From Lophium mytilinum (Eukaryota): a DNA stretch of 64,000 nt. The notes under the pieces are model-generated. The model searched no databases. It saw nothing but the letters and a program-made list of their open reading frames with translations, and had not been told where the DNA came from. The translations under genes and the position numbers were made by a program. Numbering within the stretch: position 1 is the stretch's first letter; every line of letters starts with the position of its first letter. Positions 1-64,000 of the stretch are shown piece by piece. The DNA lies in assembly GCA_010093605.1 (NCBI GenBank), contig MU004186.1, forward strand, positions 17,765 through 81,764. Direction: 5' to 3'.

Positions 1-3000
1 GTTATGCTATATATAATTCTTAAAGGTTAATTTTCTCTATATTAAACTCGCTTCTCCCTATCTAACTCTAACCCTCTAGCCTCTATAATAGTACCTTTAG
101 CTAGTATATCTACTATATACTAGTATAGTATAAATATCTACTCTAGCTATTAATTCTCTTACTCTAGCTAGAATATAATCTCTATATAGTTAGAACCTTC
201 TATAGAAAATAGAAACTACTTAGCTTATATTTAATACTTTAGCTACTATTTAGAAGAAAGAACTCTTTTATTACTAGAATAGTTAAGAAATATAAAGCCT
301 AGTATAGTAATACTAGAGTTATCTATAATATTATTAAGGGTAAACTAGAAAATACTTAAGTTTCTTTTATTACCTATAAGAATATTATATATTAGTATCT
401 ATCTTACCTCTAGAAATAAGCCCTTTATACTAGCCTAGAAGTTAGAAATATATAGCTTAATTATTTTATAGAGTAGAATATTTTTCTACTACTCTACTAT
501 ATTCTAGATATTTTTATTTTATACTACCTTTATAAGATACCTATAAATATTAAGTATAAACTCTACTAGAGAAAAAGTCCCCCTAATTATAAAGTTATTT
601 ATTATATTTTATATATTTATAATAATAGTAGTTTTATACTTCTCTTTTTAGTCTATATAGGTATTAGTAATAGTCTAGATAACTATAAACTAACTAAGTT
701 TAATTATAGCTAAGAGGTAGCTAGAGTATACTTTAGGCTAGGCCTAGCTAGTATCTATAACTATAATAAGGGTAAGTACTAGAGTTAATAGAGCTTTATA
801 CTTATCTACCTAGATATAGTAGTATAGTAGAAATATATAAAACTTAAAATAGTACTATAGTAGTACTATATTAGTAACCTCTAGCTCTATTATATAGATT
901 ATAGCTATATAGGTAGTAGTAGCTATATCTAGAGTAGACTACTTTTCTTACTAGTAGTTTAGTAGCTAGTATACTAGATCTAGCCTAGAGAGGTTTTACT
1001 AGATATAGATAAAAAATATAAGTACTTTCTACTAGAGATAGTAGTAGTTAAAGAATAAAATATCTTTCTAGTAGAAGAGTAGAGACTTATATTTAGTTTC
1101 TACTAAGTTACGCGTAGCCTAGAATTATACTATTATTCTAGCGTTACTTATAGTACTATTTATCTAATAATAAAGGTAATATATTATACTATAAATAGTA
1201 ACTAGGCCTCTCTTAAATAGAATCTTACTACTTAGCTTATTAATAAGGTCTAGTAACGCCTTTATATTCTAGCTATTAAGCGCGTAGTACTACCGGGTTT
1301 ACTCTAGCTAGGGTAGCTACTTTTTATCTTTAATACTAAGCTAGATATTAAATATAGTATACTAGGTAGTAAACTTAGCTTCTACTTTATCTAGTATATA
1401 CTAAAGTTAGATATTAAAGGGGTCTATTTACTCTATACTCTCTCTAGACTCTAGACCCGCTACTAATATCTTAATATAGCGGCTACTAGCGTATACTATT
1501 TAGTAAACTAGAATAACTCTTATTAGAATTAGAGTTTAATTATACGCTATATATCTAGTAGTATCTATTAGCTACCTCTACTACTTATACTAGTTCTAGT
1601 TATAGTACTACTTAGAATACTTTTCTAGTATATTTATATTCTTATATATTCTACTATACTTATAGAGTACTAGCTAATACTAGATAGAATTCTAGTATAT
1701 TAGAATATATAGAAGAAGTATAGCGCCTTTAAACTAGATAGAAAAGTTATAATCTTATAAGAGGGAATAGCTCTTACTAAACTAGTTAACTTTATTCTAG
1801 ATCTAGATAGCATCTTTAAAGCGGGTAATAGAGTACTTTTCTTTTCTTCTCTTCTTACTATCTATATAGGCTTAGACTTTACTAAACTATAAAGTATAGC
1901 TATATACTAGGCCCTTATATATAATTACCTACTAATTAAAAAGATATACTAATAGTTTTAATAATATTAGTATATAAAATTTACTAAGATTTATTTATAC
2001 TATATACTAGGTAATCTAGCCTTATAAAAGGTAGCTAGTATAAAGTCTATACTATTAGGCTTTTCTAGTTATACTATTATAGATATAGTAGCTATAGTAA
2101 TTATTATATTAATAGAAATAGTTATTATAATTTATATAGTATAGTAAGCGTAGTATTTATTTTATTATATAAAGATAGATAAAATTAGAGGTATATATAA
2201 AGTATTTAGTTAGTAAGCTTTTTTTCTATTCTAAACGCGCTAGTATATAAGGCTATTAATTCTCTACCCTCTATTTTTCTCTACTTTATATTTAATTCTC
2301 TACCTTATTAATTATAGCTAAACGCGCGCTAATTAGATATAATATCTAACTAAGGCCTATTTTAGTAGGTACCCTTCTTAAGTAGCTGCGCAACTATATC
2401 TTAGAAAAGAGAACCTTTACTATCTAGCTAGATAATATATAATATAAGTTAAAACCTAGCTTCTTTTCTAAATTTCTATACTATATACTATAGTAGATTA
2501 TATAGTACTCTATTTTATCTATCTACTATCTACTTCTCTAAGCTATTACTATACTTAATAATCTAACCGCCGCCGTCTACTAAGCCTCTAGGGGGATAAT
2601 ATCTAATAATAATAAGAATAAAGTTCTAGGTAATAGTAGAACCTCTATTCTTTAAAGGGAGCCTAGGGCTAATAAATATAAGTTAGATTATAGAGAAAGC
2701 TTCTCTATAAAAGATAATATAGAACTATTTTTAGTTAGGTAGGCCCTAGGCTTTTAAGATTAAAAGAGGAGATATAATAGGTTAAAGTCTAAAGAGTTAA
2801 ATAAAGATAAAAGGCTAGTAAAATAGGTAACTAGTTCTATAGTTAGAATATTAATAGTTACTAGAAATAATTAGTAGAGGCTTACTAAAGCTAAATATAA
2901 GGTAGATATAGTATATAAAGCCGCCTTTACTACTAAGCTAAATAAGATTATAGTAGAATACTATAGTATTTAAGAGAAGGTATAGCTTACTTAGCTAGAA

Positions 3001-5775
3001 AAGTAATTAGTATTTTATAGAAATTAAGTAGGTAGAAACTTTACTAATATAGTAATATTCCGCGCTAGATAGTTAATAGAGTAGAGTTTATTCTAGAATC
3101 TCTATATTATTATTAAGTACTAGTACTAATACTTAGCCTTTTTAGATATTACTATAAGATAGTAGTATATAAATATTAGAAATATTATTATATAGGCCTA
3201 GAATAACTATCTATTCTTTACTACTTATGCCCGGAATATAGACTAAGTATTTAACTCTTTTACTAAGGTATATCTAACTATTATACTATATAACTCTATT
3301 AGTACTATTTTAGATCTACTATACTACTATACTCTTACCCGCCTATATTAGAAGTATAAGAATACTAACTATATACTAAAGAGTTATAAGTAGAAATAGC
3401 TTATAAAAAGGGCGCGTAGTATTAGTAATATAATACTAATTAAGTAATAGCTATATAATAAGGTGCGCTCTAGTACTATATATACTATCTTATTTTATTA
3501 TACTAGTACTAACTCTCTATCTAAGCTATCTAATACTAATAATAATAACCCTAAGCCTAATACTAAGTAGTAGAACTGCTTTAATTAGAATCTTACTTAA
3601 GGTAAGCGCTAGTATACTATATTTAATACTCTTAGTCTAGGTATATTTATACTAGTTTTAAGCTTAGTTATTTCTAATATCTAGCTAGAGTAAACCCTAA
3701 CTAAGCTATAGTTTATAACTTTTCTACTTCTTCTTAAGAAGAAGTTTTAAGCTATAGTATATCTAGAAGAGCTAGTTACCCTATTTATTACTACTGCCCT
3801 TTCTAGGGTAAATTCTTCTCCCCGCTAGCTACTATTTAAGAATATATTAGAAGAGAATATCTTTTTTATTAGTAGTTTTGCGCTTATAGTAGAAGAGTTA
3901 TAAGAGAAGCTAGAGCTTCTATCTAGAAGTACTCTATGCCTAATATAAAGTAGATTAGTTACTTCTAGTTAATATATAATATTTAAATCTATAATACCTA
4001 ACTATATAATAAAATTATAAGTTTAATAATCTATTTTAATCTTTATTACTATATATAGCTTTCTACTACTATATATATATACTAGTAAGAATAACTAGAT
4101 AAACTATAATATTCTATTTCTTATAGGTTATCTACTTTAGTAGATTAAACCTTAAGTTATAACTATTAAAGAGTTAGATAGGCTTATTACTATCTATAAA
4201 GATATTATAAAATCTATATTCTATCTTATTAGAGAAGCTAGCTATAGAATTAAGTAGAAGGTTATAAATATAGTAGATTTTAGTATTACCTAAAGGTAAA
4301 AGCGGCTAATTATTATTATAGCGCAGTAATTTAAATTTTAAACCTATATTTATAATATAAACTCTAATAAATTCTATTTAGTTGCGGGACCCTACTACTA
4401 CTATTCTTAAAATCTACCTATAGAGTGCCCGGGTCTAGGCTTAAGTATTTTAATTTAGAGCCTTTTTACTTATACCCTATAATAGATAATTATTATTATA
4501 ATTTAAAAGCTAAGGCTAGGCTTTATAATAAGCCTTATAACCTAAAAACTAAGATACTTCTAATAATAATATATAATAGGGGAGATAACTAGTATTATAA
4601 TAGATAGAGAAACTTTACTATCTAGAAATTTATATATTTATAAGACTTTTAAATTAGGTTTTACCTTACTAGAAGCCTAATAAAAGTATTATATATAGTT
4701 AGTAACGCTTAGCTATCTACTATAGCTAAGGCGGTCTTTAAATAAGTTAGGTATACTCTAGAAGTATTTAATAGAGGTAAAATTAGTAGAGAAAATATAC
4801 TATTACCCTTTAATATTAAAGAATCTAACTTCTAGAAACCTTATTATATTTAAAGATAATAACCTAATAAAACCTAATTAGTATTAATTCTTTAAATAAG
4901 AAGGTAAAACCCTCTTTATTTTCTTTATTACCTAGTAGTTATATAAAATCTAAATAGTAGTTATTTAGAGAATTAAGTACTTTATACTTTAAGTATTAGC
5001 TTTTAAATTATATATTTAGATTTTAATAAATATTCTATTTCTAGAGTAGACCCGGCTACTCTCTAGCTTAATATTTATAAAGTAACCCCCTAATACTTTT
5101 AGGCTCTTAAATAAGTAGATATAGAAGTAGCTTCTCTATTAGCTCTCTTAAAGGCCTTAAACTTATTAATTTAACTAATAACTCTCTACTAACCTTTTAA
5201 AAGTTCTAATTAAGTAGCTCTATAAGCTTTTCTTTATTATTAGAATAGCTTAGTTTCTAAAGCTTACTAATAATATATACTCTATCTAGGGTTTCTAGTT
5301 ATACTCTTTTCTCTCTATAGGCTACTATAATAAATTAACTAAGCTTATCTCTAGCTCTAAGTATAAATAGATATATAGTTTTATTTTTAATTAGTAGCTC
5401 TATAGGTAGACCTTATATTAGATTTTTAAAAGAGCCTTTATTTCTTTCTAGCTCTATATTATACTACTAGGTATCTTTCTACCTTCTTAAGGTTACTAAA
5501 TATATAGACTTAACTAAAGATTAAAGTAACCCTCTATATATAGGTAGAGTATACTTATAAAGTATATAATATATTAAAGTTACTATAATATAATTAATTA
5601 TATTTTTTATATCTCTCTATATATTAGTAGCTTAGCGCTATTAGTAATATTTACTTATCTTTCTTTCTTCTACTTCTACTTTCTTTATCTAGTAATTTCT
5701 AGTTTTATCTTTTATATTTAAAGTTATTTAAAGAGTATTCTATAGACTATATAATACTAGTACTCTTAAAAGTAG

Positions 5776-5945
5776 CCTAGGTAGAGTTTATAGTATATAT
5801 TTAAATACTATTCTTAGAAGCGGACCTAGTAAAGTTTATAGTACGCGTTTAAATACTATTTTTAGAAGTAGATCTAGTAAAGTTTATAGTATATATTCTA
5901 TTACTACTCTCTACTATAGAGTTAATCTAGTAAACTTTATAGTAG
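5776..5945. repeat. 48-bp tandem repeat, 3-4 RIP-mutated copies
   Basis: AGTTTATAGT recurs at 5785, 5833 and 5881 (48-bp period), with CTAGTAAAGTTTATAGT...TTTAAATACTATT shared between copies. Confidence 0.75.
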
Positions 5946-7379
5946 CTACTCTCTATATACCTATAGTATACTCTACTTATATTAATATAGATATAGGGCC
6001 CTAATACTATATCTTAAATATCTAAATTCTAGCTACTTACTATATAAATTATAGTTAAGAGCTATATATTCTATAATATTAAACTAGATTAAGTATAACT
6101 AGTATATTATTACTATTATATAGAGAAAGATAGATATATTTTTAAAGTTCTCTAGATAGTACTAGATAAAGCTAATAAGCTCTTTATAATAATAATTAGC
6201 TTTCTTTAAATAAATTTCTACTTACTACCTCTAAAGTAGTAGTAGAGTAGCTCTTTCTAGGCTTCTCTTCTCTAGTAAATCCCTACTAGACTTAAGCTAA
6301 TTTCTAATTATATACTTCTTCTCTTAATCTTTAATCTTCTAGAGTACTAGAATTTTAAGAACCTTAGCTCTATATATAGAATAACTTAATATATATATTA
6401 CTATATATACTTAGATATATAGTTATCTAAATATATAATAGTAGAAGAGAATAATTACTTTATATCTATATTTAGATTTATAGTACTACTACTTATATAT
6501 TTAATACTATCTCTATAACTAGATTATATTATACTCTATATACTAGATTATAAAGCCTACTAGTAGATACACCCTCTTTTTAAGTTTTAGTAGGGTTAAG
6601 ATACTAAGTCTAGTAGTAGTCTTATTAGTTAAAACTAATACGCCCTAGTTATTCTATATATAAGAGAATACTATATATCTAACTAGAAGTACTACCTAGA
6701 TAGTAATTAGCTAGGGGTATTTATTTAACTACCTATTTCTTTCTTTATTACTAGAATTTACCCGCTAGTATATTACCTTATATAGAGTAGTATAGGCTAT
6801 AATAAAGGTATAGTAGTAGTAAAGTATTCTTATATATTGCTTATTATACTCTATAACTTCTATTTTAATAATTCTCTCTATATTATAGTAGTAAGCTTTT
6901 CTATCTAGTAATTTCTCTTCTAGCTATAGAGTTTAGTATAGCTAATAAAGGGGCGTAGTAAGAATAGAAAACTAACCTAATATTTAGAAGCTACTAAGTA
7001 AGATAGATAAAAATAATATAAGCTAGTTAGTTACTATTTATACTTTCTAGTTTAAAGGGTTTATATACTTATTAAATAGACGCTATAGAGAGCTAATATA
7101 ATTAGAATACTATATCTCTCTATATAGCTAGTTATCTAGATATAGAATATACTAATTAAATAAGCTACTAGCTAAAATTATTAAGGCTAAAGGTATTAAT
7201 ATATCTACTAAAAGTAATAATATAGTAACTATACCGCGGTAGAATATAAAGGTTAAGAGTAGTCTAGTTTATAAGCTAAAATAATTCTTAGTAGTAGTAC
7301 TAATCTACTCTATAACTAATTTCTATAAGCTTTACTAACTATATATATACTATTTATAGCTTTAACCTTATTCCTTTTT

Positions 7380-7515
7380 TTTAGTAATTTCTATTACTTT
7401 ATATAGCTTTACTAACTCTATTATTTAGTACTTTCTATTATTTTATATAGCTTTACTAACTCTATTATTTAGTAATTTCTATTATTTTATATAGCTTTAC
7501 TAACTCTATTATTTA
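7380..7515. repeat. ~44-bp tandem repeat x3
   Basis: TATATAGCTTTACTAACTCTATTATTT occurs three times at ~44-bp spacing. Confidence 0.8.
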
Positions 7516-10224
7516 CTTTTAATTTTCTCTACTTATTTTTATAACTAATAACTAGAAAGAGGCTTAGTTTTACCTTAAAAAGGGTTATAAAGCTAAATTC
7601 TAAGTAATATATTTACCTCTATATAAGTTAAACTTAACTCTACTAGTATTATATAGTAGGGGGCTTATAGATAGAATTAATAATATTTATATATTAAGAG
7701 ATAAATTCTTATAGAATTATAATATATATAGAGGGCCTAGATATATTTAAGCCTAAAGTAAATATATAACTTATAGGGGCCTTATAAATTTATAGCTTAT
7801 AAGGCGCTATATAGAAAGAATATATATAGTTTTACTATTAAGCTATATAGTTTTACTATAAGCTATCTATTTACTATAGATACTTTAGTTACCTTATACT
7901 ACTTCTTCTATTAAAGAGTTTAACTCTAAATCTATATAGCCTTATTAAAATAACTCTAAAACTCTATAGGGAAAAAAATAAAAGAAATAAAGAGTACTAT
8001 AGTATATATAGAGTTATATATTACTAGTAAAAGCTATATATAAAAGTAGTATTAAATTTAAGTTTTAAATACTAGCTATTTAGTATAGATATTTATATCT
8101 TATATAGAGAGTTTATAATATAAAAAGTTTTATATTATTACTTTAAAGCTCTATTTCTATACTACTAGCTTTCTATAGAGAGGCTATATATAGTTATACT
8201 ATTAATTTAAGGTTCTAGCGCTAGTAGTAATAGTAATACTCTATATACTTATATATAGAGTATATATATAGCCTACTATATATATAGTAAAATTTAAAAA
8301 GACTTCTAATCTATAGTATAGAATACTACTATAGTTATTTAATAGAGTAATTACTATACTCTACTAGTAGGTTAGAGTAGATAAAAGGGCCTATAGATTT
8401 ATAATAATTATCTATTATAGAGTAGAGTTTTCTAATATCTATCTTAGATTTAGCTATCTTCTAAGGTTACTAAATATATAGATAGGTATTATTATATACT
8501 TTTTACTACCTTAGATTTAAATTCTAGTATATATATATTTTTCTTTTTACTTCTTATAGTATTATATTAGCTTTTAGTATATATAATATAGATATAGAGG
8601 CCTCTAAAAAATATTAATAATATAGGCCTTTATATCTAGTAGATAATATACTTATAGAAAGGCTATATATAGTATTACTATAGTATTATATAGTCTTTTA
8701 TTATATATAATATCTATAGAGGGCCTATATTCTAAAAAGAAAGTATAAAATAGAGGTAATATAATTATTCTTAGATCTTATAGTATAGAAATATCTTTAA
8801 TAGCCTTTTAGAGCCTTTAGAATCTTAGTACTACTATTTAAATATTTATATATATAGTATTAGGAGTTATACTAATATTATCTATATATATATTATATTA
8901 TTATTATAATTTAGTAGCTAGTAGCTATATAATCTAGTAGTAACCCTAATTAGATTTCTAAGTATAAGAATCTAACCTAGGCTCTCTTAGCTTTTTCTTC
9001 TCTATACTCTACTTCTTTAAAAGGTTTTAAATAGAAAAAGACTTAAAAGTATCTATACTCTTACTACTTAATTACTTATAAGTAGAATATTATATCTTTA
9101 AAAGCGGGGTAGATATTATAGTACTATAATAAGATATTAAATAATACTAAGCTATTACTCTTTAGTATATTATTTATAAACTATTCTACTATAATAGAAA
9201 ATATATTAACTAATTCTAGAAAACCTCTATAATTATCTAGCGTAGTTATATTTTTAATATTTACTTAAGCCTATTCTAAATATAAGAAAATAATAAAGTA
9301 ATTTATAGATATATATAAATAAATATAGAAGCTAAAAGATAAAAGAAAAAACTACCTAAGTTATTATAGAATAATTATATAATCTAATATAAGATAGAAT
9401 TTATTAACTACTATAATAAGTTCTTTAAAAATAGAAATAAATCTATTTTATATAATAAGTTTTATAACTCTATTAATAAGTATAAGTTTAAAAAATAGGT
9501 TCTTAACCTAGAAAGTCTTAAGCTAGTACTTAAGTAAACTATAACTACTTTAAACTTAACTATATTTACTCTTTCTATTTACCGCCTACTACTATCTTCT
9601 ATAGAGTTTAGTAACCTAAAGTAGACTTATAAATCTCTTTTTTAGTAGCCTTTAAGTATAGCGTCTATACTAGAAAGTAGGCACTTTTAAATATTACTAC
9701 TCTCTACTCTATTCTAGAAACTAAAAAGTAAGCTAACTCTATTTACTATAAGTGCGGTTTAGTTATATTATAATATAAGGTAAGTTACTAACTAAATATT
9801 AGGCTAAGAATAAAAATAATTATTCTAAATTAAAGGCTAGAATATATAGATATATAGATAAGAAGGCTTACTATAAAGTAAGATCTAAAACTTATTTATA
9901 AGTATATAGATAAGATTACTCTAAAGTAATAACTATAATCTATAGTTAAATAAATAAAAGAGGCCTTTTTTAAGGGTCTATAGATAACTATAAGTATAAA
10001 AATATAGTTAAGGCTAGAGATAGATATATATAGCCTCTTTTATAGAAAATATTAGTATAATATATAGATAGATATATACTAACTAAGTAAGTTATATAGC
10101 TAAATATATAGTATAAATTATATATTTTAAAAGAGGTTAGTATTTTTAGTATAGAAAGGTAGTTAAAAGAAGAAGCCTAAAAAGAAGTAGTACTATATAT
10201 CTAGTAGCTATTTTTTCTTTTTAT

Positions 10225-10680
10225 CTATTAGAAATCTACTACTACTAAGAATATTAAAGAAGGTACTATATACCTAGTAGCTACCTTCCCCCTTTACTTA
10301 TCTAGAATCTACTGTTATCTACCTTCTACTACTACTAAGCAGGGCTTAGAGTTAATTAAACAGAGGGTACGATCGAGTTAATCTCGGGCCTTACAGTACC
10401 GTGTACGGTGGCATGGCCTTACAGTTGGTCCGAGATTAACTAGAAGCTCCTAATTAGTCGATTAAACCCGGGCCCTGCCACCGAGGACTTTAAAGATAGC
10501 ATTGCTATACCTTTAAATAGCTATCTCCTCCCTGCACTCACTAGGAATCCACTGCCACCAAGGACTTTAAAGATAGCCCTGCTACACATCCAAGCAGCTG
10601 CCTCATCCCTTCACTCACCAGGAATCTACTGCCACCGAGGACCTCGAAGAAGGCACTGCTACACCTCCAAGCCAGCATCT
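10225..10680 (+). repeat. ~77-bp tandem repeat (GAATCTACTGCCACCGAGGAC...) spanning the RIP boundary and interrupted by a MITE
   Basis: Unmutated-looking copies at ~10544 and ~10621. Copies to the left are progressively C>T/G>A mutated (AAATCTACTACTACTAAGAAT). Confidence 0.75.
10340..10477. mobile_element. 138-bp hAT-type MITE
   Basis: Termini CAGGGC...GCCCTG. Perfect internal 12-bp inverted repeat AGTTAATCTCGG (10376-10387) / CCGAGATTAACT (10430-10441). 8-bp TSD CCACCGAG (10478-10485) versus CTACTAAG (10332-10339), differing only by C>T/G>A changes. Confidence 0.75.
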
Positions 10681-10999
10681 CAACCAATTCGGCCATCGCG
10701 TCACCACCCGTAGTCCTCAGGCACCCGGCCTGATATTCCCCCGTCCGACACCCAGCCATTTTCTTATTCATGCGCCCCCCGGAGGACTCTAGCATACGAG
10801 GTTGACCATAAAGCGCCCGCAGTCAATACTGCAGCTGCTTAGACCACTCCGGAAGGTTACGTGCCAGAAAGATTGCGACTTTTCTCGTTTGACAAACATA
10901 CACATGGAACAGAGGCAGCTTTACACACCCTTCAGTGGTCGCCCTATCCAGGTTCTAGTCCGCTACACCATCCAGCAGAGGAAGCCTCGACTCTAAACT

Positions 11000-12660
11000 A
11001 TGCTCGTGGATAACATCCCTAATCGTACCACGAGCATGTTGTGCATCCGAAACAGATACCTCCGACCCTCGACATCGACGTTTTTGCAGACCTGAGATAC
11101 GATACATGGGTCGTCCAAACTATCGTGGCCCATCTCGACAACAACGTAACCGCAAGATTCATTGGTAAGACTGGGTCAGATCACTGAACTCACTACACTG
11201 TCTCTTCAACCACAGCTGCGAATCCAATGTCAACTGGACGACTAAAGCTGACGAATGATGCTTAGTGGAGATATGGGCTTGCCCAGATGGTCAGAGAATC
11301 GGATGAAATCTATATCGGCTACTCAGAGGGTGCATCCATGTCGTCCATTAGGGACAGGTCTTCCGAGCCGGTGACGGAGGAGGCCTCTACTGCAGCGAGA
11401 TGAGCCTGCGGCTTAGATATCCAGGTTGTTGCAGCGGTCGCACAGCTGCACCGATTCGATTTCAGATGGAACGACATCTCTTCGTCTCTATCGTCTTCGT
11501 CTTTGTATCTTGACTGCGGTGAATACACTAGATCTTGCTCAAGTATTCCAGCACAGTAAGGCAGCGAAGAGTACGACGAAGGCAACAACAATAATTGAGA
11601 TGGCAGCACTGAAGATCGCTGACGCAAAATAGACGTCACGTCGTGTGGCGAGGGGGATTGGGAAGCTTTGATCCAGCGTTCAACGTATTATTGTTTCTTC
11701 TCCAGAGTTTCTCTCGTCCGCTCTCTCGGCCGTTTTCAGAAGAATTTCAATTCGCCCTTGCATATCAGATTTTGGCAACACACCCCGGGACGGAAGAAGC
11801 GCCCTTGACCGTTGAGTGCCCGCTGGCAAGTCGAGTTCTACTTCTTCTCTCGCAGAGACTGAAGCAACACTTTGAAAAGGGAGAAGAGGAGAGGGAGAGT
11901 GTGCTGGCGGAAGGCTACAGCCACGGCGCTCAATTACCCTGTAGTGCAATCTTACATGCACTGGGCAAGACTCGAGAAGACTGTGAAAAACAACACCGGC
12001 AGATTTTGGCTACATCGCGCAAGGAGCCCGGGCGCGAGGCCCCGCGTAACTGGGGAATCACGGAAGAAGCAAGTCTGAAAAAGATGAAGGATGTGCAGAA
12101 GATGAAATGGAAGAACATTGGGATTGCGTGGGCAGAAGTCCTTTTACGGTGATGAACAACGAAAACTACCCCCCGCTGCACTTTTCATGCCGTATAGCAG
12201 AGGCATATTGAACTGCGGTGGTGCTTTGGGGGCCGGACGTGGAAGCGCGAAATGCAGAATGGAACACATAGAGTCCCACCAAGGTATCTATGGTGCTCTA
12301 CGAGAGACAGATTCAGCGGTCCATGTACGCGACATTCAGAATGGCTCGCCAACGGCAACCTACCATCTCTTATCGAGTCCACAAAAGCTGTCCAGCAACC
12401 CCCTCCAGCTTCCGCAGGAGCGATCACCCGTCCCCGAACGACATCGGTCGCAGGCAGAACATGCTGAGTGCGTTGATGCATTACTGCCCAAACACAAAGA
12501 ACGTCGAACTTTCCATTGACAGCAGCTTTTGGAACTCCAAGCCCTGGACCAAAAGCGCACGCACGACCTACGAGAGTCCATCCGGAAAGTCACCATTTCT
12601 ATACCAGACAAGAGCCAAATATGGATACGATAGATTGAAATACAGAAAAGCTTCCTGAAA
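11000..12660 (+). pseudogene. Decayed gene with Myb/SANT-like repeat remnants
   Basis: ORF 11643-12152 contains ...LGKTREDCEKQHRQI...RNWGITEEASLKKMKDVQKMKWKNIG, which resembles Myb W..EE..L...W..I spacing. Surrounding frames are broken by stops. There is an intron-like GTAAG..CAG at ~11165-11214. Confidence 0.35.
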
Positions 12661-15600
12661 CTCACTGCTCGTTTCCACAACCAGACTTCAAGGTTGGGCA
12701 CGCACTGCCATTGCGAGACGATTTTCAAGACAACACAACGAACGCGGCAGTCTTTCGAGCATCTCTCCATATAGCAGCGAGACATCTAGATGACTTCCCA
12801 TATAGTGAGTTAGACACATCTGATATCTTGCCCTCTTGTTGCCATTACAGTTCCTTAATCTTTGTTTTTAACGCGCCGATCGAACGAACCACCTGTCTTG
12901 CTGCATCGCTGTCTCGACAACATTGACGGGGTGAGTTCGATTTCATGATCGCATCGACCACCTTGGAGAGTAGAATACTCCGATCAAGCGAAAAATATTG
13001 AACATTTTGAACATGAGAAGTTTTGGAACGTGTATCGAAATGGACTCGAAGTTGAGAAACTATCCGATTATCACGTGACGACGGAGCTTTTTGCCGCGGC
13101 ACCTCCGCTCCTCGCCGCAACTCACCACCACTCACCATTCTACCCACGGAGCCCCCTACCACCATCTTCATAATCTATTCGCATTCTCTCATCTGTTACC
13201 TGAGCTGCGACAGAGCCCCAGTCAAAGTTCTCAAACACCATGCATTTTGGAATCCGTCGCACTTCCTACTGGTGATGCTGCGTCGCGCGGACAACACGTC
13301 CAGCACCGTCTAGCCAACGGCCTCAACCACCTTCAACGGAGCTATCCCTCTTCGAGAAGGCTAGGCTAATCAATATTTGAATCTGTGGCAGTTTTCGCAA
13401 CCACTTGGCCCCCATTCAATCTACGATGGTGCCCGCCGACCCAGCCCACTACAAATTCGCGGAACCGCATCTCTACCCTCACCGTCCCGCGCCTCACCGT
13501 CCCGCGCCTCACCGTCCCGCGCATGCGAAACGAGTTCGACGAAACACTGCAAGGGAAGACAATGGCATCGTGTTGGAGCAGCGGAGATGGGTTGCTACAT
13601 GCACATGGTGGCCTTTGCCCTGTTTTGTAGTCTTACGCTCATGCAGAGAATTGACATTTACATGAGATGGCGCTCTGTCCTCCTTCGTGGTGACATTCTG
13701 CATTATAGCGTTTACATCCTGCCACTCACACGATCCACTGCATGACACAGCTTGATTTAGTGAAACGGCAAGACGGGCGCTGCCGCTTGGACTTCTCCCA
13801 TGCATGCAAGAACGCTTCAAATGTCAAGCTTAATACGTTCTCTTTTCATATCAACTTTCTCGTCCTTTATATTCTACCCTCTTCTCCACGTTCAAAACAG
13901 TACGGCTCGGGGCGACCCTGAGATCTCTCGACCACGATAAAAGCACAGAAGAAAGGACTGTGGTTTTCTCTTCAAGCTTCCCGATCATCCAGAAGGCATT
14001 ATCGACCTCGACATCATCTGCGACAGTTTCACCTACAAGACGCACCGAATGTTCCGTTGCAGCTAGATTGATTTCAAAAGAGCTCGCGGCGGACTTCTCA
14101 AGGTCAGTATCAGCAATCCTGGCGACACATCTGGAAGCATATAGGAACCTCATTTGCGAAACTACCAACGTCAATAAGCGTGTCCTTGGTAACGCCATTC
14201 TCCATGTGCTGCTAACATACAAGAACACGAAAAGGAAACCAAAGTAGGCAAAAGAGGAAGCCACCAATGGCAAAGGAATAAGTGACTGGTCCGGCGCCAA
14301 AGATTGAATTTAGACCACCAGACGGTACAGACTCTCGTGTTAAAGCCAACTAAACCACACTGGATGGTATTGAATGGACACTTAATAGAAATAGCAACTC
14401 GATAAGTGTCGAGAAGAGATGGCATGCGCCTTTCAATATTACAACAAATGCTATCGGTGGGCTTATTCTAAATCTAGTAGCAGGCATTGCATACTCCTTC
14501 CCCTTTCGCATCTCCTTTCACTCAAGCATAGTTACTATCTTCTAACACACTTACACTGTATTCTCACGCTAACCAGTGCCTTTTTGTCTCACAATCATAT
14601 ATGTCACGCAAACTCAAACAGTGTCCAGATCACGTGGGCCCCTTTCCTTCAAGCTACCCGTAGACATAACCTACATTACGCGATTCTTCGAGCCCACAGG
14701 CCAGCGTATTGGTAATGACTCCGCTGAGAGTCACTCAATGAAGTCTCGTTTCGCGACAATTTACTCTACGACTGATACTGATACCCGAAGCGTTGCCCCT
14801 ATAACGTGGAATCGTGTAACTCGCCTTGCAAGATTGCTCCATGTCTGGAACTCAGCTCTATCCGGCGGGTCTGCGATGCAACTATGGCAAAGGTTCTTAT
14901 TGAACCCACCAGGCGCGACACTGGTGTGGTGTCGTCTTACTCAGCGCTGAGTTCGTGGAATCGACCAGGGCTCCCATTGGGTGGAGTTAGTGGCTTGGCG
15001 CTGGCGACGAGTGTTTACGTCAAGGTCGCTTCATCCCAACTTCTCCTCTTTAAAGCGCGGGTTGTATTTTTTTCGTCTTCTAGATCTTCTATTCCGCAGC
15101 CTGATCCATCCTCTTCCGAAGGCGTCTGGCTTGGTCAAGTCTTCGTCTGCGCCACGGGCAGATATCCAGATCGTCGTTGGGGGTGGAGCCGTCAGGCGGT
15201 CGACCTCCCCTTTGTCATGAACGGGAGCAATCGTATCGCCTGGTAACTCCACCAACTGCAAGCACTTTCTCGTTATCATAAGTCCTACGGCACAGACGAA
15301 GGTGTCCACCCTGCTGAACCTTTGCCTCAGGCTCTCGATCGAAGTACTGTCGTCTAGACCTTCCAGAAGCCGGAGCTTACAATCGGCCCCCGGGGAGGGA
15401 TAGTGTACTCCTTATCGACCAACGCCTTTTATGCGATCCTCTTTGGAACCATTTTCTACCATCTTTTCTCCCTATGTGCTGTCATCTCCTTTAGAACCTC
15501 GTTCTGTCGTCTTCTCCCTTTACTTTTGATTGGACCTGTTTCTTGGACCCTGTGTTGAACTCGTCACGGGGAATCTTCGTCCAGACTCGTTCTGAAATCA

Positions 15601-16810
15601 CCCTTGATCTTGACCTCCGATCTAGTTGTAGCCTATCATTCAAATCAAACGTCGAATTGACGCTGCAATCCTATCAGCCGCGTTCGAAACTCTGCCATAT
15701 TCAAGGTCGCGGATGCACCCGCGCACATAGTTTGATACCTACCATTTCCCCCACTTGTCGCGAACTTACTGATAGTAGCCTTTCTAGATCCCAGCCGTAC
15801 ATCGTCGTCTCTCACGCTGTCACAAAACCGATCATCGCTGACCCTGAACATCTACAGCATCGATACCCTCTCGCGTGACGAGTACTCTGCCCCGCATCTT
15901 GTCTAGCTGTGACTATTGAGGGAGTGTAGACGCTGTTAGGCTCACCTGCGTGGGATGGTACACTCACAAAGCAGGCAGCGAGTCCCACCGCCGTAGATCT
16001 GAAGGACGAGTACCGCTGGCTAAAAGCTACATAGACACCGAACATCCACCACGTCAGGAACGAAACTTGTACTCACCACCCATGGTTGTATAAGTGGAAG
16101 CACTCAGCGATGCGTTATTGTACCGTCTAGAAACTGTCGGAGTCGCCCGCGAAGGTCATCAGGTCGAAGTCAGCGTCATCGAGACCGGGACCAAACGCCA
16201 GATCTGGCACCATGTGGGTAAGCTGGCTGGAGACACTACCGCGAGGGCCAGTTTCTTCGAATCTGTTCGCCACGCCGTGACGGCGTACTGTCTGCCTGAC
16301 AAACCAATGTCTACAACATCAGTTCACGATCCAGCCCCAAGCTGAACCGGCAGGGGCATAAGATCAGAGCTCCCTCGCGCGTCGAGTCGCGATCGCGAGC
16401 TCGATGACCTGTGGTGTAAGTCTCCCCCTCAAAGCTGAGGCGATGAACCTCCTCAAGTAACTTCAGATCGTCTCATCGCCAAGTCTCCATCCCAAACCAT
16501 CAAGCGATACCGCGTCGCGGAGGGTGGCCCCGGTCCAAAAGAGTTTCTCGTCGCCTCACCCCATTGAGCCTGCGCCCCAAACCAAGACGATGTACCGCGT
16601 CGCGGAGGGTGTGGCTCGCCAAAAGGAAGTTCTTGTCGACGATCACATCATAGGCGTCGTGATGTGTGATGGAGTCGTCGTCCCAAGCCCATCAAGGCGA
16701 TATACCGCAGTGCGGAGGGCAGCACCTCCGTCCGTCTTGGAGGAATCTCTCGACGTCCATCAAGTCATCGGATCGACGGCTTCACTGCCCCCATTCGAAT
16801 GGCCAACCGC

Positions 16811-17002
16811 CAGAGCCGCTCTGGTTCTGCCCAGACTACCGCGACCTCGACTAGCTCGCTGCTCCCTTCGAANNNNNNNNNNNNNNNNNNNNNNNNNNNN
16901 NNNNNNNNNNNNNNNNNNNNNNNNNNNNNNNNNNNNNNNNNNAGAGCCGCTCTGGTTCTGCCCAGACTACCGCGACCTCGACTAGCTCGCTGCTCCCTTC
17001 GA
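16811..17002. repeat. ~60-bp sequence repeated on both sides of an assembly gap (collapsed tandem repeat or scaffolding overlap)
   Basis: AGAGCCGCTCTGGTTCTGCCCAGACTACCGCGACCTCGACTAGCTCGCTGCTCCCTTCGAA is identical before and after the N run. Confidence 0.7.
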
Positions 17003-19396
17003 AATACATGCATGGCTCGCGCCGCAAGGTCCGTACCGCGCCGCAGAAGGCGGCTCTATCCAGATGTAATTTTTCGTCGTTCGTCGTGTCATCGACATTC
17101 ACGCCCTCGAGATCACTACAAGATAGGCCAAGCTTTCCTCAACAGCCATCTGGAAGTTTGCGACATCGACGCAGCAGACATGTACGAGCATCACCTATGT
17201 ACGATGTACTCTTCCGTTCAATCTTCTCATTTGACGAGCATCCCGATCAACAACATTTGGCACCCTGGAGAGGCTGCCACGACGACAAAACACTACGGCG
17301 TCTATGCAGGCAGAGCCCAAACCTCAAGAGTTAAAGTCTTCGTGGGTTGGTGAGGCCCAGCATCCCTCTTTAGCGTTCGAGCAGAGCGTATCCTGGTGCG
17401 TCGCACCTAACCTGTGGACCCCACGGGGAAGTTCTCGCGTTTTCATGGCTAGCCACCCACTCGCGGACTACATCCTCTCTTCAAGTGAACAGCAGCTGTA
17501 GCGGCCAGCAGTACGGACCGATACAGTCAGACGAAGCTGTCTCGAGTGGCCAACGCCCAGCTACTCCAATCATCTCTCACTGGCAGGTGAGCAGGTCGCA
17601 TTCTGAGATCCGTCTCCTCTAGGTATAGAGCCCTGCGTCTATCATACCTTGACGTGACCTGCGTGTCTGAAATGGTCTCATCATACTAGCTCTGTCTCCA
17701 CAGCTGCACATTTCCTTCAACTTCGACGTAAGAGACTCACGCCAAGCACAGAGGACCCCGCTGGCTCATCTTCGTATTGTCTACCATCAGTTTGCTTTTG
17801 AACAAGCTGATTCCCATTACATTCAGCCGACCCAGCCCAAAACCCCATTCCAAACACGACATCCACATGGTAGTATGACGTATCAAGATCAAGTCACGTG
17901 ACCAGAATTGAGTACCGCCAGCCACCTTCAATACCCTTTGGCCAAGCGATTGCTTCTGGATCGAATCGGCATCTTATTCTCAACGTTCAAACCAGGGCAT
18001 GGACTCACTATACCTCCTGCCTTTCATTTAGACGGCCGTTTCGAAGAGCAGCAGAAGCTGCATGCATATGCCAGAGCCAACTGAAATTCGATGCTACATG
18101 CAACGACTCGTGCTAAGTACGGACACCAGAGATCCACGACGCTTTCCTTCCTTTCCGCATCGAACACACCCCACTACTCAGTAAAGCTGTCATTGGCCTA
18201 CTCGGGGAGAGTTATCGTGAAAACAGCGAAGCTGAAAACGTTTCCAACCCACCGCAAATTTCACCTCAACACGAGATGTTGTCGCACCAATTACGGGACG
18301 CCATTTCGAACACGCTGACGCGAAACATATCGTCGACATCATTGCGAATCATTGCGTCCGCACTAGGAAACCCCAATGACCAGATCATTCGAGCGCCACA
18401 CTCTCACGATGACTGTATGCCTTCGCCTACTAACTACATCACTGCATCACCTCCACCTCAGCCATGGGACATCGAAGCGTGAGCCGACAAAAGGGATTGA
18501 AACACAAAAATGTGTTTGGCTAGCTATCAGAAGACAACATACTCGCGTCGGAAGTAACATGCCAACACAGCCCGTCTCTGCGCCATGAAACGACCGTCCT
18601 ACTATCTCTCGAAGACTCACCTGCTGGTGTACAGAGCGCCAAAGTCTGGTGTGAAAGAGCCTCTCGTGAGAAGACCTTGACCGCCAGCGCACCATCAACA
18701 CCATGAACTCGAACTCACACGAGACCAGACTACCAAAGTCAGAAGTCACGTGACAGTACCTCCGATCTCATATCGGGTTTTGAGGATCAAACACGGAGTC
18801 GCAGTATCAAGGAGACAACTGCAGCTGCGTCTAGTCACTCTGGCTATCATAATCTTCCATAGAAAATTGCATCCTCTTACTGTGTCGTTCATAGAGACCG
18901 CGCCACGTCAAAGCACTGTCATTGAGGTTCGATCCAAGACATCGACTAGAGTTTAGCCGAGCTGACTGATAGGTACCATGCCTGATTCGAGATCCATACA
19001 TCACAGTACACCCAGCCTGTCCAGGCGGCCCCAGCTGAGAGCGGGCCTAATGCAAGATGAGCTGGCCTGGCTGGGTGCGCTACGGTGGCGTCGGGAGCAC
19101 GCAACAAATAGGTCTCTGTGCGGCCTTGCTTCTCAAAATGAAACGGCCCCAGACATAGCCTATAACATACTTCACACGCAATAATCGACCATCCACATCC
19201 ATACGCGCAAATCGAGCAGAACTCACGTGATCCCAGCAATGAGCGACCTACCCCAGCCATCACCTACTGCAATAGCAGAAGCAGGAGAAGGTCGAACGCG
19301 AGGTGTGGTTTGCAAATGTCAACGGTGCGTCAAATCATCATCCATGCTGTGAAAAACCTGACGATTGATAGCAAATTTCAAAGACCTTGACGGGGT

Positions 19397-19893
19397 CAGG
19401 GCTACCATCTATTCAACTCAATCATCGGATGGGGTCGCCGTTGATTGAATTGACACCTTAGTCAGCAGAGCTCTATATTGATCGATTGATTGACGTCAAC
19501 GATTAAAGTTATTAATTGGTTGACAAGGTAAAAAGTGGACATTCTTGGCAAAGTATATACGTGGTGTAAAGCTTACAACCTACACATTTAAAAGTTCTGC
19601 TTATATTCTTTTTCTAGACATTAAGCCTTTTTAGTGTGCAGCGGCATAGTAGTAGTAGAAAAATGGTAGTACTCGTAGAGGTGCTAAATCCTAATCAAGA
19701 ATCTGTAAAGTGCCGATATCCGGCAGCTGAATTATAGCCTTTCACGACACGGAATGTCACTCTTTCAATCAATCAAACCTCTCGATATTGATTGATTGAT
19801 CCTTTTCGGCTGGTCTATCAAATTCAATTGGTTGATGAAATCATCAATTAATTCCACTCAACGGGTGCGCCTGGTGATTGAATGGTAGTCCTG
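19397..19893. mobile_element. ~500-bp hAT-type MITE (AATCAATC family)
   Basis: TIR CAGGGCTACCAT / ATGGTAGTCCTG (11/12). AT-rich interior with many GATTGATT/AATCAATC motifs and internal TCAGCAGAGCTCT. The putative TSD is only 5/8 (GACGGGGT / ACCGGGGG). Confidence 0.65.
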
Positions 19894-20613
19894 ACCGGGG
19901 GAGAGGTCGGAGATGAGGGGGCAACCAGGAACACCACATGACGACCAATTTAAGACGTGAGAGAGATCCAGTCGGGCACAACTGGTCATGAGGCTCTTGC
20001 AGCTCTATCGGTGTCGTGCGTTGGTCGAGTCAATGCGTATAGAGCTACTGCAATAGGGAAAAACGATCAACTCACTCTCGGCGACATCGTCAGGTAACTC
20101 AAATTAGACGGTGTAGACTGCGTATTGATGCGCCAAGCATTAGACAACGACGGACCCCAGCACGACGACATAGAATGGGACAACCAAGTCACACCGCACG
20201 GTTGTATCCTGGCGCTGCATTCGACATAGAAGAAAGAAGATCGAACCAGGAGTCATTCTGCCCATCGCCGCCGATTGGACTCTTTCTACTTGTTGTCATC
20301 GTCGATGAGAGTTGCATGTTTGTCAATAGTGTTCTGCCTGCCACTGTCAACAAGATTCAGCCTCTATGTCGCTGTCTATAGGGTCAAACGAAATCAGTTA
20401 GGTAATTTTAGTTGCTACTGCTTGCGACCTGTGCTTGACTTGTGACGGCTGTATGTCGCAGAGAAACTGCAAATCGAGGGCATAAGAGACGTGTTCGTGC
20501 GTCACGGCGCATGTGCATGTCGAAGAAAGTCGATGACAATGTATGGGATTGAGGCTGAAAGATGTCGAGCGTAAGGCTGGACGCCTGCTACTAATTAGTT
20601 TCCTGTCTTCATA

Positions 20614-21029
20614 CAGGGCTACTCTTCAATCAATCAACGAAAAAGGGAGTTTGTAATTGATAAAATTGTCGTCCTAGTTAGCAGAGGTCTCAGTTAATTG
20701 AATTGATTGAAGCAATATTGAATCGATTAATTGTTTAATGTATTTGGCGCGTGATACCTATTAGGCCTTAGCTATTCCAAAGGAGCGAAACTCGAGTATA
20801 TTTCACTTGCACTTGTCTCCAGTTAGGGATGGTGGTACCCTTTTTACAACTTGTATTTGAAAACTATCGCGTGTTTCAATAGAGCAACGGACATCAACCT
20901 TCGATTAATTGGGCCTCATGATATTAAGCAATTAAAGCTTTTCGAGATGTCTGATTGATTGATAATACCCGCCAAGACTGCAATAACTATCAATCAACGA
21001 GGCAATACAGTCAGCGAAGTGTAGCCCTG
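20614..21029. mobile_element. 416-bp hAT-type MITE (AATCAATC family)
   Basis: Perfect TIR CAGGGCTAC / GTAGCCCTG. 8-bp TSD TCTTCATA (20606-20613) / TCTTCATG (21030-21037). Repeated TCAATCAA/TTGATTGA motifs and internal TTAGCAGAGGTCT. Confidence 0.85.
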
Positions 21030-21861
21030 TCTTCATGTGCTTTCATCTTCATCCCGTTGTGCACATAATAGAATCCTTACGTACATCACAGAGAGACCGT
21101 TACTAGTTGGGTTGGGATGGAAGCAAAATGAATATAAGGATCGGTAATTCTGAAATGTGATCTCAACGATCACTCCGTTATTTAAACGCACAACTCGTCT
21201 ACACAGTCTGACGAGAAGAGAGACTGATTGAAAAAGCAGTTGCAGTTTGTCATCTCGGTTCTCAAGAGATATACCGCGCCGGTTGGGGCGCAGATGACGA
21301 CGACGAGAAGGACGGTGACAAGGAGCGAAAAGGCGAAGAGCCCGAGCTAGAGCAGCAACTCGCGCGAGTCATGATGGAGAGCCAGAGCCTTCGCACCAGG
21401 AACGACGTCAGCTACGCGGAAGTCATCAGATTCGACTGCGTAGAATTTGAGGAGGACGCCTTGTTGGACGACCTTACCGAGACGAGATACGAGGCGGGAT
21501 GGATATACAGCCTTCGTCGTGGGTACAGGAGTGTGTTGCCTCTGCCGTCAACGAAAACATCAATGGCTGAGTAGGGGCAGCAGTTGCTATCTTTCGCGCC
21601 GTTTCGATTCTCGATATTGCTCGAATGTAGCGTATCGAGTGACGAAGATAGAAGAACGCGTAAAGCGTGAAGCAAAGCCGGGAAAAGAGGAAGCACGTAG
21701 AGCCAGAGAGGAAGACGAATACAGAGGAAAGGTTTAGTATAGAATGTTTCGAGGTTGCGAAGCATTGTTCTGCGATGATTCTCTCCACACTCGAAGCAAG
21801 CCCCCCCCCGCAACCGATAGAGTGTCTCATCTTTGTTCATGACTCTGGATCTTGTGCTAGC

Positions 21862-22119
21862 CAGATCTGCCGTTTAACCAACCAATAATTGATTGAAGCA
21901 ATCTACATTGCTTCAATCAATCGGCATCCTAGAAATGGATCAATCAATCAATCCGTAGGGCTTGAATCGGTCGACCATACAAATATCAGTCAATACTAAT
22001 AATATTAACAATATTAACGGATTTAATAAATGTAATTAAGACCTCTGCTAATTAAGGCGTTAACTAAATAAATATCGAGTGCCTGTTTTTATCAATTAAT
22101 TAATTGATGGGTAGCTCTA
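21862..22119. mobile_element. 258-bp degenerate hAT-type MITE (AATCAATC family)
   Basis: 8-bp TSD GTGCTAGC (21854-21861) / GTACTAGC (22120-22127). Right end GTAGCTCTA is a RIP version of GTAGCCCTG and the left end CAGATCTGCC is degenerate. Contains AATCAATC motifs and AGACCTCTGCTAA (reverse complement of the shared internal motif). Confidence 0.7.
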
Positions 22120-25100
22120 GTACTAGCCTATTATTAGAAGTAGTTAGCTTAGGCTAACTAGTATTCTATTATAAGAGAATTTAGCCTAGTATAGGCACGA
22201 GTTAGATATATAGATAGCCCTATCCCCCCTCTTTCTAGATCAATCAATTAACTTAGTAATCCTTTCAACACTTATAACATCATCCCAATCTAATCCATGC
22301 AGCGCGGCGCTTGTTCTGTCGAAGAACCCTGCCTCAACTTCCTCTAAACCAGAACGCTTAATCTGTTATGTCGAGGGTACTGTCTATTCTAGCATCAATT
22401 GGGACTTCCGGACGTATACGGCGTCCTAGGTAGATATCGCAGAACTCGGGGTGACTGACTACGTTTAGGAAGAGGAGCCCGCACTGGGGGTCGTTGGACC
22501 TAAGAAACGCCAAAAGAGCTTAAACGGGGTAAATCATGAAGACGCTGAAGGACTTATGGTGGTGGGTTCCGTTTAAAGCAGGCCACTACGAGTAAGTTTT
22601 ATTATAGCTTGCAGAAATGGAGAACGTGATGGATGTAGACGAGTAAACAACGGAAGCTCTTTCGAGCGTATCGAACGCGAAGGAGCATCGAGTTTGCCTT
22701 AGTGGTTTCGCAAAGGAACGTGCGGTGGCAGGGCGGTTACCTCTGGTCGAACACAACAAGAATCATGGGCCATCAGAAAGTGATCAACTACTCGCATTCA
22801 ACTAACCTTACGATAACGTTAGGGCTCCCGTGCCATGAGCATACCTACCAAACTAAGGCGACCCACCGACGCAGATTGCTGGTCCTGCATCTTTTCTCGT
22901 AGAAGACGAGGAGCGCGCGCTGCAACAATAATCAACGAGATATTTGACCGGTGTCACTACATGCCTACAGCCTGATCATCATCACCACACAACATATAGC
23001 CGCCATCTAGGCCCGCGGTAGCCTTCTGGTCCTCGCCATAGCGACCGTTGATGCAGCGCGCTCGAGCCAGCTCCCATTTGCGAACCTCGGAGAGGCTGGC
23101 AAAGAGGATGTCACTGGTATGCCCAGCATCGTCAGCCCACGCATTTTTGGCGACGGCGGCAGCGAAGTCGGTGACGGGGCGTGCAGGAGGAATAACAGCA
23201 GCGACAGACCCGAGGAGAAAGCGCCGCTGTACTAGCTCCCTTGACATCTTGTAGGCTACCAGAGGCGGATAGGGTCAAGCGGAACGGCCGAGATATCATC
23301 ATCGTCGTTGTTAGCAGTGGCGGCGAGGGCGCGGGCAGGGTGCAGTATCCTCCAAAGGCCAGAGTCCTCTGATTCTCCATCACCAAGTCGGACATCCATC
23401 GTCTCTTCCTCAACGGGAGCGAGTCAGCCACTGCAACCTGCATCATTAACAGACCTAGACGACCACTGTCGCCAGAGAGTGAAACCTTAGAAAGAGGCGC
23501 GGTGGGTGGCGCGCTTCGTCGAGTACGTCGTCACAGACCTTTGAAAATCCGACCTAGTCGCTCTCGACCACGATGCTGTCGCGGATGCAGCAACTGGGGT
23601 TTATTTGGGGGAATCTAACGAAGGAAGATGGTCGCGAGAAGAGGGAGTATATATACAGAATGAGGAATGAAGGCTGACATGAGATTCCATTCCATTTCAA
23701 GACATTAAAGAAGAATCGTGTCAATTTCGTTAATCGCGCGTTCTTGTTGACAAAGGAAGGCAGAGGACTCGGGGCAGCGGTCTAGTAAACAGAGAGGGGT
23801 CAGTAAAGGTCTCGGTCTGAATGGAAGTCTAGGAGCTACTCATCTTGCCCGTGGACACAGAGTCGTCACGCCCTAGAACGATCCACTTCCACCACCCAGT
23901 CACGCCAGCCACCTTGTTAAAGGGCCTAGGAAGAACAGACCTGATAGGGCTCGCCGGGAACTAGATGTGGCTGCGCGACATCATGCTCCGCTGTATTTGG
24001 CACCCTTCATGCATATGGAATCCATCGGTGCGATAGGCTGTTGGAAGTGGGTTGGGGGTTGGAGGGCCCCAGAAAAACGAGTGAGTATGAATTTCCTAGC
24101 AACGACATGTGGCCCAAGGTGTATAGACTGCGAGTTATCAGCATTCATTCCTTGACGCGAGAGTTCAAGAAGGGCGGCTATCTAAAGAGTTTAGGCTGGA
24201 TCAAAACGACTACCCGCGCTCTGCGACGCGGCGACAGCTGAGTCGCGGAGTGATTGAATGTTGGTCTCGTCTCACCATAAACTAAGACACGTTCTGTTTC
24301 TACTCGAGACAGCAATTATATGTGAGGGCTGTGAATCGTGATCACCTTGCAGGCGTAAGTATGTTGTATGCTTCCTGCGGCCCCCGGAGAATTTTCTTGG
24401 TGTTTTCCCTAGATGCCTCGAGAAGCTATTTCGTCACTGATTCGAGCAGAGTCCCGCCAGCCAAATACAACGGGAGAGGGTTCTTTAGGAGTTGGCCATG
24501 CGTATCGGACCCCCTCGACCAGGTCTTCGTACATCAGTCCAAGTAGATAGCTTACGAAAGGCTGGACCATCAAGCTTGACGCCGAACAAGTAGGCTCTGA
24601 GGAGGTTGCTGAACGGATCAGCCTCTGGGTGTTTCTTGTAGAGCCATCGAACGAAGATGCCAAAAAGGACGAGGATCGCGCGGTTGCTGAACCTGAAGCT
24701 TCGCGAAACGGGATCTTTGGTGCAAGCGACACCGGGGTTCTACAACAAGCCGGCGACGACAAGGAGCAACAAAGAATGCACAATGGACTTCACAAGTATC
24801 GGATTGATGCTGACAGCCTTCTGAAATATATTCGCGGAGGTTTTCGAGGACCTTTGGGAGGATCGTCTGCTGCTGAGGCCATTTCGAAAGAGTAGCAGCC
24901 AGCGGCGGTGCTCCTGAAGATCCTAACTGTTCCTTGAGAGCAGCGAAATTGCTGATCTTGTTGTTGTAGCGAGTTTGTTGTCATTCTTGCCTGCACTGCG
25001 AATAACATGCAAGAGTTTCGCCCATGACAGCCCCAGAGAAGCATGGAGAGTGTTTGTATGTTGGAGCGTAGGAGTGGACGGGAACGTAGGGCTCGTGAGA

Positions 25101-25409
25101 ACGTTCGAGGTCTGGGATTGCGGCAAGACATAGGAGTAGGAGGTGTCAATCGAAGCGGGGGAGCACACGCTTGCTGAGCCGTAGTTAGCTGGGTCTAGGA
25201 GGATGTACCGTTGTATACTGCAGTCCCCATATGATGACACGTACCCTGCAACGAATGTGGGTACGCTGCGTGCCAGATTTAGAACCAGCGCGAACATCGA
25301 TGCTACCGCCACCATCACTCCCATGCCATGAGAGGCGCAACGTACGTAGGAGACGTTCTGTCAAACCGTGAGAGACATTACCATATTCCCACCGAAGTGC
25401 TGTCGCGTG

Positions 25410-25632
25410 CCGATTCCTCTCGATATCTGCAAACCCGTCTTTCCGCAGGAGGTCGTTGCGCGTGTTGAAGAGAACGAGATGGGTTGAGCCCCCCTGCCCG
25501 CAAAAGGTTGTTGCGCGCGTCGAATAGAAGAAGATTGAGTTGAGCCCGCCGATTCCCCTCGATCTCTGCACGCCCGTCTTTCCGCAGGAGTTCGTTGCGA
25601 GTGTCGAAGAGAAGGAGATTGAGTTGAGCCGG
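25410..25632 (+). repeat. Diverged internal duplication (2 long + 1 partial copy) within a decayed coding region
   Basis: CCGATTCC(T/C)CTCGAT(A/C)TCTGCA...CCCGTCTTTCCGCAGGAG...TTGAGCC at ~25410 and ~25549, with a partial copy between them. Confidence 0.7.
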
Positions 25633-28454
25633 CCGAATCCTACGCATTATGCCTATCAGACGAATGGTCGCCTCATTCGGCCAGAGTTCTACGAGCACGA
25701 CCTCACGAAATGTCCGCATTGCCTACAAACACTTGCACGATCTGCAAGGCGTCGGCCTATCTTGTTCTTCGCCCTGATGACCCCACCGCCAAGGCGCTGA
25801 CAGACCCCGCAAGTGAGAAGAAGTGGCAGCAATGTGCCAAATGGAAGCATGTGGTTGAGCTCGAGCTTGGTTGCTATTACATGATGTAACCTAGCCACCG
25901 CACTGTCTCCAGTCTCTGTCCCCAATGCATGTACTATTTCTCTGTCATCTGTGGTTATTGCAAATACTTCCGGGCATTTGGACGAGACTGAGAGTGCTAA
26001 GAGTCCAGGGGCCTAAATGCGGCCGCGTTGCCTCGATTCGTAAACGTAATGTGGCTGTCGCAGGGCGTGTTCGAGGCTCCAACGTAGACATTGAGCGGGA
26101 GGATCGAGCGAGGCTCTCCAAGACACGGAATGGCTGCCAGCATGGATGTTGAAGAGGAGAGGGAAACGCTTGGAGCGCTTTTTGATTGTCACGATGTGGC
26201 TGCTCTGGGTGGTCATGAGTGGTGATAGAGCAGTGGTGTTGAATGCGCCAGCCGTATGTTCCCCGCGTGGTCCAAGCGCGCAGATCCGGGGAACCCTGTC
26301 AGGGTCTGTTAGACAAAACCCAACACCAAAGCCCCTCACATCGTCAGCATCACGACATTTCTTCCGCCATAACTAGTTTCATGTTACCGTCCACATACCA
26401 GACACCCTCCACAGTTGCGCATACACTCGCCGCATTGCTCTCTTCTATATTTGTGTCGGCTGCACTTCTAACGCAATGCGCCACCCTCAATCTTGAACTC
26501 TCCATACGCCTCTTTCGACACACACCAACCCGCGTTACGGAACCTGCTGTGTGGAACTACAAGTGCGACGAAAACCCCTCCAGGCCTCGCGATACTACTG
26601 GTCTATTCTGCCCTCTTCTCATCGCGATCTTTGCCACGAGAAAGTCCCCGCCACACCACCATCGTCCTATACGCTTCGGCTAGTCGTAGTAGTCTCGCTC
26701 CTCCGACCTCAATACCAGGGCGAATCGGGCACGGGTGAGTGACACTCATAACACCGCACCTTCCTCCGTTGTATCTTACCCTAGCTTTTACTCGCCATCT
26801 CCTTGCCCTCATACCGTTGCCTCAACCAGTACTTTCACACACACGGCATCTATGATCGTTCCAATCGAAAGCAACGACATCGCCTCCACATAGACGTCTT
26901 CTCTTCCTAATCACACAGTCTCAGGAATCATGCCAAACTACCCGCACACGCTAACACTCACAGACTCTCCCGCAGCTCCGCGTCTCCGTTAATACACACG
27001 ACGGTCGTCATCCTTTAGACTAGCACCCGTTGTACCTCCAACGGATTCGAGCCCATTATAATCGAAGATACCGAACGGCCACTACAAAGCTCCTCTCCCA
27101 CCCCAACCCAGCGCCCAACTGCGACCTTGCGATGCCAGACACCAACCCCCCTCTTTACAAATGCACACACTATACCGTTTCTCACGAAGCATCGTCAGCA
27201 CGCCAGCGGCATCGCGAAGGATTGCTCTCATAAAGCAGCGCTGGAGAAATCAACGGTCGAGACACGCACACTTGGCTCCGATTCACGTTGTCAGGCGTGC
27301 GGGTAGTGAACACCAAGTTGATAGCGCAGACTTATGTCTACGGAATAACAAGGCGCGGTCAGTTGTTCTATAGTGCTCTTTCAGACAATATTGCAACCTG
27401 TTCAAGGCACGTCATGGTTGCTCTGCGTGTGGTCCCCTGTGCGAGCCGCTACCACTCTATTACATAGTCAGACAGACCCCAATACAGTCTCTCGCTCACA
27501 AGCTGGATGGGTAAACCGTCTTTGGATAGCCTCGTTCTTATTAAGTCTGTGGTCACCGGATGAAATACGCTTTAAGCAATGATGGAACTTGATGTCGAAA
27601 CACGAACATGTCTTGATGCAGTAATCCTAGAGGAGGTTGTTTGTTAGTCGCATCCTATCCATCTTCCAACCCCCCCGCCCATCTCCTTCGGTCCGCAGAC
27701 AAGACGGAACGGACATAATCGGATCAATGCCTGTATGATGATCAACAGCAGGGCTACTTGGACTGCGCTTGCCCGAGGAAACCCCAAGCATGCAACGACT
27801 TCGATGATGTGCGCGGGTGCCGCTGTCTCCCATCCAACTCCATGATCTAGTTCTGCTGAGGCAGCATTCTTCGCCGCCATTACCGTTTCTCAGTATCTGC
27901 ACTTCGTTCGCTACACACTGCCGACAGTAGCACCAACGGCCGCCGCCTCGAGACGATTACTACCCAAGAACACCAACACCGACTCCAAGAACCAGGCCAA
28001 ACCTGAGCCATAAACTGCGGCAAGGGCTCCGCTCACAGCGCATCCTTTACGTTCGTGACAGTATCTCTTCGGGTCAGTATCACTACGTCCTGGAGCAAGA
28101 GGGGAAGGACATTAAGGCGGTCACGAAAGAAGTCGTTCTTGGATGAAATTTCGAATGTACTGTCGTTGTTGCCGGCAAGCGCGATGATATCTGCGCCTCC
28201 ACCAATGCGGGTAACGGACTCTACTTCTTCTCCTGCTGCTTTCGCTGCCTTTCGCTAGCCGTCCCACAGCCCTTGGACTTCTTCCAAGCCTCATTGATTA
28301 TGAGCATGTGGTCAACGACAATCTCTCAGATGCCTCTCAGCGTAGATAGATGGTTGCGTAGTGAATTCGCATTTTAACACGCTCTGCTACGAACTGATTT
28401 CGGCCAATCACAAACACGAGCAACCTCTCCGCCACTAAGAAACGCTCAAGAAAT

Positions 28455-29107
28455 ACCAGTTCATCGAAGGAGCGCCCGCCGTGCCACCAGTGGAAAGAAC
28501 AATAACGACTAGAACGACGAGATCTCTGAGAACTCGAAGCCGTGCCCAATTCGAAAGAGAAGCGTCGCAGAAGCCAACAGAGATACCGAGGCTGCTTCAC
28601 TCCAGTGCTCAAGAGCAGCCTCAACGGAACCGGACCCGCAGTGGGAATGATGTTTCTCGAGCAAACAATCACAAGCCAGACGCCATGACGAGACCTCCAA
28701 TTACTACCTCCACCCAGTCCAGGACGGAACCCAAGAAACAACAGTTCGTCAAATGAGCGCCTGCCGTACCACCAATGAAGGACGAGAACGAGGATGAAAA
28801 GAAAAAACATGATCAGAATGACCAAACCTTTGAAGAACTCGAAGCCGTGCCTATGTCACAAAGAGACGCATCGCGGAAGACAACAGAGACACTAAGGCTT
28901 CTTCCCTCGAAGACCTGTCCCCAATCGACACCAGCAACACGACTACCATTGGCAGACCTGGTCAGCAACTCGGAAGATGCCTCAAAACATGCTACCGCTC
29001 GAAACAACTCCCCGGGCGAACGAATGTACTGGCGGAACCTTCAATGCGACCCTTTCACCCCGTCGAAACAACGCCTCCACATTGACCTCAAGGATGTTTT
29101 CGCATAA
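28455..29107 (+). pseudogene. Tandemly duplicated gene fragment, possibly from the N-terminus of a Dna2-type protein
   Basis: Two diverged copies (~28455-28598 and ~28741-28903) share GAACTCGAAGCCGTGCC. The second continues as CPQSTPATRLPLADLVSNSED...SPGERMYW, which I recall resembling Pezizomycotina Dna2 N-terminal motifs (unverified). Confidence 0.35.
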
Positions 29108-31281
29108 GCAGCACCTATAGGTCGGAACCCTCGGCGCACGCCACCGGCCCTCTATACAAATTCCATCTCGAGTGCATTCGCACGAGCACCCTCCCCATCA
29201 ACTTCGCACGAGCACACTCTCCATCCGTCGCTCTCCGCACGAGTAGCGCCTCCATCTTCTATGCACGGACAAACCTTCCGACACGTAACTCTCCGTACAG
29301 CAACTCATCTGTCACTTGGGCACACGCGGCTCGTCCATCCATCCCCGCCCACAAACCCTTCCATCTCCGCACGAACAACCTCTCGATCTCGATCTGCGGT
29401 TAGCGATACGTTTCTACTTCTACTACAAGAGCAGCCCTTCAGCTGCAATTCGAGACTCTCAGCACAAGCGACGCCCCAACTTCGAGTTGCTTCACAGCCG
29501 CAACCCTCCAACTCGAAGCCCTCGGCGAAAGTATGCCTCTCTATCTCCTCCGCAAGAGCCACCTTTTTCTACACGAGCAAGTGTATGTATCAACTGGAAA
29601 GCGAGCTTGATGGCGACGTTTGTCGCGAATCCGATTCGAGGGGCGACACGGGGGGTCTCCAAGTCAGGCCCGTTATCGATCGCGTCCCATTTCCGGGCGC
29701 GCTTGGCAGACTCGCGCACGAGGATCATTGTGGGGAACGGAGGAGCAACCATCTGAGGAAGAGGTTGCTTTGGACGGCAAGGATCCAGGTTTGGGTTGAC
29801 GTGGCCTCGCCCAGCGTTCTGCCGTAAGACGAACGTAGTCGCCATTGGGCCTAATCCGTAGACACCGCTCTCTTGAGCGGCACGCATCATCTGCTAGAGG
29901 TCGGGCATGTTTGGAAATAACACTCAAGCAGCTTCAGGGTGTGGCTCTCGTGGGCCTCGCGCATGGACAAAATGGGCACTTTGCCGAGTCTGGCACTCAA
30001 CGATCCCGTGGGCCTCTTGCGTCTCGAGCTTCGACCATACATACATGCCTTGGACATCATCGTCGTGATACGGGCGCCCGCTGCGGCAAAGTCTATCTGG
30101 CTTGTCAGAGAAGGGATGTAAGCTTGTGTAACGTTGAAGATAGGCTTTACTAACTTTCTTGCTAGTCAGCATTACGCACCTCGGTTGCCATCTTCTAAAT
30201 TGTTTCCGTTCCCTCACGTCTGAAGAACTCCTGTCATCAGAAAAAGCCATTTCCTGCATCCTCAATCTACACCCTAGGCATTCGTGAACCTCCACGCCCT
30301 TTACGCGTCCGCACACTTCCGCCTCTGCGCGAAGCACAGTTGACTCAGACAATGGCGGGGTAGAAGTGGACTCTTTGCGGCTAGGCAAGCTTGATCACAG
30401 GCTCGTAGTGTGAGTCTGGGCTTCTTCGAGAGATCAGCAGTTTGGGTACTGCGTATCGAGCCCCGGGGCGGAAGGCAGGGAGGTTCAGGCGGTTCGCTGG
30501 GTGTCAAAGAAGCTGGCGTTCTTCTCGATCCATACTTGCGCTGCGCTGTCTGGTCTTGTGGCTATCCGTACATCTCTTTATCTGCTTCGTCGATGCCCAT
30601 TGTATTATCTATGCCGTAGGTAGGACTTCAATCTCGACGCCATAAGACTGTAACCTTGAGAGCACTTCTGAACTTTGATGCTGCTTTGGTTACAACTCTA
30701 AACTCTACTGTCTTCTCCTTTCCAATGCACTCTCCACGGGAGTCTCGAAGAAGCCTCCAAGGCTTTGCGCTGCGACAACGGATACGCCTCTGATGATCTA
30801 TGTAGTACAGCCCCCAACGTTCTGCGGCTTACTGAAGGTGCCTTCGATAACCTCCGCTAGATGGTCCCCAAGTTGTTGCGCTGCACCAAAGAAGCCTCCG
30901 ATGTCAAGTATTCAAGAGCGTGAGGCCGTTATCCAGCCAGAGGCTTCTGCTCACGACGACGACAAGTGGTTTGGCCAGCTTTACAAGCCCAACACGAGGC
31001 ACACCAGCTCTAGGCCATGATGGTCCCAGTTAAGATCTGCGTCTAGACCTAGACCCCCAGACCTGATGATGTCAGTCTCACATTCAAACATGGCCACTTT
31101 CACTTCAACATGAGGTACGGGAAATACAAAGCGTATACACGAAGAGAATAGCCCCACGACGACGCCTCTAAATACAAGATACTGTTCTCTCATTCACATC
31201 TTCGTGCCAAATCAAAGCAATAATGCGGATTGCGGAATTATATAAAATAACGTAAATCTTGACCGCAAGCCCTCAATTGAG

Positions 31282-31860
31282 ACCATCTGGACCCCAAGCC
31301 ATCGTCACAGGCCTAGAAAGTAACACATACAGCCTAGAGAACCTCGTTGCACCATCTGGAGCCTCAGCCAACTGGGGCGCGAACTATCGCCACATATTCC
31401 CAAACCCAGAGAGTGACACAGACAGCCCAAGGCTTCCCCATAACGATCTGGATCCTCAAACTTCTAGAACATCAACCATCTGGAGCCTCAGCCAACTGGG
31501 GCGCCCACTATCGCCACATATTTCCACCCCAGAGAGTGACACAGACAGCCCAGAAAGCCGACGTTGAATCATCTGGAGCCTCAGCCAGATGGGCCCCGAA
31601 ACAGCGCCACATATTTCCACCCCAGAGAGTGACACAGACAGCCCAAGGCCCCTCCATACCGATCTGGACCCTCAACCCTCTATGATATCAACCATCTGGA
31701 GCCTCAGCCAGCGGGGGACATGAAACATCGCCACATATTTCCACCCCAGAAAGTGACACAGACAGCCCAGAGAACACACGTTGAACCATCTGGACCCCCA
31801 GCCATCGTCACATATTACCACCCCAGAGAGTGGCACAGACAGCCCAAGGCCCCTCCATTG
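31282..31860. repeat. Tandem array with 217-bp higher-order periodicity
   Basis: A(C/T)CATCTGGA(G/C)C starts at 31282, 31351, 31475, 31568, 31691 and 31785 (units 69, 124, 93, 123, 94, ~75 bp). Shared core is CCCAGAGAGTGACACAGACAGCCCA. Confidence 0.9.
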
Positions 31861-32718
31861 AATACATGATACTAATGCCCTATCTGCAGCCTTGCGCCAG
31901 CGACGTTATGGCAGGCTGCAGACCTGTTCTAGCCACCACTCTTTTCGGCAACAGAAACACCTGGCACAGCGCTCTCCTCTGCCATAGACTTCACCAGCAC
32001 GGAACTCGGACGACATGGATGAAGGAGTGCGAGCGCTCAGATCGAGAAATCGGCGTGTAGCTTGGACGGAGGAGAGGGCAGGTAACGAGGCAAGGCTGTA
32101 GAATACGAATGAAGGATTGAACAGTTGAGAAGAGAATATCATACTTAAATATTCTCGAGTCTTTATTGCTTCCTTAGTTCTAAGCCACCCCAAACTCCTA
32201 CACAGCCTTCTTTGGCGCTGGTTATGCACATTCACTGGACTGGGTTTCATGTATCAAACGAACAGTTTTCGCCTCTTTTGGAGTTCTGTATTACGGCGTA
32301 ATTGCATGTGAAGTCGTATTTTCGTCGTGAGGCTTGGCAGTCTTGGCGTGGCTGCGGGAGGCTAACCCAACGTCAGCCCCGCGTCCCCAACCTTCCCTCT
32401 TCACCCTCTCAGCCACTGGCATACTTAAATACAGCTTCTTTTTTTTTTGTTTTTCTTAGCGTTTCTCGCGAGCCGCGACCCTAGACGGAGGCGATTCGTC
32501 GCTCGATGTCTTTGGGCGCGGTTTCGGCTTGATCCAAGTCTCCTTGCGAAGTTTGCTCGCGAAGGTGTTCCCAATCTCGTATGGGAGGACTGAGCATACG
32601 TAGCAAGGGAATTAGTGACAGCACTATTCAGACTCTAGTCTAGGCAAGCCCGTACTCGAGTTCTAGATCTCTATTCACGAGACATCAATTTTCGTTCAAC
32701 CACTATCCAACCACCAAT

Positions 32719-35717
32719 ATGGCGACCTTTGCACAATTGCGGGGCGAATTCTACGTCTGGGCCTTCGAACGTGCAGCCCACTGGGAAACTGCTCGGAAAC
32801 CCAGACTTCTGAGCTGGTTTCACACGCTGGCGATTCCAATCATCATCCTCTGCATCTGGGGACTCTTCCTCACGTCTGGTCACACGGAACCCGCACCAGT
32901 CGATCTATCCACGCCCTCGATCCCGCAACTCTCGACTTTTGAAAGTCTTTTGCAAGCAGTCCATCTTCGCAGCCAACCAGACTTGCCCGTCGAACCAGAA
33001 ACCCACGAGCCCGTGCCTCTAGATGTGCTCTGGACCCTCAGCACCTACAAGCCAGCAGCAGACGCCGTTATCGAGTTTTACGTAGGATGGTTATGGTGGA
33101 AAATGGTCGATGCCGTCGCCCTGCTGGTGGTCGGATTCTTTTACTCGCTTCGCTGGAGGATGGCTTCGGTCCTATATCGGCAAGGCAGCTTCGACAAGTA
33201 AGTCGAAACGATCATTGCTCTCAACCTACTAGTGCTAATTGTTCCAGGCGTACGTCAAAGCGGAAAGGAATGTATGCGAACGATGAGACGCTCACCATCC
33301 TACGCCAATTGTTCCCAGACCAGAACTGGCCGAATAAGATGAAGCCCACCGAGCTGAACAATCAGCTTCGAGACATCCTCAAAGTCAGCGGAACCAACAT
33401 CCGCCGACCACAGCTCACAGGATCATCCTCAACGGTAGCTGCCCTTCCTCTGCTGCAGCAAGAGACCTCTGCCCCCGCCAAAACCTCCGCAGCAATAGAA
33501 GGCGTCCTTCCTCATCACAGACCAGCCTCCGTCATGCCATCCTCTTCGACGTTAGCCTTCTCCTCGCAGCAGAAGCATGCAGCGAATCTTGCCGCCAATA
33601 CAGCCTCCACGTCCCAAATAATGGACCCGCAATCTACCAATCCACCCGCAACAACGTCCTATATCCACCAAAACACACGCACCTCGCCAGCTCGCTCAGA
33701 AACAATGCAATTCCCCGAATCGGACGGTCTCAGCAATACCCTGCAGTACGGCGACGACGAGTCTCCTGTCCAGCGAGTGATCGTCGACAAGGGCAAGGCG
33801 AGGGCTACAGACTCACAAGTTCAAGAACAAGAACGCAGTCACAGACCATGGCGCAAGCCGGTTTCCGCAACTGATCCGAGGTCTGATAGTCCATGGGAGG
33901 AAGAGCAGTCTCAGCCCGAATACGAGGACTCAGAACAAGAAGAAGAAGAGCCCACCGCGAGACGGAGACCAGGCAGAAAACCAATCACATGCGACAAGTG
34001 CCGCGTTGATAAGAGAAAGTGCAGCAAGACCCAGCCTTGTACATACTGTCAGGAGTGGGATGTCGAATGCACGTGGAATGTTCATTTTTCGAGAAATCAC
34101 TTGCTGAAGGTGTACGTCGACAGAAAAAATGGATCTGTCCCCGAAGAAGAGCACCAACCGATCGACGATGAAGCATCGAGACATGACTCTCGTGAGTTCG
34201 GATCATCACCTCCACATCCTGAGTCAGTCGAAAGCGTGTCCAAGCGACGTTTAGACGGAAACTCCCACTACGAACTCGATGCACCGCCTATCAAGAAGCC
34301 TCGACTCCAGACGTACGCCACTTCTCGGCGGACTATTCAAAACACGCCCGTGGTCGACAGCGAGGCAACAGACCCCGATCTTTCACCCTCTCTCAACCAG
34401 CTTCCCTCGTCAGATGCTTCCAGCATACACGACACCGTCACCGTCCAGCCTCCGCCTCCTGCGAGACGACATGTCACTCAATGGCCCTCAGGTTCAGTTA
34501 CAAAGAGTGGTTCGGGTATCCGCAAGATGGTGAAATCTAACGGAAAGGATTCTCTCATGAAAAAGGCCGTTCTCGCAAATGCAACTCTCCGCAACACCGC
34601 CAAAAACGCACCTGGGCAAAGTCACCAAATCCCGTCTCCTCTCGACGGCGCCGACCCTTACTCGCGCCTGCCTTCGTCTCAATTGTTTTCTGAATACATT
34701 CCGGGACTTCAATCCGATCCATCTGAGGACAGTACGCAAGACAGACGCCGTTTCAAGACTCGAAACTCCCCACCAGCCAGTCGAGCCCTCCTACATCAAC
34801 ATTCTACGGAGTTCATGCGAGCTGCAGAAGAGGACGTCCGCAGGCGGATCGAGGCCAGGTTAGCAGAGGAGCTAAAGCAACCGATAGAGAACATCTGCCG
34901 CCCGTCTCTCGTCGCACTTCAATCTGACTTTGACTCGTGGCGTCCGACTGCAATCATGGCATGGGTTATGCTCCGCCCATTCATTCCCAATCTCAAACCT
35001 TGGGGCATGCTCATTCGACAGACCATATTCGACACGAACGGACCGGAAGTCTTCGACGGCCATTGCATCGAGAACCCAGCTCAGGCCAGATGGCTTACCC
35101 GACTCCGCTTCTTCTGCGCAGGACATAAACACCCATGCTTTGTCCGTTTGCAGACAATTCTGATGCTCAAGCTTGGATGTGGCCTGCTCTCCGAGGAAGA
35201 GTGGACTCACTGGGTCTCCCCCGGGGACTTTGATGCTTCGCATCTATGCCATCGATCCTGGTGTTTCCGCCCGACGTGCATGGTGGTGGAACCAAAGCAA
35301 TCGAATCTCGCAAGGACCCGTTGCTGTGCATACAAGGAGTGCGTGTGTGGACTCACGCCGCGTTGCCGTATCGAGCTCTTCATTGAGAAGAAGAGTGTTG
35401 TTCAAGCAGCCACTGCGACTCGAATCGAACATGCAAACGTCTATCCGCTGCAATGCCCATATACTCATTGTCGTGGCAGCAAATTTGCAACGCTAAACAA
35501 GTTGCTGGAGCATTGTGTCAAACGTCATCCGACCTTCGAAGGTGAGGCTTTGTGTCCTTTCGAAGAGTGCAAGCGAAAGAATGCGAAGAGCTCTCAGAGC
35601 TTATTCCACCACGCGAGAGATTCCCACAGACTGTATGATATCTGGGAACAGGCTCATCTTTACACTCGTCTCCTCCCACCGTCGCTGCGTCGCGATGAGG
35701 ACGAGCATCCAGTTTAA
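32719..35717 (+). CDS. ~982-aa protein: N-terminal hydrophobic segments + Zn2Cys6 binuclear cluster + His-Cys box (His-Me finger, I-PpoI-like) endonuclease + two C2H2-like zinc fingers
   Basis: Exons 32719-33197 and 33248-35717 are joined in frame by a GTAAGT..CTAAT..CAG intron. Motifs: CDKCRVDKRKCSKTQPCTYCQEWDVEC (33990-34070); ASHLCHRSWCFRPTCMVVEPKQSNLARTRC..CVC....C (~35230-35370); CPYTHC..H....H and CPFEEC..H....H. An alternative start at ATG 33270 is possible. Confidence 0.8.
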
Positions 35718-36004
35718 CCTGCTGTATCTTAGCCCCGTAAAAGTGGTTTCTCTCTAGTGGCGGTGCAATGTGTTGCGGACTCTCATCTCGAACCTTTTGG
35801 GAAGCAACAGGAAGCAATGAAAGGCTTTACGGCTACGGACGTACCAATGAACTCCTCACTGTACATTAACTACTCCCAGTAATACTATCTGCCTGCCCCC
35901 AATCAATTCAAGGTCCTCTATATAAGAAGCCTCCACCCCCCTCCAGCTAGTCGTGATAGCCTCACCTCTTCAACCTCACAACTCATCTAAACTCGACACC
36001 AGCC

Positions 36005-37264
36005 ATGGCGAATCCTTTCACGGGCGAGCCAGCATGGCTGACGACACCAGATCTCCCGCCTCTCATCACTTACCCATACGATCCAGACGAAAAGGACGTG
36101 ACCAAGCCAGTCGGCGCCACAACCAGCATTGGAGGTTACAACGACCAAGGGACCGAGAAGATGACAGCGGAACGCAGGAGAGCGACAGCAAAATTATTCT
36201 TCTTCCGATATGGCACTTTCACCAAGGACATGGCCGCCATCTCTGCCGGTAAGTGTTCAGATGCCGAGTTCCAGCGCCTGTGGAAAGAAGAGCTGTCAGG
36301 ACTCGACTCTCGATGGACAAGCGAAATGGTCTCAGCATCGTCATGGCTAAACAGCTTCGTTCGCGGACAAGTCATGTTTTTTGACTTCATGAATCACATG
36401 CACAACCTTGCCCGGCAAGCCAAGTTGCTTGAACTCCCACCCACCATTGGCACCGAAACTGCGAATCAGAAGCAGAAGCGAGAGCGAAAGGCCGCGCGTT
36501 TCAAGGACTCCTTCCTCAGTCACCAGTTGCGCCTCCGCACGAGAACAGGCTCTGCAGTCGCCCAAGCCGAGACGGAACGTACGGCTGCAAGGGCTGCAGC
36601 ACTCATTGCGACCAATGCCAAAGCTGCAGATATCCGCATAGCAACTGCGGAGCGAGCTCTCGCCCATTACCGGTCACTCGACGACAAAGCACGCGCTCCT
36701 GTGGCTTCCGATCGCCAGATCTTTTCTGCGTCTGACATGCCGGGCGAATTTATTCGCTACCGCCACCTCACACCTGAAGGCATCCAGCAATTCTGGCTCC
36801 AACGATTCTCGTTCGACGTAGCGAGGACATGGTGGTGGGAGTTTGCTGGCGTGGTAGCGATCCGGTAAGTTTATCATCTAAAAAGGCGGGAAACATAGCT
36901 AATTCAGTGTAGGGAAACGCTCCAAACGAAACCGATTGATCGACAACTCATACATCGGTTCGCCACAGCCTGTCATTACTTGTGGAAATTCGTTCTGGGT
37001 CGCGAATTAGAAAACGAAAGAGTGCAACAGCAGCTCGACGACACGGCCCTGAGGGTTGGCCTACGCCTACCCATCCTGCGCTTCAAGGTCGCCGATGCGA
37101 TTAGGACTATCCACTTCAGGTATTATCACGACGAGACGAAGTATCCTGGCATCAGCGCGATTATGGTCCCCCGCAAGACTACCAGCAAGAAGCGCAAAAG
37201 AGCTGCGGTCGATGACGACCACCTCCAATTTCCCGACAATTTCGATTTTGCGGCTATGAGCTGA
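36005..37264 (+). CDS. Hypothetical protein (~403 aa) with a coiled-coil-like Ala/Arg segment and a C-terminal KKRKR NLS-like motif
   Basis: Exons 36005-36864 and 36913-37264 are joined in frame by a GTAAGT..CTAAT..TAG intron. TATATAA lies upstream at ~35918. No family recognised. Confidence 0.7.
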
Positions 37265-37553
37265 GCTGTCTGCTTCTCTGCGTTCCATCATCCTCATCTT
37301 CACATTGATATTCTTCTTTTCTTGGCGTCCTAAAACCTAGGTTTCATCATCTCTGAAGTTCTTGCAAGGGTCGTGGGCTGGGAGACGAGCAAGTAGAGCT
37401 TGCGAGTTCCAACACCGCAGTAGTCACTAGCAATATCATCTTCAAGGCATTATCTCCATTCAATCTCACGATCGGCCAATGTGTCCTCATTATCCTGATG
37501 GGCTTCGCCCCCCGGAAGATCCCATCCCTCCGCCCAGCAACTTCCCCTTCGCG

Positions 37554-37933
37554 CTAGACTGCCGACTCATTCGTCTTCGTCGTCCTCTCAGGAACGACCT
37601 TCCCGTCCTCGTCGCAGAGCATGAGCTCTATCTTCCCTTTGTAGTCATAGGAGTCAGGGTCGATGGGGTTCGTCGTGCCACCCGGCATTGTGTAGCTATG
37701 TCATCCTCAGTTGATATTTCTACACAGTGGAGAGAAGATGTACCTACGTAAAGCCTGCGATGAACTCGAAGTTCGTGCGAACTGTTCCTCCAGCACCTTT
37801 TACGGCCTCCACCAGGTTGAGAAAGAGGTGAGGATTTCTGTCGTCGACGACGATGAGCTGTTCTCATTAGAGGGGCTTGCCATCTTTACGGTGCTACTAA
37901 GCCACGTACTTGGAAAGTTTGCTTAGTTGACAT
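37554..37933 (-). CDS. 91-aa peptidase inhibitor I9-like (Pbi2/subtilisin-propeptide fold) protein; missed by the ORF track
   Basis: Three exons (37933-37910, 37857-37748, 37695-37554) with two 52-bp canonical introns give MSTKQTFQLIVVDDRNPHLFLNLVEAVKGAGGTVRTNFEFIAGFTYTMPGG...ESAV*. The pattern IV...V...GG.V...F..I.GF...P resembles fungal I9 inhibitors. Confidence 0.6.
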
Positions 37934-38209
37934 CGTGAGTATCGCAGTGGGGAACTTGGGTCGTATGTGGAGTTGTGGAGGTGGATTGAGGATTCTGGAT
38001 CGTGGAGTCGCAGGTTGGCGGAGTTGCAGAACATTCGGAAAGTGACGTGGCGCAGCACGAGCCGGGACGTGCGTGCCTCCGGGTACCTGCAGCGGGCCGC
38101 CCTGACGCTAGAATCGTCGAACATCATCTCGCCTAGCCCGCAGATCCACCCCTCACCCATCCAACCCAGAAACTCCACCAAGCATACACCACCCTTCCAA
38201 CGACTTCAA

Positions 38210-39113
38210 ATGGCGGCCAACATCACATACGGACCAGCCCAGATGGCATTCCACTGCTCAATTTGCCAAGAAGATGGCCTAGTTGACACCGCCAACACGG
38301 CACATACTGGATGCGGTCACCTTGTGCACGGTGACTGCATGTTCGATCACAACGCAAGCCGCATTGGAATGAATCGCACCATTCTCAGCTGCCCAGCCTG
38401 CCGCACCACTCTCGAAGCATCCCAAGTACAAGCCAGATCGGTGGACGCACCGCCCTCGATACCGGAAACGGCACAATTTCGAGAATACGCATCGCGCCGC
38501 GACGAGATTCTCAACCTTAACGCTATCGTGCTCGCTGCTGCGCGCCCCGCTGACCAGGCACTCCCCGAGAACCGTATCTCTCCTGAGCAGCTCGCGGTGG
38601 CGACGCGGCGGCTTCGGCAGCTGGAGGCGGAGGAAGCAGCACAACTGTAGGTGGGCCGAACTCCGTCCATCTTACACAGGACCTAATCATACCAACAGAC
38701 ATGCCACTCAGCGCCAGCAAATACGCACCGCACGCGAGCTGCGCATGCAGCAATCCGCTAGCACAGTGCCAATGCACATCCGCTTCCAGATCGACAGCAT
38801 GCATCACGCCTACCGTCAGACCGTCTCTCCGACCAACACTATATACTCGACCACGCTCGCAAGCCACCCCGGCGCACAGCCCATCCTACTACGTCTGCTC
38901 ATGGGCGACGGACACGCATACTTTGCTTGGATGAACCGAAGCGATACCGTGGGTGACGTCGGAAGTGCGTTGTTTGGGGTGCACTGGGGGTGGTTTGGTG
39001 GCGAGATACATAATCTTGCGCCTTGTCTGCACTACGGCGGTGAGCGTTTGCAATGGACAGACCGTTTGGCGGCAAAGGGCATCGGGATGGGCGGCTTAGT
39101 CAAATATGAATAG
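38210..39113 (+). CDS. 283-aa RING-H2 finger + C-terminal ubiquitin-like domain fusion
   Basis: RING CSIC..TGCGHLVHGDC..CPACR. Intron 38647-38698 (GTAGGT..CTAAT..CAG) removes the apparent TAG and joins ORF 38745 in frame. The C-terminal LLRLLMGDG..SDTVGDV..LHYGGERLQ..RLAAKGI resembles the ubiquitin beta-grasp pattern. Confidence 0.7.
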
Positions 39114-39216
39114 ACAGGGAGGTCCTGGGGGAGGTTCTTAGGAGGTCTGCAGGAGGGTTGCGGGAGGTCCACAGGAGGGCTACAGGAGAGTTAAAGGAGG
39201 GTTACAGGAGGTTTCG
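39114..39216 (+). repeat. Degenerate ~11-bp G-rich tandem repeat (CAGGAGGGTTA-like, ~9 copies)
   Basis: GGAGG-like motif recurs every ~10-11 bp directly after the RING-UBL stop codon. Confidence 0.7.
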
Positions 39217-40021
39217 AGACGTGGATTAGGTAATCAATATGGTTTGGGAGCTCCTCACTTTCTCTATGCTCGTTGCAATGCCATTACTTGGTTTATTTTG
39301 AACAACGTCTGATTGGTGGTGAGGATTGTGATTATTTTGGCTGTGGTGTTGGGGATCTTGGTGGGGGTGGCGTTGTGGCTGAGAACCACGCGCTACCGGA
39401 GTAATAGATCTTGCGACGCCCGGGAGATATAAACATCTACGGAGCCTTTCACTTCCAATTCTTTGCACCTCTTGTCCTGAGCTCTGCCAGCGTCCTGAAG
39501 GCAAACCTCGCGCCCTCAAATCATCAACGCAACGCGGCTGCACCGCAACGAGCCAACTTGCCTGCGATTGAAATCTTCACCTGAAGAAGGTATATCATCC
39601 GTCGTGTCCACGACTTCGAGCGGTTCCGCAACTCGTAGCGGAGGCAACCAAAGATCTGGGTTCGACGAGGACTTTCTTTCACGTTAGAACTCAAACGTAC
39701 GGCTGCGTTTACAGTCCCAGCTTGCACCGGGGTTTCGAAAGCCGTCGTATTATGCCACTGGCGGAACTTTTCAAAATTACTTTTATTAAAGACACCCGGC
39801 ATCGACTCCCACGGTTTTTCACTTGGCTCTAGCGCTCAGAAAGCGCGAGTGACGTCATTGTTCATCAACAGAAAAATTTTCTCTTCTACCTCACTTCGCT
39901 CGCCTTCAACAGCACACTCCTACACCTCCAACACCAACTCCAACACCTCCAACACCTCTTCACCACCCTTGTTGCATGAGCACACACTCCTCTCTCTCTA
40001 TCTCTTGTCGCTACAAGCAGC

Positions 40022-43000
40022 ATGTCGTCGTCCGACTACGCCGCTGCGCGTAGCTACAGCAGGTCCACCGCGGTGTACCGCAACATCCACGCCGGTCATC
40101 GTGCTCGTTACGGCGCTCCCATCAAGGCCGAGGAGTACGAGGAAGAACAGCACGTTCTCGACTTAGATGGCGAGCAAAAAGCACCCGACACCGAGTACGA
40201 CGCTCTCGAAGAGGCTTTGAAGCAGAAGGTAGGTCTCACCTGGACCGCTGCCGTCTCTTTCCAGGTCCAGATCGACGCCGAACACCGCACCGGGTTCATA
40301 TACCCCGGCGACCTTCCAGACGTCGTTGATGCTGCGGCCCGCACGACTACAGACATTGAGGCTGCAATTGCTGCGCGAGCTGCCGAGCATGAGGCTGGGG
40401 ACATCAACCTGCCTCGCGTCAATCCTCGACGCGCCCGAGTCGCGGAGCGGGTTGCTACTGCCATCGCAGAAGAAGTACCCGCTGCACCAGCCACTCATGC
40501 CAATATCCCCGCTGAGGAAGAGGGTCTCGAGTCCACTTCAGAAGAGGCAGCGTCTCTCCCTCTACCAGTCACTCGTCCGGGTTCCCCCACTTCAGAAGAG
40601 GCAGCGTCTCTCCCTCTACCAGTCACTNNNNNNNNNNNNNNNNNNNNNNNNNNNNNNNNNNNNNNNNNNNNNNNNNNNNNNNNNNNNNNNNNNNNNNNNN
40701 NNNNNNNNNNNNNNNNNNNNNNNNNNNNNNNNNNNNNNNNNNNNNNNNNNNNNNNNNNNNNNNNNNNNNNNNNNNNNTCAGAAGAGGCAGCGTCTCTCCC
40801 TCTACCAGTCACTCGTCCGGGTTCCCCCACTTCAGAAGAGACAGCGTCTCTCCCTCTACCAGTCACTCGTCCCGGTTCCCCCACTTCAGAAGAGGCACCG
40901 TCTCTCCCTCTCACTGTTCGCTCTGCACCAGTCACTCGTCCCGGTACACCCGTTCAAGATGATACGGCCGCCACCGCAGAAGAGCCACGTTCGCCCTCCC
41001 CTACCTTTCACTCTGCACCCGTCACTCGTTCCGGCTCCCCTACTGGAGAAGAGACGCCCTGCGGTGCACAAGAGCCTCCGTCCCCCACTGAGGTATCCCC
41101 CTTCTTTGGACGCAAAGGCAAAGGACGCGCGACTGAGCCACCGGAAGAAGCAGAGATGCCCACCGGAAATGCTTCCGCTTCGGGCGAGCCGCAAGAGGAA
41201 GACACCGGAAGTGCTTCCGGCTCGGCAGACCCGTCAGGTGACGAGCAGAATGGCACACCTCTGTACGCCTTGTACTCGGTGGGAAAGATCACGAGAAATA
41301 GGGAGGTCATTACGGATGACGACGAGTTCCTTCCACCGGATCCGGTCAAAGACGCAGAGGTGACCACCGCAGAGGATGGCGGACGTAGGGGTCGACCTCG
41401 CATCACCCTCGAGGACCTGCAAGTCAAACGAAACCCGCTGCACTCGGCCGTCACGGTCAACTTCAAGACCTTCCGCAACTTGGAAGATCTCACGTATTGC
41501 GCGTTAGTCTTTAAGTCATACTTTGTCGACAACTCGCACAAGGAGCCCCGTCAAGACTATCGTCGTTTCGACATCCTGTTTGGTGCAGACGATATTGGCC
41601 GCCCAGACGACGCCGGGTCTTTCAAAACTATATCCTGTGAAACCGTCTCAGACGCCAGCAACATCCACCTTCTGCGCAAACTATTCCCCCACTTGTCTAG
41701 GGAATACTTTACCGAGCTCATTGACGAAATGACCACAGATAACGATCTGTATCTTGTCAGGCTTCACTGGAACCCAGACAAGGTATGGGCTTCTGGTCTC
41801 TGGGGGACAGACTCTTTGCATGATGTAAAGGGTCATCTGCACGAATCTCTGCGAGTGGTCCTCCGTCGCCCCACCACGTTCAACGTGCTGGTTCGTAGCC
41901 GAGACATGACGTCCGAAATGGACAAAATGGCCACGATCATGTCTCGCCAACGAGCCGTCAACCCCTACCAGAACTTCTGGCTGGATGCTGCAAATCGTAG
42001 AGGCCACTTCCCCGGCCTCGGCAACATGTGTGCGCGCGAGACCAGACCTTCCGTTATCGCTCCCCAGCGGAACAGCTTCCCCAGCTTCTATGAGTTCAAG
42101 ACGGCGGCCTCGGTTCACATCGTGAATCTCTATGAAGTCGAGCAAGCTGCTACAAAGGAGTGGTGTGCGACTGCATTCGCCATCCCTATCCCATTCATCG
42201 ATAACCATCAGAAGATCCTTCTGGTTATCAAGGCTCCAGGGCAGACCAACGACGATAATCAGCTTCTGAACGCCAAGAAGCTGCCACAGCTCGGTCTTGG
42301 AGACACAATTGAATTCCAAATGGGGATTGACACGGTCATGGGGCCTAACATGTGGAAAGCCACCGTGGTTGAGGACTCCGTGGTCTCGCCCTTCGACACC
42401 ATCACTCTGGAAGCACGGCGCCCAATCGACAAAGAGACGAAGGAGTTCATCGACATTCCTTTCCCTATCCCGTCCGAGACCCTCCTCGATCGGCGTATTG
42501 AGCATGCACGCCCAGTCGTAGCCAAGAACATGCCCGAGTTCACCATCACGGCGTGGAAAAAAGGGTCCAGCACCATGTTTAAAAAGTACCTGAATGGCTT
42601 GCGGAAACTTGAACCCATACTTGAGGACCAGACGACGGTTCCCATCGAGTACGAAGCAGCAAAATGGCGACGACAGTTCCTGACCGGCTCAGACTTCGAG
42701 GACATCCCCCGCACCGGCCTCAAGGACCTAGTGCCAGAAGAGATGCGCGAACGCGCTCTGGCTCTCGCTCTCGATGGCGCGAAACCCTCGACCCGAGAGG
42801 CTATTCTCTACCTCTGGGAGAATGGACTAGTCGCCCGCAATGGTCAGATCACTGGTGGGCCCGGAACCGGCAAGACGGACGCGCTGATTCGACTTGCGAT
42901 GGCATTGCAAGGACAAACCTGGTGGCACTTCTACGCGCCCGACCGCCTCACCGGGGCCTTAGAGACTCGCTACGGTTCCGCAGACGCACGTATTCTCATC

Positions 43001-45046
43001 GTCTCAACCGAGAATGCGACATGCGACGACATCTTTGAGAAGATTCGTCCGCGCCTTCGCCATGCGAAACAGCAACTGCTTCCCCATCTAACCCGCGCAC
43101 CAGTCATCGCGCGCGTCCACTCCATCAAACTAGAACTCGCAATCTTCGACTTCGTCAAAGACGAAGATAGTTTACGTGAGAGCCTCCCTGATATTCATGG
43201 AGACGAGTACGTCCAAGAATACCTGGCGGCAACGAGAGCTGGAAAGTCAACCGCAAACTCTATGATTCTTCATGATCACATCCGCACCAACACCAAAAAG
43301 TATGGCATGACCGACCGGAGAATGACTATTCCCAAGGAATCGCTAGGATACATCGCGGGTGGCTTGATTGGCATCCACACGCTACCCGAGGGTCTAGAAT
43401 TCCTCTTCAACCAGGCGGTTGCGGATCAGTTCGCCTTCTTGATAATCACTCACGGCAATCTACATGCGGACCCCCCCATCCAGCCCCAGGGACAAGAGCG
43501 CATCGATTACAAGAAAGGGAAGATGGATTTGTTTGCTGCGACCCTCGCCCTCGTCAATACTGCAGTCTGTACGGTATCAACTGCGATGGACAACCTCCTG
43601 GTCGAGCGCTCGGCGCATTTTATCGGTGTCGAAGAAGCTGGCCGCGCGCATCCGCGAGAGATTCATGCTCTAGAAGGCTTCTACCCCGCCTCGAATATCA
43701 TCCAGACTGGCGACCATCTTCAGCTAGCTCCCGAGGATATGATCTCGAACCGAGAAGATGGCTTCGCTGCACAAGCTAGCTTGTCAGAGCTGCACCGCCA
43801 ACTCATGAATGGTCTCCATACTCCCGTCATCCAGGAGACAAGCAGATTCTACAACTCTCAAGTCGCGGAAGTCTCACGGATTTTCAATTCGAGCCTCGTC
43901 CCAGACGAGAACATGCTCGCCAAGGTTCCCGACAAGGCGTGGCGAGACCTCGCACGCGATCTGACGGGCCTCCCAGAGGCAGACGCGTACATGATAAACA
44001 CTGAGGATGCGGCTGCCATAAAGAATGCCTCCGGATCCAAGTACAATACCCTCCACGCAGTGATAGCCATGAACATTTTAGAGCGCGCTATCGTCGTCTA
44101 CGACATCAAAGGCTCCGATCTGCTTTACCTGTCGCCATACCGTGGAGCCGTCGAAGTGCTACGACGTTTGATTTTCCATATGATCAACTTGGCCGATGGT
44201 TTCGATGATGGCCCGCTCGTCAAGTTCGCAAACGGCCTCAAAGAAGTCGCGTCACAGATCATGACTGTCGACAGCGCCATGGGTCGTGAGCGACGATACG
44301 CCATCTTTGACACCACAGTCTCCGGTACGCGAGGCTTCACTGACGATCGTGGTCGCCTGAACGTTGGATCGACCCGTGGACGAGCTGGGCTGATCGTCAT
44401 CATGGCTGTGAACGCTTGTCAGAAGTACAGGTCCCCAGATGGCAAGGCGTTTGACGAGATTATCCAGCACTTCCGGATCAATAATCGCCTCTTCACCATG
44501 TCGCACGCGCAGCGCGCACAGCTCCGCAGCTACGACGACATCCTCAGCTCCATGGGGCTGTGGCCGCTGAAGTTCCCCGGCAAGAAAGGCCCGAACTTCA
44601 ACGACTGGAGCAAGCATCTCGATGCCCGTGACTCCCTCGCCGAGCGCAAGCGACGCAAGGTAGACGATGACGCTTCAGACCCAATCCAAGAGTGGGCAAA
44701 GGGCGATACTCCCGCAGAGGATGAGACTGATGCGAACGACGTTGATTCGGGCAACAACACGAACGACGCTGATTGGGGCAACAAGACGTCAGGGAATGCG
44801 AACGACGCTGATTGGGGCAACAAGACGTCAGGGAATGCGAACGACGCTGACTGGGGCAACAACACGTCTGCGAATGCCAACTCTGGCTGGAACTCTACAG
44901 GGGTGGACGATCAGGGTTTCAACACCGCTGATGTCGATCTTGCGAAGCAACAGTCGCTCGAATCTCAGGCCGAGTGGAATGAGTTCGGCCCTCAATCCAA
45001 TGGCGAGTCGTCGCAGGCGGGTGCGCAGGGTGGCATCAAGTGGTAG
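40022..45046 (+). CDS. UPF1-like superfamily-1 helicase (AAA_11/AAA_12 type) with N-terminal 18-aa repeats and a C-terminal WG/GW repeat tail
   Basis: Intronless 1674-aa ORF spanning a 150-N gap. Motifs: I ITGGPGTGKT (42854), Ia ILIVSTENATCD, II VEEAG, III TGDHLQLAP, LSPYRG, V TVDSAMGRE, VI RLNVGSTRGR. NDADWGN repeats at 44761-44877. Confidence 0.9.
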   Translation: MSSSDYAAARSYSRSTAVYRNIHAGHRARYGAPIKAEEYEEEQHVLDLDGEQKAPDTEYDALEEALKQKVGLTWTAAVSFQVQIDAEHRTGFIYPGDLPDVVDAAARTTTDIEAAIAARAAEHEAGDINLPRVNPRRARVAERVATAIAEEVPAAPATHANIPAEEEGLESTSEEAASLPLPVTRPGSPTSEEAASLPLPVTXXXXXXXXXXXXXXXXXXXXXXXXXXXXXXXXXXXXXXXXXXXXXXXXXXSEEAASLPLPVTRPGSPTSEETASLPLPVTRPGSPTSEEAPSLPLTVRSAPVTRPGTPVQDDTAATAEEPRSPSPTFHSAPVTRSGSPTGEETPCGAQEPPSPTEVSPFFGRKGKGRATEPPEEAEMPTGNASASGEPQEEDTGSASGSADPSGDEQNGTPLYALYSVGKITRNREVITDDDEFLPPDPVKDAEVTTAEDGGRRGRPRITLEDLQVKRNPLHSAVTVNFKTFRNLEDLTYCALVFKSYFVDNSHKEPRQDYRRFDILFGADDIGRPDDAGSFKTISCETVSDASNIHLLRKLFPHLSREYFTELIDEMTTDNDLYLVRLHWNPDKVWASGLWGTDSLHDVKGHLHESLRVVLRRPTTFNVLVRSRDMTSEMDKMATIMSRQRAVNPYQNFWLDAANRRGHFPGLGNMCARETRPSVIAPQRNSFPSFYEFKTAASVHIVNLYEVEQAATKEWCATAFAIPIPFIDNHQKILLVIKAPGQTNDDNQLLNAKKLPQLGLGDTIEFQMGIDTVMGPNMWKATVVEDSVVSPFDTITLEARRPIDKETKEFIDIPFPIPSETLLDRRIEHARPVVAKNMPEFTITAWKKGSSTMFKKYLNGLRKLEPILEDQTTVPIEYEAAKWRRQFLTGSDFEDIPRTGLKDLVPEEMRERALALALDGAKPSTREAILYLWENGLVARNGQITGGPGTGKTDALIRLAMALQGQTWWHFYAPDRLTGALETRYGSADARILIVSTENATCDDIFEKIRPRLRHAKQQLLPHLTRAPVIARVHSIKLELAIFDFVKDEDSLRESLPDIHGDEYVQEYLAATRAGKSTANSMILHDHIRTNTKKYGMTDRRMTIPKESLGYIAGGLIGIHTLPEGLEFLFNQAVADQFAFLIITHGNLHADPPIQPQGQERIDYKKGKMDLFAATLALVNTAVCTVSTAMDNLLVERSAHFIGVEEAGRAHPREIHALEGFYPASNIIQTGDHLQLAPEDMISNREDGFAAQASLSELHRQLMNGLHTPVIQETSRFYNSQVAEVSRIFNSSLVPDENMLAKVPDKAWRDLARDLTGLPEADAYMINTEDAAAIKNASGSKYNTLHAVIAMNILERAIVVYDIKGSDLLYLSPYRGAVEVLRRLIFHMINLADGFDDGPLVKFANGLKEVASQIMTVDSAMGRERRYAIFDTTVSGTRGFTDDRGRLNVGSTRGRAGLIVIMAVNACQKYRSPDGKAFDEIIQHFRINNRLFTMSHAQRAQLRSYDDILSSMGLWPLKFPGKKGPNFNDWSKHLDARDSLAERKRRKVDDDASDPIQEWAKGDTPAEDETDANDVDSGNNTNDADWGNKTSGNANDADWGNKTSGNANDADWGNNTSANANSGWNSTGVDDQGFNTADVDLAKQQSLESQAEWNEFGPQSNGESSQAGAQGGIKW

Positions 45047-45458
45047 TGGTGTCACAGGTGATGAAGGTATGACGGAGAGTATAGATTGCAAGGCCTATCC
45101 TTGAGTCTTCGAGTTCATGGTTTGTAGTTCAAGAGCCTCTCTTAGGAGGGTTTCGTAGTGACACAATGAACTCCTTATAGTTGAAACAGCTGCCAATGCA
45201 ATTGTTTAGTGAAATGACAGAGTGTTTGTGTTGCATTCTATTCGCTTGAAAAGTCCAAAACTCCATGAGCACGGCGCAGCATGATGGCGAGATACGAACG
45301 TGGACGTTTTGTGCAGGCCCTCAAATTCAGTGACTGCCGTAACCAAATCCTACAGCTTGAAAACTGTTCCTCACTACATCCTCACCACACTCCTCCCACA
45401 CCCTTCTCACGCCCTCTCACGGCCCCTCCACCAATTCGCGCCATTGTCTAACCTGTCA

Positions 45459-46313
45459 ATGCCCGCGCACGATCTAACACTGCAGACCAGCTCCTTCGAA
45501 TCCACAACTCTCGAAATCACAGTGTCGAATAGCAGCGGACAAGCTTTGCAATACCACATACTGCAGCTTGGGAGCTCAGCGACACCAGAAACCTCGCGAT
45601 CGCATCTAGCAGACCGCGCCAGCAACGATGACACTCTTGCGTCGACCTCCACACCAGCAGCCTCATTTGCGCCATCTCTCCTCTACAGAACTCAGCAACC
45701 GTCGCTCCAGCAGCACGAAACCTGGTCAGCGTCAGAGTCTGTCTCAACAAGCATCGTAGAAAAAATGCTAACAACTTCAACAGCGAGCAGTGGCCCACAT
45801 GGGCCCAGCGCCTACATTCCTCTTCCTCCTCCTCCTCCTCCTGGTCCACGGACAGCGCGAAGGTTCGACAACTATCGAGACCTCAATACTCCCCATAACT
45901 CACAATGCCACCTTGCGTTGTCTCGGAAGAAGACTCGTTCCTCAACACGGTTCGAGGAAATGTAGCGCAATCGTGCTGCAATCTTCCCGAACGCTTCTTG
46001 CTGCCACGTCACAGCACGCACGCCTGGTACGAATTTGATGTGCAGCAGACACATGTCTTTCTACGCAAGGATGAGAGATCAACAAGAACAAGGAGCGTTG
46101 GTATTTTCGAAGGATGAGATTGGTTCCTACATGCTTTTTTACCTCGCCCAGACGGAGACTGCGGCGACTGCAGTGACAGTGCCTTCGGAAGACAGTTTGC
46201 TCAATGCGTTCCTCATCAGACTAGAGCTAGAGCATCATCAATTTCGTCTGTACGCCTACCCCAGTCATCCGTTTCATTGATTGCTCTGCTCTGCTAACAT
46301 CTATCGTCTATAG
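45459..46313 (+). pseudogene. Truncated hypothetical gene with a premature stop
   Basis: ORFs 45300-45965 and 46035-46280 are in the same frame, separated by a single TAG (45963-65, a plausible RIP CAG>TAG change). The gene ends in a canonical intron 46250-46313 (GTACGC..CTAAC..TAG) with no recognisable downstream exon. Confidence 0.5.
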
Positions 46314-47677
46314 CCTTGCCTCGATCCCCAGCGGCTTCTCTTCTGCTGCTACTGCGTCTCTTAGCGCGGCGACGACGTCGTGTTCGTGTATCCAAGTTGG
46401 ATCTCCCCGATTCTTCATCCTCGCCCTCAATTCCTCATCCGTCTCCACTTTCCCAATCCTCTCAACCTTGGCCTTATTCCCCGAATGTACGGTATACAGC
46501 ACTTGATCTGTATGCGGCTTCCTTGTCCTACCGTACACTCTCAGAGATTTCGCAATATCTTCATCTCCCGGCAACTTTGTCGCGGAAGGCGGGAACACGT
46601 TCAATACAGATTGTGCGAATGACCACCCGTCATCAATCGCCAGACTCCCTCCGGCCGCAAACGCACCGCCATGAGCGTGTGCAGCATCACCCGCTAATGT
46701 GACCCTCCCGGCACCTAGCGTCCACGAGTCGAGTCCCTGCGCAGCAACGTTGGGATAGATGCGCGTGTGTGGGACCGCGTCCACGATAGCGCGGATAAGG
46801 GGGCTCCAGTCTTTGTAATATTTTCGCAAGACTGAAACGTCGCCGTCCGAATCCCAGACAGCATCTTTATACGGTGCATCAGCCGCATCCGGGTCGCTTT
46901 GGTAGGATCCCACGACGGTGAACAGATCTTTTCCCAGTTTGGAGACAAAGAGCGTGCGTTCGTGGCCCCAGAAATGAGTCGCCTCGTCCGGTAGATCTGG
47001 AATGTCGGAGACGTGGGAGAAGGGGAAGACGGAGCGAAAAGTGACCCAACCTGTCCATTGCGGTTGAGAGCTGGGGACGAAGAAACGTCGGACGGCAGAG
47101 TTTATGCCGTCGGCGCCCAGGAGGAGGTCCGCCGTAGTAGTTGAACCGTCGAGAAACTTGATGGTAAGTTCTTTCGGGCTGCTGCTGTACAAAATTGATA
47201 GGAATGCCTTCCCGAGATGGAGTTGCGCAGGATCGATATGCTCGAGGAGTGCTTGTTGCAGATGTGCGCGGTAGTATCGCGATGTGAGATGGCGATCTAT
47301 AACCTGGCCTTTGTGATGATCTGCTGAAACCACTTCGTTCGTCTTATAATGTCTACTTGTACGTTAGATTGACGTGATGATATTGGTACTCAAATTATCA
47401 CGTGATGTGCACGTGCTTACCGATATATCATTGGCAACTTCGTTTTGAGGTTTCGGAAAGCAATCGAGTCATCAATCGCATTATCGAGACCCAGGCGATC
47501 TAACGTCCTCAACCCGTTTGGCCCCAGTGCGATTGAAGCTCCGATCTCCTGCAACTTCGTCGCTCGCTCGTAGATCTGGACATCGATGCCTGGGTGAATC
47601 TTGAGCGCGATTGCGGCAGTGAGGCCAGCAATCCCAGCGCCAACGATGGCTATACGGAGTCTTGGTGTCTCTGACAT
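46308..47677 (-). CDS. FAD-dependent monooxygenase (salicylate hydroxylase-like, FAD_binding_3); C-terminal ARL is a possible PTS1
   Basis: IAIVGAGIAGL, LLLGADGINS and VTLAGDAAH motifs. Intron 47420-47353 joins the two ORFs in frame. Confidence 0.9.
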
Positions 47678-48182
47678 GGTTGACCAAGGGATAGAATGTC
47701 TCTTGGATAGCTTCTTTATATGGACCTTGTCTTACATGTCGTCCTAGCCCGGGGTGCCCTTTTCTGTCTAGCCTCGAACCCCACACCGGCTTCAAGTCGG
47801 GAATTTCAAACCAACCACCAACATCACGCAAGATGCAACTACGATTCCGAATGCGCTCACTATCTGATTACCGACATACACCCTGAAACGCGTGTATCCT
47901 AGGATGCAGACACCCTGCGCCTGGGACGATGGGCCTATCCATCACTGTCTACGGAGACCACGACTCTTCGGGTAAGGGATGCAGTGCATCATTGATGCCT
48001 GCTATGATGAGCATCGGGGAAGAACCGGTGATACAGAGCACGAATTCGTGGTTGGTGCTCTCCTACAGGGCGGGGTCAACATAGCACAGCCGTGATATTT
48101 AAGACCACGACAGAAAGGCGGCTTTCATATGCAGCGCAACCTGGACCCTGACTTCAGGACCAAGTCACATCATCTTCCTACC

Positions 48183-49916
48183 ATGTCGTCGGATTCTTTG
48201 AAAGGCGACGACTCGACAGTCACGACCAGGAATGTGGCGCCTCCGAAGTTGCCCGACAAGTTCGCAGATGAAAGCTACAAGCTCTTCTCTCAAGTAATAG
48301 TGGAAGAACCAACGCCAGAGGAAGCAAAGAGGATTCAAAAGAAGCTCGTTCGACGAATATTACCGTTCATATGTGTCGGATACCATTTGATGTACGTAGA
48401 CAAGCAGACTGTGAGTATCAATCTTTGTTTTCCTGCCCTTCCAACCACGAAGCTCACAGTGATTAGCTTGGAAGCTCTGCCATTCTAGGGATATTGAAGG
48501 ATGGGCACCTGAATGCAAATCAATACAATTGGCTTTCGTCTATCTTCTACCTTGGATACTTGGTGGCGGAATGGCCGCAGAATCTAGCTTTGCAGCGTTT
48601 CCCCGTGGCGAAGTGGCTGGCCGGTAATCTGATTATTTGGTGAGAATCACGCTTCAGCTCTGTCTTCGATCCCGCTGACTTTCAATCAGGGGATGCATTC
48701 TACTGCTGCACATTCCTTGCAAGAACTTCGCGTCGCTCTTCGTCGTGCGGTTTTTCCTCGGCCTTGCAGAAGCCTGCATCGTGCCCTCGTTTTTACTTAT
48801 CCTGGGAATGTTCTTTACATATGACGAGCAGTCGGTGCTGATGCCTCTCATGTGGGCGGCCGGCAATGCTAGTCCTATCACCTCTGGCTTGCTGTCTTAC
48901 GGCGTTCTGTGGATTGATACTGGTAGCTTCTCGTCGTGGAAATGGTTCATGGGTAAGAGACTCCGTCCGTGACTCCAATCAAACTGTGACGAACACTAAC
49001 ACCAGGCTTAACAGTCATCACCGGCTCCTTGACCGTCATCTTCGGCATCTCGGTCTGGTTCTTCTTTCCAGACAGCCCGCTCACGGCAAGCTTCCTTACC
49101 CTTGAGGAACGCGCGCAAGCCATCCTTCGCATCCAATCCAATCATTCTGGTATCGAGCAGAAGCACTTTAAACGGCACCAGTTCATTGAAGCCATTCGCG
49201 ATCCGAAAACGTGGTTGTTTTTCCTGCACGCTTGGTCCCAAGAGATGGCCAACGGGCTCACCAACCAGTACTCCCTGATCATCAAATCGTTCGGCTTCAC
49301 TACTCTTCAAACCACCCTGCTCGGCTGCATCACAGGCCTTACCTCCCTTGTCTCTCTGCTCGCAGCTGCTGTCATACTAGCGAAGACACGGAACAGTCGA
49401 GCTTGGCTGAGTGCCGCAGCTTACATCCCGCCCATCATCTCCTGCATTCTTCTCATTGCACTTCCTTGGAGCAACCGCTGGGGTCTCTTATCAGCTATCT
49501 GGATCCGTTCGACTGGCGGTATCCCGTACGCCGTCGTCATGATATGGGCTGCAAACTGCTCGGCTGGTCATACGAAGAAGACGGCGGTCATCGCACTTTA
49601 CCACGTCGGATACGGCCTAGGAAACCTCCTCTCGCCACAGCTCTTCCAGCCGCAGTATGCGCCGCGGTATATTGTCACTTGGGCTGTGATTCTAGGGGTT
49701 GCGTGTGTACTCCCGTCCGCTATTGTGCTGTACTTAAGATGGTATTTGGTGAAGGAGAACAGGAGGCGGGACGCACTCGACCAGCAAGGGAAGGTTCAAG
49801 AGATTGGGATTGTGGAGCATCTTGATGAGAGCGGCGAGACGACTGAAGATGTGGTTGATGCCAGGCAACTTGATCTAACCGATCGGGAAAATTTGGCGTT
49901 TCGATACGTTCTATAG
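48183..49916 (+). CDS. MFS transporter, Dal5/allantoate permease (anion:cation symporter) family
   Basis: RILPF..YVDKQT, RFFLGLAEA, FFPDSP..ASFLT.EER, AGHTKK, PQLF....APRY and DLTDREN..FRY motifs. Three introns (~48411, ~48640, ~48953). Confidence 0.9.
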
Positions 49917-50532
49917 AGGAAGCTTTGCTCGCTGAACTCCTCCATGCGTGTCGTCTCAGAAACAGGCGTACTATCTGCTCATCACATCATCAGCGGCTCT
50001 ACAGACTGCTCCTCCATACATATATGCAAGAGTCAAGACACAAATCGATATTCTATTCCAGTCACGTGTAGCAGCGCTCTTCGCTCCGATTCGAACAGTG
50101 GCAGACATAAGCATTTCCCAAGACCCAGAGTACCGCATACGTGTACCCGCACCCTGCCTTATCGACGAACGTTTCCGATCCCTCGCCTCCGAGTCAGCGG
50201 GCGACCTGCAGATCCTGGTAGTTCCATGTGCGATATGTCGTTCGGATCGCGCCATCAACACCATGCAACGCGCAACACTGACATCGCCAAAGCTTAACGA
50301 CGGCAAATAGAGACCGTCTAAAGGTCCACTATTATACTAGAACTATGGACAATTGAACAGAGTCAGTTCGGGCCGATCTTTGCTAGCTTTGGAGTCGCGG
50401 GGTTCAAAATGTGAACCGTCTGCTCAACATGCAGCTGGTCCTCTGGTCCTGGGAGTTGCATCGCCTCTTCTTCTCTATTGTCTGAGTTTCTTCGAGCTTC
50501 AACGAAGCATATCAAGTTGAAATTACTTCGCA

Positions 50533-52217
50533 ATGGCGGCTAACGAGAAAGACGAAAATGTTAATATCGTTCCTTCATCTCCTTCAGCCTCCGACCATGA
50601 GCTAGACTCGCACCCTCGAGCGAAAGACAATGCGTGGATCAAGCTGATGACTTACCTCCACTGGTATCCGCACGACATGCCTAGCAAGGAAAAGGCCTTG
50701 ATTCTGAAGCTTGATCTGAGCATCTTGATCTTCGGATGCTTGTCATTCTTCACCAAATACCTAGACCAGCAGTCGTTAACGAATGCCTATGTCAGGTAAG
50801 CACATTCCCCAAAACGGAATGCGTGCCCCATCTAACTATCTCCAGTGGCATGAAAGAAGAGTTGGGCCTGCACGGCAAAGAAATCAATTACCTAACCGCC
50901 ACATTCTGGGCCTCGTACTGCACTTTCATGATTCCAGCCTGCTACTTTCTAACCCACTACCCTGCGAACATCGTACTACCCATTTTGGAAGTGGGATGGG
51001 GCCTCTCTACTTTCGGTCTAGCGTGGGCGCAGAACGTGCAAACGGTATATGCGATGCGCTTCTTCACCGGCATCTTCGAATGCTGCAGTTTCACGGGGAC
51101 AATCTACGTCATTGGGAGCTGGTACAAGCCGCAAGAGATTGGGAGACGTGTTGCGCTTTTCTTTATTGCGAGTCCGCTAGGCACCATGTTTGCAGGTTAC
51201 TTGCAGGCAGCGGCATACAAGAACCTGAATGGGGTTCATGGGCTGGCTGGCTGGAGGTAAGACCCCAACGGCCTCATCGTGCCCGACGTTATCTAACTTT
51301 ACTGGCTGAATCTAGGTGGCTCTTCATCGTCGACGCCATCATCACCCTACCCATCTGCCTCCTAGGCTTCTTCGTCTTCCCCGACGTCCCATCGCGCAGA
51401 AAGCCGCGATTCCTGACAGCCATCGACCAAGCTTTCGCACAAAAGCGTCTGCAAGGCTTCACAGCACCACCGCAGCTTCGAATCTCAAGGTCGATCTTCC
51501 GCCGCGTCTTCTCTCGCTGGCATTGGTATCTTTTCGTCGCGCAATGGGCCATTATGGACCAGAACTTCCTCCCAAGCGCGCAGCCCTTCTCCCTCTACCT
51601 GAAAGCAAAGAGCCATATCTACTCCGTCGTCCGTATCAACACGTTGCCCACGATTGCGACGGCCGTGAGTGTTGTTGCCGCTATCACGTGCGGAATCGTT
51701 GCGGATAGGACGGGCAGGTTCTGGGTCCCGGCCTATCTAGTAACACTCCCCGTGATTGTGGGGACGGCGCTGCTAGTAGCGTGGGATGTGGGTGAGAGCG
51801 GAAGATTGGCGGGCTTTATACTAACTGGATTTGAGGGAGGTGCGTTCATGTTATCTTCGGGCGTTCTTTGAAGTGATCAGCTAATCGTATCTAGCCATGT
51901 CTCCATTGACCATGGGATGGGCGACTGTAACCATGGCCGGTGATGCCGAGGAGCGTGCAGTCGTGACAGCGAGTATGAACGCGATCGGGCAAGGTATCAT
52001 GGCCGGAACGCAGGTGGTACAGTATTCTGCGACAAGTGCACCCAACTTCCATGGAGGATTCAGTAGTATTCTGGCGACGTCGGTGGTGCAGTTAGGTCTC
52101 ATCACAGCCATCTTGTACCTTACTTCCAGGGATAAAAAGAAAGCTGGGAACGGAGACTTGAAGAGTAGAGATGTCGAGGTCGGGGAGCCGGCTATTTTGG
52201 TTGCGGAAAAGCTGTGA
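50533..52217 (+). CDS. MFS transporter, Fen2/Liz1/Seo1 (pantothenate-transporter-like ACS) family
   Basis: KLDLSIL..CLSFFTKYLDQ..LTNAYVSGMKEEL, GSWYKPQEIGRR and GLAGWRWLFIVDAIITLP motifs. Three introns (~50796, ~51257, ~51840). Confidence 0.9.
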
Positions 52218-52774
52218 CGAGTGGGAGACTGTAGAAGGGCGTACCTCGTCAATTTCGACGCATCTAGAGCTGCTATGACCTGGCCCTAGTCTCTAAGTTT
52301 TAAGCGATCGATGAATGAGAATGAGGCTTAGGACCGAAAATAGGGACCAGTATTCGTTATATTCTGCAGTTAAGAGCCTATAATAAAGGTAACACGTCGC
52401 TTATCGACATAGTATGACTCTACATACAAGTATCTTGAGAAACCGAGATAATCTCACCACTAGGGTTGTCGGGAGGATGGAGAAACGCTGCGTCAATCAT
52501 ACATAACAACACTAGCAAGATCATGGGAAGCGCGGGTTTTCAGCGGCCTGGCCGATATTCAAAGGTTGTACGAATAATGAAGCTCAGAAAGGCTTGCGCG
52601 AGGAAGGTCAATTTCATGAATCCTGCAACTTCCTTCCTCCAGCTCCGAATAGTGAGTTGCCGAATCTGGGACTGTAGTATCCCGAGTTTTGGTCCAGTAT
52701 AAGAGCAAGGCCAGCTTCAACAGCTCCAGCTCCTCTTCCACCGCTCGTCTCTTCCTCCTGGACAACTCATTTCT

Positions 52775-54570
52775 TTAAGCCACGACCATCTCGAGATTTC
52801 TCACAATCTCTACCTGACGCTCTTCCCAGAAAGACCGCAACTTCTCACCAAGTGAACCAATTTGAACCGCCCCGAGCTCCTCATAAGCCTCCAGAATAGG
52901 TCTGAACATCCCCAAAGGCGTCTCCAAAGCCTTCGCTTTGTGCTCAGAAACTCGCCCGCCCTGCTCGTTGGTCACTTGGTGAGCTTCCTGGAGCGCCGAC
53001 TCCATCGTTCCCAGGATATACTCCCCAGGCAAGAGCTTTGGAAGGTTGCAACTGCGGGCAAGTAACGTGAGGGCGCTCAATCTGATAGCAGTCTCTTCGG
53101 TGTAGATATCCGCTCCATCTAAGACACATTCCACGAGAGCATTGCGTCCGCTCGCGTCAACCTCCTCCGCATCGGCCCCGTGCTGAATGAGCAGCTCGGC
53201 AATGGCAACGCGCTCTCTAGCCCAGGCCAGGGGCCCGCCACCACACAAGGCAATGACCAGAGCTCCTCTACGCAGCCCCCCTTCGACTGTCGTGTAACCA
53301 CGTGCATCGGCGCCGCGTTGTAGGAGTTCATGAACGCACTTCAACCGGAGTCTGGCATTGGTCTCATCCGGTGGAGTGCGGTAGAGGGCTTCGCACAGGT
53401 CGTTGGTGGCGGACAAGAACTTTTTCTTGCGCTTTGATCCGTAGCGGCGCACGTAGTATTTATTGGAGACAGACACGCCGGCCTCAATGAGCATGACTGC
53501 TGCTTCCAGTCTCCCAGTGAGAAGAGAAACTCGGAGCGCTTTTTGGCCGGTGGGTACGTAGTCGCCCATGTCGTCCCAGACTTTGTTGCTGTAAACCAGG
53601 TTGCGATCTACGTCGGCCGCTAGAAGAAGGCTGAGCTGCGTATTGGATCGAGTTATGTCCTTTTCGTAGATCACCTCTAGCAGAATCGGGTCGTGACTGC
53701 GATCGTACCAGCTTAGATTCGCTCCGTGCTGGACGAGTAGCTTGAAGATGTCGAGGCTCTGGAGCCGGACTACTCTATGGAGGAATGACGAAGCAATTGC
53801 ATTACCTGCACCTATGAGTCGTTAGTTGCCGTTTTTGATTACGCTGGGCAAGCAATCGTCTTGCTGCCGCTTGGGGCGCTGGAAAAGAGACGAAATTTCA
53901 TCAATTTGTGAATCACACAAGATTCCTTGGACAAGGCGGAGCGTCGGTGCGTTGACTTCTCTGCCGGTTGCATAACACAACGAAGTACCTCAAACAAAGT
54001 ATAAGAGTACAGTGACAAATGAAAAATGAACCTACATGATACTGTTACACCTGGCTGTACATTTGCCGTGGGATTGGCAGAATATTTCGAAAGAAGTAGC
54101 TCGATGGTTTCAACGATAGTCTGAACCCTTTGTCCTTGGCTGTCGAATTTGCAAGCAAGGCACGTCATCATGTCCAGCACTCTGGTGGCTTCATCCGCAC
54201 TGAGCCTTCCAAGCGTACCCGCTTTCACGACGAACAAGTAGATGATATCTGACTGCTCGTATCGTCCGCTGGTGACGTAAGTGTATAAAGGCCAGGGTCC
54301 TCCCGCACCATCGACGCCTGCGTTTCCATGCTCGAGAAGGTAGCGCACAAGTGCAGTCTTGGACTGCAGCACGGCCCAGTCGATTGCGTTGGTAGTTGAG
54401 CTTGCCGAGATCGAAGGGCCGATCCGGGGGGCGTTGGCTCTCCTGTGCAAATCAGTGAAGAGTTGGTCGTTGAACCGCCGACCGAGGCTGGAAAGTCGAC
54501 CAAGAGACGTGTCGTCAAGGTACCCGGCGATCTGTAATAGCAACTCGCTCGGCAGAGCACTCAGCCCCAT
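52775..54570 (-). CDS. F-box + ankyrin repeat protein
   Basis: N-terminal LSALPSELLLQIAGYL F-box. Ankyrin-like AIDWAV..LVRYLLEHG, KLLVQHGAN, ELLQRGAD and ELLIQHGAD segments. Exon junctions at ~53.8-54.05 kb are not resolved. Confidence 0.75.
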
Positions 54571-55322
54571 GGCGGGTGATGTACTGTACGTTCTTGTTGA
54601 TACGGAGTAGTTGTGTGGTGGTGGTGTGAAGAAGTCGAGCGGCGACGATGGCGGGTCAAGTTTATGGGGCCCTATTTCTATTCACCTTTCTGGTGTGGAG
54701 CACCACGTTTTTTAGAGGCGAAATCTCCGGCACAGCCCTTCTCCTCACCTCACCTCGGACGTCACAAGTTGACCCGGCAGCTGGCGTAGTTACTGCTCCC
54801 TTGATACAGTAAGGGGTAGTACAGTTTAGTGTGAAGGCAGTTCGTAAGAAGTAGTTCGAATTGCACGGTATGAAACCTGATATCGCGCCTGAATTCTCAG
54901 ACTCTAGTTGAATGACCACAAGCATCAGTGACGAATGTGCACAAACTTCTGGTCCATCTCTTCACACTCCACTCTCCTTCCTCTGCGCCTCCAGTATCTC
55001 CTCCTGGAGCTGCATTTCCAGCGCTTCTAGCTCCGCCAGTCGATACAGGCGCTCCTTTTCTGCACGTATAGCATCTATGCGATAGCGGAGAAAGTCGACA
55101 TGAGCAGAGTCGACCTGTGTAGGTTGGATTGAGTCCGGTCAAGCCTCTGGCGCAGCGCTCGGGTGATCCTCAGCAGGAAGGTACTCAGCGGGGTCAACCG
55201 CCGACGAGGAATCCAGAGTGGCGGTGACCGGCTCCGATCTCACGCCTATTGAATCGGTGGGTCGTTCCACGGAGGCTGCGATAGTGGACGATCTCGATGA
55301 ACTCCGGGCGTGAGTTGAAGCT

Positions 55323-56417
55323 TCAGCGGCCCTCTTCACCGGGAGATTGAGCTGCAGAGACCTGTAAAGGTTGGCGGCTATCAGATCCTGTCGCAATCAC
55401 ATCTGCACTCATTAAACCCACTGATTTATGCTCCAATGCTTCAGGTTGCGCACGAGACTCCGGAGGGCCAGAGCTACTACCATTTCCACCAGGCTCCCCA
55501 GCCCGTTGACGGCGCCGGTGTCGTATAAGAAAGAACAGCAACACAGACGCAACCGCGACAGCAAAAACAACACCCACCGCAATCCCAGCCTTCGCCCCTC
55601 CAGAAAGCCCATTTTGCCCGAAAGACGCAGGCGTTGGCGCAGGCGTCCCGGTCATGATCGCCAGCACCTCTCGATCAGTCGACTCCCAGAGCACCGAAAT
55701 CGGCAGAGCTGAAATGACAACAAGACTCGTGAACGTTGTCGATGCTTCCGTTGTAAACGCATTCGTGTCGACCTGCCTCACTACGCTGGTGACCCTTCCA
55801 GAGACTGTGCGCACGCATTGCTGAGCTCTCGGCATAGAGTCAGAGGGCAGTGAGGTATCGATTTCGCAGGACAGCCCGCTGCGAAGGACTGTGTGTTAGA
55901 GGATACGCTAGATTTAACGTGGGAGGATGCTCAAGAGGAGACAGGTAAGCTTACGAAGGGCAGCACACAGCTTGTATCCTCGCGCCGGCCGGAAACCCAA
56001 CGGGATCAACCCCAATGTTCCCAGCGACGTACGTTGGCGCGCACGCTGACGTCCAGCCATAGGGACACACTGCTGGGGAGTAGTAGAAAAACCCAGGATT
56101 GATTTTGTAATGGTTGCCCAACCGCGGAGGCCAAGACGGATAGCATTCTGGCATCCAGCCAGGAGCAGACGCTGGGGCTAGGACCACATGATCGCACCGT
56201 GGGTTGAAATACTTGCATTCACGATGGCACCACCACTCCGGATGTACTCTACGTCGTAAGTAACCGCAGTAGTTTTGAAACATGACTCAGGCGGTGTGAA
56301 GACAGTAGTTAATGGACCGAAATTGTAGAATTGAATGTCGGTTGGTGCTGTCAGGACGCCGACAAGAGAGGTAGCCTCTGCAAAGGTTTTTGACGGAGCG
56401 GCCGTCGTTGAAGTCAT
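55323..56417 (-). CDS. Fungal single-pass membrane protein (GPLTT..TPP..C / YSP..CP.G / CCPS family), apparently frameshifted
   Basis: GPLTTVFTPPESC, YYSPAVCPYGW and AVCCPS motifs, then LSGGAKAGIAVGV..RHRRR transmembrane segment. Frame break near 56180-56280 and an intron near 55955. Confidence 0.6.
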
Positions 56418-57025
56418 ATTGTCAAGGTGAAAGGGTTCACAAGTGCTTGGAAGCGACAGGCAGGCTATGCGGGACAGGGAGGTGATGGCGCAGATGAAGA
56501 CAGGACGAGGCGCGCATGGCCAACTATTGAGAGGCTCGAAATAGGTACTTATATGAAATTTTGCAGGCCAGGGGGTGCATAGGCCCGGACCCCGGCTGTG
56601 TTGGTACAAAGTACACCGATACAACTCCCCTGCACTCGTCTATTATACCTTGAAAGGGCGAGCCGCAGATGGGGCCAAGGTCCCCAGAACGAGGAAGCGA
56701 AAAGGTGGAACGACTCTCTTCCTACCATTCTTTTGGGGTCGCTTTTCGTATCGAACGTCCTTCTTTTCTGACACTGTCGCGATGGGCTATGTCGCGATGG
56801 AGGTCAGCCGTTGCTGGTGTTGCTTTGACTAGGTCAAGGTAAGTACGACGAGTGGAAAGCGCTACCAGAACCCTAGACATTATTGCAATCTCGTCAATGT
56901 CGTGCCTATTCCCAAACCCCGCGTCCATCTCGTGTGTCCATTCATTTTCAAAGTTCAATTTCTTTCCTGTCTCTTTCCAATTTCTGCCCATGTATACTCA
57001 ATTTCTTTCTCGTCTTCTCTTCACT

Positions 57026-60000
57026 TCAAATCGGTTCATCTCTAGGTTCAATGAGCACCTCATTAACCGCCACATGTGCCGGCTGTCGTAGCGCATACAC
57101 GATACTATTTGCAACATCGTCCGCATCCAGAATCTTCGCTCCACTCGGCTCGCCATACTTCTTAACAGCTTCTTGATCGCGGCTCATGCCCAGCAACGCG
57201 GTCGCGGTATTACCCGGCTGCACGCTCGTAACCCTCAACCCAGTTCCAGCAGTCTCTAGACGTAGAGATTGCAAGGTAGCTTCAACGAAGAATTTACTCG
57301 CGCTATACACACCCAAGCCAGGGAAGACCTTCCGTCCAGCATCAGACGAAATAGCAACGATGTGTCCACTTCCTTTCGCTAGCATGTTAGGGATGGATGA
57401 AGCCAAAACGTGAAGGAGACCTTTGCAATTGACGTCGACGGTCCTATCCCAGTCGTCCACGTGAGTATTGGCCATCATGGTGAAGTACATGACACCGGCG
57501 CAGGAGACGACGATATCGACCGGACCCAGCTCGTCGTTGGCGGCCTTGAAGAGAGCGGTGACTTGCTCTGGGGACGTTACATCTGTCGGGCAAATGATAG
57601 CGCGGCCTTCGCGGACGACGAGACGGCGTTTCACATCTTCGAGGGCGTCCAAGCGACGAGCAGCGAGAGCGACGTGACACCCTTCTCTGGCGAGAGCGGA
57701 AGCGACAGCAGCACCAATGCCCGAGGACGCACCGGTTACGACTGCTACACGCCCACTGAGGGGTCCTTTGCGGATGGGCTGGGCAGATCCGCCAAGAGAG
57801 TGTTGGCGGGAGGGCGCTCGGGAGAGCCAGCCACGGGCAAACCAATGGCGAGTGTAGGTTTCGAGCAAGATACTGTCGACCTTTGGCCGTTCGACCACTA
57901 AGCGGAAGGGCCGGGTGGCAGCGTTGTTGAGAACGACAATACCACGGAGGAACTCAACCGTGGGCATACCGCTGCGGAGAATGTCGACGGTGAAGGAACC
58001 GTCACCACCTTTGACAGATCCTCTCTTCTCAGTCCAGAGAGACACCCATTCGTCAAAGCTCAGTCGCTGAGTTGAGTATCCAAGCTCCTTCAGATCCTCA
58101 AACACGTCCTTCGTGTCAACGGGGTCGGGGTCGCCCAGATGGAAGACGACTTGCTCTATGTCTGTCTGACAAGAGAGATGGATGATAGCTTTACTAACGA
58201 AGTCGACAGGAGTCATCTCAGCGCGCCATCCTTCAACGTCAGGGGCGTAGCCGAGTTGAATGGATTCCACAATCAAAGCCGTCAAAAGATCCCAGGCGTT
58301 GGCCGCACCCGTTGCACTGTGGCCGCTGATTGTGCCTGCTCGGTGGATCTTGACTGGGAGCCCACGACGGCCAGCCTCCAGCACAAGCTGCTCTGCCACC
58401 CACTTAGTCTGCCCATAGCCGTCTAGCAGCTTCGTAGGTACATCGTCGACATCGAGCATCTCGGATTCGGGCCAGCCTTTCTCTGGGGATGGCGGCAGAA
58501 CGCCATTGGTAGACACGTACTGCACGGTAGCGCCACCTTGGCATGCCAGGCGAAGAATTTCTCTCGTGCCTCCGACGTTGGGCGCTCGTAGTGGAGCATA
58601 GGGATACACCAAGTTGACGGTAGCGGCAGCGTGGACAATGACATCAACACGAGTAGCGAGCTTTTCAAAGGCGTCCGGGGACAGACCAAACCGCTTTCGA
58701 GACAAATTACCCGGGACAATCTCGACACGCTCCATGATGGAATCACGCCACAAACCCATATCTAGCAGATTTCGACGTATTCTCGCTATGCCTCCAGGCT
58801 GATCGTCCTCCTCAGGGTCGTTGAATCGTACAAGACATAAGATCTGTGCTGATGTGCTTTCCAATAGATCATTCAGTAGAAAAGCGCCCAAAAATCCAGT
58901 CACACCGGTTAAGAGGACTGTCTTTGCTTGACTGACTGAGCATATCTTGGTATCGCTGGAGGGTCGTATGTCATCATCAAGGGTGGCATCGGCACGCAGC
59001 ACAGCGGGAAGATCCGCTTGGACCGCCGCTGTGTGTCCGTCTCTCACATCGCGCACCGTCTTCAGGTGGCCAAGGAGGGTCGTATCTCCAGCAAGACGAG
59101 CGATAGGGATGCGGAAGCCGAAAGTCCTGGACAGCCTCGATGCAAGATCAGCGAGTGACAATGAATGTCCGCCCAGGTCAAAAAAGTTGTCTTCCGGTTT
59201 GATGAGATTTCGTGACGTTTTGAGGGCCGTTGCCCAAATTGTAGCGATGTCATCGATTCCAATTGGGTCCTCTTCTACCTTTTGACCATTGCCATTGACC
59301 GGGCTGGAGCTCCGTGGTGCGGGTAGGCGTTTCAGATCGACTTTGCCAGAGACTTCATGAGTAGGGAGTTCTTCGAGATCAACCCACAGAGCGGGGATCA
59401 TGTACGGTGCTAAATACGGCGCAAGAGTGCGACGCGCCGCTGGACTGTGGCCAGACTCGTTGATCTGTATGGCAGGGCGATTTGCTTTGTCGTCCTTGTC
59501 CTGGACGATGTACGCAACTAGTTGCCGTTCGAGGCCTTCACCATGGGCAACTACGGCGCAGCGGCTGACAGCTAGGTGCTTCACAATGTCGTTTTCTACT
59601 TTGCCAGGGACGACAGAGTAACCACGGAGCTTGATCATAGCCCCTACGCGACCAGTAATCTCGAGGAGCCCCGAAGGGAGCAACCGCGCGAGATCCCCGG
59701 TTCTATACATCAACGCTCCCGAAGTTGAATCGAACGGGTCCGGTAGAAATGCTTTTGCGGTGGTCTCGGGCCGGTTAAGATAACCCCTAGCAAGTAGAGG
59801 GCCGCCGACAAAGAGCTCTCCGCTCGTCCGCTCTTCTACTTTTTGGCCACTGTCATTGAGAATGTAAGTGTGCTTCAAGTCTAGCGGTGGACCAACGGGA
59901 CAATAGAAAGCATCTTCATCGAGCATTTCTTTGATGTCCCCGACAGCAACCTCATGAGTCTCACACGCACTGTAGCAATTGAGTAGCCGTGCCTTGGGAA

Positions 60001-60920
60001 GACCTCGAATGGCTCGACGGGCCAGGTCAGTCGTAACGACCTCGCCGTTCAGCCACAGCGTGCGTAGCTCTGGAAGACGGTCGTCAAGATGCGGGTTGCG
60101 GGCGAGTACGGTGGCTAGAAGGGTGGGAGTCATGAGAGTCTCGGTGATGTGCTTGGAAGCAAGCAGGTCAACCAGGGCAGCCGGGTCGTAGCTGACCTCG
60201 TCAGGAACAGCTACGACAGTTGCTCCTCGGAAAAGAGGACGCAGAATCTCCCATATGAAGAAGACGTTACAAGCTACACGGTCCCCTGGCTGGACGTCTT
60301 GGAAGCCGAATCTCAGCTCATATGAGAGAACTGGTGCTCTATGTGGGTTCGCAATGCCCTTTGGCTTCCCCGTGGTACCACTCGAATAAGCGACGAATCT
60401 AGGAAAGTTTAATAGAGCTGCGATGATAAGTATTCTGGCTTGCGAGATGAACATACGCAAGTCTCTCGAGGTCGTCATCCGCAGGTAGGGGAGAAGGCTC
60501 TTTCGTATGTCCATTGAGCTCCCGTGCTGGCTCATCGAGGGTTATGAGAGGAAAACCGCTCTTGATCTTACCGACCTCAGCCCTATACGTGACCACGACA
60601 GCCGGGTTGGCATCCTCAAGCACGTCGGCCAGAAGGTCTGGGGGATAGGCAAGCTCGAGCACCAAAAATGCGCCTCCCGCTCGAAGAGCTGCAAGACACG
60701 CAATCACATAGTGAGCACTCCGCGGTAGAAGCACACCAACGAGACTGTCGCGACCGACTCCGTAGCCGCGAAGGCGCTGGGAGAGGCGGTCAACCTCGTC
60801 ATCAAGCTCGGCGTACGTGTAGGTGGAACTCTCGTCTTCCAAGGCCACTAGATGGGGTGTTTGTTTAACCTGGTGGCGGAAGAGGGCGGCCAAGTCCTTG
60901 GTGGTGTCAATGATGGCCAT
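57026..60920 (-). CDS. ATRR: NRPS-like glycine betaine reductase (A-T-R-R architecture), ~1278 aa
   Basis: A domain YSSGTTGKPKG and YRTGD; T domain FFDLGGHSL; thioester reductase LTGVTGFLG and GYGQTKW; C-terminal SDR VTGASSGIG and YSASK. Intron 60456-60399. The N-terminus MAIIDTTKDL is typical of this family. Confidence 0.92.
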
Positions 60921-61754
60921 GATGTCGTGAGTTGGGAGAGGGATGCGGGTTCACGATGGGAAAATGGGGTTGACATTCGCGACCCACTTTTGGAGTCCGC
61001 TACCGTGGGCGGTGCGACCAGGGCCACATCGTCACAAAGCACCAGTGTCGTCACAGATGGGCATGACGTTATTCGAGCTGGACCCTTCATTGGCAGCCGC
61101 CTGGCACGCGGGGCAAAGAAAACCAATTCGTAGTGCGGACTAGGCCCAGAAATCGGGTTTAAAACGTTCTTTTTGTTGGGAGAAAGGAACAAAGTTGGTC
61201 GTGGCGCCCGCGTCTTGGTGTTGAAAAAGCGTTATCAGGCCCGAAGCGGTAAGGCGATCCCCCCTAGTGTGTGCCGAGGTGCTGGGCATGGGGTAGAAGA
61301 ACCCTGAGGATGTTGAGAGCCTCCTCTTTTACACAACTACATTTCCCTATATTTACGTAAATGAGAAAAAGCAAACGAACTATAGAACATCAAATTACGT
61401 CGTCTGGTACACACCTACGTTAAATGCACCTCACGTTCTCTTGCACGTGATGAGACACTCTGGTTTACTACTCTAATCCAACACTGCCGGATTCATGCAG
61501 CATAATCGAGATTCCAGGATGATACATGATGTGGCGCTTATCTCTCAGGAAGCCCCGCCAATAATGCCACCGTTCCAAGGTTGTATGTAGCTACATAGTT
61601 CTCTTGGGCACCTGACCGCATGCGTGCCGAGGCGGTGCAACATTGAAGCTACATCAATAAAAATTCGATAGACCGCAATCTACTTACCACGCTTTCTACT
61701 CTGCCAAACGATATTTCGCCAAGTAGAAGTCAGTATAACTAGTTTACTCGTGCT

Positions 61755-62780
61755 ATGTCGTACTTCGACATCCTGGTCGAAGAGGGCTACACCGTCCTTG
61801 TCGAGAACCTCACCAATCCACTGACGTGGAGTCTGTTACTGAAACCCGACACCATCTTAGTTACGCGTCGCATCCGAAAATACGTGCTGAATGGCGACAC
61901 AACAGAGGCATGGCGATTGAAGGAGTCCTACAAGGACACATTCGCTATGGAAGCCATCGCAGTAAGTTGATTCGTCCCAGTCAGAAACACTCTATCAGAA
62001 ATTACACAGGCGCAATGGAAGAAATCGTGCTGATCGGGCCATCTCAAGGCTGCCATCATCGCCCAAATCGCCATCACCATGCCCGGTCTCGCAGACTTCG
62101 GCAACATCCACTGGACCGCGACAGCCTTCGCCTACACCAGCCTTGTCAGCGGCCTGCTATCCACCTTCTTCTCCTTCTACGTCCAGCAGATCCTATCCGA
62201 CCTGCACCGTCCAGAAGACGTGCAAGAGTGGCTGACGTCTCCGCGCAAGACTCCCCTCGATCGCCTCCTCAGCAAGATCAGCGCGCGGCATCGTCGCTGG
62301 CAGGAGGCGCAAGCTGCCAAGTCAGAGAATGCAGTCGACAGGATCCCCTCCATCACCGCCGCAGCGGCGCTGACTGCTCCAAGCAGGCTGCTAGCTTTCT
62401 CGATTGTAACGCTTTTCGTGGCGCTGGGCGTCTATCTCGGCTCTGTGTACACCGCGAATCTCGGCACGCTGAAGGGCCCGAATGGCAATCTTGCAGTCTT
62501 GTTGTTCTTCATCGTCTTTACGACGTGGGCGATTGTGGAGGTCTTCCTCCCGCTGAATACTAAGCAAGTGGAGCAAATTGCCGGATTGCCAAACTTGTCA
62601 GGACGGCCAAGTACTGGTATTCGCAGCAACCAGGTTGATGCAGAGACGAGTGCGGCAACGGCGAACTCAGGCGGCACATCAGACACGGATGCGGTCATCC
62701 GGCGGGCGCTAGAAGCATCGATCCATGCTCAGGAGGAAAGCCTGAAAGCACAGAAGGCGCTATTGCGATTGTTGCTTTGA
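61755..62780 (+). CDS. Fungal hypothetical multi-pass membrane protein
   Basis: Exons 61755-61961 and 62049-62780 join in frame. Several hydrophobic segments (AAIIAQIAIT, HWTATAFAYTSLVSGLLS, LLAFSIVTLFVALGVYLG). Confidence 0.75.
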
Positions 62781-63189
62781 CAGATTCGTGCAATTTGAGT
62801 CGTATTCACAAGCTCGTCTCTCTTGCCTTCCATGGGAATGCTATTTTCGCTCGCTTTGTGGCTGGATGATTCCTGCAATATCGTTTCGTACGGTGCATAA
62901 TTCCGCTGCTCTGAGTAGAAATAAACGGGCTGATTACTGGACAGGTCATTTTTCTAACGTCGAGGTCGACATCAACGATGGAAGTGCGCGCCATGCTCTT
63001 TTTTGAAGCCTCTGAATAGAAACGTGTGGAGGTAATGCCGCTCGATCTCGATCCGCGATGCGATCCACAGAGGGAGCTAGCTACCGTCAGTACGGTGTGC
63101 CTAGCTATGAACGACGGAGCTGAATCATATGATAGAACACCGTCTGAACATATCCATTTGGCACATAACTTGCTCTTCAGATGCTAGTC

Positions 63190-63570
63190 TTAGACAGAAG
63201 CAGATAACAGACGCACTAGCATAACTGCTCGGGCTACTACGTCGACATCTATCTTGGTTGAGAGCGTGTCGATGATACCCCTTGCTGTTTCAGCAGCAGA
63301 GATATCGAATACATCTCCGTCGTCCGTATCGAATTCATCTGTATCGTCCGGACCGAAGTCATCTTCTTCATTCAGAGTGGTGGCGTCTTCCGGTGTGCTT
63401 TCTACGGTGGCGTCGAGGGGCGGTTTCCAGTTCAGACGCTTCGACTCGCCCTCCGCCAAAGTGACATCAGCCTTCCTTTTGCGAGTTCCCGTTTCATGGC
63501 CGTCAACTCTTTTCTTGAGAGCTTTTATTTCGCCATCGATGAAGGGCAGATGGAAGAAGCTGCTGGCTGA
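63190..63570 (-). CDS. Fragment of a hypothetical protein (basic RKRK + acidic tract); gene structure unresolved
   Basis: Open frame FFHLPFIDGEIKALKKR..TRKRK..EEDDFGPDDTDEFD. Start and exon structure are not determined. Confidence 0.3.
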   Translation of the reverse strand, partial: SASSFFHLPFIDGEIKALKKRVDGHETGTRKRKADVTLAEGESKRLNWKPPLDATVESTPEDATTLNEEDDFGPDDTDEFDTDDGDVFDISAAETARGIIDTLSTKIDVDVVARAVMLVRLLSASV

Positions 63571-64000
63571 TCAATGAATTGCTCGAATGGTGCAACGGTT
63601 CTGCTTTGGGATGTTCAAACCTGTCATTGTCATCAACAAGATGACGCGGTGCTGGGGTAACGTCATAAAACGACGTGGCCGGAGTGCTTCATGGCTCTGG
63701 AAGGTGTTCGGAACTAAACGCCCAAGCCACTACGCCTTCAATTCATGGTGTTCAGTGTCCAGACTGGGGCGTGGTCACTAATTCGATGATGGCTCTCAAC
63801 AACCAGAAGAAGATCATGGAGATACTCGCTGGTGGAAATAGTACGAACCAATGGCAGCTAGGTGGGCAGAAAAGGGAGAAAGGGCTGATTTCATCACCAA
63901 CCTCCCCTACCAATGCCTCTAAACATTCGACAGCTGCCGGCCACATGGAAGGGTGCCCCGCTTCTACTTCTTCCTTCGTGATCGCCTTTCATCCACCACG

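Follow-up and report, generated by a model that had tools for sequence, protein, structure and literature searches.

The open reading frame at 40022..45046 on the forward strand of a 64,000-nucleotide stretch of Lophium mytilinum DNA (the window, i.e., the whole stretch analysed) raises the question of which group of helicases its product belongs to, and of what the Trp-rich tail with which this product ends might be for. The frame is a single one of 1674 codons plus stop, including 50 X that come from a 150-N run at 40628-40777, which sits within a 54-bp tandem repeat of the frame. The product is the public 'hypothetical protein BU16DRAFT_310758 [Lophium mytilinum]', with identity everywhere except in the gap region, and the public gene model (P0002) has 1612 amino acids, i.e., 62 residues fewer than the open frame in the window. 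From N- to C-terminus, the protein consists of a disordered N-terminus with tandem repeats, a PH-like domain, a 1B-type barrel, a stalk, RecA1/RecA2, a basic patch, and a disordered tail. The features as far as the helicase core are as follows:

39471..45082, + strand: sequence cover by the contigs of run X3, colinear and without joints
40022..41443, + strand: N-terminal low-complexity region, no Pfam match
about 40538-40921, + strand: 54-bp tandem array with the unit SEEAASLPLPVTRPGSPT, interrupted by the N run at 40628-40777
41447..41959, + strand: family-specific N-domain with a PH-like beta-sandwich fold (structural matches middling, Z 5-6.8)
42155..42568, + strand: beta-barrel of the UPF1/SETX/Sen1 '1B' type (Z 5.6-6.2 to UPF1, SETX, and Sen1)
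42572..42823, + strand: helical segment from the barrel to RecA1, read as stalk-like
42824..44593, + strand: SF1B helicase core; RecA1 contains a helical insertion and is followed by RecA2
42854-42877, + strand: Walker A, GGPGTGKT
43004-43030, + strand: motif Ia
43622-43648, + strand: Walker B, IGVEEAGRA, with VEEAG aligned to IDEST of UPF1
43706-43732, + strand: motif III, TGDHLQLAP
44264-44290, + strand: motif V, TVDSAMGRE
44354-44383, + strand: motif VI, RLNVGSTRGR

The gene is intact and is probably transcribed. The contigs of run X3 are colinear with 39471-40562, 40843-44789, and 44821-45082, and no joints were found in them. The cover by X3 is zero at 45084-45317, where DNA runs carry on, and the same run has a spliced 79-nt joint in a neighbouring gene. 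That X3 is an RNA run is a program's guess, no run covering the gene being recorded as RNA; if so, the joint-free colinear contigs support the first-pass annotation, a reading of the DNA sequence alone, in taking the gene as intronless. The contigs break at both tandem arrays and do not fill the N run, and the numbers of 39-bp and 54-bp units are those read in the window.

The core carries a complete set of SF1 motifs, with the Walker A Lys, the Walker B Glu, the motif III Gln, and the motif VI Arg all kept, and matches the Pfam families AAA_12 (E 1.8e-11) and AAA_11 (E 1e-6). No Pfam match to the UPF1 CH domain or to NF-X1 fingers was found in the protein down to E 0.1, and none to NF-X1 finger, Aquarius, MOV10, Dna2, or nuclease domains in the protein and/or its relatives, for which the scan took in sets of 35 and 60 sequences and left out P0099-P0160. 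The helicase family alignment has no conserved Cys column. A structure model of 1200 residues (pLDDT 79.9, pTM 0.83) was matched by Foldseek to UPF1 cores with E 2e-28 and TM scores of 0.62-0.79 normalised to the target, at an identity of just 15-16% in the structural alignment to UPF1. A single-sequence phmmer comparison with UPF1 chains gave E about 1e-3, and the family profile, compared with solved structures, had UPF1 on top (E 4e-65, 223 bits). ZNFX1 (E 7.5e-44, 153 bits) and Aquarius (E 5e-35) both ranked below UPF1 and SETX/Sen1, as they did in the Foldseek ranking, and DNA2 was placed by the profile under UPF1, SETX, and ZNFX1.

These rankings against solved structures, by profile and by fold, are the basis of the affiliation proposed here in place of a named phylogeny, and the PDB match lists from which they were drawn contain no MOV10 or SDE3 structure. 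By both measures, the core is nearest to UPF1, and not to ZNFX1 or Aquarius. The first-pass annotation had described a divergent UPF1-like SF1 helicase lacking CH and NF-X1 fingers, on which Pfam, the family profile, and the fold now agree. The Glu-Glu-Ala Walker B, which it noted as occurring in the ZNFX1/Hrr1/Aquarius branch, is no ground for placing the protein there, as profile and predicted fold both put UPF1 first. ZNFX1 and Hrr1 do carry a Glu-Glu-Ala Walker B. This motif is a likeness of our protein to ZNFX1, Hrr1/SAD-3, and Aquarius (an Aquarius-like protein reads LMEEAGQ), but the protein has neither the NF-X1 fingers nor the Aquarius domains. UPF1/NAM7, the best match in both profile and fold, likewise has a 1B-type barrel and a stalk, but the protein differs from it in lacking the CH zinc domain, in a Walker B with EE instead of DE, in its PH-like N-domain, and in its tail. 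In contrast to DNA2, it has no Pfam match to a PD-(D/E)XK nuclease and no conserved cysteines.

Among 1.84 billion representatives, only one relative was found with E < 1e-30, at an identity of 27%. Considering this distance to the nearest relative, and judged against the solved structures covered, among which Hrr1 and SAD-3 do not figure, the protein is not orthologous to a core helicase, in line with the first-pass annotation. A word-index protein search with the helicase part returned only the protein itself, the index not reaching the family, and the same search with the family alignment returned the protein and unrelated helicases. When P0003, a member of a sister lineage, was used as query, seven close relatives were found, one of them named as Cenococcum geophilum, and this lineage has several paralog-like copies with 62-94% identity. 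The family is sparse and fast-evolving, and it appears to be one of ascomycetes. The PH-like N-domain, a 1B barrel of the UPF1 type, and a core with an EEAGR Walker B are common to its members, a domain combination that is new among UPF1-like helicases. The protein is a lineage-restricted UPF1-like helicase of the SF1B (5'-3') type, probably active and predicted to act on RNA/DNA with that polarity.

One proposal of the first-pass annotation was that the protein is a decoy that sequesters the Argonaute of the host, in which case it would come from a mobile element or a virus. Such an origin would suit the length, the lack of introns, and the fast evolution of the frame, as well as the presence of a 10-kb AT-rich block in the window and the paralog-like copies of the sister lineage. 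However, within 9000-64000 of the window, neither inverted repeat pairs, terminal ones included, nor long direct repeats around the gene were found. The genes around it are of kinds common in fungi (RING, FAD monooxygenase, MFS, F-box, ankyrin, and NRPS-like reductase), and the window looks like ordinary fungal chromosome. Besides, a pure decoy could do without working helicase motifs, and here they are intact. We therefore no longer follow this proposal and regard a decoy as extremely improbable.

The C-terminal part of the protein contains the following features:

44645..44659, + strand: basic patch RKRRK on a helix of low confidence
44669..45043, + strand: disordered tail of 125 residues with 7 Trp (model residues 1076-1200, pLDDT about 28-36)
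44693, 44774, 44813, 44852, 44888, 44975, and 45041, + strand: starts of the Trp codons of the tail
44762..44878, + strand: 39-bp unit in three in-frame copies, encoding NDADWGNKTSGNA
45041..45043, + strand: C-terminal Trp codon

The triplicated 39-bp unit noted previously was recovered, one base downstream of the coordinates then given (44762-44878 and not 44761-44877), and the SGWN, AEWN, and terminal KW motifs reported with it are all in the tail. Tandem Repeats Finder placed the repeat at 44760-44881, with a period of 39, 3.1 copies, and 93% matches. The two leading copies (1 and 2) are identical at the DNA level, and we therefore consider the amplification recent. When the last 164 residues are taken as the tail, the net charge is -15 and the 9 Trp make up 5.5% of the residues, compared with 1.07% family-wide (binomial P = 7.8e-5, or 7.6e-4 with the three repeat units collapsed to one). 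The spacings from Trp to Trp are 15, 29, 27, 13, 13, 12, 29, and 22 residues. The flanks of these Trp are composed for 60-100% of G/S/N/D/E/T/A/Q, small or polar residues account for at least 70% of the flanks at six Trp of the disordered part and for 60% at its seventh, the terminal Trp, and the protein ends in IKW. Apart from the amplified site, the protein has six separate Trp sites.

Trp tails recur among the relatives. A tail with 50 or more disordered-like residues is present in 26 relatives; it contains at least two Trp in 14 of them and no Trp at all in 9. Many close relatives are tailless. On a tree of 88 rows, the Trp-tail status is scattered, with 12 changes for 14 carriers, and P0128, whose clade is distant from that of our protein, carries 8 Trp at spacings of 7-18 residues and has a Trp at its C-terminus. 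Trp makes up 31% of the aromatic residues in tails as opposed to 16.5% in disordered-like parts elsewhere (odds ratio 2.26, P = 5.6e-6). In absolute terms, the tails of the relatives exceed other disordered-like segments in Trp only weakly (odds ratios of 1.42, P = 0.03, and 1.30, P = 0.08, under two different masks). A terminal Trp is found in 15 of 149 relatives, compared with an expectation of 1.07% (P = 1e-10). In the sister lineage (P0003, P0161, and P0166), three Trp columns are kept while their flanks diverge, and in P0015, P0077, and P0110 Phe-based acidic repeats stand in place of Trp. A lack of conservation of the tail among homologs, which would speak against a docking function, is found only in part: the recurrence of Trp tails and the Trp columns of the sister lineage stand against it, and the 9 Trp-free long tails stand for it. 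No close orthologue of the protein itself was found.

These distributions bear on whether the tail is functional at all. Replication slippage could have amplified a unit that contained a Trp by chance, the pattern in the relatives being a by-product of composition. The recent amplification, seen in the identical leading copies, would be expected of a neutral low-complexity tail, and so would the second, unrelated tandem array at the N-terminus, the many tailless relatives, the long tails free of Trp, and the marginal absolute Trp excess (P = 0.03-0.08). Composition would not, however, readily produce the enrichment of a terminal Trp, the preference for Trp among the aromatics of tails, the three Trp columns kept amid divergent flanks, or the six separate sites beyond the amplified one, and we consider a neutral tail unlikely. 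Overall, we lean towards the Trp tail being a selected docking element, a view that we rate only a little better than even. The enrichment of the terminal Trp is also taken to indicate a specific reader, and it offers a clean and mutable signal whatever the partner may be.

In this reading as a docking element, the tail would be a multivalent array of short linear motifs built on Trp. Isolated Trp stand in it at distances of 12-29 residues, each amid small, polar, and acidic residues, and the recent triplication of the 39-bp unit gave rise to three of them. Through this array, the helicase would be anchored to a partner with Trp-binding pockets. The partner could be a fungal Argonaute of the QDE-2/SMS-2 type, as in the case of the C-terminal GW tail of plant SDE3, and the helicase, as an accessory factor of silencing, might then act on target RNA that is bound in RISC. 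As had been suggested, the tail has the sequence hallmarks of an Argonaute hook, i.e., Trp in a disordered region, acidic or small flanks, and a spacing of 12-29 residues. In such hooks, several Trp follow one another at distances of about 10 residues or more. The rule for flanks and charge is taken from a preprint in which Trp in a disordered region together with negative patches serves as the screening criterion, and in which the SF1 helicase SDE3 is described as using Trp of its disordered C-terminal region to bind AGO1 (bioRxiv 10.1101/2025.10.18.683247); the precedent invoked in the first-pass annotation is thus a published one.

Arabidopsis SDE3, as described in that source, is like our protein an SF1 helicase of the UPF1-like group with Trp in a negatively charged C-terminal disordered region. 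The sequence relationship is limited to the generic core, however, and no MOV10/SDE3-specific N-terminal Pfam domain was found here; our protein differs further in the tandem amplification of its Trp motifs and in its terminal Trp, and Argonaute binding is documented for SDE3 and predicted for our protein. In Argonaute platforms, WG/GW units are reiterated and composition alone is conserved, and repeated units that keep Trp with Gly or small neighbours within such a composition link our tail to NRPE1, SPT5L, GW182, and Tas3 (PMC2910046). The present tail differs from these in having only three amplified units and four single Trp sites, in being attached to a helicase, and in that its fungal Argonaute partner is a predicted one. 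Composition-based WG/GW screens also catch ArfGAP and SCY1-like proteins (PMC2910046). The terminal Trp is, to our knowledge, no feature of Argonaute hooks. The Trp motifs of ArfGAP and SCY1-like proteins serve other partners. The Phe-based acidic repeats of some relatives are also better explained by a general acidic-aromatic motif than by Trp-specific Argonaute pockets. Based on the sequence features, Argonaute is the most likely single partner of the tail, yet only tentatively so, and the account as a whole, a UPF1-like helicase that docks on Argonaute through its Trp tail, is likewise put forward as a possibility that falls well short of even.

The same helicase might instead dock with its Trp tail on another receptor with an aromatic pocket, such as CAF40/CNOT9 of the CCR4-NOT complex, Cia1-Cia2, or some other reader of Trp motifs. 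With CAF40/CNOT9, deadenylation and decay would await the bound RNAs, in the manner of HELZ and its C-terminal region. It is to this region that the CCR4-NOT binding of HELZ maps. Like our protein, HELZ is a UPF1-like SF1 helicase, and it recruits an effector complex directly by binding CCR4-NOT (PMC6769256); it differs in being metazoan, and the CCR4-NOT link documented for it is a candidate one here. CNOT9 is also reported to have Trp-binding pockets that take the Trp motifs of GW182. The enrichment of a terminal Trp in the family (15 of 149, P = 1e-10) fits a receptor other than Argonaute, and the Phe-based acidic repeats of some relatives would suit readers that are less Trp-specific. The sole published receptor for a C-terminal Trp that we found is the cytosolic iron-sulfur assembly (CIA) targeting complex, which recognizes the motif [LIM]-[DES]-[FW]-COOH (PMC11974842 and PMC10623007). 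Our protein resembles this tripeptide in its terminal Trp and the hydrophobic third-last residue (IKW), but its next-to-last residue is Lys and not Asp, Glu, or Ser. Among the 15 terminal-Trp C-termini, none matches [LIM]-[DES]-[FW], VDW coming nearest, and D, E, or S is next to last in just three (ADW, ASW, and VDW). Conserved cysteine ligands for an Fe-S cluster are also absent from the family, and the idea that the protein is an Fe-S client of CIA was rejected for this reason. Taking these observations together, docking on a receptor of this kind is, in our view, rather doubtful.

The acidic aromatic tail could also act in cis, as a nucleic-acid mimic that occupies the RNA/DNA channel of its own helicase, or the PH-like domain, until displaced by a partner or substrate. 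Precedents for such autoinhibition are the SQ region of UPF1 and the acidic tails, each with an aromatic last residue, of SSB, T7 gp2.5, and gp4. The charge of -15, the interspersed aromatics, and the terminal aromatic would all suit this function, the paralogs gain and lose tails freely, as expected for a regulatory add-on, and weak matches of the N-domain include the PH domains of TFIIH Tfb1/p62 in complex with Rad2 and RPB6 (Z 6.0 and 5.5), i.e., in partner complexes. On the other hand, docking of the tail on the core or on the PH-like domain was not seen in the 1200-residue model, which leaves it free with a pLDDT of about 30, the PH-like matches are middling and generic, and the likenesses to SSB, gp2.5, and the UPF1 SQ region are proposed analogies. 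An action in cis is thus quite unlikely.

Returning to Argonaute as the preferred partner, we know of no Argonaute-hook helicase described in filamentous fungi, and a non-exhaustive literature search yielded plant, animal, and viral cases only. If the tail binds Argonaute, the family would connect an RNA helicase directly and physically with RISC in fungi, and tailed and tailless members would provide natural controls; if it is neutral, the gene is one more orphan helicase. More speculatively, and with considerable doubt, the family might represent a previously unrecognised, apparently ascomycete radiation of fast-evolving UPF1-like helicases that repeatedly gained multivalent Trp tails and a C-terminal Trp, its members being fungal counterparts of SDE3 that plug into Argonaute or into an undescribed reader of C-terminal Trp and give the defence of the genome, directed at transposons and mycoviruses, its variable arms, with a tail turnover that would track an arms race. 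Just upstream of the tail, the RKRRK patch looks like a putative nuclear localisation signal.

The protein encoded at window 40022-45046 (+ strand), an uninterrupted frame of 1674 codons, is a divergent helicase with a Trp-motif tail that resembles an Argonaute hook, and, judging from the relatives' sequences, this tail recurs in the family. The SF1 motifs, the repeat, SGWN, AEWN and the terminal KW listed by the first-pass annotation were all present, the last three downstream of the 39-bp repeats. The features of the gene are the following.

40538-40921, + strand: 54-bp tandem array encoding SEEAASLPLPVTRPGSPT (N run at 40628-40777), in the N-terminal disordered region of the helicase, with SP/TP sites
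42854-42877, + strand: Walker A, GGPGTGKT
43622-43648, + strand: Walker B, IGVEEAGRA
43706-43732, + strand: motif III, TGDHLQLAP
44264-44290, + strand: motif V, TVDSAMGRE
44354-44383, + strand: motif VI, RLNVGSTRGR
44645-44659, + strand: basic RKRRK patch, just upstream of the disordered tail
44669-45043, + strand: last 125 residues, with 7 Trp, at pLDDT of about 28-36 and docked nowhere in the full model
44762-44878, + strand: in-frame repeat NDADWGNKTSGNA x3, the first two copies identical at the DNA level

Profile and fold rankings against solved structures replaced a tree with named references. The family profile placed UPF1 first (E 4e-65, 223 bits), followed by Chaetomium SETX and Sen1 (about 1e-47 to 1e-45) and, at lower ranks, by ZNFX1 (7.5e-44), IGHMBP2 (5e-41), Aquarius (5e-35) and DNA2 (1e-33). 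With an AlphaFold model of 1200 residues that drew on 56 sequences (pLDDT 79.9, pTM 0.83), Foldseek also returned UPF1 first (E 2e-28, TM to target 0.62-0.79), and then SETX, Sen1, DNA2, IGHMBP2, ZNFX1 and Aquarius. The divergent helicase proposed earlier is real. The VEEAG of the query lies opposite IDEST of UPF1 in the phmmer alignment, and is thus a Walker B with Glu replacing Asp. EEA Walker B motifs are also present in ZNFX1 and Hrr1, and an Aquarius-like protein carries LMEEAGQ, so the earlier remark on EEA holds for Aquarius, but the placement of the query in the ZNFX1/Hrr1/Aquarius branch does not, since UPF1 ranks first in both profile and fold. Pfam matched only AAA_12 (E 1.8e-11) and AAA_11 (E 1e-6) in the query down to E 0.1, with neither a UPF1 CH domain nor an NF-X1 finger, in agreement with the absence claimed from the sequence. 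The 468 residues upstream of Walker A were also modelled on their own (pLDDT 82.4, pTM 0.75), and residues 238-375 of that model match the UPF1, SETX and Sen1 barrels (Foldseek E 6e-5 to 1e-3; VIA Z 5.6-6.2). Residues 2-172 gave middling, generic PH-like matches (Avo1 PH Z 6.8, Rtt106 6.3, Tfb1 PH 6.0), and this N-domain may, with low confidence, be PH-like.

In a full HMMER pass of the last 1200 query residues against 1.84 billion representatives, 178 proteins passed E ≤ 1e-3 and 34 passed the stricter E ≤ 1e-10. E ≤ 1e-30 was reached by two alone, the query protein itself and its sister-lineage relative P0003 (E 4e-63, 27% identity), which rules the query out as a single-copy core-helicase ortholog. 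One close relative of P0003 (68% identity) is named from Cenococcum geophilum. In the ESM-Atlas, the closest clusters consist of eukaryotic AAA_11/AAA_12 helicases; a phylum is recorded for few of their members, and among those Ascomycota is the commonest. Across 35 aligned members, the conserved motifs are GPSGSGKT, QNxTVD, EEAGRA, GDxxQLxP, TxDSxMG and VAxTRAR; the Walker B of more distant matches is mostly DEA, which makes the EE form an inner-clade trait. Pfam found AAA_12 in 33 and AAA_11 in 32 of these 35, and no specific accessory domain in any. None of 60 further relatives scanned (P0036-P0098) had UPF1 CH, NF-X1, SEN1_N, Dna2, MOV10 or Aquarius domains. Five of the 60, all more distant members, carry zf-CCHC knuckles, C-terminal of the helicase core in four (P0046, P0072, P0079, P0097) and near the N-terminus in P0084, which hints that those branches might target RNA or ssDNA.

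Beyond the conserved core lie 164 residues with a net charge of -15, of which 9 (5.5%) are Trp; the family as a whole has 1.07% (binomial P 7.8e-5). Six of the seven Trp in the last 125 residues have flanks made up of 70-100% G/S/N/D/E/T/A/Q, the terminal Trp 60%. That the acidic-aromatic tail acts in cis as an autoinhibitor seems quite unlikely; the full model leaves it undocked. In bioRxiv 10.1101/2025.10.18.683247, Trp in a disordered region with negative patches are the criteria for Argonaute-pocket ligands, and the helicase SDE3, which binds AGO1 through Trp residues at its C-terminus, is the worked example; PMC2910046 gives reiterated WG/GW units conserved in composition alone. The query tail has the sequence features by which a putative Argonaute-pocket ligand would be nominated on either basis. 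We lean only slightly towards a UPF1-like helicase, probably active, with a tail that would serve as a multivalent platform for docking through Trp motifs. Of the candidate partners for such a platform, Argonaute would be the likeliest single one, though a tentative choice.

Neutral low complexity driven by slippage is an improbable origin of the tail. Tandem Repeats Finder reports the 39-bp unit in 3.1 copies with 93% matches (44760-44881), and tandemly amplified acidic tail units also occur in P0015, P0043, P0077 and P0016, so that tail amplification is widespread in the family and this gene is no exception; the Trp excess persists with the three repeat units counted once (P 7.6e-4). The recurrence of the tail in homologs was also observed. 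By eye, Trp is present in the acidic/polar tails of P0003, P0007, P0014, P0016, P0018, P0049, P0054, P0057, P0068, P0128, P0089 and P0076; P0128, from a distant clade, has 8 Trp 7-18 residues apart and a Trp at its C-terminus. At least 50 disordered-like tail residues were found in 26 of 139 mapped relatives, with at least two Trp in 14, at least three in 8 and none in 9. An 88-row core tree requires 12 changes of Trp-tail status for 14 carriers (query included), hence the trait is scattered and not inherited as a block. Conservation of the tail, the refutation test set by the first-pass annotation, gives a mixed result: besides this recurrence, three Trp are kept in shared columns, with diverged flanks, in P0003, P0161 and P0166, but five other sister-lineage models end early (P0163-P0165 before the tail, P0162 and P0167 inside the core) and the absolute Trp excess is weak. 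Downstream of the three conserved Trp, these proteins share a short hydrophobic-acidic motif, DLN[LI]A[AS]IFDD, and P0166 ends in Trp. Trp frequency is 2.1% in relatives' tails vs 1.4-1.6% in their remaining disordered-like segments, a modest excess (one mask gives an odds ratio of 1.42, P = 0.03, and a second gives 1.30, P = 0.08). Among aromatics, Trp is nevertheless favoured in tails in particular, making up 31% of tail aromatics vs 16.5% elsewhere in disordered-like parts (odds ratio 2.26, P = 5.6e-6).

Some amplified units are Phe-built (FKPDDES x5, GFELNAAQPT x8), and Phe-based acidic repeats occur in P0015, P0077 and P0110. These, together with the ArfGAP and SCY1-like proteins that composition-based WG/GW screens also return (PMC2910046), weigh against strict Argonaute specificity. 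The first-pass interpretation is partly supported: the Argonaute-hook look and its recurrence in the family hold, while the placement by the EEA motif fails and the decoy finds no support. A slightly less likely rival is docking to a different reader with Trp or aromatic pockets, for example Cia1-Cia2 or the CCR4-NOT subunit CAF40; HELZ, a UPF1-like helicase, binds CCR4-NOT directly (PMC6769256).

The terminal KW belongs to a family-wide pattern. A C-terminal Trp is present in 15 of 149 relatives (1.07% expected; P = 1e-10), being the second commonest last residue, and in nine more a Trp falls among the final five residues (24/149 in total; P = 9.5e-7). Eleven terminal-Trp rows on the tree, the query's among them, need 11 changes. 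The only reader of C-terminal Trp found in the literature is the CIA targeting complex of cytosolic Fe-S assembly, with the motif [LIM]-[DES]-[FW]-COOH (PMC11974842, PMC10623007). The family fits it poorly: the query ends in IKW, none of the 15 terminal-Trp relatives has the full consensus by reading of their C-termini (VDW is nearest), D, E or S is next to last in three, and the family has no conserved cysteines. This enrichment of terminal Trp offers a new lead that can be put to the test.

Outside a 150-N run within the 54-bp array (40628-40777), the translation is identical to the public "hypothetical protein BU16DRAFT_310758 [Lophium mytilinum]", whose 1612-aa model falls 62 residues short of the open frame. 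In two DNA runs, short contigs of the 54-bp unit are 3.8-4.5 times as deep as the flanks, so the gap probably holds more copies; contigs break at both tandem arrays, whose copy numbers are therefore without independent confirmation. Contigs of X3, a sequencing run labelled RNA by the tool's guess only, are colinear with 39471-40562, 40843-44789 and 44821-45082 with zero joints, and X3 cover is absent at 45084-45317, where two DNA runs continue. One X3 contig has the following joint, a pattern expected of spliced RNA.

39179-39259, minus-strand gene just upstream of the helicase: 79-nt gap with CT..AC ends, equal to a GT..AG intron

These data give reasonable grounds, short of proof, for taking the helicase gene to be transcribed and intronless.

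The decoy idea found no support, and a mobile-element decoy is very improbable. The window repeat search found no inverted or long direct repeats bracketing the gene, and the window apart from the helicase looks like ordinary fungal chromosome, with genes for a RING protein, an FAD monooxygenase, MFS transporters, F-box and ankyrin proteins and an NRPS-like reductase. One block resembles a repeat-degraded (RIP-like) region.

1-10000: AT-rich block of 10 kb, GC 0.21-0.26, without large ORFs, after which GC is about 0.46-0.55

Scanned ORFs at about 10-33 kb had no Pfam matches. A long ORF at 32943-35717 (+) unusually pairs a fungal Zn2Cys6 cluster (E 5.8e-7) with a His-Me finger homing-endonuclease zinc-binding loop (E 1.4e-7). 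A cluster of direct repeats, diverged and 52-97 nt long (families D1, D5 and D6), occupies 31351-31881, and two 61-nt direct repeats, 100% identical and 131 nt apart, lie at 16812-16872 and 16943-17003.
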